Positions 1 to 64,000 of a stretch of 64,000 nucleotides of DNA are shown piece after piece. The stretch is taken from assembly GCA_963674945.2 (NCBI GenBank), contig CAXXWQ010000003.1, forward strand, positions 320,001 through 384,000. Reading direction: 5' to 3'. The DNA comes from an uncultured Desulfosarcina sp. GTDB lineage: Bacteria > Desulfobacterota > Desulfobacteria > Desulfobacterales > Desulfosarcinaceae. The notes under the pieces were generated by a model. The model worked only from the letters and a program-made list of their open reading frames with translations. It was not told the origin of the DNA and did no database searches. The translations under genes were made by a program, and so were the position numbers. How positions within the stretch are numbered: the stretch's first letter is position 1; each line of letters starts with the position of its first letter.

Positions 1-381
1 GTCCTCGGTAAACTGAATGCTCGGAAAGCTTTTTCCACAACACACTTGTGATAGATATTTGTTTTTCTGATCTCTTGTGCCGAAAGACAGTAGGCATTCA
101 GGAATGCTATTGCTGAAGGCAGCATACCACCACGTTCCGCAGCCGGTATACCCCATCTGTTCGATTGCCAATACACAATCCAGCAAACTGGAATCCGTTC
201 CGCCGAATTCCTGTGGCAGGATCATTCCCGGCAGGTTCAGATCAACCATTTTTTCTATGATACCGGCATGCAAGACGCCCTCGGCGTCGATCCCCGCGGC
301 GAAAGGCTCGATCTCCTTCTGAACAAATTCCCGAATGGCCTGTTGGAGCATTTTCTGGCTATTATTCAGTGAAAAATCCAT
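1..381 (-). CDS. Acyl-CoA dehydrogenase, N-terminal part (runs off the window edge)
   Basis: Manual translation from ATG 381: MDFSLNNSQKMLQQAIREFVQKEIEPFAAGID...LPQEFGG...FGTRDQKNKYL...SIQFTED, a typical ACAD N-terminus. Not in the ORF track. Confidence 0.85.
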   Translation of the reverse strand, partial: MDFSLNNSQKMLQQAIREFVQKEIEPFAAGIDAEGVLHAGIIEKMVDLNLPGMILPQEFGGTDSSLLDCVLAIEQMGYTGCGTWWYAAFSNSIPECLLSFGTRDQKNKYLSQVCCGKSFPSIQFTED

Positions 382-470
382 CTTTGCATGATTTTTTCAG
401 GTGGAATTTGATTCCGCGCCCGGAACGTCGTGAACCGTCTCCCGTGGCAAAAGATCGTTATGCATCACAA

Positions 471-1226
471 TCAACCGATCGTTTCAATACTGGAGATTTT
501 ATCGTATTCTTTTGAAATCGTCTCCTCTCGGTGGATGCCTTTTATCATATAAGCCAAACTGTTTTGTATATGTTTTCTTGCATTTTCGACGGCACCAGCC
601 ACATCTTTCTTTTCTATTGCATCCATTATGGATCGGTGCTCTTTCACAGCGACATTGATCCTTTCATTCAATAAGTATTCGGGCTTATATCCCAAATAAA
701 TCCGCTCAAAAACTTCTTTGAGGATCGTCTTCAATACATTATTTTGTGCAATTTCAATTATTTTTAGATGCAACCCGAGGTCGCGCATGAGAACGAGCCG
801 CCTGTGATAGGGGCTGAGTATATCGATACGCTCTTTGAAGGCATCATTGATGGTCTTCAGCTTTTCCGAGGTCGTTTTCTTAATCACTTCAGGCAGAATA
901 TGTGTTTCAAGGGCTTCGCGGGCCTCAAAAAGTTCACGAAGTTCTGTTTCATTTATCGCTCGAATGAAATAGCCTCTATTTAATTCATATTTGACCAGCT
1001 TCAGTTCTGATAATCTGCCCAATGCATTCACGATGGGTGTCGCACTCATGTCGAGTTTTTTCGCCAGATCTTTATAGAGTACTTTTTGTCCTGGTGAAAG
1101 TTCATTCCTGTACATCATTTGCTTAATTTTCTGGAAAGCAATCTCAGAACTGTCATCTCTATTGCTGGAATTTGTAATCGCACTCTTTTTTTTCGGAGGT
1201 GCTTTTTTTGGGGTCCGTTTGTTCAT
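471..1226 (-). CDS. GntR family transcriptional regulator (FCD domain)
   Basis: wHTH ELSPGQKVLYKDLAKKLDMSATPIVNAL; FCD-type ELFEAREALE...EHRSIMDAI...HI. Confidence 0.9.
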   Translation of the reverse strand: MNKRTPKKAPPKKKSAITNSSNRDDSSEIAFQKIKQMMYRNELSPGQKVLYKDLAKKLDMSATPIVNALGRLSELKLVKYELNRGYFIRAINETELRELFEAREALETHILPEVIKKTTSEKLKTINDAFKERIDILSPYHRRLVLMRDLGLHLKIIEIAQNNVLKTILKEVFERIYLGYKPEYLLNERINVAVKEHRSIMDAIEKKDVAGAVENARKHIQNSLAYMIKGIHREETISKEYDKISSIETIG

Positions 1227-1667
1227 TATCTAATCCTTGATAGTCTATTATCACGAAATCATCCGCACTTTGCTCACGCTATAGGCCGCACTCTACTCTT
1301 ATGGTAGTATGATTGAAAAATTTCAAAAAGTCCAGTGGCAGAATTTTCAATAAATAATATTATTTTTAATTAACTTTCTAATTATTCCACCTCCCCAAGT
1401 CAAGAATTAAACTTTTGTCGGTCGACAAAGGATCATCAATTTTGAAACAGGGAGAAACCGGCGTTGTGGATGGAAATCGATTCAACGATTGGATACGATC
1501 TCGTATCCTTTCATTGATGCAATGTGTTTTTCTCCGATGGCGGTTGAACGAAACGAAGAACGTGGTACGGGGATGTCAGAAGGGCGCTTTCAACTTTCCG
1601 GATTTTACCTTTGTGATAATTGCGCATCCAGCGGTACGCACAATGTTCCCTGTTTATACCATGGGTT

Positions 1668-2891
1668 TCACCTCGAAAGTGACCGTTTGCAGACAAACAT
1701 AGAAAACAAGATTGCGCTGGCGCCGGATACGAAAGCAAAAAAGAACCATGCCGGTCGATAGCTGCCGACCCGGTCATAAATCCAGCCTGCCAATGGAGCG
1801 CCGACGATAAGACCAGTCATTGCAGCAGTTCCGGCAAATCCAACAATGGACGCAATATTCCGGGAACCGAAGAAATCGAATACGATGCCGTTCAACATTG
1901 GCAAGGTTCCGCCCCAGCCGATGCCGAATATGACCATGAACGGAACGATGATCCACATGTTGCCGTCGACCAGGAATGACGGCAACAATGAGCCGAAAGC
2001 GATGAAGGTCATCGCAATCGTAGTCATCACCTTATTGCCCAATCTGTCGGCCATCCAACCGAATCCGATACGGCCGATCACCGTAATGATCGGCAAGAGA
2101 CTGGCAAGGAGGCTTCCTGTCGTCCGGTCGATGCAGATACTGGACCCAAAAGGCATGATATGGACGACAACGGCACCGACGGGCAGATACTGGCATATAA
2201 AACAAAAACAGATTGTCCAGAACAAAGTGCTTTTCAACACTTCTTTTGTGTCCATATCTTTTGCCATCCGGTGCAATCGTTTGTCTGCATCCGAAGCCGG
2301 AACGTTTTTCCCTTTCGCCGGATTACGATTGAAATATGGACTCGGTTTAAGCAAAAATGATAGCGGCAGAGGAATCAGCCACATACCGATTCCCATATAG
2401 AGAATCGCTGCCCGCCATCCAAGACTGTCGATCAGGCGTGTAACGAGAGGGATGAGCAAACCGCCTACGGCCACACCACTGCATGTAATTCCGGTAGCCA
2501 ATCCCAGGTTCTTTTTAAACCATCCTGTCACCGCAGCCATGAGAAGGGAAGAAGTGGCCGTGCTCAAACCGCAGGCGACCACGATAAACCAAGCATAAAA
2601 AGCCAGGAGTGAATTCACCTGACTTAAGCCTGTTAATCCGATTCCTACAATCACGGCACCGGAAGAGATGAGCACTCTCGGCCCCCACCGGTTCATCAGG
2701 ATGCCGGCCACCGGAACAAGCAGACCGCTTTCCATCCCTCTCAGGGACATAACAAAAGAGACCTGCGCGTAGCTCCATCCGAATTCACGAATTAAAGGTT
2801 CAAATACCGCGGTAAACCCAAGGAGAACGGCACCACTATAGTATGTGGAAATCAACACGCATGCGGTAACCACGATCCATCCGTAGTTCAT
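1668..2891 (-). CDS. MFS transporter (MCT/OFA-like)
   Basis: 407 aa with about 12 hydrophobic segments; GILMNRWGPR and GWMADRLG motifs; YGW N-terminus. Confidence 0.9.
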   Translation of the reverse strand: MNYGWIVVTACVLISTYYSGAVLLGFTAVFEPLIREFGWSYAQVSFVMSLRGMESGLLVPVAGILMNRWGPRVLISSGAVIVGIGLTGLSQVNSLLAFYAWFIVVACGLSTATSSLLMAAVTGWFKKNLGLATGITCSGVAVGGLLIPLVTRLIDSLGWRAAILYMGIGMWLIPLPLSFLLKPSPYFNRNPAKGKNVPASDADKRLHRMAKDMDTKEVLKSTLFWTICFCFICQYLPVGAVVVHIMPFGSSICIDRTTGSLLASLLPIITVIGRIGFGWMADRLGNKVMTTIAMTFIAFGSLLPSFLVDGNMWIIVPFMVIFGIGWGGTLPMLNGIVFDFFGSRNIASIVGFAGTAAMTGLIVGAPLAGWIYDRVGSYRPAWFFFAFVSGASAILFSMFVCKRSLSR

Positions 2892-3012
2892 AACTTTTCG
2901 TCTCGTGATTCGAAGGGTTGCAACAATCGAAGCGTATCTTTACCCCTGTTGGGAAAACCGGACCGATACCGGCATCGCACACTAGGACTTCGATTTTCTG
3001 AGTAAAGGAAGA

Positions 3013-3555
3013 TTAACCAGTGGTCCGCCCCAACTCCAGTCCCAGATCCAGGGCCCGACGGTTTATATCCTGAAAGCCCGCCGGAATACGCTTTTCGAGC
3101 ACCTTCATGATCGATTCCGGACGCACCACGCCAGTGAGCCCCACCACCGCACCCAGCATACAGATGTTGAACACGATGGGCTTACCGATCTTCTCCATTA
3201 CGGTCTCGTGCATCGGCAGCTCGCGCTGGATCGCGTCCACTTTCAGATAGGGTTTCACGTAGCGCGGGTCGGTCAGCAACAGGCCTCCCGGACGGATGAT
3301 CCCCATGAACTTGGTGTAGGCTTCCTGGGTCAGGCATACCAGCACGTTGGGCTGGTTCACCTTGGGAAAATTGACCGGCGTGTCGGCGATGATCACGTCC
3401 GTACGCGTCGCACCGCCCCGGGCCGCAGCCCCGTAGGCCTGGGTCTGAACCGCTTCCAGCCCCTCGTACAACACCGCCGACTCTGCCAGGATAATCGCCG
3501 CCGTGATCACCCCCTGGCCCCCGGAGCCTGAAAACACCATTCGGCATCTTTCCAT
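3013..3555 (-). CDS. korC: 2-oxoacid:ferredoxin oxidoreductase gamma subunit
   Basis: SGSGGQGVITA and QAYGAAARGG motifs; operon position. Confidence 0.9.
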   Translation of the reverse strand: MERCRMVFSGSGGQGVITAAIILAESAVLYEGLEAVQTQAYGAAARGGATRTDVIIADTPVNFPKVNQPNVLVCLTQEAYTKFMGIIRPGGLLLTDPRYVKPYLKVDAIQRELPMHETVMEKIGKPIVFNICMLGAVVGLTGVVRPESIMKVLEKRIPAGFQDINRRALDLGLELGRTTG

Positions 3556-4359
3556 CTATTTCCCTCCCATGGCCCGGTCGATAATCCGGTCGTACTCCCG
3601 GCAGTACTCGGGCTTGTCCGTCTGAACAAAGATTCCCCGCTCGATCAGCTCCGGATTTTCCTGTTTGGCCTTGGAGCCCACGGGCGTGGTCATCGCCTTC
3701 ATGCGCTTCATCATCTCCACTGCGCTGCCCTGCTTGTTCTTGCGCCCGAAGTAGGTCGGGCACTGGCTCATGATCTCCACCACCGAAAACCCCTCGTGCA
3801 GGATCGCCTCCCGGATCAGGTCGGCCATCTGGTGCACGTGGTAGGTCGTGGTACGGGCGACAAACGTCGCTCCGGCCGCCCGGGCCATCTCCACCACGTC
3901 GAACCCCTGATCGATGTTTGAATAGGGTGCCGTGGTGGCCATCATTCCCGGGCCGGTCAGCGGCGAGTACTGCCCCCCCGTCATGCCGTAAATCCGGTTG
4001 TTCATCACGATGGCCGTAATGTCGATGTTGCGCCGCGCCGCGTGGATGAAATGGTTCCCCCCGATAGACAGGGCGTCACCGTCCCCCATGGGAACGATCA
4101 CGTTCAGCGCGGGCTTGCTCAGCTTCACTCCCGTGGCAAAGGCCAGCGCACGGCCGTGGACCGTGTGCAGGGTGTGAAAATCCATGTACCCCGAGATGCG
4201 CGACGAGCATCCGATCCCCGAAACCATCACAATCTCGTTGCGGCTCATGCCCAATTTTTCCACTGCCCTGATCATGCCGTTGAGAACGATCCCGTGCCCG
4301 CAACCCGCGCACCACAGGTGCGGGAAAAACCGCTGCCGGATATATTCCTGGACTGCCAT
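3556..4359 (-). CDS. korB: 2-oxoacid:ferredoxin oxidoreductase beta subunit (TPP-binding)
   Basis: WCAGCGHG, SGIGCS, GDGD...NNRIYGMTGGQ. Confidence 0.93.
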   Translation of the reverse strand: MAVQEYIRQRFFPHLWCAGCGHGIVLNGMIRAVEKLGMSRNEIVMVSGIGCSSRISGYMDFHTLHTVHGRALAFATGVKLSKPALNVIVPMGDGDALSIGGNHFIHAARRNIDITAIVMNNRIYGMTGGQYSPLTGPGMMATTAPYSNIDQGFDVVEMARAAGATFVARTTTYHVHQMADLIREAILHEGFSVVEIMSQCPTYFGRKNKQGSAVEMMKRMKAMTTPVGSKAKQENPELIERGIFVQTDKPEYCREYDRIIDRAMGGK

Positions 4360-4360
4360 C

Positions 4361-5509
4361 CTACACCCCCTTGCCCTTGATCAGGCGCAGTATCTGCTTG
4401 ATGTCCGTGGGCGTGATGAACACCCCGTCGATACGGTTGGCCAGAAACACCCGTTCCGGGCGCGCCACCGCACTCTTCACCATCTGGCATACCTGGCCCA
4501 TGTTCATCTCCACCACAACCGTCGTCTTGGCCGCACTGCAGGTCTCGCGCACCAACTCCGCCGGGAACGGCCATAGGGTCTGCAACTCCAGCAGGCCGAT
4601 CTTCTCCCCCCGGGATCTCAGGCTCTGCACGATGTGCAGGGCCGATCGCGCCGCCGACCCGTAACTCACCAGCACCGTCTCGGCATCCTCCATGTGAAAA
4701 GTCTTGTAGCGCGCCATATTGCTGGCGTTGTTCTCGATCTTGTCCACCAGGTGTCTGAGAAGCCCGTGGACCACTTTGGGGTTGTCAGAGGGAAATCCCC
4801 ACATATCATGCACCAAGCCGGTCACGTTGAACCTGTGTATACCCCCGAAGTCGCTCATCGGCAGACGTCCATCCTCCCGCGGCAGGTAAGGATGGTAGTC
4901 CACCCCCTCCCGTACCGACGTACGCAGGCGTTCCACCAGCGGAATCTCTCCCGGTTCGGGGAGTTCCAGCCGCTCACGCATGTGGCCCACCACCTCATCG
5001 AACAGGAGCACCACCGGCGTGCGATAGGTCTCGGCGATGTTGAACGCCTCCACCGTCATGGCGAACACGTCCTGATGATTGGACGCCGTCAGTGCTACGA
5101 TGCTGTGGTCCCCGTGGGTCCCCCAACGCGCCTGCATGATGTCCCCCTGGCTCACGTGGGTCGGCACCCCCGTCGACGGGCCGCCTCTCTGCACGTTCAC
5201 GATCACGCAGGGAATCTCGGCCATCACCGCGTATCCCAAAGCCTCCTGCTTCAAAGAAAATCCCGGACCCGATGTCGCCGTCAAGACCTTGTGCCCGGTC
5301 AATGATGCGCCGATGACGGCGCACATGCTGGCGATCTCGTCCTCCATCTGGATGAACTTGCCCCCCCGCTGGGGCAGCCGCACCGACAAGTGCTCGGCGA
5401 TCTCCGTGCTGGGAGTAATCGGATAGCCCGCGAAAAAGTCCAGACCTGCGTATAGCGCGCCTTCCACACACGCCTCATTGCCCTGGATGAATTTTATTTG
5501 TCTGGTCAT
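4361..5509 (-). CDS. korA: 2-oxoacid:ferredoxin oxidoreductase alpha subunit
   Basis: GNEA, YPITPSTE, QMEDE, TATSGPG, QRGGPSTG. Start placed at ATG 5509 (alternative TTG 5566). Confidence 0.93.
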   Translation of the reverse strand: MTRQIKFIQGNEACVEGALYAGLDFFAGYPITPSTEIAEHLSVRLPQRGGKFIQMEDEIASMCAVIGASLTGHKVLTATSGPGFSLKQEALGYAVMAEIPCVIVNVQRGGPSTGVPTHVSQGDIMQARWGTHGDHSIVALTASNHQDVFAMTVEAFNIAETYRTPVVLLFDEVVGHMRERLELPEPGEIPLVERLRTSVREGVDYHPYLPREDGRLPMSDFGGIHRFNVTGLVHDMWGFPSDNPKVVHGLLRHLVDKIENNASNMARYKTFHMEDAETVLVSYGSAARSALHIVQSLRSRGEKIGLLELQTLWPFPAELVRETCSAAKTTVVVEMNMGQVCQMVKSAVARPERVFLANRIDGVFITPTDIKQILRLIKGKGV

Positions 5510-5578
5510 GCTTTCTTGCCTTTGGTTACATGAGTTGTCTGATTTTTCCTCATGGCGTTCTTTCAATCGCCAATTGTA

Positions 5579-5677
5579 AGAATTCAGGAGTCAAAATCCA
5601 GAATTCAGAAGTAAAGATGAAGTCACCGGAGGTGATACCGATCTATTCTGACGCCTGACTCCCGGATTCTGAATTCT
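5579..5677. repeat. Inverted degenerate heptamer repeats (AATTCAG/AGTCAG-type) between the delta and alpha subunit genes
   Basis: agaattcaggagtcaaaatccagaattcagaa (5579-5610) faces ttctgacgcctgactcccggattctgaattct (5646-5677). Confidence 0.55.
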
Positions 5678-5876
5678 CTATTTCAACCTCGATTGCCAAG
5701 TCCGGGCAGCGCAGTTCGCACATCCGGCAGGCGATGCAGTCTTCCAGACGCACCGCCACGGCCTTCTCCTCCCGGTCAATTTCCAGCACGTTCTTCGGGC
5801 AGAAGGCAACGCAGATTCCACACCCCTTGCACCAGTCCTTATTGAGTGAAAAATTTTTTAGCTTAGGTTTTCCCAT
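5643..5876 (-). CDS. korD: 2x[4Fe-4S] ferredoxin-like delta subunit
   Basis: CKGCGICVAFCP and CIACRMCELRCP. Confidence 0.9.
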   Translation of the reverse strand: MGKPKLKNFSLNKDWCKGCGICVAFCPKNVLEIDREEKAVAVRLEDCIACRMCELRCPDLAIEVEIENSESGSQASE

Positions 5877-6073
5877 GGGAAGTCCCTTTATCTTCCATCC
5901 GGCATCAGTAGTGTCCGGTTAGAGAAGTAAAAAAAGTAGGCCTGAAACGCTCACCATGCCTTTAACAAATTTAAAAAAAGAATCCTTTGCTTGTATCTTT
6001 CGTAATGCTGTAATGGCAAAGCGATATATGGCCCTGACTGAGCATCTGCTCTTCTTTTAACCATCTGAACTTT

Positions 6074-6484
6074 TTAGTCACCCGTTTCGATGGATGATTT
6101 TTCGGCTAACTCGAAAAGAATCCCTTTGGCGCTTTTCGGGTGAATAAATGCGAGTTTAGAGGGCTGATCGAACATTTTGCCTATGATTTTCAGCCCTTTC
6201 TCCTCCAGTGCGTTGCATTCTTCAGCAACATCATCGCAGAGCAAGGATATGTGGTGAAGCCCCCCTCCTTTCTTTTCTAAGAATTTTCCTGCCGTCCCAT
6301 CGGGGCCCGTGGGTTCCATCAGTTCAAAGCATCCTTTTCCGACCTGAATGATAGCGGATATCTGCTGCAACTTCGGTAACGGGACACGTCTGAGTTCTTT
6401 CGCACCGAAAGATTCTTTTAAAAAATCTACGACCTCATCAATGCTCTCGACAACGATTCCAAGATGATTTATTCCTTTAATCAA
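6074..6484 (-). CDS. VOC family protein, methylmalonyl-CoA epimerase-like
   Basis: INHLGIVV, FELMEP, KFLEKKGGGLHHI, FIHPKSAKGILFEL; AAGGAGG RBS before a TTG start. Confidence 0.85.
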   Translation of the reverse strand: MIKGINHLGIVVESIDEVVDFLKESFGAKELRRVPLPKLQQISAIIQVGKGCFELMEPTGPDGTAGKFLEKKGGGLHHISLLCDDVAEECNALEEKGLKIIGKMFDQPSKLAFIHPKSAKGILFELAEKSSIETGD

Positions 6485-6513
6485 AATGCCTCCTTAAAAT
6501 GGTTTTAAAATCC

Positions 6514-7062
6514 TTATTCCACGCCATATCCCTTTAACAGCTGGTGAATATGTGGGCTGTCCTGCCGCCAGAACCAGCAGGTATCGACCAGGTATTCATT
6601 TACTCTTTTTTTAATATCGTTACCGTCTTGAAGATTCCTTGCCCGGTAGGTCCACAGGCCCTGTAGTGCAGCGGTGGCCATTGCCATCAGCAATCCATTC
6701 AGATGCGCACAACCATTGGGGCCACCAAGCAATTCACGAACTTTCGAGGTAAAGCCTTTGGCGATTCGAAGGCCTGTTAATCGAGAAAAATTCGGAATCA
6801 CTTCCTTGCACTCTTCATGTGGAACGCCAGGCATTTCGATTTCGACCTGAACAATCCGGATGGATTCCTTGTGGATCAGCAACCGCAAAAGAAGATTGTG
6901 AACACTGCCCGGTGACCTGAGTTTTCCGGAATGGCTATAATAGGGAATATTTCGGTTATCTTTTAATTGGCCTTCAACAATAATATGGGCGTCATCGTAA
7001 TCGAACGTCGTGACCTTGATATCTCGCGTGTAAATTTTTTTCTTTTCATCAATTTTCAGCAT
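6514..7062 (-). CDS. DUF2889-like protein
   Basis: YTRDI, EGQLKD, HNL, GFTSKVRELLGGPNGCAHL, DTCWFW pattern. Start placed at ATG 7062. Confidence 0.75.
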   Translation of the reverse strand: MLKIDEKKKIYTRDIKVTTFDYDDAHIIVEGQLKDNRNIPYYSHSGKLRSPGSVHNLLLRLLIHKESIRIVQVEIEMPGVPHEECKEVIPNFSRLTGLRIAKGFTSKVRELLGGPNGCAHLNGLLMAMATAALQGLWTYRARNLQDGNDIKKRVNEYLVDTCWFWRQDSPHIHQLLKGYGVE

Positions 7063-7380
7063 ATTCAATTCAGCTCTTTCGTCTTCATATCGTTGCCTGC
7101 ACTCCAAAAAGTGTGAGGTCCGAAACACATGCTGGTTTTGGAGGCAATTGTTGATTGTCCCCTTATTAATAAAGGTAGACATGGGGATAGGCAATCATCT
7201 GCAGGGCAAGAGCGTTTCCCAATAAAAGTGAAACGCAATTGGGCGTTGTGCCATTTTTCAGCAGCAATTTGAAACATTCGTGAGTACCAATAAACGACCG
7301 TTAATATTGAATGTAATGACGATCTATCCTCTGTATGACCCGCACCTTTCGATTAATTGGCGACAACCTGAATTACTTCC

Positions 7381-7414
7381 TTGACATTTAAGATTAAAAC
7401 AATAAAAAAGTCAA
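7381..7414. promoter_or_regulatory. Back-to-back sigma70 -35-like boxes in an AT-rich divergent promoter region
   Basis: ttgaca at 7381-7386 (+) and ttgact at 7409-7414 (-), between divergently oriented genes. Confidence 0.4.
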
Positions 7415-8160
7415 CAAAATAATTAATTATATTTTTGGTTTATTTCTTAATTATTGTTTTTGTTTGTTATTATCATGGTTTTTACTTTATAAAAAAGGGG
7501 GCTGTTTTGAGTAATTACGAACACATCATCGTAGAGAAAAAGAACGGAGTGGGCACGGTCACAATCGACAGGCCCAAAGTCAAAAACGCCATGGCCCGTC
7601 AAACCGCGCTGGAAATTCGTGCGGCTTTCGTAGAGTTTGACAATGATCCTGAAATCCGCGTCATGGTAATCACTCATACCGGAGAATTCTTCTGTTCCGG
7701 CGGAGACCTCCAAGGATACAAAGACGTACCGCATATCAAATACAGAGAGTATACACACACTGTTGCAGAATTGTGGTGGAAGACGACCACATTCAGCAAG
7801 CCAATCATTGCTTCCATCAAGGGGAATGTTCTTGGAGGCGGCGTCGGCATAATTGCGAACTGTGACATGGTTGTCATATCCGAAGATGTCTATGTTCAGG
7901 CCGCTGAAATCAATATCGGCATGTGGCCGATGGTGGTGATGCCCGTACTCTTCCGTTCGGTAGGTCGTAAAAAGGGCCTGGAGCTGATTATGTTGGGAGA
8001 AAGATGGACGCCCCAGCAGTGCTTGGAGGCAGGCCTTGTCAACCGCGTCTGCAAGAAGGAAGAAGTAGATAGCACAACGAATCAACTTTGTGAGACACTT
8101 ATCAGCAAAAGCCCGCTCGCCTTGAAACTGGGACGGCAGGTTTACTACAATATCGAAGAT

Positions 8161-10616
8161 CAGAACACTGCATCTCCGGGAAAACTATGTGACACCTCCG
8201 GCATGATTTGAGGTGCTGCAGCCATTTAGTTCGAATATCATTTGCAGCTCGGTACCGGGGTATTTTACCTGCGCACTGTTCAGATGCGCAAACAGTTGGC
8301 AAAGAGCCCGATTGGCCGCTGGGAACGAAGCGCCGTGCAATCGTATATTCAATTGCTGATTTTCAATATCGGGCAGTACATCGCCTTCGGTCTGGAACAG
8401 TGTCTGGAGAAGACTCCGTGCATCCGACGAGTTTACCGTCGGACCCGTGAGCAACCCAACCATTGCCGTCTCTGCACGATATGCAATCATACGAACCGTG
8501 TCCATCAGGCGTTTTCTGCCCGGTTGTAAACGTAAAAATTTATCTTTTGCTTCAAGTTCTCCCCACGTGATGTGTTTACTTGTCTGTTTTCGTTTTTCTT
8601 TCAACTCGCTGAGTTGATACTCCATCTTTTCGATTTCTTCTAACAGCTCGGCCTTTTTCTCTATCCACTTCTTAAACTTTACCGGTTTGTCTTCATTTTC
8701 AGGGTGAATGGTCATCTCGGCAAAACAGGCACGACGATATCGTAGCTTGTTCTGCAACGAATTACGGGATTGATTCAATTGCCGCCAAACGGGGTTGATT
8801 ACCCGTTCGGTATCAGGAAATTCAACGACACCATAATCTAAAAGCACATCGATATCAAAATGTTGCATCATATAGTTGAAAAAGTTTTCCTGACACCACC
8901 GGCTGAACATGCGTGCTGCCAATTGAGTATGCGGCAAATCGAAAGCGGTGCTGATTACGCTGGTCTGGTGTCCGGAATCGGTCAGTTTTCGCACTTGTCG
9001 CATCCATGTTGCACCCTTACCAGATCCCACCAAACTACCCATTTCGCAAAGCCGCATCTTCACCACCTCTTTGTTTGGCATCGCAACTTCATGCTCGGTG
9101 AACCAATGCTCCGGCCATGATTCACCAGGATGCTTATGATACGTCATGCAGCCGATTCGATGGCGATCCCACATTTCCTTGAAGAATGCGGGACTATATC
9201 CTTCCCTGTCGAAAACAAGAACGAACCGGCATAAACATGGGTTCTCTTGTAGTTGCTGCAAACCGGGTTGATTCGGAACGTCTTGCAACAACCGGGGAAC
9301 GATATCGTCTCTTAAAACCGCCAATAATCCAGGATCGATCTGCTTTTCGACGACAAAAAAAGGTCGGCCAATCGCATCGTTAACCCAATAGTCGGTAATG
9401 CCCCTCATGCACAATCGTTCCCGGGACACGTAGCGGCGCGGTAGTCGGGTCAATTTTCCATGATAAACACGTACATGCCCGTCAACATAAAGCGCGCCAA
9501 CCGATTCGGGCGCCTGTTCCATCCAGTATTTACCGAGGTATGCGGCCCACTTTTCCGCGCCGTGGTCTGCGCTCAACGCATCCATCTTGTAACGCAAACA
9601 GCGAACCTCCGGTGCACGATCCAAGCCCAATAACTTACCAAATTCTCCCGGAGCATGGCCTCGTATTTTTTCTGTCGTCTTGATCCTGCATAAGGCCATA
9701 AACGAAAGCAGCAACAAGACATGAAAGATCGTGTAATAGCCTTTGACTTGGCCGAGGAACTGTTTTGCGCCGGTAAACAACCCGTTTGCCACCAATGACG
9801 GTATCGCACAAAGAACGCCTGCTTTGGGAACGTCCAGGCATCTGTCAAAACGAACCGGCGCACCAACCATTTTGCCCAATGATGCCAATATGCGTTCCCC
9901 GACTCGGTTGCAAGCCGTCCCCATACCATCGGCAGCAGCCATGTCGACCATGTCCCGATCTGATTTGGTTAGACACGGTTCACCAATCCTTGATTCGATT
10001 AACCGACCATCATCTATAGCTTTGCGAAACGTATCGTATTTAATGCCAAGTTCCAGGGCGGCATCTTTTTTCGAGCACCCTTGATCCAGTAAACGTTGGG
10101 CTTGTTCAAGCACCTCAGGTTTGAAAACCTTGCCGCCGCGTCGTCCCCGCCGCTGAACGAAAAATGCCTCGGCGCCGCCGGACCTGAGTTTGTTCACGGA
10201 TCGGATGACATTGCTCTTGGATACGCCGAATGTGTTTTGGATATCGATCTGGCGGCAAGCTCCGGATTCAACCAGTTGGGCTGTTATCATCCGAAACATT
10301 CGTTGATCGCCTTGTCTGTGAGAATAAATCGGAACGGTCGATAGAAAATAGGTCCAGGTCGTATCGTCACGAAATACACTGACAAGCCCGTTGATTTGTC
10401 TTGCACCGCGAGGAATAAGTGGTAGTATCTGTTGAGGCATGGCATCCTTTTCCTTTCATTTATCCGCCAAGATAATAAGGTTAAAGGTGCCATGTTCATT
10501 TTCCGGTTGCAATACCTTACCGGCCTGCTGGATTCAGACTCCTATCTTTCTGTTTTTCAACCACTTACATTATGTTTTGCTTGCCATATGCAACAATTAG
10601 GAAATCAAGTTTCCTG
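8161..10616 (-). mobile_element. 2456-bp insertion sequence with a large putative DDE transposase
   Basis: 5-bp target duplication AAGAT (8156-8160 / 10617-10621); imperfect terminal IRs cagaacactgcatctcc vs caggaaacttgatttcc; splits a gene cleanly. Confidence 0.9.
8185..10440 (-). CDS. Putative transposase, 751 aa
   Basis: Sole large ORF inside the IS; N-terminal HTH-like segments; YVDGH, VFDREG, RWCQENFF acidic triad candidates; coiled-coil insert. Confidence 0.85.
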   Translation of the reverse strand: MPQQILPLIPRGARQINGLVSVFRDDTTWTYFLSTVPIYSHRQGDQRMFRMITAQLVESGACRQIDIQNTFGVSKSNVIRSVNKLRSGGAEAFFVQRRGRRGGKVFKPEVLEQAQRLLDQGCSKKDAALELGIKYDTFRKAIDDGRLIESRIGEPCLTKSDRDMVDMAAADGMGTACNRVGERILASLGKMVGAPVRFDRCLDVPKAGVLCAIPSLVANGLFTGAKQFLGQVKGYYTIFHVLLLLSFMALCRIKTTEKIRGHAPGEFGKLLGLDRAPEVRCLRYKMDALSADHGAEKWAAYLGKYWMEQAPESVGALYVDGHVRVYHGKLTRLPRRYVSRERLCMRGITDYWVNDAIGRPFFVVEKQIDPGLLAVLRDDIVPRLLQDVPNQPGLQQLQENPCLCRFVLVFDREGYSPAFFKEMWDRHRIGCMTYHKHPGESWPEHWFTEHEVAMPNKEVVKMRLCEMGSLVGSGKGATWMRQVRKLTDSGHQTSVISTAFDLPHTQLAARMFSRWCQENFFNYMMQHFDIDVLLDYGVVEFPDTERVINPVWRQLNQSRNSLQNKLRYRRACFAEMTIHPENEDKPVKFKKWIEKKAELLEEIEKMEYQLSELKEKRKQTSKHITWGELEAKDKFLRLQPGRKRLMDTVRMIAYRAETAMVGLLTGPTVNSSDARSLLQTLFQTEGDVLPDIENQQLNIRLHGASFPAANRALCQLFAHLNSAQVKYPGTELQMIFELNGCSTSNHAGGVT

Positions 10617-10783
10617 AAGATATGGAATACCGAAAAGCGCTGGAATATACGGCAGAAATGATTACCCTGCTATGCTGCAGCCACGACGGACAGGAAGGCG
10701 TCAAAGCCTTCTTCAGCAAAAGAAAGCCGGATTGGAAAATGTACTAATTGCATCAATGGAAGGCAAAAAAATATTATGAATTT

Positions 10784-10857
10784 TGATGAACTCGCAAGCA
10801 GTCTATACCGGCACCAAATATCGTAAAAATATTTTTGCTACCATTACGAGTTCATCA
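10784..10857. repeat. Short MITE/REP-like element with 14-bp terminal inverted repeats
   Basis: tgatgaactcgcaa ... ttacgagttcatca (13/14 match). Confidence 0.6.
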
Positions 10858-10890
10858 TTATTTATCCACGGGATTTGAAAGGCTTCGATT

Positions 10891-12249
10891 ATGAAAAAAG
10901 TTCGAATAGGCGCAGGGAGCGGTTTCTGGGGTGATAACCTGGACCCGGCTGTAGAAATCGCAAAACATGGAAATGTGCAGTATCTTGCATATGATTTTTT
11001 GGGAGAGCCCACCATTCCTATCCTCCAAAAAAGACAAATGGCCAATCCCAGTCAGGGATATGTACCTGCGATCGGAGCAGTCGTTCGGAGCGCATTGCCA
11101 ATTTGCCTGGAAAAAGGAATTAAGATCTTAACAAATGCCGGAGCGGCCAACCCGCACGCCTGCGCCGAAAATATCTTGAAAAAGGCGAAAGATATCGGAA
11201 TCAAAAAACTTACGGTAGGCGTTGTAAGCACCAATGATATCCGGAAAAAGGTGGATGAGCTGTTAGATCAAGATATGAAACTTACGAATCTGGACACGGG
11301 TGCAGACGATCTCGCTAAGATAAGAGATAAAATTGTCGCAGCCTATGTCTATTCCGGGGCATATGGATTCGTAGAAGCGCTTGAAAAAGGGGCGGATATT
11401 ATCATTTCAGACAGGACCACCGATGATGCCGCCGTTCTGGCTCCGCTCATCCATGAATTTGGATGGAATTGGGACGATTATGACAAACTGGCACTGGGTA
11501 TCATGGCAGGTCACCTGATTGAATGCGGCGGCTCCTGCTCCGGTGGAATTACCAGCCTCTGGCAGGAAGTACCGAACCCGTGGGATATAGGCTACCCCAT
11601 TGCCGAAGTAACCGAACAGGGGGAATTAACGATTTCCAAGGTCGCCGGAACAGGCGGCTTGATCAACCAGGTAACGCTTACAGAACATCTTCTCTATGAA
11701 GTGCACGATCCGGGAAATTATTTCATGCCTGAAGTAATCTGTGATTTTACCAGTGTCGAGATGGAGGAAATAGCAAAAGATACCGTAAGGGTTTCGGGTG
11801 TCAAAGGCAAAAAAAGACCGGACACGCTCAAAGCTGGAATTGCATACACAGATGGCTATATTGGTGAGGTGGAGTGCTCTTTTTCATGGCCGCATGCAGT
11901 AAAGAAGGCAAAAAGAGCGATCGAAATTATCAAAAAAAGATTTGAGATGGTTGAACTTGTTGCCAATGAGGTCCGTTTTGACATTATCGGTGTCGATTCT
12001 TGTTTCTGGTCGAATGCACCTGAGCCTGACGAAAACATAAATGAAGTCAGGATAAGAGTTGCAGCCAAGTGCGATGACATACGGGAAGCATCAAAAGTTG
12101 CGCGCCAATGCGTAATGCTGATGGGATCGGGTCCCATTGGTGCAACGGGACAGCTTAATACGCCACCACCCCGAGAAGTCTTCGCCTTGTGGCCGACACT
12201 AATTCCGCGACAGGAAGTAACGAACCATGTCGAAATATTGGAGGGTTAG
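10891..12249 (+). CDS. Acyclic terpene utilisation AtuA-family protein (N-terminal module)
   Basis: RIGAGSGFWGD, LTNAGAANP, AGHLIECG, GYPIAEV, EHLLYEVHDP. Confidence 0.88.
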   Translation: MKKVRIGAGSGFWGDNLDPAVEIAKHGNVQYLAYDFLGEPTIPILQKRQMANPSQGYVPAIGAVVRSALPICLEKGIKILTNAGAANPHACAENILKKAKDIGIKKLTVGVVSTNDIRKKVDELLDQDMKLTNLDTGADDLAKIRDKIVAAYVYSGAYGFVEALEKGADIIISDRTTDDAAVLAPLIHEFGWNWDDYDKLALGIMAGHLIECGGSCSGGITSLWQEVPNPWDIGYPIAEVTEQGELTISKVAGTGGLINQVTLTEHLLYEVHDPGNYFMPEVICDFTSVEMEEIAKDTVRVSGVKGKKRPDTLKAGIAYTDGYIGEVECSFSWPHAVKKAKRAIEIIKKRFEMVELVANEVRFDIIGVDSCFWSNAPEPDENINEVRIRVAAKCDDIREASKVARQCVMLMGSGPIGATGQLNTPPPREVFALWPTLIPRQEVTNHVEILEG

Positions 12250-12252
12250 AAG

Positions 12253-12594
12253 ATGACAGGAATTCAGTTGAAAGACATCGTTTATTCCCGATCCGGAGAC
12301 AAAGGGGATATTTGCAACATAGCAATCATAGCCAAAGAAAAAAGATATTACCCCCTGCTCCAGAAATATCTTACCCCTGAAAAAATCAAAGAATTCTTTG
12401 GTGAAATGGTAAAAGGTGATGTATTTCGCTATGAAGTGCCAACGCTGAATGCGATGAATTTTGTTCTGATGAATGCCCTTGGCGGCGGCGCAACCAGAAG
12501 TTTACGTATGGATTTCACCGGGAAGACGATGTGCCAGGTCCTTTTGGGGCTGGTGCTGAATGTTGAAGAAAACGACTTGGATCTGATTCATTGA
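12253..12594 (+). CDS. AtuA C-terminal-like small partner protein
   Basis: SRSGDKGDICN, ALGGGATRSLRMDFTGK; 3 bp downstream of the AtuA-N gene. Confidence 0.85.
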   Translation: MTGIQLKDIVYSRSGDKGDICNIAIIAKEKRYYPLLQKYLTPEKIKEFFGEMVKGDVFRYEVPTLNAMNFVLMNALGGGATRSLRMDFTGKTMCQVLLGLVLNVEENDLDLIH

Positions 12595-13006
12595 TGTACA
12601 TCTGAAAATAACGTATGAAAGGAATCAAAAGGCGGTCCTTATAGATAGGTTGTTTCTGGAAGATGGTTCATCGTCAATTTGCCTACACCTTACGCGCTGC
12701 GATAGAAGAGACACAGTGACCCATTGGGGTAAAGCGATCAAACGCAATATGGAACATGCCGATTGCACCGCACAAAGCGAATCCACGAATCTCAAAAAGC
12801 CTAAAAAACGGACAAACCTGTAAGAAGCAATTGACGCAGATAGAAAACCGGGCATCTGTTTGCCTGGAACGATAATTGGATTGGAATCGTTGCCTGTTTG
12901 CGATGTCAGGTTGAAAACTTTCTATCAATGCTGCCCACATGATCGATCATCAGGCTGTGAAGATACTTTTTAAGATGGTTTGCTTACACATTTATGGGAA
13001 AATGGT

Positions 13007-13777
13007 ATGGCTGATTGCATATTGAAATATCATAAAGAAGGAAATGTTATTTCCATCACGTTCCCATCCGAGCCAATTGGCAAGGAACTGTTTGAAACGG
13101 TTCACTTCGAATTTTCCGATCTTGGCGAAATGATATTGGCTGAAAAAGATATACGCGTTTGTGTTTTATCGGGTATCGGCACGCAGACTTTCAAGTGGGT
13201 GACGGAAAGTCGTCATGGTTTGATGTGTTGGGCGGAGTGTGTGGGAAATGCACCCTCATTGTCAAATACTGCCATGGCCATGGACGTACCACTGATCGTT
13301 GGCATGGATGGCGAAATCGAAGGGCCGGGACTCGAACTGGCGCTCTTCTGCGATGTCAGGATAGCGACGTCGACATCCCGCTTTCGGTTTCCCCACGCGA
13401 AAATGGGGTGGGCTCCTTTTGATGGCGCCACGCAGATGTTGCCGAGGGTAATCGGAAAAAGCAGGTCCCTCGAGCTGCTTTTGACCGGTTCTTCCATCGA
13501 TGCAGAAACAGCCTATCGAATTGGATTGACACACTATATCGTTAATCCCGGCGAATTGACTGCAACCCTTTTCGAAATGTCTTCCAAGATGGCAGCCAAC
13601 AGTCCGACCTCCTTGCGGTATGTGAAAGAAGCAGTGGTCAAAGGTTTGGACATGACTGTCGAACAGGGGCTTCGGTTAGAGGCTGATTTATACTTTTTAT
13701 CGCATTCTACGGAAGATCGGATTGAGGGAATCAGCGCCTTCAAAGAAAAGCGAAAGCCATTGTTTACAGGCAAATGA
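13007..13777 (+). CDS. Crotonase-family protein with degenerate active-site motifs
   Basis: GPGLELALFCD, GATQMLPR, EGISAFKEKRKP; lacks the FCAGAD motif; the second Glu position reads PHAK. Confidence 0.85.
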   Translation: MADCILKYHKEGNVISITFPSEPIGKELFETVHFEFSDLGEMILAEKDIRVCVLSGIGTQTFKWVTESRHGLMCWAECVGNAPSLSNTAMAMDVPLIVGMDGEIEGPGLELALFCDVRIATSTSRFRFPHAKMGWAPFDGATQMLPRVIGKSRSLELLLTGSSIDAETAYRIGLTHYIVNPGELTATLFEMSSKMAANSPTSLRYVKEAVVKGLDMTVEQGLRLEADLYFLSHSTEDRIEGISAFKEKRKPLFTGK

Positions 13778-13796
13778 AACTTAATTAACGATATCC

Positions 13797-14531
13797 ATGA
13801 GCTTTCAAACGATAATTTATGAAAAAATAGAACGTATTGGTCACATTACGCTACACAGGCCCGAAGCGTTGAATGCGTTCAGTGTTCAGATGCGGGATGA
13901 TCTTTATGAGGTGCTGGATGCAATCCGATGCGATGACGAGATTCATTCTGTCATCTTAAGCGGTTCTGGGGAGAAGGCCTTTTGTGCCGGAGCGGATTTG
14001 AGCGAGTTCATGACGGCGCCGCCTCCGATACAAGCGCGTCAGATTCGGTTTCAGCGGGATATCTGGACGTTGTTTTATCGGATTCCCCAGCCGATTATTG
14101 CCGCCCTTCATGGTTACGTACTCGGCTCCGGAATTGAAATGGCCTTTTTTTGTGATATTCATATCGCATCGGATGATGCCAAATTTGGTCTACCGGAAGT
14201 GGGACTCGGGATCATTCCCGCTGCCGGTGGCACCCAAATGCTTCCCCGAACAATTGGCAGATCGAATGCGATGGAACTCTTACTCAATGGCCGCTGGATA
14301 GACGCGAAAGAAGCCTATCGTATCAAACTCATTGATCAAATTACAGAGCGCAAAGCACTGATGGATCGTGCGAAGAACGTCGCGCGCCGAATTGCCTCAC
14401 TGGATCCACACGTTGTTCGCTCTATTAAGAAAGCGGTCGTTTCAGGTATGGATCTACCGCTATCAGCAGGCCTGGAACTTGAAGATCGACTCCGTCTGAC
14501 GGCAAAAAAAAAACGTGATCGCCGAAAGTAA
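13797..14531 (+). CDS. Enoyl-CoA hydratase
   Basis: AFCAGADL, GSGIEM, PEVGLGIIPAAGGTQ (both catalytic Glu present). Confidence 0.9.
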   Translation: MSFQTIIYEKIERIGHITLHRPEALNAFSVQMRDDLYEVLDAIRCDDEIHSVILSGSGEKAFCAGADLSEFMTAPPPIQARQIRFQRDIWTLFYRIPQPIIAALHGYVLGSGIEMAFFCDIHIASDDAKFGLPEVGLGIIPAAGGTQMLPRTIGRSNAMELLLNGRWIDAKEAYRIKLIDQITERKALMDRAKNVARRIASLDPHVVRSIKKAVVSGMDLPLSAGLELEDRLRLTAKKKRDRRK

Positions 14532-14650
14532 ATGACCATTAAAGCCGGTGTGATCGATACGACAGCGCGGCGGCAAATGACCTTCAAGAAGGTTTACAAT
14601 TTCGGAAGAATAATAACCAAACATCGAACGAATGGAATGATATTGTGAAA

Positions 14651-15385
14651 ATGATCTATCAAAATACAACTGAGGCCATCTCCGACATTCCCAGCGGCGC
14701 CATCGTGGCCATCGGTGGTTTCTTCTCTGCCGGCGTCCCTCGAACGCTAATGCGTGCACTAAAGGAATTGGACATAAAGGATTTGACAATTGCCTGCGGA
14801 TCCGGACCCCTTCTTGGCGCCGCAGAGGAAGGGAAAGCGCTTTTGGAAGGAGATCAAATCAAACGTATCATCGACTCCTACGCCCTGCCGCGTTCCATCA
14901 GCAAGGGAAAGAACAACTTACTGGAACAAAAGGTTCGCGCCGGACAAATCGAGTTGGAGGTCTATCCCATGGGAACGTTAGCCGAAAAGTATCGCGCGGC
15001 AGGGGCTGGCGTTGCAGCATTTTATATCAAGACCGGGGTCGGTACGGTAGTGGAAAAAGGTGTTGTCACAAATATAGACGACAATGTCGCTTCCAAAGAG
15101 GTCAAAATCATTAACGGCGAAACCTGCGTGCTGGAATATGCATTACGGCCGGATTTTTCCTTAGTCCATGCGTATCGGGCAGATACCGACGGAAATCTTC
15201 AATATCGAAAGACTGCGCGCAATTTCAATCATGTAATGGCCATGGCCGGTCGCGTTACCATCGCCGAGGTGGAAGAGATCGTCGAGCCGGGCGAATTGGC
15301 TCCGGATTGTGTTCACACGTCTGGAATATTCGTTCAGCGGTTGGTGAAAGTACCGAAACTCGACTTCACTATTGGGATTGATTAA
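14651..15385 (+). CDS. Family I CoA-transferase subunit A
   Basis: IGGF, PMGTLAEKYRAAGAG, TGVGT, RKTARNFN, HTSGIFV. Confidence 0.9.
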   Translation: MIYQNTTEAISDIPSGAIVAIGGFFSAGVPRTLMRALKELDIKDLTIACGSGPLLGAAEEGKALLEGDQIKRIIDSYALPRSISKGKNNLLEQKVRAGQIELEVYPMGTLAEKYRAAGAGVAAFYIKTGVGTVVEKGVVTNIDDNVASKEVKIINGETCVLEYALRPDFSLVHAYRADTDGNLQYRKTARNFNHVMAMAGRVTIAEVEEIVEPGELAPDCVHTSGIFVQRLVKVPKLDFTIGID

Positions 15386-15836
15386 CACAGGGATGAAAAA
15401 ATGAATCGATTTGAAGGACTACCTCGCGAAATGATCGCCATGCGAGCCAGCAGAGAAATTAGCGAAGGCGACTACGTAAACCTTGGCATCGGCATACCGA
15501 CACTGATCTCCGACTGGATTGAAGGGCGCGATGTCACCTTACAGGCTGAGATTGGAATGTGCAAAACCGGTCCGCTGGCATTCGATAAAGATATCGACCA
15601 AGACCTGATCAATGCCAGCTGTCAACCGGTGACCGAACTCCCCGGATGCTCCTATTTCGATATTTCGGAATCGTTTGCCATGATTCGTGGCGGCCACATC
15701 GATGTTACCGTTATGGGCGCTTTTCAAGTCAGTGAGAACGGTGATTTCGCCGGTTGGAACAACCCGTCGAGAGGATTGAGCAGAGTGGGAAATATCGGCG
15801 GGTCCATGGATTTGGTGGCAGGGGCAAAAAAATTAA

Positions 15837-16884
15837 CTGGGGTATGCACTTAAATCCAGCACATACTATATGTTGTGGCCCAGGTCATCGTCAATTGGAT
15901 CGAGATTTAAATTTGCTGCCCCTTCCAAAAACGGTAACGATGCACCTTTAAGAGTACTAGCTGGGGCAGGGTCCACCATCACGGCCTGTTGGACCAGCCT
16001 GTAAAATAGTTTTCCGCGAGACACTGATGTTCTACGGTTGAACCTGAATGTGAATTCATCCAAATAGTACATCAAATGAGACGGTCTGACCGCCCCTTGA
16101 TAAGTACCAAGTAACCATCGTTTCATGAGCGACGCTACCAAATGTACAATCTTCAAGTCATGCGATGGAATCGCAATATGCTTAAATCCTTTATCGCCAA
16201 GGCTGCTATAGCCGGGCCAATCATCCGTCCTGATGGTGCTGCCTGGCTGGGCGATTTCTTGTACAAATTGAGTCAGACTATCTCCCGATGCGTCTTCGAG
16301 GTGCCAGAGTCTAATTCGCCCAATTCCTTTTCGGCCTTTATCCTCCACGGCAATACCGACCAAAGCTTTACCTTCAGCACCCCGACCGCGTTTTCCAGAC
16401 TTTTTCCCACCGACATAGGTTTCATCAACTTCAACAATCCCGGACAATCGGTCACGTCCTGGACGAACCATTGCTCTTCGAAGTTTATGGAGCCATTGCC
16501 AGGCGGTATTATAACTCCCAAGGTTAAGTACTCTCTGAAGCCCAAGTGCATTAGCTCCGTACTTCTGACCTGTAATGTGCCACATAGCCCGAAACCAAAG
16601 AGACAAGGGCTTTCTGGTGCCGTGAAAAATTGTACCGGAAGTTATCGTAGATTGATTTCCACAATCAGTACAATGAAACTGGGATCGTTTAGTTCTCCAC
16701 GAGGATGCAGAACCGCAATGAGGGCAACGGAAGCCTTCGGGCCATCTAAGAGCCATCAAATAGTCAGTGCATCCAGCTTCAGAGCTAAATCGTTTTTCAA
16801 ATTCTATCAACGTTCTGGGGTAATCTTCCTCCATAGACTGGTACACTATATGTTGTGGCCACTGGAGTCAAGTGCATACCCCAG
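15837..16884 (-). mobile_element. IS1595-family insertion sequence, 1048 bp
   Basis: IRs ctggggtatgcacttaaatccag / ctggggtatgcacttgactccag; 8-bp target duplication AAAATTAA (15829-15836 / 16885-16892). Confidence 0.95.
15866..16834 (-). CDS. IS1595 family transposase
   Basis: Zn ribbon CPHC...CTDC; VEVDETY, TDDW, YLDEFTFRFNRR. Confidence 0.95.
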   Translation of the reverse strand: MEEDYPRTLIEFEKRFSSEAGCTDYLMALRWPEGFRCPHCGSASSWRTKRSQFHCTDCGNQSTITSGTIFHGTRKPLSLWFRAMWHITGQKYGANALGLQRVLNLGSYNTAWQWLHKLRRAMVRPGRDRLSGIVEVDETYVGGKKSGKRGRGAEGKALVGIAVEDKGRKGIGRIRLWHLEDASGDSLTQFVQEIAQPGSTIRTDDWPGYSSLGDKGFKHIAIPSHDLKIVHLVASLMKRWLLGTYQGAVRPSHLMYYLDEFTFRFNRRTSVSRGKLFYRLVQQAVMVDPAPASTLKGASLPFLEGAANLNLDPIDDDLGHNI

Positions 16885-17186
16885 AAAATTAATTATCGCC
16901 ATGGAGCATACCACAACCAAAGGCGCTGCAAAGATCGTTAAAGAACTATCCTTCTCTGCCACTGGTTTAGGCGTGGTCAATAAAATTTTTACCGATCTGG
17001 CGGTAATTGAGGTAACCCCTGAAGGATTGGTGCTTCAGGAAGTCTTTCCAGGATTGACTGCTGAAAACATCCAGTCAGTGACAGAGGCGAAATTAATCAT
17101 CTCTCCCTCCCTGAAGGATATTGAACTTTAAAGAAACGAAAACAAAATATTTCGTGAACTGATTTATGAAACGAAAGGAGTATAAC

Positions 17187-17309
17187 ATGGCAAACCAATC
17201 CGGAAAAAGATATGTCTGTGAAAAATGTGGGGCGGAATATATCGTCACACGTGCAGGAAAGGGTGATTTAAAATGCTGTGGAACCCTAATGGTTGAAAAA
17301 GGAAAATGA
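17187..17309 (+). CDS. Desulforedoxin-like microprotein 1 (40 aa)
   Basis: AAGGAG RBS; MANQSGKRYVCEKCGAEYIVTRAGKGDLKCCGTLMVEKGK; CxxC-x15-CC. Below the ORF track cutoff. Confidence 0.85.
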   Translation: MANQSGKRYVCEKCGAEYIVTRAGKGDLKCCGTLMVEKGK

Positions 17310-17343
17310 TACTGTTTAGAAAAGATATAAAGGAGACATGAAC

Positions 17344-17484
17344 ATGGCACAACTTGGCAAACGATATCATTGTGAAGTATGCGGGACGACAATCCTCTGC
17401 ACGAAAGCAGGGAAGGGAAATCCAGAATGTTGTGATCAAGAAATGAAGACCCAAGAACCTCGACCATTGCCCTCTTCAGACTGA
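17344..17484 (+). CDS. Desulforedoxin-like microprotein 2 (46 aa)
   Basis: AAGGAG RBS; MAQLGKRYHCEVCGTTILCTKAGKGNPECCDQEMKTQEPRPLPSSD; CxxC-x15-CC plus an extra Cys. Confidence 0.85.
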   Translation: MAQLGKRYHCEVCGTTILCTKAGKGNPECCDQEMKTQEPRPLPSSD

Positions 17485-17508
17485 TGACACAAAATTTGGA
17501 ATAAAATT

Positions 17509-18036
17509 ATGATAAAGCCCATAAAAACAATTTTATTTGCTACCAACCTCAATGAGAACTGTAAGCCAGCCTTTGAAATGGCAGCTTCTATCGCCACGCG
17601 CTACCAGGCAACGATTGTTTTTTTACACGTTCTTGAAAAATTACCTACCGTTATTGAAGGACGCCTTAAATCTCTCGTTGGAGAAAAAGCCTGGCACGAA
17701 ATGGCCCAATATCATGCCGACAGCGCCCGCGATGTCATTATTGCAAAGAGGTCTTCCAACAAACTGATAATGAATGCTTTAGAGCATTTTTGCAGCAACG
17801 CCGGGATCGATAATGACAGTTGTGGGTATAATACAGTTGAAATTTTGGTGGCCGATGGTGAAGTTGTCGAAGAGATTATCAACCATTCCAATGAGTATAA
17901 TGCTGATTTAATCGTTATGAGGGCAAGAGTAGGTTTCTTATCCGACAACCGTATTGGTCACATATTAAAATCAGTCATTAAAAAAGCCCATTGCTCTGTT
18001 ATGATAGTTCCGAATATGAAAAATGAAAATGACTGA
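17509..18036 (+). CDS. Universal stress protein
   Basis: KTILFATN, ADLIVM, CSVMIVP. Confidence 0.88.
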   Translation: MIKPIKTILFATNLNENCKPAFEMAASIATRYQATIVFLHVLEKLPTVIEGRLKSLVGEKAWHEMAQYHADSARDVIIAKRSSNKLIMNALEHFCSNAGIDNDSCGYNTVEILVADGEVVEEIINHSNEYNADLIVMRARVGFLSDNRIGHILKSVIKKAHCSVMIVPNMKNEND

Positions 18037-18136
18037 ATTTGCACCTGACTAGTTTTGGGAAAAGAAGTATACGCAAGAAAGTACGATTCAGTGCGGGACA
18101 AGCCATCATGGCATTACCTCCTCCTCCCTCCCGCCA

Positions 18137-18189
18137 GGACTGGGCGCAAGTTTATCTCAGCTTAAAGGCCCATTACTTGCGCCCAGTCC
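18137..18189. terminator. Perfect 15-bp stem hairpin (terminator or RNA structure)
   Basis: ggactgggcgcaagt-N23-acttgcgcccagtcc; no clear U tract. Confidence 0.5.
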
Positions 18190-18279
18190 ACCAACTATTC
18201 AGCCATTTATGATCTGCCATGATGAATCAGTTGTACGGAAAAGACTTTATTATGAGAATAAACGAACAGGAGAATACAG

Positions 18280-19320
18280 TTGGCAAATAATCGCTTATGT
18301 GAACTTCTGAAGATCAAATATCCCATCATTCAAGCCCCCATGAACTGGGTCAGTGGTGCCGAACTTGTCGCTGCAGTTTCCAATGCCGGCGGACTTGGCA
18401 CGCTTGGACCCAATTGTGGCGCCGAGGATATTACCTCGGATGTTGACGTAACCGGTGAAAGGATGCGTTCTCAAATAAATAAAGTCAGGCGTCTTTGCGA
18501 GGCTCCCTTTGCCGTGAATATTGTTGTCGGAGTGGGAGAGGATTTGAAATACTCGAAGAAAATTGTTGAAGTAGTCATAGAAGAATCGGTACCGGTAGCC
18601 ATCGTCTCCGTCGGCCGCCCGGATATATATACGGAACCACTCAAAGCTGCCGGTGTTACGGTTCTACATGCGATCTCCACGCCCAGACATGGCCAGAAAG
18701 CCGAAGCAGCCGGTGTGGATGGGGTCATCTGCGAAGGATTTGAGGCCGGCGGTCACAAAGGTTTCACTGAATTAACCACACTGACGTTGACACCAATGGT
18801 CGCTGATACCGTCACTGTGCCGGTGATTGCCGGCGGTGGTATTGGCGATGCCCGTGGTGTTCTGGCCGTCCTAGCGCTGGGAGCCGATGGCGCATATATG
18901 GGAACGCGGTTCATGGTTACGCACGAGTCGGAGAGCCACTTCCGTGTTAAGCAGGCCATTGTTGAAAGAAACGACGTCTGTACCGTGTCGGTGCCCAAAG
19001 AACATATGCTCGCACGGGATTTGATAAACAATTTTACAGATGAATATCTGAAGATGAAGCATGCCGGTGCAAACAGAGATGATTTAAAAACCTACCTGAC
19101 TGGTCATGCGCAGTATTACTCCCAACACCTTGGACGGGCAGATGACGCGGAAATATGCTGTGGTCAGGTAGCCGGAATTATCCATAGCGAGATGAGTGCC
19201 GGTGAGGTGATCAAAGAAATATCAGAGAACATTCGCGAAACATTTGCGGCGCTGCAACAACGGTTGCATGTTTTTTATCAATCCTTAGATGAAAAAGAAG
19301 CAGACCAAGAGATCAATTAA
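18280..19320 (+). CDS. Nitronate monooxygenase / FabK-like FMN oxidoreductase
   Basis: YPIIQAPM, AVSNAGGLG, EGFEAGGH, IAGGGIGD, MGTRF, GQVAG. Confidence 0.9.
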   Translation: MANNRLCELLKIKYPIIQAPMNWVSGAELVAAVSNAGGLGTLGPNCGAEDITSDVDVTGERMRSQINKVRRLCEAPFAVNIVVGVGEDLKYSKKIVEVVIEESVPVAIVSVGRPDIYTEPLKAAGVTVLHAISTPRHGQKAEAAGVDGVICEGFEAGGHKGFTELTTLTLTPMVADTVTVPVIAGGGIGDARGVLAVLALGADGAYMGTRFMVTHESESHFRVKQAIVERNDVCTVSVPKEHMLARDLINNFTDEYLKMKHAGANRDDLKTYLTGHAQYYSQHLGRADDAEICCGQVAGIIHSEMSAGEVIKEISENIRETFAALQQRLHVFYQSLDEKEADQEIN

Positions 19321-19648
19321 CGGGCCTCTCATTTTGGGCTTGAAAATCCATACCAAAAGAAATACGCACTTGAAATCAGAAGCCACCTGACCTATTAAAA
19401 GAATAGTAATAAATTGCATAGCAAGTAACGAATTCCACCCCTGTCCACACAACATTTCTTCCTATGGAGAAATACGGATATCGCCGCTGCGATTTCATAT
19501 CCCTCATCATCATACTATTCAATTATTTTCATAAAAAAAATTACACAGTAAGAAATTTTTTCCACTACTCTACAACATTTTTATGGCTACCTTTTTTCTA
19601 ACATTATGTTTTATCAGTAAAAATTCCCACAGCAACATTCCATGTGCA

Positions 19649-19664
19649 TGGCAGATTTTTTGCA
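19649..19664 (+). promoter_or_regulatory. Candidate sigma54 (-24/-12) promoter
   Basis: TGGCAG-ATTTT-TTGCA (GG-N10-GC) about 140 bp upstream of the lipoprotein gene. Confidence 0.55.
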
Positions 19665-19806
19665 TATACTCAAATTAGCGGAACCTCTCACCGATTTTTA
19701 ACGTTTGGTTATTCTATAAAAATAGTTTTGGGTTTCACCGGTTCTCAAACCATACCAAGAGCCTTGGCTATTTGGCAATGTGTCTGCTCAGTTGAAAGGA
19801 ATGATT

Positions 19807-21519
19807 ATGAAACGCTCTTTGAGATCGCTGTTGGCTGGAATCGTACTTTTTTCATTTTTGGCGATGGGTTGTGGAGGCGGAGGCGGCGGTGGGACGGTTT
19901 CCGACACAACGCCTGCTTCGAACAACAATAGTTATTACTCCAATCCTACGGACAGCAGAATCATAACGATTGTCGATGAGGAGGATCGTTCCACCTATAC
20001 CTATAACGGTGATATCGATACGGATGGGCAAATAATAAAACTAACCTCAATCGTCGTCAAAGATCCGGATCTTGAGGAGGATATTGTCTACTTTCTGAAT
20101 GAAGAAAGCTTTCCCGCCATGATCCATACATCCGAATTTACTTTTGCGTTGGAGCCCGTCTCAAATGCTGTCGTCCGTTTAACCGCCATCTCGACACTGG
20201 GTGAGGTCATGGTGAATATGCCGGTTGAATTGGACACGGGCGGCGAAGCCGGTGTGAGTGAAATATCTATGGAAGAAACGATGCCAAGCGCCATAAAAAG
20301 CCAGGCGCAAAGCAGTGCCGCCAATATGTATGCCACACTGACCAAATGTGGAAAGCTGGTGGAAAATGCTGCGATCTCCGTCAATATCGACCCGAAAATC
20401 GGCACAAGCAATCCGGTTGGTACGCATGTCGGTGATGGCCAATATGCGTTTCATATTCCTTCAACAGTTGAGGGCATGCTAAAAAAGTGTGATGCCATTC
20501 CTGACAAGATGGCTTCTTTTTGTGTTAAAGCAGCTTTGATTCCTACAAGTATTAAAACCTGTAATCAATTAGCGTCCGTTGTGGGTCTTATCAGTTCTGA
20601 CTATGCAAAGAGTGTCCAAAAATATTGCAAACCGGCGTTATTGAAACACCTGCCCAAGATAAAAACGATTTTATGCGATGAAAAAATGAGGAATGAGATC
20701 AAAAACGTCTGCAAATGGAACGTCATTATGGACATTCCCGAAGAAAGCCACTCTTTCTCATTTTCGGTTAAAATTCCCGGAAGCAAAACGTTTACAACGG
20801 AGACTGTCCCATTCTCTCCCAATATGAAATCTGTATCTGCATGGGAAATCACCGCACCATATGAAATTTCACTGGATAAACTGTATATTGTCCCCTCCGA
20901 TCCTGAAAGTGACGAGTGGTATACGGCGCATGCCTCCATGGTCTGTCCGGATCCTGATTACGGTACGACTGTCACACTTTCCGTCCAGGGCAGCGAGGGT
21001 TACAAAAATTCTGTCGAAGAAGTGATGAAAGTCAATTCGACAATCAGCCTCGATGTCCCGCCGGCATCTGATTCTGAAAAAGATGTTATCGATAAGATCA
21101 CCGTTTCCGCAGAAGGTCAGACATGGAGCATGAAGACCATGGCCGACGATACCAGAACTTGGACAATGGTTGTTCAAAGAGCCGCAGATGCAACCAATGA
21201 TGATGATATAACGACATGGTATGTGTGGTATGTGGACAACATGGGGTTGAAGCCGGTGATGGTGGGCACCAAAAAAGAGTTCGAAGAAGACAGGCTGTGC
21301 AGTTCATATCCCGGTGGCGGCACGGATCCCAATCTGCTCATGGATAAAGTACCGATTGTAGAGGCCTATGCAACCGAAGAATCAGCCATTGCGGCCGCCT
21401 GCAGTCAATTCACCGACATCATACGAGTGCCGGGCAGTTCCACATTCATATTTACGGACTGGATCGGTTACCTCGATGGAGAGAGACATGATATCGATGA
21501 ACTCGACGGATGTCAGTAA
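19807..21519 (+). CDS. Hypothetical Cys-rich lipoprotein
   Basis: MKRSLRSLLAGIVLFSFLAMG-C lipobox followed by a G7 linker; GAAAGGA RBS. Confidence 0.8.
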   Translation: MKRSLRSLLAGIVLFSFLAMGCGGGGGGGTVSDTTPASNNNSYYSNPTDSRIITIVDEEDRSTYTYNGDIDTDGQIIKLTSIVVKDPDLEEDIVYFLNEESFPAMIHTSEFTFALEPVSNAVVRLTAISTLGEVMVNMPVELDTGGEAGVSEISMEETMPSAIKSQAQSSAANMYATLTKCGKLVENAAISVNIDPKIGTSNPVGTHVGDGQYAFHIPSTVEGMLKKCDAIPDKMASFCVKAALIPTSIKTCNQLASVVGLISSDYAKSVQKYCKPALLKHLPKIKTILCDEKMRNEIKNVCKWNVIMDIPEESHSFSFSVKIPGSKTFTTETVPFSPNMKSVSAWEITAPYEISLDKLYIVPSDPESDEWYTAHASMVCPDPDYGTTVTLSVQGSEGYKNSVEEVMKVNSTISLDVPPASDSEKDVIDKITVSAEGQTWSMKTMADDTRTWTMVVQRAADATNDDDITTWYVWYVDNMGLKPVMVGTKKEFEEDRLCSSYPGGGTDPNLLMDKVPIVEAYATEESAIAAACSQFTDIIRVPGSSTFIFTDWIGYLDGERHDIDELDGCQ

Positions 21520-21593
21520 AAAGATTCATCATTTCCTATTTTGACAAGCACAACACTTTATTCTTTTACTACGATCACGGTAAACGACGAACC

Positions 21594-21630
21594 AAGGGCG
21601 GGGCTTTAAAATTAGAGCCCTGCCCTTTTT
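21594..21630 (+). terminator. Rho-independent terminator
   Basis: aagggcggggct...agccctgccctt followed by a T run. Confidence 0.7.
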
Positions 21631-21878
21631 GTCTCGATTCCTTCGCCAAAGCCTCAGTGTATCACGTCAATTCTACCGACATTCAGCCTCTATTGACATA
21701 TAAGCCATCTTGATATACATATCGCTTATTTAGTATATATATTGCAATTTAATTTTTTACATATTATACATCCAATATATAATTTACGTATAATATGATC
21801 AAGCCGAGTGGCTATGAGTACCGAATTTCCGTTTTTTGGAACCACATCATTTCATCAATAAATTTCAGGAGGTTGGAA

Positions 21879-24473
21879 ATGGCAGCCAAGACAACTGCGA
21901 AAGCTGAAGAAAAAACAAAGGAACCGCCGGTAATTTCCAGAAAGATTAACATCGACGCGATCAACAAGACCAACGGCTTTACGCCCAGGGTTCAGGCCAG
22001 CAGAAAGCGATACATGGAAACAATGTCCAAGGTTTCCAGTGACCGGGTCTGGTACATGATGCAGTCGTACAAAGAGACCGAAGGCCAGCATCCCTATCTT
22101 CGTCAGGCGAAGGCCCTTGCCAATGTCTGGGACAATAAAGCCATCGATGTCTTCGATTACGACCTCATCATCGGGAACTGGACGGACGCCGTCCGTGGCG
22201 CCCATCCAAAAACGGAGTTCCAGTTTGACCAGATGAAGCTGATGTTGGCCAACAACACCGCCGCCCGGACCAACTCGGAAGGCCAGGAGGCCTCTTTGTC
22301 ACAGCAGGACTATGACAGGCTCATGGCGGCTGCCGAGTATTGGGGAGAGAACTACCCCGACCCGGAAACACAAGAACGGTGGGACAGGATATTTGCCGAA
22401 CATGATCCTGATGACTGGGCCGGCGATTTGAGCTACACCGGGCTCGTCATGCGCTGTGAGCGCAACCCCGCCGACAAGCGCTTCAAGATGTCCGGCCACA
22501 AACGAATTAACCATGAACATGGTTTCGCCCAGGTAACCAACATTCAGGCTGCGGGTGCGAATTATGCCAACATACTGAAAATCGGCTACAGGGGCTACGT
22601 CAACAAGGCTCAGGAAGAAATGAAAAAGGTAAAGGAAGCCGCCAGGGGACGGGACTTCACCGACGATGAGAAGGAAAAGCTGGCCTTTTGTGAGGCATCC
22701 ATTATCGTCACCGAAGCCATGATCCGCTATGCCAAGAGATATTCCGCACTGGCTGCGAAAAAGGCCGCAAAAGAGAAGGATCCCCAGAGGAAAAAGGAAC
22801 TGGAAAAGGCAGCGGAAGTTTGCCTGCGGGTACCGGAGAATCCCGCCCAGACATTCCAGGAAGCCCTGCAGACCGTATGGTTCCACTTTTTGGGCATTCA
22901 TATGGAAAAAGCCATGCCCAATGTATTTGTGGGGCGCTTCGACCAGTATACGTTCCCCTACTACCAGGCGGACATCAATGAAGGTCGCATGACCCGCCAG
23001 GAAGCGGCGGAACTCATCGGTTGCTTCATCATGAAGATGGCGGAACTCGAACCGTACCTGACGCCGGAGCACCGTGCATTCATACAGGGCACGAATTATG
23101 AGAATGTTACCCTGGGCGGTGTGGACATCCACAACCAGGATGCATCCAATGAGGTTTCATGCCTGTTTTTGCATGTGGCCAAAGATCTGCGGATGCATCA
23201 ACCCTACATTTCGCTGCGGTATAACCCGAAAATGGCGCCCGAGCTGGAGGACAAGGCGTTCGAGTGTCTCCGGGTCCACGGGGCCGGAATCCCCGCCTTC
23301 TTCAGCGATCTGGTGAACATTCCGTACATGCTGGGCCGCGGGCATACCATCGAACATGCCCGGGACTATGCCATCGCCGGATGCATCGATGCCGTCTATC
23401 CGAACACCTTCGGCTGGGTACGAGGCAATATCGGCTTCAACAACATGGCCAAGGTAGTGGAAATTATATTGCATGAGGGCGTAGACCCGCGCACCGGGAT
23501 CAAGATCGGCCTGGATACCGGCGACCCGCGCGACATGACCTTCGACGAACTGGTGGATGCCTGGAAGAAGAATGTTTCTTACCAGATAAACAGGCAAATC
23601 GATATGTTCGAGGTATGGGACAGGGAGGGGACGGTTACCAAGGACAGCTTCCCTTACACGTTTATCTCCACCTTCCTGGATGGCTGTCTTGAAAACGGCA
23701 AGGATGTCACGCGGCATGGGCCCAGCGTCATCATTGACGATGCACACTACGGTCTCGACCGCTGTTTCCAGGACGCTTCCGACTCGCTGCTGGCCATCAA
23801 AAAGCTTGTCTTTGAGCAGAAGAAGTACACCATGGACGAGATGATAAAAGCGCTCGATGCAAACTTCGAGGGATATGAAAAACTCCAGGCAGACTGCATC
23901 GCCCAGCCCAAATTTGGAAATGACGACGATGAGGCAGATTACTTGATGAACGAACTCTGGACCTTCGTCAACAACCTGTATACGTCGAGAACAGATTACA
24001 TCGGCCGCAAGTACAATTGTTACCGCCAAGGGTCGGCGGTTGCCCACCAGGCTGGCAAATGGACCGGGGCGCTGCCCAATGGCCGCCTGGCCGGCGTTTC
24101 GCTGGCGGACTCCTCATTGTCACCGATGCAGGGTATGGACCTGAAGGGCCCCACCGCCGTCATCAACTCGGTCACCAAGATCGATGTCACCGATATGGAT
24201 GGCACGCTGTGCAATATGAAGCTTTGCCCAAGCCTGATCGATAAGCCCGGTGGAATGATGAAATTCAAACAGCTGGTGAGAACCTTCATGCTCAAGGGGG
24301 GCCAGCAGATTCAGTTCAATATTCTGGATAAGGATCGGCTGCTGGATGCCCAGAAGCATCCCGAGCAGCATCGCGATCTGGTAGTGCGTGTGGCCGGGTA
24401 CAGCGCATTCTGGGTTGACTTGGAGAAACAGGTACAGGACGAGATCATCAGCCGGACAGAGCATGCGATTTAG
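21879..24473 (+). CDS. Glycyl radical enzyme (PFL superfamily), substrate unknown
   Basis: C-terminal RVAGYSAFW glycyl motif; Cys loop YAIAGCIDA; GRFDQY, PKFGND, GALPNGR; CAGGAGG RBS before ATG 21879. Confidence 0.93.
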   Translation: MAAKTTAKAEEKTKEPPVISRKINIDAINKTNGFTPRVQASRKRYMETMSKVSSDRVWYMMQSYKETEGQHPYLRQAKALANVWDNKAIDVFDYDLIIGNWTDAVRGAHPKTEFQFDQMKLMLANNTAARTNSEGQEASLSQQDYDRLMAAAEYWGENYPDPETQERWDRIFAEHDPDDWAGDLSYTGLVMRCERNPADKRFKMSGHKRINHEHGFAQVTNIQAAGANYANILKIGYRGYVNKAQEEMKKVKEAARGRDFTDDEKEKLAFCEASIIVTEAMIRYAKRYSALAAKKAAKEKDPQRKKELEKAAEVCLRVPENPAQTFQEALQTVWFHFLGIHMEKAMPNVFVGRFDQYTFPYYQADINEGRMTRQEAAELIGCFIMKMAELEPYLTPEHRAFIQGTNYENVTLGGVDIHNQDASNEVSCLFLHVAKDLRMHQPYISLRYNPKMAPELEDKAFECLRVHGAGIPAFFSDLVNIPYMLGRGHTIEHARDYAIAGCIDAVYPNTFGWVRGNIGFNNMAKVVEIILHEGVDPRTGIKIGLDTGDPRDMTFDELVDAWKKNVSYQINRQIDMFEVWDREGTVTKDSFPYTFISTFLDGCLENGKDVTRHGPSVIIDDAHYGLDRCFQDASDSLLAIKKLVFEQKKYTMDEMIKALDANFEGYEKLQADCIAQPKFGNDDDEADYLMNELWTFVNNLYTSRTDYIGRKYNCYRQGSAVAHQAGKWTGALPNGRLAGVSLADSSLSPMQGMDLKGPTAVINSVTKIDVTDMDGTLCNMKLCPSLIDKPGGMMKFKQLVRTFMLKGGQQIQFNILDKDRLLDAQKHPEQHRDLVVRVAGYSAFWVDLEKQVQDEIISRTEHAI

Positions 24474-24515
24474 TGCATAAATGTTCTGACGAAAGCTGAG
24501 CCAATGTGGTATACA

Positions 24516-24549
24516 ATACAGGTCGCGCTCTTTTGAGCGCGGCCTGTAT
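24516..24549 (+). terminator. Strong hairpin downstream of the GRE
   Basis: atacaggtcgcgctc-tttt-gagcgcggcctgtat. Confidence 0.7.
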
Positions 24550-24663
24550 ATGTATCGGGTAGTGAATCCTAAGCTGAGCGTTTCAAATTTTCTCATATGA
24601 TGAAAGGCCCAAAATCTATTAAACGATAGCGAAATATTTCCTCGAAAATTTGAAACCCGTTGG

Positions 24664-24763
24664 GATTGCCGATCTTACCGCATCTACGGCGTCAAATGCC
24701 TCCCCGCATAGGCGACTATAACGGAAAGTCATCTTCCTTGTACCTGCGGCAAGCTCGACAATC
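24664..24763. repeat. Nested palindromic MITE/REP-like element
   Basis: Outer IR gattgccgatcttaccg / cggcaagctcgacaatc (14/17); inner hairpin centred on atag-gcga-ctat. Confidence 0.55.
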
Positions 24764-24834
24764 GCTCAACTTCGGTGAATGATAGAAACGATTACGGCTG
24801 CTGATCTCAATCCGGTTCCAAGGAAAATAACGAC

Positions 24835-26130
24835 ATGGTGGAAGAAAAAAACGAGAAAAAAGGAAAAGAATCGAAGACCGTCCCATCCCCAAACGGCAAG
24901 CGCCGATGGCTGATCCGGATCTGCGGTGTCGGTTTGCTGATCCTTGCATTGACCATCGGAATTCCCTATTTACTGCACGCGCTTTCCCATGAATCCACCG
25001 ATGACGCCTTCATCGACGGAACCATTGTATGGATCAGTCCGCGGATCAGCGGTACCGTGACAAAGGTGTTGACCGACGACAATCAATGGGTTCGGGCGGG
25101 AGAACCACTGGTTGCACTGGATCCGGGTGATTGCAAAGTTCGGTACGATGCCGCGACCGCCGCCGTAAAAGCGGCCGAAGCCTCCGTTGTTGCAGCCGAA
25201 GCCATGGTAAAAACAGCCGAAGCCGCAACCGCCGCAGCAGGCAGTCATCGGGATCAAGCCAAGGCGCAGCTGGTTCTCGCCGAGGCAACCCTGTCCCAAC
25301 ATCAGGCGGAGGCGGATTCAAAGAAAGAAGAACATCAGCGCAACATCAAAGACCTGGTCCGCGCAAGGCAAATGGCCAAAACCGATACCATCTCCGAGCA
25401 GGGTCTCGATCACGCGTTGGCCGCTGAACGGATGTCCGCTTCGGATGTAAAGGCCGCGGAATACAAAATCGAGACACAGAAGGCCGCAGTGCAGCAGGCA
25501 AAATCCGCCCTTGCGGCCGCCGAAGACTATTTGCGTCAGGCTTGCGCACAAACCGACGCACAGCGTGCACAGGCTCTCAAGGCACGCGCCGATGTCGATC
25601 GGGCCGCTGCGGAGCTTGAACAATCCGCCTTGCAGCTTTCCTACACGAAAATCATTGCACCGGTAGACGGCTATGTCACCAAAAAATCGGTCGAACAGGG
25701 CGCCTTTGTCCAGACGGGGCAAATGCTGATGGCATTGGTTCCTTCCGAAGTCTGGGTGACAGCCAATTTCAAGGAAACCCAGTTGACCCATATGCTAGTT
25801 GGACAACCGGCGACCATCAAGGTGGACACATTTCCGGATGTCACGTTTACCGGCCATGTGGCGAGTTTTCAGCGTGGCACCGGAGCACGATTCAGCCTGT
25901 TGCCCCCTGAAAACGCTACCGGCAATTTTATCAAAGTTGTCCAACGTGTTCCGGTAAAAATCATTTTCGATAAAACCGATCAGCTGAAACGCTATCCGCT
26001 GGCCTTAGGGCTTTCCGTTCAACCGGAAGTCGACATCCGCGCAAACGGTGTTATGCCCGGTACGGCAGTTGGTAAGAACCAACCTTCAAATTTCGATATA
26101 GCGGGCAAGAGCACCGGAGCCGAAAAATGA
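24835..26130 (+). CDS. emrA: EmrA/HlyD-family membrane fusion protein
   Basis: ESTDDAF, long coiled coil, ANFKETQL, FSLLPPENATGNFIKVVQRVPV. Confidence 0.92.
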   Translation: MVEEKNEKKGKESKTVPSPNGKRRWLIRICGVGLLILALTIGIPYLLHALSHESTDDAFIDGTIVWISPRISGTVTKVLTDDNQWVRAGEPLVALDPGDCKVRYDAATAAVKAAEASVVAAEAMVKTAEAATAAAGSHRDQAKAQLVLAEATLSQHQAEADSKKEEHQRNIKDLVRARQMAKTDTISEQGLDHALAAERMSASDVKAAEYKIETQKAAVQQAKSALAAAEDYLRQACAQTDAQRAQALKARADVDRAAAELEQSALQLSYTKIIAPVDGYVTKKSVEQGAFVQTGQMLMALVPSEVWVTANFKETQLTHMLVGQPATIKVDTFPDVTFTGHVASFQRGTGARFSLLPPENATGNFIKVVQRVPVKIIFDKTDQLKRYPLALGLSVQPEVDIRANGVMPGTAVGKNQPSNFDIAGKSTGAEK

Positions 26131-27701
26131 CCGAGCCTTCAATGGCCACAAAGCCCCCGGACACCGGGGCGATCAATAAGTGGATCATTGTGGCGACCAC
26201 GGTGTTGGGCTCGTTCATGTCGGTTATGGACGTCAGCGTCGTCAATGTGTCCCTGCCCCACATGATGGGAAGTTTCGGCCAGGATCTGTCGTCTATTACC
26301 TGGGTCGCTACCAGCTATACCATTGCCGAGATCATCATGGTCACCATGACGGGGTGGTGGAGTACCTTCATCGGACGGAAACGGCTCTATCTCTGGTCCT
26401 ATGGATTGTTCACCATCGGCTCCATCCTTTGCGGAACCGCCCAAACCTTCCCCCAGTTGATCGTCTACCGTGTGCTTCAAGGTATCGGGGGCGGCGCCCT
26501 GATCCCCGTCTCAACGGCGATCATGCGCGAGGCCTTCCCACCCGAAGAGCAGGGCATGGCCATCGCCATCAACGGCATGGGGGTAGTGCTGGCCCCGGCC
26601 CTCGGGCCCATTATCGGCGGTTGGCTGACGGACCAGTACGGTTGGCCCTGGATCTTTTATATCAACGTTCCGGTAAGCATTATAGCAATCTCCATGGCCG
26701 TGGCCTTTATCCATGATCCTCCTTATCTGCGGCGTGGAATCAAAAAGATTGACTGGGCAGGCATCATTCTTTTGGCCGTGACCTTGACCGGTATGCAGAT
26801 CATCCTCGAGCGGGGGCAATCCGAGAACTGGTTCGAATCAAACCTGATCACGGTTGGAACGGTTGTCACTTCCGTGGCCGCCCTGATTATGATCTGGTGG
26901 GAAATGAAAACGAAAGAGCCCGTGGTCAACCTTCGCATCTTACGGAATCTGCGCTTCACCGTTGGTTCGTCGGTGGGGATGCTTTTTGGATTGGCGCTCT
27001 TTGGGACCACCTTCGTTCTGCCGCAATTTACCCAGCAACTGCTCGGTTATCCCGCCTTCGAGGCGGGCCTGGTGCTGGCGCCAAGAGCCGTCATGCTGAT
27101 CATCATGTTTCCGGTGACCGGACACTTGATAAAGTACATGGAACCACGAAACCTCATTTTGATCGGTGCCGTCGTTACGATTTGGTCTTACCACGATTTA
27201 TCACAGCTTTCCCTCCAGGTCGGGTTCTGGAATATGGTCCCCATGCTGGTGGTCATGGGTATCGGTATGCCGCTCGTATTCACCACTCTCGGCACGGTTG
27301 CGCTATCCAACATTCCCCGCCCGGATATGACCGATGCCACGAGCCTTTACACGCTGACCCGGCGCGTGGGGGGAAACATCGGGTATGCCCTGGGCGCGAC
27401 CTGGGTATCCCGTGGCTTCCAGATTCACAGAAGCCATCTGGTCTCGCACGTCACGGCATCAAGCCCCCAACTCCTGGCCTACACGAAAGCAGGCACCGCA
27501 CTGGCTTCTCAAACCGCTATCGGAGCGGCCGCGGCGCCTCAGGCAAGCCTGGGCCTCGTCGACATGGTGGTGAACCGTCAGGCCGCCATGCTGGCCTACA
27601 ATGATACCTCCTTTTATTTCGGACTTCTCTACATTGCGATCATTCCCCTTGCGTTTCTTCTCCCCAAACGCTCCGAATTGTATACGCCAACGAAGCATTA
27701 G
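26127..27701 (+). CDS. emrB: EmrB/QacA DHA2 MFS efflux permease
   Basis: DVSVVNVSLP, RVLQGIGGG, GPIIGGWL, WIFYINVP; ATGA overlap with emrA. Confidence 0.92.
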   Translation: MTEPSMATKPPDTGAINKWIIVATTVLGSFMSVMDVSVVNVSLPHMMGSFGQDLSSITWVATSYTIAEIIMVTMTGWWSTFIGRKRLYLWSYGLFTIGSILCGTAQTFPQLIVYRVLQGIGGGALIPVSTAIMREAFPPEEQGMAIAINGMGVVLAPALGPIIGGWLTDQYGWPWIFYINVPVSIIAISMAVAFIHDPPYLRRGIKKIDWAGIILLAVTLTGMQIILERGQSENWFESNLITVGTVVTSVAALIMIWWEMKTKEPVVNLRILRNLRFTVGSSVGMLFGLALFGTTFVLPQFTQQLLGYPAFEAGLVLAPRAVMLIIMFPVTGHLIKYMEPRNLILIGAVVTIWSYHDLSQLSLQVGFWNMVPMLVVMGIGMPLVFTTLGTVALSNIPRPDMTDATSLYTLTRRVGGNIGYALGATWVSRGFQIHRSHLVSHVTASSPQLLAYTKAGTALASQTAIGAAAAPQASLGLVDMVVNRQAAMLAYNDTSFYFGLLYIAIIPLAFLLPKRSELYTPTKH

Positions 27702-28184
27702 AATGGACGATAAAAGGGGAAGGGGTTGTTGTTTTCGGCGTAGCGGTTTCACATCGCTTATGGTCCTCAGGTACCGCTGCGTCGTTACTGGATGCCGTGG
27801 CGAATCAAAAGTAACGTTACTTAAACGATTCGTATTTCAGTTGGCGGCTGGCCACCCGCCAGAAAGAAGGTGCCACGCAGGAAAAACACCGGCATCTGCA
27901 TGATTCTGAATCGTATAGACATCTCAATGTGTCTGGACCATCCAGGATTGTGAAATACACGCAAATATTGGCATCCTATCGCTGATCAGGCCAGATCCCA
28001 ACTGGCAGACGAGATGCAAGATCTTAGAACCACCACAAAACCTTTACAATTTATCTACTGCCGCCATCTGTTCGGACCATCTTGCTTGTCCCGTTTCCTC
28101 CCGGTTCAATCACTTGTTAGGAAATTTATTGGTCCAGCCTTACCCTCTGCCGCGTGGTGAAGGTAACGGACGGCCCAATGGGCA

Positions 28185-28200
28185 TGGCATCTTTCTTGCT
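28185..28200 (+). promoter_or_regulatory. Candidate sigma54 (-24/-12) promoter
   Basis: TGGCAT-CTTTC-TTGCT (GG-N10-GC). Confidence 0.6.
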
Positions 28201-28308
28201 GTCTTATTTGGTCAAAACGATCCTTTTCATATTAGCGCCAAGAAGAAGTTTCACCCGTATTTCCCAACCATGGTAAAAGGTCATTCGGAAAGACAGAAAG
28301 GGGGGAAC

Positions 28309-28527
28309 ATGATTCAGTCACCGTGTCGCAATTGTCCAAATCGGGACAAAGACAAGCGTCATTGCATGGAGTCTTGTGTTCTGATGCATCGGGTGCAGAT
28401 GTTCCAGATTGGACGATTGGAACCGCCGATCTATACGGCCGTAGATTGTGCGGATGACAATCGCTACCGATTGCTGAGCGCCCATGATATACGGCGATTC
28501 GACAGAGGCAGTCCAGGTTTCTATTGA
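28309..28527 (+). CDS. Small Cys-rich hypothetical protein
   Basis: AAGGGGGG RBS; MIQSPCRNCPNRDKDKRHCMESC... (CxxC...CxxxC); downstream of the sigma54 motif. Confidence 0.6.
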   Translation: MIQSPCRNCPNRDKDKRHCMESCVLMHRVQMFQIGRLEPPIYTAVDCADDNRYRLLSAHDIRRFDRGSPGFY

Positions 28528-28628
28528 GCCATAGTGAAGCGTTTCTAATGTAGAAAAACTGCCGTCGCCCGACCATCCATGTTGAGAGGTTTCTCTGCAA
28601 CATTGTGTCCATAAAGGAGGAAAATAAA

Positions 28629-28874
28629 ATGGAAAAAAAAGTAACGACTTATGAATGTGCCTTTTGCGGTTATACTTCCGAAGGTAAGTTCGAAGGAGAT
28701 ATCTGTCCCCAATGTAATTTGACTTACTGGAAATGTGGAAACTGCGGATTTCTGGTAACCTCGGGGAAACCACCGGAAACTTGTCCTAACTGTAGTGAAA
28801 AGTGCGCATTTAAAGATGTTACCTGTTACACCCCCGAATGCGGAGGCCCCGGTCATGTCGATAACAGGTTGTAA
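28629..28874 (+). CDS. Double rubredoxin-like small protein
   Basis: AAGGAGG RBS; CAFC/CPQC/CGNC/CPNC plus C...CYTPEC. Confidence 0.8.
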
Positions 28875-28924
28875 AACTCTTAGAATGAAGAAATTCACGG
28901 TTTTTCACTGCCCAGCGATGGATA

Positions 28925-29689
28925 TTACAGGGAGGGATATTGGTTTGTGTTCATCAGGCCCGGCGTGCCAACCCGGATCAGATCGCCAAGCAGCTCCTGC
29001 CCGCTTTCTTCGAGCTTTGCCAGGCAGCGCTGCAGGATCATGGCGGTGGCCAGGGCATCACCGGTGGCGCTATGCCGCCGGTAGATGCGGATCCCCAGAT
29101 GCTGGGAGATGGATTCGAGATCTGCAACGGGGAAACTGCGTGCCGGTTTCGTTGCCCCGCTTACCGACAAGTCGGGCTTTTGCGGCGGTGGCAGGACGTG
29201 CGTCAGCAGCAGCCGCTCGCAAAGCAGCCGGTTGTCGATGACCAGATTCTGCAGCCGGAATCCGCACCGGGCCAGCATCAGGCGGTTGAGAAAGGCGATA
29301 TCGAACCAGGCCGGATGCGCCACCAGAATATCACTGCCCAGAAACGTCAGAAATCGATCCAGGGCTTCCGGACCGGACGGTGCGGAAACCAGCATCGAGG
29401 GGACGATGCCGTGAACGGTAATGGCCTCGGGAAGTGCCGTGTTACCTGGGTTGACCAGTTGATCGAACATTCGGCCGAGATGGATTCGTCCGTCGATCAC
29501 CTTAAACGCCCCAATGCTGACCACGCTGTTCGTTCGCGTATCCAGGCCGGTGGTCTCCAGGTCCACTACCGTAAATGTATAGCTTGCGGCGGGCCGGGAG
29601 ATATCCAGATGGTCCAGCGCATCCAGATTTGCGGCCGCAATGGGCGGTAGGGTCCGGCGGCGCAGTTTAAAGCGTAGCAGACGGTTCAT
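28925..29689 (-). CDS. DEDDh 3'-5' exonuclease (DnaQ-like)
   Basis: VVDLETTG, VAHPAWFD, RHSATGDA. Confidence 0.88.
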   Translation of the reverse strand: MNRLLRFKLRRRTLPPIAAANLDALDHLDISRPAASYTFTVVDLETTGLDTRTNSVVSIGAFKVIDGRIHLGRMFDQLVNPGNTALPEAITVHGIVPSMLVSAPSGPEALDRFLTFLGSDILVAHPAWFDIAFLNRLMLARCGFRLQNLVIDNRLLCERLLLTHVLPPPQKPDLSVSGATKPARSFPVADLESISQHLGIRIYRRHSATGDALATAMILQRCLAKLEESGQELLGDLIRVGTPGLMNTNQYPSL

Positions 29690-29723
29690 GAAGCGGGCAG
29701 GAAGAAGTGTTACCTTGGTACGC

Positions 29724-31661
29724 CTATCGCAGGTTCCAGATTTGGTACCTTCTGGACAAGAGATCTTGCAACTGCCGGATGATGGTAAAGCTATCCTTGA
29801 GCACCTTGCGTTCCATGGGATTGAGCAGGGCCGGATCTACAAAGTTGTTCAGCGGCAGCCCATGCGCGCGGGCGCGCAGATGGTGACTGATGCGGATGAA
29901 GTTGATGTAATCATACGCGTCATCGATCGCCGCCGTGAAATCGGCGTCGAGAACGTGCTGCTGTTGAATCCTATTAAGACGGGCCATGGTATTGGTTTCC
30001 GGGATACCCGCCTCCAAAGCCATGATCCGGGCCGCATCCACCACTGGCGTCAGGCCGTGTAACTTCAGGTTGAGCCCGCTGCTTTGCGCACCGGATGTCT
30101 CCACCACGAACTGACGCAAAAATCCCAGGGGTGGTCGGTTGGTCAGCGCATTCGCCGTCATCTGTCGGGCGTAGTGTATCTTCCCTGCAGCCATGTCGGT
30201 CAGTTGACGGCGCAGTTGACGGGCTCCGTCGAAGCCATCGCCGACGCTGCGGAAGTCGAAAAAAACGGTTGCCAGGCGCATCCTTTCCGGTGTTGGATTA
30301 TCTATCCAGTCGGCGAATATCTTCCGCCATGCGCGCTGTCCCATGCACCATTGGGGATTGCTCGCCATCACGCCACCTTTGCAGCGGGGAATGCCGAACC
30401 GCGCCAGGGCATCCACCACCTTTTGAGCCAGGGTCTGAAACCACTGCCGCACGACCGGCTCCGTCTCCGGATCGACATCCTGGTAGAGCAGTGCGTTGTC
30501 CTGATCGGTGCAAAGCGTTTGCTCCCGACGTCCTTCGCTGCCCATGGCCAGCCAGCAGTAAGGGACAGGCGGCGGCCCCCATTTGTCCGCCGCCATCTTC
30601 TCTTCGATGACGCGGATAAACTGGCGGGTGACGCGGTCGTTCAGCTCGGCAACCAGCGCCATCATGGGTTTGACTGCGCTGCTGCGCTGCATCGCCATTT
30701 CCAGGACCCGGTCTATATGAACCCGTTTACCGACCAGTTCGTCGATGCTGGTGGCATTGGCGATGTCACCGATTATGCCTACCGGGGTCGTGCCGGTGGC
30801 CAACTGAAAATCGTGCTCGCTGATGATACCCGTCGCACGCCGGTTCTCGGTTACGACCAGATGGCTGACGGCAAAGCGGCTCATATCCAGCAGCGCATCG
30901 AATGCAAAGGCATCGGGTGCGATATCACGTACCGGTGTCGTCATTATCCTGCCAACAGGGGTGTCCAGGCCGTGTCCGTCGGCAACGATCTGGTTGCGCA
31001 GGTCGGTGTCTGTTAGAATGCCTGTCGGCTGGCCGTGAGAATCGAGGATGATGATGGAGCCGACACCGCGCGCCTTCATTCGCTGGGCCGCGAGCCGTAC
31101 GGACGTCTGCCGATCGCAGGTCAAAAGATTCTGCGACATCAATTCCCATACCCGTTTGCCGGTCATGAACTGGTCGAATTGAATCTGGTTTTCAAGGGTC
31201 AACAGATCGCGTTGGGTGTCAGCGGACCTGCGCACGGCCTTGAAATTGCGGGCCAGCGAAAAACCAAGGAAGCGGTGAAACTGTGGATGCTTTGCCAGCA
31301 GACGGTCCACGGTCGCCTTTGGGACAAGGAAAGCGATCAAGTCCTCCTGGGCGGTGATGTTGAACAATGCATTCTTACCCTCCAGAAGGCTCACGGCACC
31401 GAAACTGTCCCCCTCACCCCGCAAATCGACCAGGATCTCCTCGCCCGATTCGTCGGGGATGGAGATTCGGGCGCAGCCAGTCTGGACGATGTAGAGGAAG
31501 CCACTGGGCGGCTCACCTTTATGGATGATTTGCCGGCCGGCCGGATAAAAAGCAACCTGGGTCGCTGCGACGACCGCAGCCATTGTGTCGTTCTCAAGAT
31601 TGTTGAACGGCACCACGGTTTTCAAAAATTCGATGATTCCCGGCAGGGGATTGGTATCCAT
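29724..31661 (-). CDS. cNMP-binding / CBS / DUF294 putative nucleotidyltransferase
   Basis: N-terminal cNMP fold, two CBS domains, MGSEGRREQTLCTDQDNAL, FFDFR. Confidence 0.9.
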   Translation of the reverse strand: MDTNPLPGIIEFLKTVVPFNNLENDTMAAVVAATQVAFYPAGRQIIHKGEPPSGFLYIVQTGCARISIPDESGEEILVDLRGEGDSFGAVSLLEGKNALFNITAQEDLIAFLVPKATVDRLLAKHPQFHRFLGFSLARNFKAVRRSADTQRDLLTLENQIQFDQFMTGKRVWELMSQNLLTCDRQTSVRLAAQRMKARGVGSIIILDSHGQPTGILTDTDLRNQIVADGHGLDTPVGRIMTTPVRDIAPDAFAFDALLDMSRFAVSHLVVTENRRATGIISEHDFQLATGTTPVGIIGDIANATSIDELVGKRVHIDRVLEMAMQRSSAVKPMMALVAELNDRVTRQFIRVIEEKMAADKWGPPPVPYCWLAMGSEGRREQTLCTDQDNALLYQDVDPETEPVVRQWFQTLAQKVVDALARFGIPRCKGGVMASNPQWCMGQRAWRKIFADWIDNPTPERMRLATVFFDFRSVGDGFDGARQLRRQLTDMAAGKIHYARQMTANALTNRPPLGFLRQFVVETSGAQSSGLNLKLHGLTPVVDAARIMALEAGIPETNTMARLNRIQQQHVLDADFTAAIDDAYDYINFIRISHHLRARAHGLPLNNFVDPALLNPMERKVLKDSFTIIRQLQDLLSRRYQIWNLR

Positions 31662-31792
31662 GAAAATTCTGGCTCACGACGAATGGGACTGGTGCGAGCG
31701 CCGGCAGTTGCGCTTTCGGTAATGGAGGTCAGCACACCAATATGGCCGGCGATCTGTCTGACAGTCACAATAAAACCGATTACAACTCCAGA

Positions 31793-32425
31793 CTATTTGT
31801 TTTTAGTTGTTAAAATACCATTAAATATTATCTGAAAAATATTCTCCGCGAATTGGTCCGCATCATACGTTTTGTCAAATAGAAGACTTGGCAAGACAAC
31901 ATGCTCTATGCTTCCCAGAATAATTTGCATGAGAAACCAGGACGAAACATCCTCTCGAATTTCACCACTGTTGATTCCTTCCTTAATCAGAGAGCGAATG
32001 AGCTGACAATATTCCTTGACAATCAGGTATGTCTCACTTTCGTAATATCCTTTGTAATTTCGTACTTCGATGAGGAGGATTTTCGCATGCACCCGGTCGT
32101 TGTTCCAGTTGTCCAGGGTTCTCCATATGAGCCTTTTTAATTTGTTTACGGCTCCCGTGATGGCGACCAGATCCGTATAGAACTGCTGCAATGAATTTTT
32201 TTGGTGTTCGGCCAGCACATAATGGAGCAGGCCTCGTTTATCGCTGAAGTACCGGTAGATGAGCGACTCGTTTACCCCGGATTTTCTGGAAATTTCGGCT
32301 GTCGTAATCGAATTGAAGTCTTTTTCCTCCAAAAGTTCCTCAAGTGCTATGGCGAGCTTGATTTTTCCTCGAGGTGTGGATTGCATCCGTTTGTAAAGGA
32401 AACGGCTTTTTTCCTTCGAAGACAT
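31793..32425 (-). CDS. TetR family transcriptional regulator
   Basis: ITTAEISRKSGVNESLIYRYFSDK HTH. Confidence 0.92.
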   Translation of the reverse strand: MSSKEKSRFLYKRMQSTPRGKIKLAIALEELLEEKDFNSITTAEISRKSGVNESLIYRYFSDKRGLLHYVLAEHQKNSLQQFYTDLVAITGAVNKLKRLIWRTLDNWNNDRVHAKILLIEVRNYKGYYESETYLIVKEYCQLIRSLIKEGINSGEIREDVSSWFLMQIILGSIEHVVLPSLLFDKTYDADQFAENIFQIIFNGILTTKNK

Positions 32426-32566
32426 CTAATGATTCCTACCCTCCGTGGTTTCGATAATCCGTTAAAAATGCAAATAACATTTACATCGGATCATCTCTTT
32501 GTCAACCGTTTATATTTATTAATTATTTACAGAATACCATCAATCCATTCTTTTTGAAAAAAACTG

Positions 32567-32622
32567 TTGACAGATTTTGATTATACTTTTAAGTATAGTG
32601 TTACTTGCTTTTAATCAAGTAA
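32567..32622 (+). promoter_or_regulatory. Promoter with palindromic candidate TetR operators
   Basis: ttgaca at 32567; palindromes tatactt-tt-aagtata (32582-32597) and ttacttg-N8-caagtaa (32601-32622) in the tetR/operon divergent gap. Confidence 0.5.
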
Positions 32623-32735
32623 ATTTTACTTATACCACATCAGACCTGCCTCCCGGAAGGCAGGGAGAACCTTTTGAATGTTTGTGGAAAGATGCGGTTT
32701 ATATTATTTTCCATATTGAAGAAGGCGCAACAGCG

Positions 32736-33527
32736 ATGAAATTCCAAACGATCATTGTCGAAAAGGAAAAAGGGCTGGGAAAAATAATTTTTAACCGGCC
32801 AAATGTGCTCAACGCTTACAATGAAACCCTTGCCGGCGAGGTCCTTCAAGCATTTTCCACCTTGGAAAACGACCAATCCATTAAAGTGATCGTATTCACT
32901 GGAAGCGGCCGGGCCTTCATGGCCGGGGCGGATATCAAAATGATCAACGCCTGGTCCGAACAGGGCGATTCTTCTAAAATCAACGACCATTTATCCTCCC
33001 TGCTCAATCCGAACATGCTTGAGGATTGCCCGAAACCGGTCATCGCCGCCGTGAACGGCATCGCCTTCGGCATGGGTTTCGAAATCGCCCTGGCCTGTGA
33101 TTATCGAATTGCCGTCAGGAATGCCAAATTTGCCCTCCCGGAGGTAAAACTCGGTCTCGTGCCCGGCGGCGGCGGAAGTCAGCGGCTGTTTCACATCGTC
33201 GGCGCCACCCACGCCCTGGAGATGATTACCATTGGTGATCCCATCGACGCCGAAAAAGCAAATCAGATCGGTTTGATCAATCGAATGGCCGACGATGAGG
33301 CCGGCCTGTGGGAGGCTGTAACGAAGTTCAGCCAATCCTTGATGGGGCATAGTACCCTGGCCTTGGCTGCATGCAAGCGCTTGATTTACAAGGGCGGTAG
33401 CCTGCCGATCCGCAAGGGCATCGCGTATGAAAAGCAGCAATTTTGCGAAATCCTCTTGGCAGAAGATGCCAGGGAAGGAACGCAGGCTTTCCTTGAAAAG
33501 AGGCAGCCGCAATTCAAAGGAAAATAA
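32736..33527 (+). CDS. Enoyl-CoA hydratase
   Basis: AFMAGADI, GMGFEIALACD, PEVKLGLVPGGGGSQRL. Confidence 0.92.
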   Translation: MKFQTIIVEKEKGLGKIIFNRPNVLNAYNETLAGEVLQAFSTLENDQSIKVIVFTGSGRAFMAGADIKMINAWSEQGDSSKINDHLSSLLNPNMLEDCPKPVIAAVNGIAFGMGFEIALACDYRIAVRNAKFALPEVKLGLVPGGGGSQRLFHIVGATHALEMITIGDPIDAEKANQIGLINRMADDEAGLWEAVTKFSQSLMGHSTLALAACKRLIYKGGSLPIRKGIAYEKQQFCEILLAEDAREGTQAFLEKRQPQFKGK

Positions 33528-33578
33528 CGAGGAGATGTGGCGCTGATCAGAAATTCATCACATTTTAAGGAGGTATCG

Positions 33579-35426
33579 GTGGCAGCATTTTTGGTAGATA
33601 AACGAGATCAGCTTTTTGTTCTGAACGATATGCTTGAAATCGATAAAATTTGTGAATTTGAGAAGTTTTCCGAGCATACCGGATTCGAAATGGTTTTGAC
33701 CGAAGCCCACCGGTTTGCCAAGAATGAATTTTATCCCACCCTTCAAGATGGTGACAACCAGGGGTGTGTCTACGATCCTGAAACCCACTCCGTTCTCTTT
33801 CCCGAGTGTTTTAAAAAGCCATACGAAAAGTTCAAAAAAGGAGGATGGCTCGCCATGTGCGACAGCCCGGAGGTTGGCGGTGACGGCTTTCCGCTCACCA
33901 TTGGAACGGCCGTTTCCGAAATTTTTTATGCCTCGGGATTTTACATTTACGGAGCAGCAGAATTGAGTCACGCCGGTGCAAAAGTGCTCGAGAAGTACGG
34001 CACCCAATCCCAGAAAAAACTATATATGACCCGGCTCTTTTCAGGTGAATGGATGGGCACCATGTGCCTTACCGAACCGGATGCCGGCAGCGATGTGGGC
34101 AAAGTAGAGGCCAGCGCATCGCTTCAATCCGATGGGACTTACGCCATCACCGGCACCAAAATATTTATCACGGCCGGTGAACAGGATCTGACAGAAAATA
34201 TCATTCACATGGTTCTGGCCCGTGTGTAAGGAGATCCCTCCGGTACGAAAGGACTTTCTCTTTTTATCGTTCCCAAGTTTCTGTCCGACGAAACCGGTAC
34301 GATTACGAAACGCAACGACGTCAAATGCATGGGTATCGAGCATAAGATGGGGCTGCACGGTCTAGCTACGTGCACCATGTCTTTTGGCGACAATGATGCG
34401 TGTACCGGATACCTGTTGGGAGATCGAGGGAAAGGCATCGTCGAAATGTTCAACATGATGAACGAGCAGCGTCTTCTGGTCGGACTGCAGGGCCTTTCCT
34501 ATTCTTCCGCCGCATTCTTGCATGCCGTGGAGTACGCAGGAACACGCAAACAGGGATTTTCGGTTCATCCGGACAGGCAAAAAAAAGGATCGGTGGCCAT
34601 TATCGAACATCCGGATATCAAGAGGATGCTTCTGACACTGAAGGCCCACGTTGAGGGGGGGCGGGCCCTGGCCTATTTCGCCAGCATGTGCATTGATTAT
34701 GCCGCCGTCACCGAAGGGGAAACCCAGGCCCGCTGGCAGGGATTGGCCGAACTGCTGACCCCCATCGTCAAGGCCTATCTGACTGACAATGCATGGGAAG
34801 ATACCGGCATGGCCATCCAGGTCGCCGGCGGTTACGGTTACTGCTCGGATTATCCCTTTGAAAGGCTCGCCAGGGACTGCAAAGTCTCCAGCATCTATGA
34901 AGGGACCAATGGGATACAGGCCATGGATCTGGTGTTTCGAAAAATCATTGGCAACCAATCGGTCAATTTCAATCATCTGATGGCGTGTATGGACCAGACC
35001 ATTCATTACGCTGAGACAATCGAAGGGTTGACCGCTTACGCTGCCATGGTGCAACAGGCCAGGCAGGATCTCGAGCCTGTCGTGCACCACTTCGTGGATC
35101 TTTTTGAAAATGGCCGGATGGACCATGTTTATGCCAAAGCCAGTCCATTTCTGGAAGTTATGGGAGATGTTTTATTGGGTTGGCTGCACTTGTGGCAATT
35201 GACCATCGCCCTTCCGGAATTATCGAAGGAAATTGATGAAAAGGAAAAATCGGAAGCCATCAAATTCATAAAAAAGAAGAAAAACCTTTCTTTCTACTAC
35301 GGCAAAGTTGCCAGCGCGCAGTTTTATATTCAAACGATGTTGCAGCGAACAAAAGGCAAATTGGAAGCGCTGAAATCATCATCTGATCCTGTAGTAGACA
35401 TTTTCGAAAAAGCCTTTACCGGTTGA
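33579..35426 (+). pseudogene. Long-type acyl-CoA dehydrogenase with an in-frame TAA at 34227-34229
   Basis: Both ORF fragments are in one frame: MCLTEPDAGSD...HMVLARV*GDPSGTKGLSLFIVPK...IYEGTNGIQA; AAGGAGG RBS before GTG 33579. Confidence 0.88.
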
Positions 35427-35486
35427 AAACGCATCCGGCGTATCAGATCACTATTTATTTAGACTGCTTACATTGAAGGAGAAAAA

Positions 35487-36341
35487 ATGAGTATCAACAC
35501 CATCGGCGTCATCGGATCGGGCATCATGGGCCATGGTATCGCACAGGTAGCGGCCACTGCCGGCATCACCGTACGACTCAACGATATATCGGACGACATT
35601 CTGGAAAAGGCCAGAAACAATATCGATCGGTCTCTGGAGAAAGGAATGAAAAAAGGAAAAATCAATCTGGACGACAAGGCAAAGATCCTCGGACGCATAT
35701 CCTTCGAGAGTGACGTAACAAAAGCCGTTGAAAACGTTGATCTGGTGGTGGAAGCGGTTCCGGAAAACATCGAACTGAAAAAACAGACGTTTCGGAAACT
35801 CGACGAACTCACTCGGTCGGATACGATTCTGGCCACCAACACGTCACAGTATAGCATCACCGAAATCGCCAGCGTGGTTTCCGAACCTTCCCGGGTGATC
35901 GGAATGCACTGGTTCAATCCGCCGGTAATCATGAAGCTGATCGAAATCATTCGTGGACTGGATACGTCCGATGCTGTGGTCGAGTCGATTCGCACGTTTG
36001 CTGCCAAGGCAGGCAAGCAGATCGTCGTGTGTAAAGACTCCACCGGATTCATCAGCACCCGGGTCCTTCTTGCCCTCAGGCTTGAGTGCTACCGACTGCT
36101 TGAAGAAGGCATCGCCAGTAAGGAGGATATCGACAAGACCCTGAAGCTGGCCTTCGGCCATCCCATGGGACAATTCGAGTTGGCCGATTTCTCCGGATTG
36201 GATATCGAGGTGCCATCCTGCGAGTCGCTGGCCAAGGTCTTCGGGGGTCGATTCAGGCCGCCGCAAGCCTTGATGCAGCGGGTAAAAGCGGGACGGTTGG
36301 GAAGAAAAACAGGACGAGGCTGGTATGATTACCAGCAGTAA
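35487..36341 (+). CDS. 3-hydroxyacyl-CoA dehydrogenase
   Basis: GSGIMGHGIA, EAVPE, NTS, GMHWFNP, GRKTGRGWY. Confidence 0.93.
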   Translation: MSINTIGVIGSGIMGHGIAQVAATAGITVRLNDISDDILEKARNNIDRSLEKGMKKGKINLDDKAKILGRISFESDVTKAVENVDLVVEAVPENIELKKQTFRKLDELTRSDTILATNTSQYSITEIASVVSEPSRVIGMHWFNPPVIMKLIEIIRGLDTSDAVVESIRTFAAKAGKQIVVCKDSTGFISTRVLLALRLECYRLLEEGIASKEDIDKTLKLAFGHPMGQFELADFSGLDIEVPSCESLAKVFGGRFRPPQALMQRVKAGRLGRKTGRGWYDYQQ

Positions 36342-36467
36342 TAATATCCAAATACAATGATATTGTAAAAATTCGCTGTTCGGATGGATTCGTATAAATG
36401 ACCGAAATCAAGGTTTGCGAATCCGTCGGATAAGAAACTTCACGGGAAACAATTGGAGATGAAAACA

Positions 36468-37700
36468 ATGAGCGATCCAGATGATCTTGTCATTGTCAGT
36501 GCCGCACGAACCCCTTTCGGGCGCTTCGGAGGCATGTTGAGAGAGATGCACAGTTCCGCACTCGGCACACTGGTCATCAAAGAAGTGTTGTCACGTACCG
36601 GCCTTCAGGGTGATTCCATCGATGAGATGTACTACGGCATGTGTATCCAGTCCGAAGCGGCATTGCTGTACAATGTTATCGCAAGGCAGGCGTTGATTCA
36701 CGCAGGCCTGTCGCCGGAAACCATTTCCCTGACCATTGACCGTGCATGCTGTTCGTCGCTCACCGGGGTCCAACTGGGACGCAAATCGATTTTGCTGGGT
36801 GAAGCCGCCATCTGTATGGCGGTGGGCGCCGAGAATATGAGCAACACGCCGGTGGTGCTCAACGGACATCGCTGGGAGACCCGGTTGGACAAACCGACCA
36901 TGGTGGACCATCTGAATCCGATTATTTACGTGGGATTTAAATCCATTGCAGCCGATGCGGGCGAAGTTGCCCTGGAACACGATGTCTCACGGGAAATGCA
37001 GGATGAATGGGCCTACAACTCCCAGATGAGATATCAGTCCGCCAACAAGGCAGGCAAATTCAAAATCGGTGAAGAACTCACCCCGGTGCCCATCCCCCAA
37101 AGGAAAGGAGGAGAACTGCTCTTCCAAGAGGATGAGTTCCCCAAACCGCACACCACCTTGGAAAAACTGGCGTCACTGAAAACCGTCTATGACAGCCCGA
37201 CGGTTACCGCCGGGAATTCGCCGGGCCTGGATGCCGGCGCCGCGGCCTTGATTATCACCAAACGATCCACGGCCGAATCATTCGGTCTTACGCCGCTCGG
37301 TATAATCCTGTCGGTGGGCAGTGCGGCCAGAGAGCCACATCTGATGGCCGAGGTTCCCGCCTATGCCATCTTGCAGGCCCTGGACCGGGCAGGCCTCTGT
37401 GTAGACGATCTCGACCTGATTGAAATCAACGAAGCGTTCGCAGCCGTGCCATTGGTTTCGACCAAACTTCTGGCAGATAACGATCCGGTGAAGTGGGAGA
37501 CGATCAAGGCAAAGACCAATCCCAATGGTGGTGCCATCGCCATTGGTCATCCCGTTGGTGCAAGTGGCGCCAGAATACTGATGACCGCAATGTACGAGCT
37601 GCGACGGCGCGGCGGCGGCGTTGGGGCCGTCGGCATCTGCGGAGGACTGGCCCAGGGCGATTCGGTCGTTCTGCGGGTGGATGAAACGTGTGGCCTGTAA
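36468..37700 (+). CDS. Acetyl-CoA C-acyltransferase (thiolase)
   Basis: ARTPFG, RACCSS, EINEAFA, GHPVGASG, ICGG. Confidence 0.93.
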   Translation: MSDPDDLVIVSAARTPFGRFGGMLREMHSSALGTLVIKEVLSRTGLQGDSIDEMYYGMCIQSEAALLYNVIARQALIHAGLSPETISLTIDRACCSSLTGVQLGRKSILLGEAAICMAVGAENMSNTPVVLNGHRWETRLDKPTMVDHLNPIIYVGFKSIAADAGEVALEHDVSREMQDEWAYNSQMRYQSANKAGKFKIGEELTPVPIPQRKGGELLFQEDEFPKPHTTLEKLASLKTVYDSPTVTAGNSPGLDAGAAALIITKRSTAESFGLTPLGIILSVGSAAREPHLMAEVPAYAILQALDRAGLCVDDLDLIEINEAFAAVPLVSTKLLADNDPVKWETIKAKTNPNGGAIAIGHPVGASGARILMTAMYELRRRGGGVGAVGICGGLAQGDSVVLRVDETCGL

Positions 37701-37757
37701 CATCAGGCATGATGGCATATGGTCGTTTTGTAATTTCATAAAGGGAGGAAAAAAACG

Positions 37758-39419
37758 ATGGAAATGATCAAAGGTTGCCCATCTACATCAATGGATGATT
37801 ATCAGCTGAATCATACGACACTTATACGGCACGCTGCGAGAAATTTTCCGGAAAGAGAAGTTGTTTACAAAACAGCCAGCGGCGTCGAACGCTACAATTA
37901 TCAAAAAGCGTATAATCGAATGAAACGGCTGGCAAATGCGCTGGTGCAGATTGGCGTTCAACCGGGGGACCGCGTCGGTGTTCTGGACTGGAATTCCAAA
38001 CGGTTTTTCGAATCCTACTTCGCCATTCCCGGTATCGGCGCCGTACTGCTGCAAATGAACCTGCGCGTCAGTCCCGATGAACTCGCTTACGTGGCGAATC
38101 ACAGTGAAGCCAAATACCTTTTCGTCGATGAATCCCTTCTGGAACTCGCGGAGGAGTTAGCGCCCAAACTGAACAATGTTATCGCCTTTGTGGTGATGAC
38201 AGACAAGAAGCCCGATGAATTGAAGACTTCTCTTACCCCGGTCTACCACTACGAAGAAATGGTCGACAATGCACCCGATACGTACAAATGGCCGATTATC
38301 GATGAGACTTCGGCATATAGTGCCTGTTATACGTCCGGAACGACAGGCAAGCCCAAAGGCGTCTACTATTCGCATCGGTGCATATACATCCATGCCATGA
38401 TGTACGCGCTGTATGCAAGCATCAGCTGCCGCGACACGCTTGTCCAACTCGTTCCCATGTTCCACGCGCAGGGATGGGGGATATGGCAGTCCGCAGTCTT
38501 CATGGGGGCGAAAATCGTATTGCCGGGAAGATACAGCCTCAATGATGCGGATTCGATCATAGAGATGATGGTTGCGGAAAAAATGACCGTCACCAACGGC
38601 TCTCCGGCGCTTTTCACGCCTTTTTTGAGCCTCATCGAACAAATGGAGAAAAAGCCCAAATTTGAAGGGGCCAGAATCATCAGCGGAGCGACGGAACCGC
38701 CGCTGTCCACCATGAAAGGGTGGCGGGATCTCACCGGTGCGAAATTCATCCATATCTACGGTGCCACAGAGACAGCTCCCATCTGCCTTTGCAATGTCCT
38801 GAGCCCCGACCTGGAGGAGCGATTGTCCGAAGACGAGAAATGGGAACTGATGAAAAAACAGGGCATACCGGTCACGGGGTTAGACGTCAAACTGGTCGAC
38901 TTCGATGGGAAAGAAGTGCCTCGTGATGGCAAAACAGCCGGCGAGATAATGGTTAAAGGTCCGTGGATCACCGGGTCTTATTACAATGACGACCGCAGCC
39001 AGGCGTCATTTGTCGATGGATATTGGAAGAGTGCGGATGCCGGCGCCATCGACGAAAACGGCTATGTAAAAATCGTCGATCGCTATAAAGACCTCATTAA
39101 AAGTGGCGGCGAATGGATTTCTTCGGTCGACCTGGAAAATGCCATCGCCGCACATCCTGCCGTTGAAGAGGCAACGGTGATCGGCCTGAAGCATCCCAAG
39201 TGGGAAGAACGTCCCCTGGCTCTGGTCGTCAAAATGAAAGGGGAAGAATATTCAACGGTGACGGAGCAGGATATCATCGATTTTATCGCCCCAAAATTTG
39301 CCAAATGGCAGCTTCCCGACAAAGTCAAATTCGTAGCGGAAATCAAGAAAACAAGTGTTGGAAAATTTGACAAGAAACGGATTCGCAATGATTACGTGGA
39401 TGAATACATTAACCAATGA
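37758..39419 (+). CDS. Acyl-CoA ligase (medium/long chain, DmdB-like subfamily)
   Basis: YTSGTTGKPKG, VPMFHA, YGATET, IKSGGEWISS, KTSVGK. Confidence 0.92.
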   Translation: MEMIKGCPSTSMDDYQLNHTTLIRHAARNFPEREVVYKTASGVERYNYQKAYNRMKRLANALVQIGVQPGDRVGVLDWNSKRFFESYFAIPGIGAVLLQMNLRVSPDELAYVANHSEAKYLFVDESLLELAEELAPKLNNVIAFVVMTDKKPDELKTSLTPVYHYEEMVDNAPDTYKWPIIDETSAYSACYTSGTTGKPKGVYYSHRCIYIHAMMYALYASISCRDTLVQLVPMFHAQGWGIWQSAVFMGAKIVLPGRYSLNDADSIIEMMVAEKMTVTNGSPALFTPFLSLIEQMEKKPKFEGARIISGATEPPLSTMKGWRDLTGAKFIHIYGATETAPICLCNVLSPDLEERLSEDEKWELMKKQGIPVTGLDVKLVDFDGKEVPRDGKTAGEIMVKGPWITGSYYNDDRSQASFVDGYWKSADAGAIDENGYVKIVDRYKDLIKSGGEWISSVDLENAIAAHPAVEEATVIGLKHPKWEERPLALVVKMKGEEYSTVTEQDIIDFIAPKFAKWQLPDKVKFVAEIKKTSVGKFDKKRIRNDYVDEYINQ

Positions 39420-39437
39420 CAAACAGGAGGAAATTAT

Positions 39438-39581
39438 ATGAATTGGGCAGCGCTTTTATCATTTTTACATCCCATGCTCGCTTGTATCATTTGCGGGGTT
39501 TGGATCCTTTGGATTCTCAAAAAAAATTATTCGAAGGAAGTCATTGATGAAAACAGAATCGAAATGCAAACCAAAGAGTAG
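39438..39581 (+). CDS. Small single-TM membrane protein (47 aa), probable symporter accessory subunit
   Basis: CAGGAGG RBS; MNWAALLSFLHPMLACIICGVWILWILKKNYSKEVIDENRIEMQTKE; directly precedes the SSS gene. Confidence 0.7.
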   Translation: MNWAALLSFLHPMLACIICGVWILWILKKNYSKEVIDENRIEMQTKE

Positions 39582-39611
39582 CGTTTCAGAAACAGGGGAA
39601 AAGGGGATCGT

Positions 39612-41207
39612 ATGAATCTGACCAATGCCATATTTTTCGGTACACTTTTGCTGTATGTGATTGTTTCCTTTTATGTCACCCGATACATCAAGACATCCAA
39701 GGACTACTACGTCATGGGTAACAGGGCGACCACACTGTGGGTCGCCGGCGCATTGACGGCAAGTTACACCAGCGCCGTTACCTTCGTGGGGATCGCCGGC
39801 ATCGAATATCTGAACGGGCCGCCGATTTTCCTGCTCGCCTATGGAAGCTGGCTCGGAATGGTGATCGCGATGCTTTACGTCGGCAGGAAATTGAGAGCCT
39901 ATGGCTCGATGACCATGCCGGATTTCATTCAACAGCGGTAGGGCTCTACAACGAGGATCATCGCGACGATCATCATGATCATCGGCCTGATGGGTTACGG
40001 ACTCGTTCAGTTTATGGGGGCCGGTGTACTGCTGAGTTCCATCACGGGAATACCGTACACCTGGGTGGTCATCATTTTTGCCGTTGCTCTGGTGATTTTT
40101 TGTTCCGCGGCAGGAATGTGGAGTGTGGTTGTCAATGACACCATCATGCTGATCACGATACTCATCGGCTGTTTCGTCGTAGCGCCCTTGCTGGTGGTCA
40201 AAGCCGGCGGATTCGAAGCCATTACCACCGGATTGATGGAAAAGAGCGAACTGTTTTGGAGCTCGGGCGGCGCCGTCTACAAAATGCCCGTGGGCTGGAC
40301 CATCGGCCAGCTGATCCTGTGGATGGTATTCTTCCCGGTCGCACCATGGATCGCCATGAGAGCCTTTCCGGCAAAGGACGATTTTGTCCTCATGCGGTCG
40401 ATCGCCTGGTCAACCTTTATGGCGACGGCCGGCGTGACCGTATTGTTTCTGGGGTGCTCGGCCGTATTTCTCATCAACCCCAACATAAAGCCGGCGGATC
40501 AGGTCTTTATCTGGGCGTCACAAAACCAGGTGCCTGCCTTTTTAGGTGGGATTGGGATCGCCGGAATCATGGCGGCAATCCTGTCGACGGCGGCGTCGAT
40601 CTTCATCGCGGCGGGGTTTGCTCTCTCCAGGGATTTGTTCGAACGGTCCACTTCACGAACCCTCACCGAGAAGCAAAAGGTGCTATACGCCAGATATGCT
40701 CAGGTTTTCATCGGGCTGGTGATACTGGTGATCGCTTTGACAAAACCGTTGGCCATTTACTGGATCGGCGCCTGGGCAGGCGCTCTCTTTTGCACCTCAT
40801 GGATGCCGATGATCGTTGGTGGCTTCGAATTTAAAAAGGTCACCCGCCAGGGTGCGATCGCCTCCATGATCGTCGGCGTAGGTTCCTATGTCCTGTTATA
40901 CCAGCTGGTCAAGAAGGCAAAGCTGTTTCAGCTTCCGCTCAATCTCGATCCGGTCATCTACTGCCTCCTCCTTTCATGTCTGGTGATGTGGATCGTCAGT
41001 GTGTTCACCAAACCCAATGAGAAGGATCTGGAGACGTTTGACAGCCTGCAGGGCATAAGCCTTTCCAAAGAGGCGATCGTTGCCTACCCGTCCGACATCC
41101 TGGCAAAAGAAATCAGAACCACGAAGCTAACCGCGTGGGGACTCATTCTTCTCAGCGTTGTCTTTTTCGGGTACCTGATTATCAGGATCGTTCCTGCGGT
41201 GTCCTGA
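39612..41207 (+). pseudogene. Sodium:solute symporter with an in-frame TAG at 39939-39941
   Basis: Both fragments are in one frame: TMPDFIQQR*GSTTR (family motif RY/RF-G); AAILSTA, GAIASM. Confidence 0.88.
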
Positions 41208-41275
41208 CAGACCGGTGGATATCCCAAACAGCACCTTCCGCCCGGTGGTTTGACGTAGACCTAAGTTGAGTTTAG

Positions 41276-42931
41276 CCTGTTTCCGTGGCACAAAACCTGA
41301 TTAAAACACTATAACCAATTGATAAAACATATATATTATGGTAATATTAGGGCACTAAACGCTCACTTCGGAGGTGAAATCAATGCGGCGTCCGATCACC
41401 ATAAAACACGAGATGGAAAAACTTGCCAGTCATAGCGGATTGATCAATATCGGCGCATTACTTGATGCGATAAATTTCAGGTTCCGTTTCGAAAAGATCA
41501 ACGGCGTCCATTGTGTAGACCCGAAAATTTCTCATGGTGACATTTTAGCTTCGATGATTGCTCTCATGAGTATTGGTAAACCTGATTACGATGCGATCGA
41601 GATTTTTCGTGAGAAGCAAGAATTTTTCAACAAGGCCATTGGCAATCGTGCATGCCCGTCAAGCCCGACATTGCGTCAGCGAATCGATTTGATCGGCAAC
41701 CAAGCCGATAAGCTGATTAAGGATGCAGGCGTTGATTTGGTTCGATCCTGCGCTCCGGCGATTTCACCCATCCAAACCAGTGCGGGTGATTTCCTTCCTT
41801 TGGATATGGATGTGAGTCCGTTTGACAACTCAAAGACTCAAAAGGAAGGCGTTTCCAGAACCTACAAAGGCACGGATGGCTTCGCTCCGATCTTTGCCTA
41901 CCTGGGCACCGAGGGGTATCTGGTGAATCTTGAGTTCAGAGAAGGAAAACAACACTGCCAGAAAAACACCCCCGAATTTATCAACGCCACCTTGGATTAT
42001 GCCAGGCAAATTACCGATCAGCCTATTTTGATGAGGTTGGATTCAGGAAACGACAGTCAAGACAACTTTCCTGACGATTCACGAAAGAATGTCCACTTTA
42101 TCATCAAACGCAATTTGCGTAGAGAATCTGTTCAAAAGTGGGTTGATCTGGCAAAAAAATCCGGCAAGCAACAGCATTGCCGCTCAGGAAAATGTGTATG
42201 GATCGGAAAGACGATTGAAGACATCAACGGCAATCCATTGCGCTACCCAATCATCTTTGAGGTTACCGAAAGGCATACCAAAAAGGGCCAAGTACTGCTG
42301 TTCCCCGAGTATCAGATCGATACCTATTGGTGCAGCCTCGCACAGTTGCCACCGGATGAGGTGATTCGACTTTATCACGATCACGGTACCAGCGAGCAGT
42401 TTCACTCCGAACTCAAATCCGACATGGGCCTGGAGCGCTTGCCGAGCGGTCATTTTTCCACCAATAGCTTGATTCTTCATTTGGCGATGCTGACGTACAA
42501 CATGCTACGGATTATCGGACAAATCAGCATCGAAGAGAGTGATCCGACTGAATTGCCCGGTATACGCCGGAAGAAAGTTACCCGGCGTCGAATCCGGACA
42601 GTCATGCAGGACTTGATGTATATGGCCGGTCGATTAGTAACCAGAAGTAGAAAATGGTACATATCCTTTGGCCAACTCAATCCATTTTCCAAACTGATGG
42701 ATCGGATTTATCTTCGTCTGAATTTGCTTTCCGCTATGAAGTAGCTATAATTTTTAAAAGAACAATTTTACAGGCATTTGCTTGGTGATTTGCTATGGCT
42801 AAAGAATGAGAAACAGGAGCAAAATTCCTTCGAAATTTGAAAATAGTGAGAAAAATTATCAACAAATGATGGTGTGTGAGGCAATCGCCCCGCGCCAATC
42901 CTAACAGCAAAAATTAGGCCACTGATTCAGG
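41276..42931 (+). mobile_element. IS1380-family element, copy 1 (1656 bp)
   Basis: Ends cctgtttccgtggc / gccactgattcagg; target duplication TTTAG (41271-41275 / 42932-42936); IHF-like site taaccaattgata at 41312-41324. Confidence 0.95.
41374..42744 (+). CDS. IS1380 family transposase
   Basis: LDMD, RLDSGND, YHDHGTSEQFHSELK. Confidence 0.95.
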   Translation: MKSMRRPITIKHEMEKLASHSGLINIGALLDAINFRFRFEKINGVHCVDPKISHGDILASMIALMSIGKPDYDAIEIFREKQEFFNKAIGNRACPSSPTLRQRIDLIGNQADKLIKDAGVDLVRSCAPAISPIQTSAGDFLPLDMDVSPFDNSKTQKEGVSRTYKGTDGFAPIFAYLGTEGYLVNLEFREGKQHCQKNTPEFINATLDYARQITDQPILMRLDSGNDSQDNFPDDSRKNVHFIIKRNLRRESVQKWVDLAKKSGKQQHCRSGKCVWIGKTIEDINGNPLRYPIIFEVTERHTKKGQVLLFPEYQIDTYWCSLAQLPPDEVIRLYHDHGTSEQFHSELKSDMGLERLPSGHFSTNSLILHLAMLTYNMLRIIGQISIEESDPTELPGIRRKKVTRRRIRTVMQDLMYMAGRLVTRSRKWYISFGQLNPFSKLMDRIYLRLNLLSAMK

Positions 42932-43004
42932 TTTAGGGTAAAAACTCTGGGGCGGAAGGTGGGCTCCCTTACCAACACCCAACGTTTGCCTTTACGGATA
43001 TATT

Positions 43005-43763
43005 ATGGATCTTTTCACGCTTACGAATCGAATCGCCCTGGTGACCGGCGCAAGCCGGGGGCTGGGCCGTGCCATGGCCGTCGGCATGGATAGTGCCGGC
43101 GCCCATATCGTTGCCCTCGGCAGGGACAGGCGTTCATTGAATGTTACCGCAGATGAGATCGCTGCGGCCGGTGGAACATCGACCATCGTTGAGGTCGATT
43201 TGTGCGATGATGCAGCAGTTCAGGAGATGGTGACCGACACCGTGAAAACGCTTGGCAGGATCGATATCCTCGTCAACAATGCCGGGATCTCGTCGATGAA
43301 ACGCACAACCGAAATTACGAAAGCCGAATGGGATCGTGTGCTGGATACCAACCTGAATTCTGTTTTTGTGCTCTCCCAGGCGGTCGGTCGGCAAATGATC
43401 GAGAAAAAACAGGGCAACATCATCAACATCGCCTCCATATACGGAAAGATGGCCTCCAACCGATCGCTGCACTATTGCGCCTCCAAGGCGGCCACCATTC
43501 AAATGACCAGAGCATTGGCCCTTGAATGGGCGCCGTTCAATATCCGGGTCAACTGCATCGCTCCCGGGTTTTTTCAAACGGAAATGACGACGGACCAACA
43601 GACAAGTGAGAAGCACTACTCCTTTTTAATGCAAAAGATTCCTCTCAAGCGATTCGGAGATCCTGAAGAAATTATCGGAAGCGTACTGTTCTTGTCGTCG
43701 GATGCTTCCAGATACGTTACCGGATCCACGCTGTTTGTCGATGGTGGGTACTCTATCTGGTAG
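43005..43763 (+). CDS. SDR oxidoreductase (KduD/gluconate 5-dehydrogenase-like)
   Basis: TGASRGLG, NNAG, YCASK, VDGG. Confidence 0.92.
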   Translation: MDLFTLTNRIALVTGASRGLGRAMAVGMDSAGAHIVALGRDRRSLNVTADEIAAAGGTSTIVEVDLCDDAAVQEMVTDTVKTLGRIDILVNNAGISSMKRTTEITKAEWDRVLDTNLNSVFVLSQAVGRQMIEKKQGNIINIASIYGKMASNRSLHYCASKAATIQMTRALALEWAPFNIRVNCIAPGFFQTEMTTDQQTSEKHYSFLMQKIPLKRFGDPEEIIGSVLFLSSDASRYVTGSTLFVDGGYSIW

Positions 43764-43857
43764 CGCTTCTGACGACCAGTCGATTGTCGGCTGCATTACT
43801 TTTTCGGAACGTATCGCTTCGTTCGTAACACTTTTACGTTATTTGGAGATTTCTCCC

Positions 43858-44980
43858 ATGGGTCCATTGAAAGGAATCAAAATACTTGAATTCGGAGGTA
43901 TCGGAGCAATCCCCTTTTGCGGCCAGATGCTTGCCGACATGGGTGCCACGCTTTTGCGTATTGAGCGTAAAGGCGGACCCAGGGCAAGACTGGGCAAGGC
44001 CAAATTCAATGTCTGGTTCCGGAACCGCCCGGCGGTCTATATCGATTTCAAACAGGAACAGGCGCGGAAGACGATTTTCAAGCTGATTGAGTCCGCTGAC
44101 GGAACGATTGAGGGGTTTCGGCCCGGAGTCATGGAACGGCTGGGGATCGGTCCCGACGAATGCCTGCAGCGAAACCCCAAACTGATATATGGGCGTCTTA
44201 CCGGCTATGGCCGCGAAGGTCCACTTTCCATGGCTGCGGGCCACGACATCAATTATCTGGCCATATCCGGCGGCCTGGGTGCCATCGGGCACAAAGAGAG
44301 CCGCCCGGTTCCACCGCTGAATGTTCTGGCGGATCTGGGTGGCGGTGGTCTCATGTTGGCATTTGGAATGGTTTGCGCGCTCCTGGAATGCCGCAGGTCC
44401 GGCAAGGGACAGGTCGTCGATGCGGCCATGGTCGATGGCTGTGCCGCATTGTTCGGCGCCTTTTACGGCTGGTGGGCCGCCAATGTATGGAAGGATTCGA
44501 AAGGTGAGAATCTGTTGGACAGCGGAGCCCCGTTCTACGATACCTACCAGACGGCGGACGGCAAGCACATTGCGCTCGGGGCGCTTGAACCCGAATTTTT
44601 CCGGACGGTTCTGCAATGCATGGGCATCGATGGTTCAAAGTTCAGAAAACCACACCGATGAAAAATGCTGGCCGGCGCTCAGACAACGACTGTGTTCGAC
44701 ATTTAAGACAAAAACGAGAGACGAATGGTGTGCCATTATGGAAGGTTTCGATACCTGTTTTGCACCGGTACTGTCTTTCGGTGAAGCCGTCCGTCACCCC
44801 CACAATCGTGCCCGCGATACATTTGTTGAGATTGAGGGCGTAATCCAGCCCACACCTGCCCCCCGATTTTCCCGTACCCGACCGGAAATCAATACGCCGC
44901 CAGCCGAACCAGGAGACAATTTAGAAGACTCACTGCTGCAATGGGGATTCAGTCGCAGTGAGATAACGGAAATTTTGTAG
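43858..44980 (+). pseudogene. CaiB/BaiF family III CoA-transferase (AMACR-like), frameshifted near 44640-44660
   Basis: EGFRPGVMERLG, GHDINYLA in frame 1, stopping at 44661; C-terminus WPALRQRL...QPTPAPRFSRT continues in another frame to 44980. Confidence 0.85.
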
Positions 44981-45051
44981 GAAAGCGTCCTCTAATCTGC
45001 TGATAGAGAACAGACTAAATGACGAAGACAAATCCAGGTAAAGGTCAAACA

Positions 45052-46509
45052 ATGAAGATCGAGACCAGTTCAGACTACATGTCCAGTTTGCAGGCAATCA
45101 AACCGGTTATTTATTACAAAGGCGAGAAAATCGAAGACGTAACCACGCACCCGGCCACAACGCCCCATGTGCGGGCCGCGGCCATGACCTATGCATTGGC
45201 TTCTCAGGCCGAATATCACGAACTGGCCACGGCGATCTCCCATCTTACAGGAAGAAAGATCAGCCGCTTTACCCATGTCCACCAGAATGTTGAAGATCTC
45301 ATCAAGAAAGTTAAGCTGTTACGTGTTCTGGGACAGAAGACCGGCACCTGCTTCCAGCGCTGCGTGGGATTCGACGGTATCAACGCCACCTACGCCACGG
45401 TCTATGAAATTGACCGGAAGTACGGCACCGACTACCTGGAGCGGTTCAAAAAATGGCTGATTCGTGTCCAGGACGAGAACTTGATGGTGGTTGGCGCCAT
45501 GACCGACCCGAAGGGCGACCGATCCAAAGGACCGGCCGACCAGCCCGATCCGGACCAATATCTCCACATCGTAGAGCGCCGCGAAGACGGCATCGTCATC
45601 CGCGGCGCCAAACTTCATATGACCGGCGCGGTCAATTCCCATGAAATCCTGGTCATGCCGACCACGGCAATGAACGAGGCGTCCAAAGACTATGCCTTCA
45701 TCTGCTCGTTGCCTGTGGACGCACCCGGCATTACGATGATATTCGGTCGTCAGGCCAATGACAGCCGGCGTGATCTGAAAGAAACCATCGACGTGGGCAA
45801 ACCCTCCTTCGGCATCGTCGGCGGTGAGGCGGTGATCGCCTTCGAGGATGTTTTCGTGCCCTGGGAAAACGTCTACATGGATGGCGAAACCGACTTCACC
45901 GGTCTGATCGTACACCGTTTTGCCGCCCACCACCGGGCTAACTATGGTGCCTGCAAGACCGGCCTGATGGATGTGCTGACAGGTGCGGTGACCTACCTGG
46001 CCCAGGCACAGGGAACGGCCAAGGGTTCCCACGTGCGCGACAAGGTCACCGAGATGATCCACCTGAGCGAAACCCTGTACAGTTCGTCCATCGCCTGCTC
46101 GGCAGAGGGTGTGCCGACCCCGTCGGGAGCATTCATGGTGGACACCATGCTGGCCAATGTATGCAAGCACAACGTGACCCGGTTTCATTTCGAGGTGGCG
46201 CGCCTGGCCGTTGACCTGGCCGGTGGCTTCATCGCCACCTTGCCAAGCGAGCACGACCTGCGTAGCGAGAAGATCGGCCACATCGTGAAGAAGTATTTCT
46301 CGGGCGTGGCCGACATACCGGTGGAAGACCGCATCAAAATCGGGCGACTCATCGAGGCCATGACCGGCGGCACGGCCATGGTGGAATCCATGCATGGCGC
46401 GGGCTCACCCCAGGCCCAGCGGATCATGATCTTCCGGGAAGGCGAATTGGCAAAGAAGATGTCGCTGGCCAAGGCCCTGGCCGGTATTCCTTCACGAAAA
46501 AACGGTTGA
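45052..46509 (+). CDS. abfD: 4-hydroxybutyryl-CoA dehydratase family (FAD, 4Fe-4S)
   Basis: TCFQRCVG, GAMTDPKGDR, HHRANYGACK, ESMHGAGSPQAQR. Confidence 0.88.
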   Translation: MKIETSSDYMSSLQAIKPVIYYKGEKIEDVTTHPATTPHVRAAAMTYALASQAEYHELATAISHLTGRKISRFTHVHQNVEDLIKKVKLLRVLGQKTGTCFQRCVGFDGINATYATVYEIDRKYGTDYLERFKKWLIRVQDENLMVVGAMTDPKGDRSKGPADQPDPDQYLHIVERREDGIVIRGAKLHMTGAVNSHEILVMPTTAMNEASKDYAFICSLPVDAPGITMIFGRQANDSRRDLKETIDVGKPSFGIVGGEAVIAFEDVFVPWENVYMDGETDFTGLIVHRFAAHHRANYGACKTGLMDVLTGAVTYLAQAQGTAKGSHVRDKVTEMIHLSETLYSSSIACSAEGVPTPSGAFMVDTMLANVCKHNVTRFHFEVARLAVDLAGGFIATLPSEHDLRSEKIGHIVKKYFSGVADIPVEDRIKIGRLIEAMTGGTAMVESMHGAGSPQAQRIMIFREGELAKKMSLAKALAGIPSRKNG

Positions 46510-46825
46510 AACGCTCAGTTTTTGTTCCCGTAGGTTCGTTTGATATGATGCAATCAATGAACGGATACGCGACTGTTCGTTTGCAATAGTGAGTCCCTTC
46601 CCCAGAAAACCTTTTTCATCTTCCTTTCCTCCTCGCCGGGCTGCCTTTTGGGCGGCCCGGTGCCGCTTGGCAAACCAGAATACCGATACGGATACAGAAT
46701 ATGGCAAACAAAAGATGCTTCGCTTGACGTAATAGCCATTTATGGGGCACCGCCCTTTCGGTTATCCCGCTACGTCGATTCCTGAATCGCATCCAAGATG
46801 CTCATCTTTGTTTCCGTACCGTATA

Positions 46826-46984
46826 TCAAGAGTTGTATATTTCTTCTATCCACTCTTTGAACCACTTGGGCTTTTGGTAAAAAAGATAAATTAGTCCCAA
46901 TGCTGTAATGGGGATTGGAATGATCGTATCAAAAATTGCCAACACGATAATATATATCAGAATCCTGGTTTTCGTAGACATCAT
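46826..46984 (-). CDS. Small membrane protein (52 aa)
   Basis: AAAGGA RBS; MMSTKTRILIYIIVLAIFDTIIPIPITALGLIYLFYQKPKWFKEWIEEIYNS. Below the ORF track cutoff. Confidence 0.7.
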   Translation of the reverse strand: MMSTKTRILIYIIVLAIFDTIIPIPITALGLIYLFYQKPKWFKEWIEEIYNS

Positions 46985-47164
46985 TTTAGTCCTTTTTTTC
47001 CGTTTCCAGCCGCCTCAATAATCCCTTTATTCTTCTTTCGGTTATGAATACCTGTCATTATGGTAATATCTGCTTGATATAGTAGCCCACATAAAATAAT
47101 ATGCCAGAAAAATTTGATTGCGTTCGGATCGTCATATTTACCTGTTAAAAGGAGATTATCTTTA

Positions 47165-47608
47165 ATGAAGAAATTATTAAAGAACTTGATTTCGATTTCT
47201 GAAACATTGTCAATCCTTGCTGTAAGGGTGGAAAAGATTGCTGATGTTTTTGAAGCAGAATCTCTGCAAGCAAAGCCTGCCAAGAAAACAGCCGCTAAGA
47301 AAAGGGCGGTTCCTAAAAAAGTCAAAAAGAAGGCGGCGCCAAAAAAGAAGGTTGCCGCTAAAAAGAAAGAGACTCCTGTAGAAGCTGAACCCACAAAGGA
47401 GGTAAGTGAGCAAGAAAGCGAACCTGAAGGCGGCATAATTGACAATATTCTCGGATTAATTAGCAGTGGCGGTGAAGGTACAACGGTTTCAGAATTAAAG
47501 GAAAAGACAGGCTTTGCACCGCGCCAAGTAAGTAATGCACTGTTCAAGCTGAAGCAGGGTGGAAAAATCGAGTCCCTTTCAAGGGGTGTTTATGTGAAAA
47601 AGGAATAA
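47165..47608 (+). CDS. Lys/Ala-rich (histone H1-like) protein with a C-terminal winged helix
   Basis: AKPAKKTAAKKRAVPKKVKKKAAPKKKVAAKKK; ELKEKTGFAPRQVSNALFKLKQGGKI...RGVY. Confidence 0.75.
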   Translation: MKKLLKNLISISETLSILAVRVEKIADVFEAESLQAKPAKKTAAKKRAVPKKVKKKAAPKKKVAAKKKETPVEAEPTKEVSEQESEPEGGIIDNILGLISSGGEGTTVSELKEKTGFAPRQVSNALFKLKQGGKIESLSRGVYVKKE

Positions 47609-47732
47609 TGGTCGTTTGTGATTCTGGTCATTCAACGTATCGGAAAGTTCCTTACCGAAAGTCATCTTCATTTGCCAGAACGGCATCATCCATTAAGTAA
47701 CGTCAAAAACAAAAAGAAAGGAAAGCCCTATC

Positions 47733-47933
47733 ATGGCCAATGGAATCGTTAAGTGGTTTAATGATAAGAAAGGATTCGGGTTCATTGAACAGGAAAATGG
47801 ACCAGATGTCTTTGTGCATCACTCAGCGATCAATGCGATCGGCTTTAAATCCCTCAAAGAGGGTGATCGAGTCACCTTTGACATTGAGCAAGGGAAAAAA
47901 GGCCCTTCAGCTAAGAATGTCACCGTAGTTTAG
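47733..47933 (+). CDS. csp: Cold-shock protein
   Basis: [22 protein letters not shown]. Confidence 0.95.
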
Positions 47934-47949
47934 GAAATCGCCTATGATA

Positions 47950-47987
47950 AAAGGGCATTTTCTCTGTTGATGGGGGGGTGCCCTTTT
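47950..47987 (+). terminator. Hairpin terminator after csp
   Basis: aaaagggcat...gtgccctttt. Confidence 0.55.
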
Positions 47988-48149
47988 CAATTTGACGTGA
48001 TTTCCAAAGATTATTTCCATTCATTTCGGTTTCCGGTTTCGACGAATTCTGTGTGAAGGCGTGGGCGGACGGATAGGTCGGAATTCGGCTACGGGTTAGG
48101 ATGCTATTTTGCTTGCCCGGCGGGTGGTGACGTTTAAGTGTTCCTGCAA

Positions 48150-48287
48150 GCGGATGGATTCTATGAATGGAAGGGAGATAAGGGAAATAAGCAAACGATG
48201 TTTCTGACTCTGCCAGATGGCAATCCTTTCGCTTTCGCCGGCCTGTGGGAAATGTGGGATAATATAAAACCTGTTGGCTTGTGGTAA
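48150..48287 (+). pseudogene. Internal fragment of a SOS response-associated peptidase (SRAP/YedK)
   Basis: ADGFYEWKGDKGNKQTMFLTLPDGNPFAFAGLWEMWD, with no start codon. Confidence 0.8.
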
Positions 48288-48335
48288 AAGGCATCAGCAT
48301 GGCAGATCCTGAACATTTTGAGATACTGAAACAGT

Positions 48336-48436
48336 ACCATTTTGTGGGCGTCCATGCTTTTTACTTGATTAAGAAATAAGTTCGAATCGGTTTTCCGTTT
48401 CAATTTGTTCTTCACGCTTCGAGGAGTGACTTGCCG
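48336..48436. repeat. ~100-bp imperfect direct repeat, left copy
   Basis: accatttt...agttcgaatcggtttt...cacgcttcgaggag.gacttgccg; roughly 85% identical by eye to 49618-49718. Confidence 0.85.
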
Positions 48437-48451
48437 TTTTTCTTACGGGTT

Positions 48452-49600
48452 TCACCCCCAGTTGATATTCGCCGGCAGTACACCTTCTTTCCCCGGTTTT
48501 CCGACAAGCTGCGGTACATACCGATTGAACGCGAACACAAATGGCATGCACAGGATCAAGCTTACCAGGGTTACCACACACGCGATACCGAAAAGGCCCA
48601 AACCGGACGGTGCAACACCGGTTTGCACCAATTTGGCCAGTGGAGGATTGAGATAGTGATAAAATATGCCATTTAGGCACATGAGCAGCAGGGTGTTCTG
48701 GCCTAGCCAAACCATTGGTTTCAGGGCGGGTGTAAAGGATGCCGCCAGTAGAACAAAAGCGCAACCGGCCAAGGCGGTCAAGGGGAACAGCAGCATGTTG
48801 CCGTGGGATGAAAAGAGTATGATGACGGCATCGTAGACATGAAACGGAAAGGGGCCGTTGTTCAACCGGTAGGTGAACAGGACCATCAGGAACGCACCTG
48901 CCGCAGCAGGCATCACGATCTTCATCGACACCACTTTTCGAAAAAGCCCCAGGCGCGTGAGGAGGACACCAACCAGATAGAAACTGTATAGGGTGATCGC
49001 CTCATGGATGAACAGATAGTTCCACCCCACGGTTCGACCTTTCAAGGGATTGAACAGATCGAGCTTCAAGTTCAATAGATAGCCTCCGACGTAAAAAATG
49101 AGAGCAGCGGCCACTATCTTGTAAGTGGAATCCTGTAAGAAACGAAAAACGCAGAAGTGAACGAGTTCGACCGAAAAGATCAGGAGGAGAAACCAGGAGG
49201 GAATGTCAAACGACGGCAGGCCGAACACGGTCGAAATGAGTCCCCCTGTATACCCTTGCACGCTGGGCAAGGACAGACCATAGAACTTGCCCTGAAAGAA
49301 TATGGGAGGAATCATCATCAAAAAGGTGAAAAAGATATAAGGCAGCAGGCGGGAAATGAATCGCTGTTTTAAAAATCTGCCCGTGCCCCATTCAAGCACA
49401 TTCTCTTTGGCGATGGTTCCGGACAAAACGATAAACAGCACCATATGAAATGAGTATATGAATTTATACTGGCCTGCGGCCGCCGTGTTCTTCAGCAGCA
49501 TCAGTTCCTCGATGAAGTGCCCGTAAAACACCAGTGCCATTGCATAAAATCGGGCAATGTCAATCATGACAATTCTTTTTTGATCGGTGCCGGCTGTCAT
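48452..49600 (-). CDS. Acyltransferase family 3 (membrane O-acyltransferase)
   Basis: RIVMIDIAR, VFYGH, IYSFHMVLF..LSG, WFL, LGQNTL. Confidence 0.88.
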   Translation of the reverse strand: MTAGTDQKRIVMIDIARFYAMALVFYGHFIEELMLLKNTAAAGQYKFIYSFHMVLFIVLSGTIAKENVLEWGTGRFLKQRFISRLLPYIFFTFLMMIPPIFFQGKFYGLSLPSVQGYTGGLISTVFGLPSFDIPSWFLLLIFSVELVHFCVFRFLQDSTYKIVAAALIFYVGGYLLNLKLDLFNPLKGRTVGWNYLFIHEAITLYSFYLVGVLLTRLGLFRKVVSMKIVMPAAAGAFLMVLFTYRLNNGPFPFHVYDAVIILFSSHGNMLLFPLTALAGCAFVLLAASFTPALKPMVWLGQNTLLLMCLNGIFYHYLNPPLAKLVQTGVAPSGLGLFGIACVVTLVSLILCMPFVFAFNRYVPQLVGKPGKEGVLPANINWG

Positions 49601-49617
49601 AAACAGTTCCTCTCGGG

Positions 49618-49718
49618 ACCATTTTGGAGACGTCTATGCTTTAATACTTGATAAGAAATGAGTTCGAATCGGTTTTTCGTTCCAATTCATTCTCCACGCT
49701 TCGAGGAGCGACTTGCCG
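49618..49718. repeat. ~100-bp imperfect direct repeat, right copy
   Basis: Matches 48336-48436. Confidence 0.85.
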
Positions 49719-50108
49719 CCAGGTGGCGTATGTTTCGTCTCCTCGCAATCTCGATGGTGCCATTTCAAATCGGACCTGAATATTTACCGCCGCTTGATTC
49801 CCATGATGCCCTCATGGTGCAACGCCCCGGGTGCATCCATTCTTGTTTTTCGTGGTATAATCACTTTTTATCAGGTGTAGTGGGCGGGGTAAAGCATGAA
49901 AGCATGACGTCACTATTTTTCCTCCGACATCAACATAAAGGATGAATTGATTTTTATCGAAAATGGTGTAGGCTCGTGTGAAATTTTCTTAGAAGCGTTC
50001 AAATGAAGATTTTGACGGGTGAGAGTTTCTTTTCGGGAAATCGAAATGTGATCCAGACGCCTTACAGCCATGAAAAAATGGTGAGCGCAAGCTCCGGATT
50101 GTTTTACT

Positions 50109-50930
50109 ATGAAAGGAAATATGTCTTTGAAATTCAACAAAAAGCTTGCTGCCCTATACAGTGCCATTGAGATGCATCGAAAAATTGTCGGTGTAAAATT
50201 TTTTTTTAATCTCCGTGATTTCGAAATCTCTTCACTCCGCACAGTACGCAGCCGCTTATCATTTTGCATGATGGTTAAAATCGCTTCGAGAGGTACGGGG
50301 CTCAAGGTCACCGAAGACAATTTCAAATGCCCGGGGTCTAGACGTGCATTGGGTATTGATAATGTGGATCGACAGTTCCGTTCTGGCGAAAAATATTTTG
50401 GGCTTGGTCTGTATAAAAACCTTGACACTGCAAGGAGTGTCGCTGATGAGATGCTTTTTCTGGACAGAAAACCAGCAGCTATGGCCGTTGCCCCCATTGA
50501 GCAGTTGGAAACTCCGCCCGATACGGTTGTCATGATTATCGATGGATACAGCGCAATGCGGATAATTCAGGGATACACATATCATTACGGCCAAGCGGGA
50601 CAAATCAGATTTTGCGGAAATCAAGGTGTTTGCTGTGAACTGACATCAAAACCCTTTATGGTTCAGGATATGAATATCTCATTATTGTGTTCCAACACGC
50701 GCTTTTCCTGTAAATGGCAGGATAGTGAGATCGGAATTGGCTTGCCATATCATATGCTGGAAGCTGTTGTTGACGGAGTTCTCAAAACTCTTAATTCTAC
50801 GGAGTCGGATAGGCGCAAAGTAGAAATCATAAAGCGTGCAAAAGCACATGGCCTTGATTTGGGTGTCGAGCTAGGAAATAATTATTTTAATAATGACCTT
50901 GGCATTGAAAAACGGAAAACCAAACTTTAA
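50109..50930 (+). CDS. DUF169-family protein
   Basis: VGVKF, FCMMV..A, FKC....RALG, PDTVV, QGVC, SLLCSNTR. Confidence 0.8.
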   Translation: MKGNMSLKFNKKLAALYSAIEMHRKIVGVKFFFNLRDFEISSLRTVRSRLSFCMMVKIASRGTGLKVTEDNFKCPGSRRALGIDNVDRQFRSGEKYFGLGLYKNLDTARSVADEMLFLDRKPAAMAVAPIEQLETPPDTVVMIIDGYSAMRIIQGYTYHYGQAGQIRFCGNQGVCCELTSKPFMVQDMNISLLCSNTRFSCKWQDSEIGIGLPYHMLEAVVDGVLKTLNSTESDRRKVEIIKRAKAHGLDLGVELGNNYFNNDLGIEKRKTKL

Positions 50931-50959
50931 CGGCGTGCCCTCTTGGCGAATAGGTACCA

Positions 50960-52075
50960 TTAGATGGGAGGGGAAGCCGAGTCAGCCATCGCCCTCGATG
51001 CGGCTACCATGGCATGGACATTCAGTGGTGGCGTTAAAAGCGGCATTGAACATGCCGGCATCAAAATAAACCCGCCGGGTAACGTTCTTCCAGCTTCAAT
51101 ACATCGGCAGGCTTCGGCATAAACATCAGCAGCGGAACCCGTCGCAAGAAGCGTGGTCGAAATATTCCCGCCAATGATATGGCGGTGGTTGAATGTGTCG
51201 GCGACTTTCTCCAGATCCATTTCTCCAATACTGAAAATGGTTCTCTCCGGCCAGGGAAGTTCGGCCCACGCGGCCAGATTATAATCGTGCCGGCCGCAAA
51301 TGTGGACAAAAAAACGTTTTACGCCTTTGTCAATCAGCTGTTGGTTGATTTTTTTTATTCGCGGCCACGAAAATGTCCTGAATATTCTCTCGCTGACAAG
51401 ATTGTTTGAATCTACCGGTGTACTTAGGAAAACCGAACAATTTTCAGCACCATATTCCTGAATCACCATTTCCGCGGCACTAAGGATAAACTTCATCGCT
51501 TTGTCATAAAGGGAATGGACTGCTTGCGGCTCCTGCAGGTACCATTTCATCAGTCTTTCTATGGACACCATGCCGGCCACCAGCGAAGAGACCGATCCAC
51601 CGCGTATCTTTACAGGATACCCCAGAGAATGGATGACCCGGTTGAATCGGGACAGATTGGGTAGCATACCCGCTGTTTGCGGATCTGGAACCTCCAAACG
51701 GTCCACATCCGACAGGCAGGTCACCGGAAATATGGCCGTGCGAGGCGCCGTATCCGCAATGGTAACAGGAAAATGACAGGCCCCGCCGAATTCCCAACCG
51801 CCCCAATCCGCCCATCCATAGGATGGAGAATCATCGACCTGCAAAAAGGCCTTGGTTAGGATCTGAACCTTCACATTGTCTTCAATGTTGGTGTAGTAGT
51901 CGTATAATGGCAATCCTGCCATCATTGCGGGGTAACCGTCGATAAAAGCAACGACCGGTGTCCTGTCGGGCTTTTGCCCCTGAACAACGGCTTGAAAGCG
52001 CCGATTCGATTGTAAGAATGAACGGCTCTGAAGCATCTGCTTCGTCCATTCTTCATATTGCGCCGAGATAGGCAT
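50960..52075 (-). CDS. Uroporphyrinogen decarboxylase / MtaA-like methyltransferase family protein
   Basis: PDRTPV, HICG, GGNI, GGFILMPAC (HxC...C Zn ligands). Start may be 52036. Confidence 0.85.
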   Translation of the reverse strand: MPISAQYEEWTKQMLQSRSFLQSNRRFQAVVQGQKPDRTPVVAFIDGYPAMMAGLPLYDYYTNIEDNVKVQILTKAFLQVDDSPSYGWADWGGWEFGGACHFPVTIADTAPRTAIFPVTCLSDVDRLEVPDPQTAGMLPNLSRFNRVIHSLGYPVKIRGGSVSSLVAGMVSIERLMKWYLQEPQAVHSLYDKAMKFILSAAEMVIQEYGAENCSVFLSTPVDSNNLVSERIFRTFSWPRIKKINQQLIDKGVKRFFVHICGRHDYNLAAWAELPWPERTIFSIGEMDLEKVADTFNHRHIIGGNISTTLLATGSAADVYAEACRCIEAGRTLPGGFILMPACSMPLLTPPLNVHAMVAASRAMADSASPPI

Positions 52076-52760
52076 TCTGGATACTTTCGTTCCTGCTAAG
52101 GTCTTTGGAAGTTCCGCTTGCGACGATACGGCCGTTTTCCATCACGTAGTTATAATCTGAAATCCCTAAAGCGCGGCGCGCATTTTGCTCGACCAGCATT
52201 ATTGTGATCTGACGCTTGCTCAGCCTTTCAAGAACCGCGAAAAGCTCGCCAACCAAAAACGGAGCCAAGCCCAGACTCGGCTCGTCCAAAAGCAGCAGCT
52301 TGGGTTGCGCCATCAGTGCCCGTCCGATGGCCAGCATTTGTTGTTCTCCACCACTGAGCGCAACGGCCCGCTGTCGCAGGCGTTCGGCAAGCCTTGGAAA
52401 AAGGTCGAGGACCCACTCCAGGTTCTGTTGGAAGGTGTTTTTCCCGCGTTTTCCATATGCCCCCAGTTCAAGGTTCTCAAAAACGCTCATACCTGCAAAA
52501 AGAGCCCTGGACTCAGGAACCAGAGAGATACCCAGGCTGACAATCCGGTGGGGGCCGGAGTGATCGATCTTAACATCGAGGAAGCGAATGGTGCCACTGA
52601 CCGGACGAAGCAATCCGGCGATTGTTTTCAACGTAGTCGATTTTCCTGCACCGTTCGAACCAAGCAACGTAACCAGTTGCCCTTGCTGAATGTGCATATT
52701 GATCTTGCGAAGGACTTGTTGCCCGGCGTAATGTGCGTTTACCGATTCAAGGGTTAGCAC
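52053..52760 (-). CDS. livF: Liv-type ABC ATPase (LivF-like)
   Basis: GSNGAGKST, LSGGEQQM, LLLDEPSLGLAP. Confidence 0.9.
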   Translation of the reverse strand: MLTLESVNAHYAGQQVLRKINMHIQQGQLVTLLGSNGAGKSTTLKTIAGLLRPVSGTIRFLDVKIDHSGPHRIVSLGISLVPESRALFAGMSVFENLELGAYGKRGKNTFQQNLEWVLDLFPRLAERLRQRAVALSGGEQQMLAIGRALMAQPKLLLLDEPSLGLAPFLVGELFAVLERLSKRQITIMLVEQNARRALGISDYNYVMENGRIVASGTSKDLSRNESIQNAYLGAI

Positions 52761-54540
52761 GTGACTCTCCAAGGTAGGCGTTTATGACATTTGTATCCCT
52801 TCGCACCCTGGATGGATCGCCCTCGGCGATAACCCGTCCTTGATTGAGAACACTGACCTGATCGGAAAGCCCCATTACCAGACGCATGGTATGCCCGATC
52901 AACAAGATCGAAATACCCAGGCCGGAGCGAATCCGTTCGATAAGTTCCATCAGCGATTCCAGTTCCGAGGATGTCAGCCCTGCTGCGGGTTCGTCCAACA
53001 GCAGCATCCTTGGTTTTGATGACAGCGCCCTGGCGATTTCAAGCAGACGCTGATGGCCAAAGGCAAGCGATCCTGCCGGAAGATGTCCGTAGGACGATAG
53101 TCCGACGAAATCCAGAAGATCAAGTGCCGTATCGCGTATCTGTTTTTCTCTTTTCAGATGAACGCCGGTCTGGCCGCACATCTGGAAAAAATTCTGTTCA
53201 GTCACTGCTTCGGCTCCGAGAAGAACATTTTCGAGAACAGTCATCTGGCCGAAAAGCTCCACGTTCTGGAAAGTCCGGGCGATTCCCAAATGCGATCGCT
53301 GGCGGACTGGAAGATGCGTGATATCCGTTCCGTTGAAACGAATGTATCCTTTCTCGGTGCTGGTAAGCCCGGAAATGACATTAAAGATGGTCGTCTTTCC
53401 GGCACCGTTGGGACCGATAATGCCATGGATCTGCCTTTCGGATAGTGAAATATCAACTGCGTCGAGCGCCACCAACCCCCCGAAGCACACGCGGATTCCC
53501 TGTGCCTCAAAAAGTGTTTTTTCCCTTGGCAATTTCGTTTCGGCAGATTGATCTGTCTGAATAGAGTAAATTCTTTTCTGTGTTCTCCTGGAACGGTTCG
53601 TCTTCGCCGTGGAAATTGAGCGTTTGCCTGCGATCAGCCCGATGATCCCACGGGGGAGAAAAATAAGCAGCGCAAGCAGCAGAAGGCCGGTCAACAGATC
53701 TTTGTACTCCGCCGTGCCGCGCAGCAATTCCGGTAAAACAGTCAGCATACTGCCGCCAATGGCGGCACCCGCGATTGTTCCCATTCCACCCAGTATTCCC
53801 ATGGTCACATAGGTGATGGAGACAGGAAAAAGAAACGCATCGGGGTTAACGAATTGTGCCAAACCGGCATAGAGCCCGCCGGAAACGCCGGCGATCATGG
53901 CTCCTATTCCGAAGGCAAGGGTTTTGGTATGGTTAAGATCGATTCCCATCACCGTTGCGGCAAGTTCGTTGTCACGGATGGCTGTAAACGCCCGCCCCTG
54001 CCATGAATTGATAATGTTTGATGCCAAAACGAACACCACAATGACGATTGCAGCCAATGCGAAATGAAATGTCTCAGGATACAAATCCCATTTCAAAAAT
54101 CGAGGTACATCAATTGTCAATCCGTTGGGACCATTGGTCAAAGACATCCAGTTTTGTGCCACGAGAACAACAGTCATTCCAAAGCCAAAGGTCACCATGG
54201 CCACACACAATGGACCCAATCGCAGGGCCGGCATTGCAATGATACAGCCGGCAACTGCCGCCAGCAGGCTGCCAGCCCCGAGCGCAATCCAGTAAGGGAT
54301 GCCTGTATGTAACGTCAACAGTGCCGTGGTGTAGGAACCGATGGCGGCAAAACCGGCGTGCCCAAGGGATACCTGCCCCGCAAATCCCATAACGATGTTC
54401 ACGCCGAGTACGGCCGTAATGTTTATGAGACAGAGGCTCAGTATATACAAAGGATAGGAAGGCACAAAAAGAGGGGCGAACAGAACGATGGCTGTGCAGA
54501 GCACTATCAGAACTCTGCTTTCAACGACACGTAATTTCAT
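52747..54540 (-). CDS. Fused Liv-type permease and ATPase (LivM-LivG)
   Basis: GQVSLGHA and AIRDNE permease motifs followed by GPNGAGKTT and LLLDEPAAG. Confidence 0.9.
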   Translation of the reverse strand: MKLRVVESRVLIVLCTAIVLFAPLFVPSYPLYILSLCLINITAVLGVNIVMGFAGQVSLGHAGFAAIGSYTTALLTLHTGIPYWIALGAGSLLAAVAGCIIAMPALRLGPLCVAMVTFGFGMTVVLVAQNWMSLTNGPNGLTIDVPRFLKWDLYPETFHFALAAIVIVVFVLASNIINSWQGRAFTAIRDNELAATVMGIDLNHTKTLAFGIGAMIAGVSGGLYAGLAQFVNPDAFLFPVSITYVTMGILGGMGTIAGAAIGGSMLTVLPELLRGTAEYKDLLTGLLLLALLIFLPRGIIGLIAGKRSISTAKTNRSRRTQKRIYSIQTDQSAETKLPREKTLFEAQGIRVCFGGLVALDAVDISLSERQIHGIIGPNGAGKTTIFNVISGLTSTEKGYIRFNGTDITHLPVRQRSHLGIARTFQNVELFGQMTVLENVLLGAEAVTEQNFFQMCGQTGVHLKREKQIRDTALDLLDFVGLSSYGHLPAGSLAFGHQRLLEIARALSSKPRMLLLDEPAAGLTSSELESLMELIERIRSGLGISILLIGHTMRLVMGLSDQVSVLNQGRVIAEGDPSRVRRDTNVINAYLGESRANP

Positions 54541-55409
54541 GCTCGACGCCATTCCCCCCTGCCAAAGAGTCCATCAGGCCTGATTGCCAGCACGATCAAT
54601 AAAATGATGAATGCAATCACGTCTTTCATGCTGCTATCGAGATAAACACCGCCGAGGTTTTCGATGACCCCAAGGATGATGCCACCGAAAACTGCGCCAG
54701 GTATGCTTTTAAAGCCACCCAGAATCGCACCGATAAACCCTTTGATGCCGATACTGCCCATGTCTGGTGTGATGATGATCAACGGCGCCAATAAAATGCC
54801 CGCAACGGCGGCCAATGCTGAACTGAGCCCCCAGATCAAGGCAAAGTTCAATGGCACATGAATGCCCACGATGGATGCTGCCATTCGATTTTCGGATGTG
54901 GCTTTCATTCCCTTGCCCAGCCATGTTTTTGAGAAGAAAGCCGCTAAAGAAACCACCAGAAGAAGTGATGTGGCAATGATGCCAAGTCCCAATGGCGTCA
55001 CGGTAACACCAGCAAGTGTGAAAGGTGTGAGAGGAAACAAAGGAGGAAACTGGCTGACTTCCTGACCTCTGAATATGCGAACTGTAGCACGCATGATTTG
55101 GGCAACAGCAACCGTGGCGAGGATTACAGTAGTCTCCGGTGCGTTGAAGAGTGGCCGATAGATGATTACTTCCAGCAATATACCGAGTATTCCGGCCAGG
55201 ATTATCGCCAGAAGCACGGCCAGGATATATCCCATCCCGAAATCGAAGTGAAACAGGAGCGCAAAAATAGCCCCCAGCATCATCATTTCACCTTGTGCGA
55301 AATTAAGTACGCCAGTCGCTTTGTAAATGATGACAAATCCGATACCCACCAAGGCATACAGGCTGCCTAGCGTAATACCGCTGATAATAACTTGAGGAAA
55401 CAGAATCAT
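54537..55409 (-). CDS. livH: Liv-type ABC permease (LivH-like)
   Basis: GSLYAL, LNFAQGE, ILGG, RPDGLFG. Confidence 0.9.
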   Translation of the reverse strand: MILFPQVIISGITLGSLYALVGIGFVIIYKATGVLNFAQGEMMMLGAIFALLFHFDFGMGYILAVLLAIILAGILGILLEVIIYRPLFNAPETTVILATVAVAQIMRATVRIFRGQEVSQFPPLFPLTPFTLAGVTVTPLGLGIIATSLLLVVSLAAFFSKTWLGKGMKATSENRMAASIVGIHVPLNFALIWGLSSALAAVAGILLAPLIIITPDMGSIGIKGFIGAILGGFKSIPGAVFGGIILGVIENLGGVYLDSSMKDVIAFIILLIVLAIRPDGLFGRGEWRRA

Positions 55410-55507
55410 CGGCTTGACCGGGAGGGAAAGTGCAAAGCGAGGATCGATGGCGTTTTATTGCCCCATCGATCCATCGCTCACTTGCGACCACTTTGTAACA
55501 ACAAATA

Positions 55508-56683
55508 CTATTTCAGGTGCCATTTCAGATCCGACCCAACACTGATGATCTGCATTTGGGAGGTTCCTTCATGACTATTCGCCGTATAGGTAATGGGAAA
55601 TGTGACTTCTGTCTGGAAGTTATCCAAAGATTCGAGTGCATCGATAAAACGCTCCCGGGTCAGTTCCTTTCCTGTGCGTTTCAGCGCCTCCTCGCAAACT
55701 TTGCCGGCCCCATATGCTGCAAGATCATATTCCGATGGCCTGCCGCTGGGGTATTTGCCATCGGTATATATCAGTTTGCGCAAATGTTCACGATATGCCT
55801 TCACCGCTTGCGAATCACCACTGTCCGCCATTTCCGGCAGGACGAAACAGGCTGTGAAGCCAACGGATGCATTCCCGGCAGCTTGCTGAAAAAGGTTCGT
55901 GGCCGTGGCCCCACCGCCGAACATTTTTGCAGTAATACCCAATTCTTTTGCCTGACGCACGATAATACCCCCTTCGGCAGCATAGGAGTAAATCAGTACA
56001 CCGTCCGGAGCAAACTGCTTGATACGTAGCAGCTGCGCACTGAAGTCCTGATCTCCCTGGTTGTATCGCTCTGCGGCAACCAAATCCATTCCATATTTAT
56101 TTTTCAAATATGATTTGACTTCTTCAAACCCACCAACACCATAATCGTTGCTGTTATAGATGACAGCGGGTTTTTTTATGTTTTCTTTGTCAATCATCCA
56201 ATTGATAATTGCCTTCGCCTGATCTGTCTCATTTGCGTAAATTCTGAAAATGTATCGTGAGAAAGGATTCATCAGATTGTTATTGGAAGAAATGGAACTG
56301 ACAAAAGGGACCTTTTTTCTGGTAATATACTTTCTCATTGGCAGTGTTGAGCTGCTGGTCGAGCCAGAAATCAGCATGAAAACATTATCCTGCTCTACTA
56401 AACGCCTCACGGCTGCCTGGCCTTCTTGAGGAGACGCACCATCATCATAAACGATAAGCTTTATTTTTCGGCCGTTGATGCCCCCTGTGGCGTTGACCTG
56501 GTCAACCCAGACTTTTACACCATCGCTGGCCGAGGTACCCAGCAATGAAACTGGACCACTCAAAGGCGTCCACATGCCAATCTTAATTTCATCATCTGAG
56601 ACACCCGTCTCTGCATTAACAGATCCAATTGTTATCAATAGAGTAGTAAAGACCGCAGCAACGAGGACGGATTTAAATCTCAT
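55508..56683 (-). CDS. Liv-type ABC substrate-binding protein
   Basis: Signal peptide; GVSDDEIKIG, PLSGP, GGINGRKI..YDD. Confidence 0.9.
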   Translation of the reverse strand: MRFKSVLVAAVFTTLLITIGSVNAETGVSDDEIKIGMWTPLSGPVSLLGTSASDGVKVWVDQVNATGGINGRKIKLIVYDDGASPQEGQAAVRRLVEQDNVFMLISGSTSSSTLPMRKYITRKKVPFVSSISSNNNLMNPFSRYIFRIYANETDQAKAIINWMIDKENIKKPAVIYNSNDYGVGGFEEVKSYLKNKYGMDLVAAERYNQGDQDFSAQLLRIKQFAPDGVLIYSYAAEGGIIVRQAKELGITAKMFGGGATATNLFQQAAGNASVGFTACFVLPEMADSGDSQAVKAYREHLRKLIYTDGKYPSGRPSEYDLAAYGAGKVCEEALKRTGKELTRERFIDALESLDNFQTEVTFPITYTANSHEGTSQMQIISVGSDLKWHLK

Positions 56684-57134
56684 CTTTGAACTCCCTTTTG
56701 GTTGTCTTGCCTGTCATAAAATCGCTCAATAGCTGTAAATAGAAATAGTAATCGACAGTTAATAATGGATAAACCACATACAGTCAAATACATATTTCAT
56801 ATGTTATCGGAAAGATAGATTTATAAAGTCTATATCGAGCCACCCATATTGTAGCCGGCAAACGAAATCTTTATCTACCCGCTTCATTTTTCACTCTTCT
56901 CTACCTCATTTCTCAGATTACGATCCGTGTGTACAAAGTTTGAAATGTAAAACGTGGAAGAGATAGAGAATATTGAAATATTTGGGGAGCGGATATTTTG
57001 AAGGATATAGTTATGAGCGGTGTGGATGCTGCAGGGCGTTGATGCATTTTACCAAATTCGATACAGGCAAATGCCAACCATTTTGTTCCACAACACCAAT
57101 GAGTGTAAGAACACTTCCTTGTTCGGATGACCTG

Positions 57135-57347
57135 TTACTCTTCAAGTGCATTCGATAGTTGATTGGAGCAATGACTCAGAAATTTGTTGTACTGACCTTT
57201 CGTAAGAAACAATCTATGAACGAATGGTTGATTTTGGCGTCCCTTGTCCAGGTTTTCCTTTTGGTCAAAACTGCACCTGACAATTTTCAAAGTGTCCAAA
57301 TCTATATCAATGAAATAGCGTGTGTCCTTATCTTTAATTCCGCTCAT
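57135..57347 (-). CDS. Small hypothetical protein (70 aa)
   Basis: GGAG RBS; MSGIKDKDTRYFIDIDL...HRLFLTKGQYNKF. Confidence 0.65.
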   Translation of the reverse strand: MSGIKDKDTRYFIDIDLDTLKIVRCSFDQKENLDKGRQNQPFVHRLFLTKGQYNKFLSHCSNQLSNALEE

Positions 57348-57393
57348 TTGAATATTCTCCAAGAGTGCTATCGGAAATGATTTACTTACAATA

Positions 57394-57867
57394 TTAGTCC
57401 TTACCAAGGTAAACGCCTTCATAATCCAATGTGCTCAGCGGAACCTGGTCCTGTAATAATTCGGCATCAATGATCTCACCGATAAAAAGGGTATGATTGC
57501 CGGGTTTGTATCTCTCAACGACTTTGCATTCCAGATATCCGATACAATCAGATAAGATAGGTGATCCGGTTTGACCCGCTCTATAGTCAATTCCGGTAAA
57601 TTTGCCCATTGGATCAGGTCCTTTGAATCTGGATAGAAAATCCTTCTGATCTTGTGACAGAATATTCAAGACAAAGCTGCCACTTTTTTCAAGGAGTTTG
57701 TGGGAATAGCGATTTGGATGGATTGCGGCCATAATCAGCGGTGGATCGTATGATATCATGGATACCCAGGAGGCGATCATCCCATTAATTTTTTCTTTAT
57801 CGGCGGTAGTAAGCACATAGATGCCGAAGGGCATTTTGCTGATTGCTTTTATCCATTCTGTTTTCAT
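57394..57867 (-). CDS. Flavin reductase-like protein
   Basis: GIYVLT, SWVSMISYDPP, GSPIL, GNHTLFIGE. Confidence 0.9.
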   Translation of the reverse strand: MKTEWIKAISKMPFGIYVLTTADKEKINGMIASWVSMISYDPPLIMAAIHPNRYSHKLLEKSGSFVLNILSQDQKDFLSRFKGPDPMGKFTGIDYRAGQTGSPILSDCIGYLECKVVERYKPGNHTLFIGEIIDAELLQDQVPLSTLDYEGVYLGKD

Positions 57868-58387
57868 GGAATTTTTTCCAGATTGATTATGATTGGATAA
57901 GTGACCAAGTGATAATCAATCCACACAAGATAGAATCATCGTAAATCAATTCTCACTCAATTCATTTCCGCACCTTCTGATCAATCCAACACCTCCCAAA
58001 CACCACATACCCGATACCATCACCCGCAGCTGATAAAACCACCGTACCTGTCTTTTTTGAAATCACGATACTCCAGGCTAACCCATCATCAACATTTTCC
58101 ACGCCATCTTCAACGCCTTGGAGGATCAGTTTGTTTTCGATATGCACTATACGTTCAATCCTGCTGGTCTTTCTGACCAAGCTGTCCTTGGATGGCCGAA
58201 TGATCTTATTTTCAAAATCAATGACGAAATCTTGTGGGAGCCCAACAGAATCCGGGTTGACGTTGTCCTTTGTTTTGAATTTGTTGATTTCAAGTATTCT
58301 GTCAACGGTGCCGTATAGCGGTTTTGATCCATCGAAGTCGCCAGCGAAAGTGGACAGAGGTATGACCAAAAGAAAGATTGAAAATAT

Positions 58388-60043
58388 CCTGTTTCCGTGG
58401 CACAAAACCTGATTAAAACACTATAACCAATTGATAAAACATATATATTATGGTAATATTAGGGCACTAAACGCTCACTTCGGAGGTGAAATCAATGCGG
58501 CGTCCGATCACCATAAAACACGAGATGGAAAAACTTGCCAGTCATAGCGGATTGATCAATATCGGCGCATTACTTGATGCGATAAATTTCAGGTTCCGTT
58601 TCGAAAAGATCAACGGCGTCCATTGTGTAGACCCGAAAATTTCTCATGGTGACATTTTAGCTTCGATGATTGCTCTCATGAGTATTGGTAAACCTGATTA
58701 CGATGCGATCGAGATTTTTCGTGAGAAGCAAGAATTTTTCAACAAGGCCATTGGCAATCGTGCATGCCCGTCAAGCCCGACATTGCGTCAGCGAATCGAT
58801 TTGATCGGCAACCAAGCCGATAAGCTGATTAAGGATGCAGGCGTTGATTTGGTTCGATCCTGCGCTCCGGCGATTTCACCCATCCAAACCAGTGCGGGTG
58901 ATTTCCTTCCTTTGGATATGGATGTGAGTCCGTTTGACAACTCAAAGACTCAAAAGGAAGGCGTTTCCAGAACCTACAAAGGCACGGATGGCTTCGCTCC
59001 GATCTTTGCCTACCTGGGCACCGAGGGGTATCTGGTGAATCTTGAGTTCAGAGAAGGAAAACAACACTGCCAGAAAAACACCCCCGAATTTATCAACGCC
59101 ACCTTGGATTATGCCAGGCAAATTACCGATCAGCCTATTTTGATGAGGTTGGATTCAGGAAACGACAGTCAAGACAACTTTCCTGACGATTCACGAAAGA
59201 ATGTCCACTTTATCATCAAACGCAATTTGCGTAGAGAATCTGTTCAAAAGTGGGTTGATCTGGCAAAAAAATCCGGCAAGCAACAGCATTGCCGCTCAGG
59301 AAAATGTGTATGGATCGGAAAGACGATTGAAGACATCAACGGCAATCCATTGCGCTACCCAATCATCTTTGAGGTTACCGAAAGGCATACCAAAAAGGGC
59401 CAAGTACTGCTGTTCCCCGAGTATCAGATCGATACCTATTGGTGCAGCCTCGCACAGTTGCCACCGGATGAGGTGATTCGACTTTATCACGATCACGGTA
59501 CCAGCGAGCAGTTTCACTCCGAACTCAAATCCGACATGGGCCTGGAGCGCTTGCCGAGCGGTCATTTTTCCACCAATAGCTTGATTCTTCATTTGGCGAT
59601 GCTGACGTACAACATGCTACGGATTATCGGACAAATCAGCATCGAAGAGAGTGATCCGACTGAATTGCCCGGTATACGCCGGAAGAAAGTTACCCGGCGT
59701 CGAATCCGGACAGTCATGCAGGACTTGATGTATATGGCCGGTCGATTAGTAACCAGAAGTAGAAAATGGTACATATCCTTTGGCCAACTCAATCCATTTT
59801 CCAAACTGATGGATCGGATTTATCTTCGTCTGAATTTGCTTTCCGCTATGAAGTAGCTATAATTTTTAAAAGAACAATTTTACAGGCATTTGCTTGGTGA
59901 TTTGCTATGGCTAAAGAATGAGAAACAGGAGCAAAATTCCTTCGAAATTTGAAAATAGTGAGAAAAATTATCAACAAATGATGGTGTGTGAGGCAATCGC
60001 CCCGCGCCAATCCTAACAGCAAAAATTAGGCCACTGATTCAGG
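58388..60043 (+). mobile_element. IS1380-family element, copy 2 (1656 bp)
   Basis: Same ends and same protein as copy 1; target duplication AATAT (58383-58387 / 60044-60048). Confidence 0.95.
58486..59856 (+). CDS. IS1380 family transposase
   Basis: Protein identical to 41374-42744. Confidence 0.95.
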   Translation: MKSMRRPITIKHEMEKLASHSGLINIGALLDAINFRFRFEKINGVHCVDPKISHGDILASMIALMSIGKPDYDAIEIFREKQEFFNKAIGNRACPSSPTLRQRIDLIGNQADKLIKDAGVDLVRSCAPAISPIQTSAGDFLPLDMDVSPFDNSKTQKEGVSRTYKGTDGFAPIFAYLGTEGYLVNLEFREGKQHCQKNTPEFINATLDYARQITDQPILMRLDSGNDSQDNFPDDSRKNVHFIIKRNLRRESVQKWVDLAKKSGKQQHCRSGKCVWIGKTIEDINGNPLRYPIIFEVTERHTKKGQVLLFPEYQIDTYWCSLAQLPPDEVIRLYHDHGTSEQFHSELKSDMGLERLPSGHFSTNSLILHLAMLTYNMLRIIGQISIEESDPTELPGIRRKKVTRRRIRTVMQDLMYMAGRLVTRSRKWYISFGQLNPFSKLMDRIYLRLNLLSAMK

Positions 60044-60087
60044 AATATAATTCGGTTTAGAAACACGATTCTTTTCTCTCAATTTTG

Positions 60088-60249
60088 TCAGGACTTTTCC
60101 TTCGCGAGAAAAATGAATGGGATGGCAAGCGGGCCAAATACAGCACCCATGATAGCCCAGAATATCGTGTTCAGACCTCGTTTATCAGTAATAAACTATA
60201 AAAGGGCCGCACATCCAATGGGAATTATAATAATGACGAATTCTACCAT
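60088..60249 (-). pseudogene. Small membrane protein with an in-frame TAG (60196-60198)
   Basis: MVEFVIIIIPIGCAALL*FITDKRGLNTIFWAIMGAVFGPLAIPFIFLAKEKS*; AGGA RBS. Confidence 0.6.
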
Positions 60250-60646
60250 AATGAATATTTCCTATTTGTTGTCTTTTTTTGAAAAACGAGAGTGTCTTTT
60301 TGAATAGACAATCAATGTGGTAGCTGGTGACCAGATTATCGTATATAGATTGATTTTGTCAAAAGGTTGCTTTTTAAAGGTTGGGTTATGTTGGATCCAC
60401 TCGTTTGGATTAGAGGAACTGGCAGTCCGTGAGTCCCAATTCCCAGCCAATTCCAATTTGTTTGAACTTCGATATCTTGTACCATCAGTGCCATAAGTTC
60501 TGATTGAGGTTGCATTTTCTGTGAACACCCCATACATCCGTAATGGTGATCGCGACAGAATTATCGATTTGACACCAAATGAAATATTTGCGACTTTGGA
60601 TCAGTCTCACCTGTTATTTCCGGCCCAACACTTACGGAGTAACCAT

Positions 60647-60931
60647 ATGGCACTAACGAAAAATGATATCGTTGATCGGATCTATGAAGAGCTTGGCTAT
60701 CCCAAAAATCAGGCCCAAGAAATCACAGAAGACCTGCTGGAAATCATGAAGTCAACCATGGAATCCGGTGATGATGTCCTGGTTTCCGGTTTTGGCAAGT
60801 TCTGTATTCAGGAAAAGAGAGCCCGGAAAGGAAGGAATCCGGCCACCGGTGAAGATTTGATGCTGCGGTCGAGACGGAGAGTTACCTTCAAGTGTTCCGG
60901 TAAGTTGCGGGAAAAGGTGAATGAGGGCTGA
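60647..60931 (+). CDS. ihfA: Integration host factor alpha-like subunit
   Basis: MALTKNDIV, SGFGKF, RKGRNPATGE, VTFKCSGKL. Confidence 0.92.
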   Translation: MALTKNDIVDRIYEELGYPKNQAQEITEDLLEIMKSTMESGDDVLVSGFGKFCIQEKRARKGRNPATGEDLMLRSRRRVTFKCSGKLREKVNEG

Positions 60932-60932
60932 T

Positions 60933-61331
60933 ATGTGTGGCAGATTCGTTGGATTCAGACCACTCGAAGAATTGCGACATCATTTTCCCATTAATGTTTC
61001 CAAAGTGGATGCCTCCGAAAATTTCAATGTAGCCCCATCTCAAGAAGTCCTTGCCATTGCCCGTTACGTAGGCAAAAATCATCTGGTTACATTCAACTGG
61101 GGTCTTGTTCCCTTTTGGGCCAAGGATATCAGCATCGGAAACCGGATGATCAATGCACGTTCTGAGACCGCCGCAACGAAACCCAGCTTTCGCGATGCTT
61201 TCAGGAAACGCCGATGCCTGATCCTTGCGGATGGATTCTATACAGAACTGAAAGCCATTCCCGTTTCCAAGCAGGTAAATTCGGTGCAAAACAATCGGCC
61301 GGAAAATATAAAACCAGTTGACACAAAATAG
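60933..61331 (+). pseudogene. SOS response-associated peptidase (SRAP/YedK) with an internal deletion
   Basis: MCGRF, FNVAPSQ, WGLVP, INARSE, RCLILADGFY fused directly to C-terminal TELKAIPVSKQVNS; the EW...AGLW...HxRMP core is missing. Confidence 0.85.
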
Positions 61332-61366
61332 CAGAATGGATTGATGACTTTCATATAGGTGATCCC

Positions 61367-61729
61367 ATGTTCTGTCCAAAATGCAGAGCCGAATATCGAG
61401 AAGGTTTTCATACCTGCTCGGATTGCAATATTGAACTGGTCGATGAGTTACCTCTATTGCCTGAACCTGAATTTGTGGATTTTATTGAAATATTGGCCAC
61501 CTACAGTCCAGCAGATGTAGTATTTTTAAAATCTTTACTTGAAAGCGAAGGAATCCAATATTTTTTCAAAGGTGAGCATTTTATGTACATGCGTCCTCTG
61601 GCTGATCCTGTGAGACTGATGGTAAGGAAAGACCAGGTTGAAGAAGCCGCTGAATTGGTAAAGGATGTCAGGTTATCTGTTGCCGGGCTGAGTTTGGATA
61701 AGAGATCTGAGGATGATGATGGTGATTGA
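61367..61729 (+). CDS. Zn-ribbon plus DUF2007-like protein
   Basis: MFCPKCRAEYREGFHTCSDCNIELV; LKSLLESEGI. Confidence 0.8.
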   Translation: MFCPKCRAEYREGFHTCSDCNIELVDELPLLPEPEFVDFIEILATYSPADVVFLKSLLESEGIQYFFKGEHFMYMRPLADPVRLMVRKDQVEEAAELVKDVRLSVAGLSLDKRSEDDDGD

Positions 61730-61786
61730 TGGTTCACGTCGATGGCAGGATACGCATAGCGTTTGGTGTGTGAAGCAGTCAATTCA

Positions 61787-63298
61787 TCATGACATCTCTA
61801 ACAGATACTTGCCTTTCACCCTTTTGTCCTCAGATATATGCCACCGTTTATGCGTCAAAGTGTCTAAAAAACGCTGGTCATGGCTCACGAGAAGCATTCC
61901 GCAGGGACAATCGGCCAGGGCTTGCTCTAAACATTCGATGGAAGGCAAATCAAGGTGGTTGGTCGGCTCATCCATGATGATAAGATGCGGTACGTTGGCG
62001 ATACCGGTGGCAAGAAGAATTTTCCGAATCTCTCCGGGACTGGGCGCTATGCTTTCCAACAGTCGTTGGGGTCTTGATCCCAGACAGCTGACGACGGTCA
62101 TCATTTGCCCCAGTTTATTATGGGGAAGATCTCGCGCCCGGGCCATGATATCCTTCGATGCATGGATATCAATCTCTTGTGGTAAATAGGTGACATGATC
62201 TTCCTGCAGATGAAGCGATTGTAGAATATGGTTGATCAATGTGCTTTTCCCGCTGCCGTTCGACCCTGTAAGGGCGATACGATCATCGGGTTTCATGGAC
62301 AAATCGGGAAAATGCAGCCATCTGTCTCCTCCCAGGGACAGTGACCCGGCGGGAAAGTTGAACAGGGTGTCTCGTCTTGATTTTGCTCCCGACATCCAGA
62401 TCCCCAGCGTATTCGTTTTCTTAACCCTGATACGATCCATTTTCATGCGAGCCTGGGATAGGCGACCACCGAGCTGGTTTAATCGTTTTCCGGCAATGCC
62501 GTCTTTTCCGGTCAGACGGCCCAAATTGATTTTTTCCCGCCCGTCACGGTCCTTTGACGCCAATCCTCTCTTCGATCGCTTTCGATTCGCCTGTGAGGCG
62601 GCATCCCTGCGTTTGGCCGCCTCACGCCGTAATCTTGAGAATTCATGTTTGGCTTGAGCACGTTGTTTTTGAACGGACATCTCATCCTTCACCGCCTGCT
62701 TTGCGCCCTGGGAATAGTTGCCCGGTCGTAATATGGCTTCCGGTGGTTCGATAAAGAGGCATTGATGGCATAAATTATTTAAAAGCGCACGGTCGTGGCT
62801 GACCAGAATCCCGACACCGCGAAAGTCCGAAAGCGCGGCAAACAATTTATTCTGTGCTTCGATATCGAGATGATTGGTGGGTTCGTCCACCGCCAGGACC
62901 TGCGGTTTCTGCCACAAAGCAACGGCGATCTGAGCCCGTTTACGCTCACCGTGGCTAAGGGTTTTCCACCGCTTTCCCCAATCATCTTCGACGCCCAATC
63001 GACCTTTGATCAAGACGGCTTCTCTATCGACTGCATGAATCAGATCGTTTAGCTGCTCCGGTGCATTATCCGTTCGTTGCTGGCAGTAAACCACGAAATC
63101 AGGGATGCTCATTTGTCCTTGCTGTGGCTCCAGGCCGCCGGTGGCAAGTTTCAAAACAGTGCTTTTCCCCACTCCGTTAGCGCCAACGATGCCGGTCCAG
63201 CCTCGGTTGAAGTGTGCCGACAAATTAAGGATCAAGGGTTGGGTCGCCCTGTCATAACCAAATGATACATTTTGAAATCGGACAGACAAATCGGCCAT
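61787..63298 (-). CDS. ABC-F family ATPase (ribosome-associated, ARE-like)
   Basis: Two NBDs (GANGVGKST/DEPTNHLD; GSNGSGKST/DEPTNHLD), VSHD twice, basic helical linker, no TM segments. Confidence 0.9.
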   Translation of the reverse strand: MADLSVRFQNVSFGYDRATQPLILNLSAHFNRGWTGIVGANGVGKSTVLKLATGGLEPQQGQMSIPDFVVYCQQRTDNAPEQLNDLIHAVDREAVLIKGRLGVEDDWGKRWKTLSHGERKRAQIAVALWQKPQVLAVDEPTNHLDIEAQNKLFAALSDFRGVGILVSHDRALLNNLCHQCLFIEPPEAILRPGNYSQGAKQAVKDEMSVQKQRAQAKHEFSRLRREAAKRRDAASQANRKRSKRGLASKDRDGREKINLGRLTGKDGIAGKRLNQLGGRLSQARMKMDRIRVKKTNTLGIWMSGAKSRRDTLFNFPAGSLSLGGDRWLHFPDLSMKPDDRIALTGSNGSGKSTLINHILQSLHLQEDHVTYLPQEIDIHASKDIMARARDLPHNKLGQMMTVVSCLGSRPQRLLESIAPSPGEIRKILLATGIANVPHLIIMDEPTNHLDLPSIECLEQALADCPCGMLLVSHDQRFLDTLTHKRWHISEDKRVKGKYLLEMS

Positions 63299-63309
63299 GG
63301 GTATCCTCT

Positions 63310-63338
63310 AAATAAAAAAGCCACGGTTGCCCGTGGCT
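63310..63338 (-). terminator. Intrinsic terminator in the ABC-F 5' leader (attenuator)
   Basis: Minus strand agccacgg-gcaa-ccgtggct-tttttattt, ending about 11 nt before the ABC-F ATG. Confidence 0.85.
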
Positions 63339-63388
63339 GTCAATGGTATTGGAAATGAAGTTGTACTATGAGCAACGGGTCAGAGTCG

Positions 63389-63432
63389 TCAACACACACC
63401 TATCAGAAAAGGCAAATATGCCATTCTTCCAT
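63389..63432 (-). promoter_or_regulatory. Candidate leader-peptide uORF(s)
   Basis: MAYLPFLIGVC* (63424-63389) and overlapping MEEWHICLF* (63432-63403), upstream of a candidate antiterminator at 63371-63379. Confidence 0.55.
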
Positions 63433-63893
63433 GTGTTACCAATGTTTCATTTGGAATATCGGTGTGGTTGTGGCGATATTATTTTTTCACCCCGTTAGCC
63501 CCTTATCTTAATTGCGGTAGTGGATTTTCAGATTTGGATGATAAAATTTGCCCCGTTACGTATCAGGTACAAGGTGGTATGTCAATTTCAAAACGGAACC
63601 GGTATCCGGATGGCATTTGCCGAAAAATAAGCCGCCCAAGTGCTGAGACATTTAGATACTAATTTTCCATACCCTCTGTCAAATGATGAGATAGAAACGA
63701 TTCCGTTCACCTTCTGATTATAAATGGAGACAAGAATGTCATGGGGATCAAGAAAATTTGACATAGCTTCGCGTCACGGGTATAGAGTTTAGAAAAAATC
63801 TCAAGATAACAAGGGCAAAAATATTGATTTGGGATGAAGGAGTTTTCCGTTTACAGATTAACACAGCTTTGAGCAATGTAGAGAATAATTATA

Positions 63894-64000
63894 ATGGGTG
63901 ACAGGGAGTATAGCCGCACTGCAGAACTCACCGCCGCCATCCGTGCCTGGCACTATTTACACGGAGAGCATCCGCTAATCTTGGAAGATCCAATTGCAAT
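63894..64000 (+). CDS. Class I SAM-dependent methyltransferase (LCM-like), partial
   Basis: MGDREYSRTAELTAAIRAWH...LILEDPIA matches the S.TA...A..RA...DP N-terminal pattern. Confidence 0.65.
   Translation, partial: MGDREYSRTAELTAAIRAWHYLHGEHPLILEDPIA

Follow-up and report, generated by a model that had tools for sequence, protein, structure and literature searches.

The gene and its surroundings

The window, by which we mean the whole 64-kb stretch of DNA that was analysed, contains a gene for an 864-aa glycyl radical enzyme (GRE), an oxygen-sensitive kind of radical enzyme, here called the query GRE, whose features are collected in Table 1. An earlier note on this DNA had described a monocistronic gene for a GRE with RVAGYS and with Cys and Asp in its thiyl loop, preceded by a terminator and an AT-rich promoter region and followed by a hairpin; all of this was confirmed on the sequence, the hairpin being one without a T run. 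The terminator insulates the gene from the upstream lipoprotein-like gene. The 199 bases 5′ of the ATG are 70% A+T, and seven promoter-like sites were found, against 3.6 in shuffles. HlyD and MFS efflux genes (EmrAB-like pump) lie downstream on the same strand, and the region around the gene contains several insertion sequences.

None of the 11 ORFs (at least 25 aa) overlapping the two gaps that flank the GRE gene has an Fe-S motif, and across the window CxxxCxxC is confined to two short open stretches, one of 45 codons and one of 52. These scans agree with the claim that neither an activase nor a small Fe-S subunit is encoded in the window. The label "orphan" given to the enzyme holds within the window but not for the genome, which has seven paralogues of the same clade and four GRE activases, among them those at C4:731099 and C4:744667.

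Table 1. Features of the query GRE gene and its flanks
Feature	Position	Strand	Basis or remark
Intrinsic terminator of upstream lipoprotein-like gene	21594..21627	+	15-pair stem and T run; fold -26.8 kcal/mol
Predicted sigma70-like promoter TTTACA-16-TATAAT, AT-rich region	21756..21783	+	11/12 matches
Ribosome-binding site AGGAGG	21867..21872	+	Supports ATG at 21879
864-aa GRE, C-x-N / DR / RQG clade	21879..24473	+	ORF, model, trees
Asn348, barrel strand	22920..22922	+	Clade alignment; 76/76 in clade
Cys502, predicted thiyl-radical cysteine, codon TGC	23382..23384	+	Alignment
Asp504 (Cys+2), codon GAT	23388..23390	+	Asn in 71/76 clade members
Arg515, aligns with fumarate-carboxylate-binding Arg508 of benzylsuccinate synthase (BSS)	23421..23423	+	Arg in 62/76 clade members
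Asp627-Arg628, invariant clade signature, end of barrel strand	23757..23762	+	76/76
Arg716-Gln717-Gly718 signature; Gln717 aligns with BSS Gln707	24024..24032	+	Alignment
Gly840, predicted glycyl-radical site, in RVAGYSAF	24396..24398	+	Loop identical in paralogues C4:727614 and C4:741902
Downstream hairpin without T run	24516..24549	+	Fold

A distinct clade of glycyl radical enzymes

The query GRE almost certainly belongs to a distinct, uncharacterised and rare clade without the Cys-loop Glu, marked by C-[IV]-N, Asp-Arg and Arg-Gln-Gly. The clade is monophyletic both in a FastTree phylogeny (50 of 50 rows, support 96) and in an IQ-TREE phylogeny (7 of 7 rows, support 95/95). The structure model of the query (pLDDT 88.2, pTM 0.90) matches solved GREs with a Foldseek TM of 0.79-0.85, and the marks of the superfamily are present: Cys502 on the Cys loop, an RVxG[YF] loop with Gly840 and a 10-stranded barrel. 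Asn348 stands at the position of Ser282 of glycerol dehydratase.

The query scores below every NCBIfam equivalog cut-off: 382-463 bits against cut-offs of 1000-1109 for the CutC, HypD, HpsG, HpfG and PflD models, 362 against 1150 for HPAD, 439 against 1100 for IAD, and 97 against 994 for TIGR01255 (PFL/TdcE). The tree references for CutC, HypD, HpsG/IslA, PflD and HPAD, each above its own NCBIfam cut-off, all fall outside the clade, as do the BSS rows and the PhdB-like rows, the latter picked by primer-derived motifs. Affinity to the decarboxylases (HPAD, IAD-like and PhdB-like) is weak (80/75 in IQ-TREE).

Membership of the known families was rejected on several grounds. The GCID loop has no adjacent cysteine pair as in PFL/TdcE, for which the TIGR01255 score is also far below the cut-off. 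Against the eliminases and isomerases stand C-I-D instead of C-x-E, scores below the cut-offs and a position outside their clades; against HPAD and IAD, the scores and again the lack of C-x-E. An X-succinate synthase would have a C-M-[SA]-P loop, which is missing, as are adjacent small Fe-S subunits, and a common clade with these enzymes was rejected by the AU test (p 3e-6). PhdB, represented by primer motifs, differs in its C-V-Q loop and Tyr691/Val693 strand motif, both absent here, and PhdB-like rows group with HPAD/IAD-like ones. A search of the ESM Atlas returned generic GRE clusters only, and a literature search, with most subscription journals outside its reach, found no steroid-acting or C-x-N GRE. 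The earlier suggestion of an uncharacterised GRE class is thus sustained by the sub-threshold scores and by the separate clade, the query falling inside no characterised GRE clade in the trees.

The residue at Cys+2

Asp504 had been proposed to replace the catalytic Glu and to define the chemistry of the enzyme. This part of the earlier note did not stand, as GCID is not conserved in homologues: Cys+2 is Asn in 71 of the 76 clade members, Asp in four and Glu in one (P0015). Even within the query's own 90% cluster, the five other aligned members have Asp (three) or Asn (two), so that the two residues alternate among orthologues that are more than 90% identical. Outside the clade, C-x-D occurs in 33 of 300 GREs. 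Because Asp alternates with Asn in close orthologues, the residue at Cys+2 cannot be an obligatory acid/base, and Asp504 as a catalytic signature of the clade is ruled out. To judge from the alignment, Asp is very probably neutral relative to Asn, and Asp504 itself is of little importance. It is neither a singleton nor a sequencing or assembly error, since three independent orthologues (92-97% identical) share it and positions 23306-23457 show no difference from a contig of another sample of the same study. The earlier list of known GRE loops was also incomplete, lacking the Glu-less decarboxylases PhdB (C-x-Q; PMC7079210) and AAD (C-V-L; PDB 7e7l alignment).

Paralogues, distribution and activation

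This genome encodes eight clade GREs, the query and seven paralogues, three of which lie beside activases. C4:727614 and C4:741902 are each followed by an activase, and these two activases share 96% identity. The activase-linked paralogues are 62% identical to the query (Binatia relatives, 45%); in the C-terminal radical domain their identity to the query rises to 77%, the corresponding values for the others being 48-58%. Copies without a nearby activase also occur in Binatia (L142, L143 and L144, with at least 5.6 kb covered on each side). Cross-activation of GREs sharing the same Gly loop has been documented (PMC13450708, section 2.5). How, then, would the query GRE acquire its radical? Activation in trans is likely, through the activases that stand next to the paralogues. 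The earlier note had already suggested activation in trans, and the four genomic activases, together with the similar radical domain and the identical Gly loop of the activase-linked paralogues, support this as likely.

No clade GRE was found in 64 family relatives, in 400 other genomes of this genome's phylum or in 401 from the class of G044 (in the latter two sets, scoring was limited to the two top candidates of each genome), nor in 50 genomes of the order of G044. In the first contig scan, which used generic patterns, four of 80 loci were clade members. The homologues include sequences from Chloroflexota, P0002 and P0007 among them.

Steroid-type gene neighbourhoods

The neighbours of clade GREs include KstD-like, steroid ring-A-hydrolase-like, AtcA-like, aldolase-like and 4-hydroxyacyl-CoA dehydratase genes. 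The KstD-like genes match AcmB (E 7e-117) with the catalytic tyrosines kept; this genome has four copies, against none in 30 congeners, and two of them are only 0.15 and 1.6 kb away from a clade GRE. The idea that they are pseudogenes was dismissed, as the stops are terminal. In 7 of 27 regions, a clade GRE has an Amidohydro_2 gene no more than 10 kb away, and the linked proteins are 38-60% identical to WP_066918687.1 of Steroidobacter denitrificans or WP_117956030.1 of Seongchinamella sediminis. The AtcA of S. denitrificans is WP_066918684.1, and SRAH, which hydrolyses ring A, is classed as an amidohydrolase 2 (PMC11780191); by accession proximity and family, the linked hydrolases may be likened to SRAH. 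Genes resembling those of the anaerobic 2,3-seco ring-A pathway (KstD/AcmB, AtcABC, SRAH) thus cluster with clade GREs, namely KstD-like, AtcA-like, SRAH-family hydrolase, ligase, acyl-CoA dehydrogenase and Ltp2/ChsH2-like genes, whereas the sections of PMC11780191 that were covered mention no GRE.

In a sample of 301 genomes of the class Binatia, the eight GRE-positive ones all fall within the 44 that are AtcA-like-positive (hypergeometric 1.2e-7, which overstates the association, since kin are non-independent and a GRE-positive genome was the source of the AtcA query). The other 36 of these 44 are without a clade GRE, so the GRE is not a core step of the 2,3-seco pathway. About 30 kb of G042 contain Ltp2/ChsH2, acyl-CoA dehydrogenase, AtcA-like, GRE, activase, AbfD, ligase, hydrolase and KstD-like genes, and KstD, an SRAH-family hydrolase and AtcA occur together in the Binatia genomes G042, G043 and G306. 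Of 30 congeners, 10 have AbfD but no clade GRE, while a search of five GRE-positive Binatia genomes failed to find AbfD in two.

The present genome (G000) has KstD-like and hydrolase genes but no AtcA-like gene (best match 26%), and no S25DH-like enzyme or obvious IpdAB-type CoA transferase pair was found in it; from the lack of AtcA and of an obvious IpdAB pair, it appears to be without the known steroid pathway. The steroid evidence comes from the paralogues (62%) and the Binatia relatives (45%), not from the query's own locus, where the steroid-type neighbours are absent within 10 kb and only an enoyl-CoA hydratase gene is found. A link to estrogen methyltransferase (EmtAB) near C3:983062 was discarded, as the corrinoid-associated gene looks, by eye, of the URO-D/MtaA type, with many genomic copies. 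On these neighbourhoods, a steroid or steroid-like cyclic compound is a fairly probable substrate of the clade.

Proposed function

What reaction might the clade catalyse? Cleavage of a C-C bond, rather than addition or elimination, is slightly favoured. In profile-profile alignment at the sequence level, Arg515 and Gln717 fall on Arg508 and Gln707 of BSS; both are present in 61 of the 76 clade members, against 6 of 300 other GREs. Arg is absent from residues 512-517 in 12 of the 76, including five paralogues of 838-859 aa in this genome. The pair may form a putative clamp for a substrate carboxylate. We tentatively propose, at somewhat less than even likelihood, that the clade GRE is a base-free radical C-C lyase acting on a steroid-derived carboxylic acid, in an anaerobic breakdown of the ring-A seco-acid type.

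In such an enzyme, the activase would install the radical on Gly840, from which the thiyl radical on Cys502 would arise. The short Asn or Asp at Cys+2 would cap the loop without filling the backbone oxyanion pocket, and the substrate carboxylate would be gripped by Arg515 and Gln717. Abstraction of hydrogen or one-electron oxidation could then lead to C-C scission without an acid/base Glu, either as decarboxylation or as a beta-scission reversing the addition step of BSS, and the product would pass to a CoA ligase and a 4-hydroxyacyl-CoA dehydratase/isomerase.

According to PMC11780191, steroids are broken down under sulfate-reducing, iron-reducing and methanogenic conditions by an apparently unknown route, and ring-B cleavage is unresolved. 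A bolder and rather improbable version would make this the first GRE of steroid degradation: by radical beta-scission, which runs the BSS addition backwards with the same Arg/Gln clamp, it would open the skeleton of a ring-A seco-acid and supply both the missing ring-B step and a Mo-free route for sulfate reducers, with eight paralogues for different steroids. Seven GRE reaction classes are counted in a 2026 review (PMC13450708); action on steroids, or base-free C-C scission, would, if true, add another. The eightfold expansion and the KstD-like genes in a sulfate reducer, together with the AtcA/hydrolase clusters of Binatia, single out particular genes, an activase and possible substrates for testing.

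Alternative explanations

A convergent hydroalkylase, adding a steroid or alicyclic C-H to fumarate or a similar acceptor in place of Mo-dependent hydroxylation, is unlikely but the best of the alternatives. BSS alpha (PDB 4pkc/5bwd) and MASS (9o8u) share with the query the GRE barrel, a Cys loop without Glu and, in BSS, the two fumarate ligands matched by Arg515 and Gln717. Genes for class III CoA transferase, acyl-CoA dehydrogenase, hydratase, SDR and thiolase/OB-fold proteins, families acting after fumarate addition, are frequent near clade GREs, and the lack of AtcA-like and S25DH-like enzymes in this genome would fit. However, the Binatia loci do have AtcA-like genes alongside the GRE, the trees reject a common clade, and identity to BSS and MASS is 25-29%, with C-M-S-P in their loop against C-I-D/N. 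No small subunits are encoded beside the query gene, and the position of BSS Asn615 is not conserved in the clade; the DR and RQG motifs are the clade's. With PFL and RNR set aside, BSS and MASS also stand at the bottom of the list of GRE folds.

We give somewhat less credit to a decarboxylase (PhdB, AAD or IAD type) that acts non-oxidatively on an arylacetate or alkylacetate unrelated to steroids and whose hydrophobic product would be exported, for instance by the downstream EmrAB-like pump. PhdB and AAD (7e7l, the third-best PDB match) are likewise single-subunit GREs without a Cys-loop Glu, and the weak affinity in the tree and the efflux genes point the same way. But PhdB/AAD-like sequences lie outside the clade, the IAD and HPAD cut-offs are not reached, and the PhdB primer motifs GCVQS and SAYSV are absent, the clade strand reading YRQG. 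In PhdB, Gln484 is essential and Glu is no substitute (PMC7079210). PhdB/AAD have fermentation genes as neighbours, whereas clade GREs stand among CoA-linked catabolic genes and genes of steroid type.

Less probable again is a dehydratase, eliminase or isomerase using another acid/base, Asp627 with Arg628 or Asp504, in place of the Cys-loop Glu. CutC, glycerol/propanediol dehydratase, HypD, IslA/HpsG and PflD/YbiW are indeed the closest folds (TM about 0.84, Z 41-44.5; about 30% identity), Asp627 and Arg628 are invariant, and P0015 has the Glu. Yet C-x-E is kept by all six C-O eliminases, CutC and the GRE isomerases (PMC13450708, sections 5.6-5.7), whereas the clade has N, D or rarely E and, in 0 of 76 members, a His at the His164 position of glycerol dehydratase. 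Asp504 alternates with Asn, and the alternation of residues along the strands suggests that Asp627 and Arg716 may point away from the pocket.

Finally, the query copy is very unlikely to be a displaced, little-used duplicate without a function of its own: it does lie far from activases and pathway genes among insertion sequences, and P0270 (its orthologue) and P0011 (the orthologue of C4:741902), both with a longest contig of 79,775, suggest clustering in a relative, but its ORF is intact, with a promoter-like site, a ribosome-binding site and all clade residues, and its separate orthologue group (at least 11 sequences, 77-97% identity) indicates selection on it.

The query gene and its product

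The reading frame, motifs and coordinates that the earlier note gave for the glycyl radical enzyme (GRE; hereafter the query) were borne out: it has 864 aa, with Cys502-Ile-Asp504 in the Cys loop and Gly840 within RVAGYS. With a terminator before it, a strong sigma70-like site, an RBS and a hairpin after it, the gene is monocistronic, as had been claimed; also as described, neither an activase nor a small Fe-S subunit was found within the 64-kb window. The query shares about 30% identity with solved GREs and scores below every NCBIfam GRE cut-off, and an AlphaFold model (pLDDT 88.2) predicts the GRE barrel.

Features in the window and elsewhere in the genome (G000; contigs C3 and C4)
Feature	Location	Strand	Remarks
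Query GRE	window 21879-24473	+
AtuA, AtuA-ferredoxin, two enoyl-CoA hydratases, CoA transferase pair	window 10891-15853		clustered, 6-11 kb 5' of query
CoA-transferase beta-subunit gene	window 15401-17131		split by transposase; C-terminal part resumes beyond element
IS1595-family transposase	window 15866-16846	-
Lipoprotein-like ORF, 579 aa	window 19780-21519		glycine run, many cysteines; no Pfam match
Short dispersed repeat	window 24611-24720		7 more copies in G000, 79-89% identity; very high depth in unrelated sediment runs
HlyD + MFS (EmrAB-like) efflux pair	window 24835-27701	+	directly 3' of query
Acyl-CoA dehydrogenase	window 33537-35426		two ORFs (230 + 365 aa) inside beta-oxidation operon
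4-Hydroxybutyryl-CoA dehydratase-type gene	window 45019-46509		20.6 kb from query; 77% identical to C4 GRE-cluster copy
Separate GRE (L017)	C3:689025-692440		G-C-S-D loop, own activase; groups with eliminases
Non-clade GRE	C3:2604431-2606842		in-frame TGA after 334 codons; 45%-identical relative in genome G018 intact
Methyltransferase + corrinoid-protein pairs	C3:970893-972827; C4:685056-693804; C3:262226-269265		examples

A clade of its own

Among 376 non-redundant GRE sequences of at least 550 aa, 76 score at least 1030 with a profile derived from 51 close homologues, and the next scores 993. Membership is partly by construction, and trees confirm it. The clade is real: it is monophyletic (50 rows, 96; 7 rows, 95/95) and nested in a larger group (78 rows, 100) that contains no characterised reference, the references being natural sequences above the NCBIfam cut-offs for CutC, HypD, HpsG/IslA, PflD and HPAD, one BssA, and rows with PhdB primer motifs or AAD; no true IAD, PhdB or glycerol dehydratase sequence was among them.

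Asn348, Asp627, Arg628, Arg716 and Gly718 are invariant in the clade (76/76), Gln717 is kept in 73/76 and Arg515 in 62/76. In the profile alignment Arg515 and Gln717 fall on Arg508 and Gln707 of benzylsuccinate synthase (BSS), and they occur together in 61/76 members versus 6/300 other GREs, a set without X-succinate synthase rows. Fumarate-type addition by the query, to which this correspondence would point, is unlikely; a single clade of its group with X-succinate synthases was ruled out (p 3e-6, 30/45 rows used). Support was weak (80/75, 30/45 rows used) for a group shared with HPAD, IAD-like and PhdB-like rows, and a non-steroid arylacetate decarboxylase, set beside the steroid-type neighbours described below, is a rather improbable reading of the query. 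The query would work in the manner of the Glu-less GREs BSS, PhdB (compared through its motifs and primers, PMC7079210) and AAD, but it belongs to none of them.

A Chloroflexi genome has 23 GRE matches (loci L022, L026, L054 and L145-L147 among them), many with G-C-S-Q loop, Asp-Arg and x-R-x-G motifs and from the same larger uncharacterised group. Separately, Thr or Ala replaces the radical Gly in 9/300 non-clade matches (aminoacyl radical enzymes, e.g., P0067, P0109, P0113).

The residue at Cys+2

The earlier note had rightly recognised a distinct GRE group but had singled it out by the wrong residue. Asp504 is real, since its codon is confirmed in a contig from a different sample of the same study, yet the alignments indicate that it is interchangeable with Asn: Cys+2 is Asn in 71, Asp in four and Glu in one of the 76 members, and even within the query's 90% cluster (six other members, five aligned, a 92-aa fragment being omitted) it is Asp in three and Asn in two. 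The lack of Glu in this loop is by itself not unusual, as 133 of the 300 non-clade GREs lack Glu there and 33 have Asp; for the query itself, elimination independent of Glu seems distinctly improbable. In GREs including IAD, the carboxylate of C-x-E is bonded to backbone NH groups of the Cys loop (PMC13598205), and in BSS and MASS the fumarate carboxylate occupies this NH pocket (PMC12358834). Asn or Asp, being short, would cap the loop, keeping the pocket open.

A separate, widespread uncharacterised group with a G-C-[LVI]-D loop (L023, L024, L027-L029, L031, P0082, P0097), in which Asp looks fixed, is nearer the earlier idea than the query is.

Copies, activases and distribution

The genome of this sulfate reducer (7.08 Mb, dsrA-positive) has ten GRE loci, eight of the clade, whose copies are 39-62% identical to the query. 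Three of its four GRE activases lie directly 3' of clade genes. Two of the three, at 96% identity to one another, each follow a 62%-identity paralogue of the query whose radical domain is 77% identical to the query's. Cross-activation is documented for GREs sharing one Gly loop (accessible text of PMC13450708). With its strong promoter-like site, the query is very unlikely to be a silent duplicate. The clade was not found among 64 family relatives or in a further 400 genomes of the phylum; it is present in 8/301 genomes from the class to which a Binatia genome belongs and among proteins labelled Chloroflexota and Halieaceae.

Gene neighbourhoods and a possible steroid substrate

We compared 27 regions, eight in this genome and 19 elsewhere (a number of them short contigs, with L123/L124 probably duplicating L019). 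Within 10 kb of clade GREs lie an activase in 16, AbfD (4-hydroxybutyryl-CoA dehydratase type) in eight, one Amidohydro_2 family in seven and KstD-like genes in five; the query's only such neighbour is an enoyl-CoA hydratase. The genome's three AbfD-type genes are all 3-21 kb away from a clade gene, a proximity shared by just 3.3% of the genome, although 10/30 congeners have AbfD without the GRE.

KstD-like genes (four copies in this genome; 0/30 congeners) retain the catalytic tyrosines of AcmB. Among the 57 matches of the Amidohydro_2 hydrolase family are Steroidobacter denitrificans WP_066918687.1 and Seongchinamella sediminis WP_117956030.1, to which GRE-linked members are 38-60% identical; 3/30 congeners have relatives, at 34-36%. 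Published work identifies S. denitrificans AtcA as WP_066918684.1 (PMC7264893) and the ring-A hydrolase SRAH as an amidohydrolase 2, and reports SRAH-like enzymes for both species (PMC11780191). The Mo enzyme adjoining the GRE of region L021 has relatives at 71-74% named 3-oxo-Delta1-steroid hydratase/dehydrogenase by JGI (3/120 among the matches listed). This AtcA-like type occurs in 44/301 genomes, including 8/8 GRE-positive ones, kin that are not independent. One stretch of the Binatia genome G042 combines Ltp2/ChsH2, acyl-CoA dehydrogenase, CoA transferases, AtcA-like, GRE, activase, AbfD, ligase, hydrolase, SnoaL and KstD-like genes. Against a steroid link, 36/44 AtcA-positive genomes lack the GRE, and neither an AtcA-like gene nor an evident IpdAB was found in the sulfate reducer's genome. 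Neither a steroid-acting GRE nor a C-x-N class is listed in the accessible text of a 2026 review (PMC13450708) or emerged from literature listings that covered mostly openly available papers.

From the observed neighbourhoods and residue mapping we infer a mechanism. A Gly840 radical, installed in trans, would generate a Cys502 thiyl radical, and Arg515 and Gln717, together with the open pocket of the Cys loop, would grip a carboxylate substrate. C-C scission is favoured because the query has neither a glutamate base nor a His164-type acid. Tentatively, a steroid-derived seco-acid supplied by the linked hydrolase may undergo decarboxylation or beta-scission, with CoA ligation and then AbfD-type dehydration or isomerisation as later steps.

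Methyltransferase and corrinoid-protein pairs, some identical tandem copies, are abundant in the genome and lie near GRE, KstD-like and hydrolase islands.
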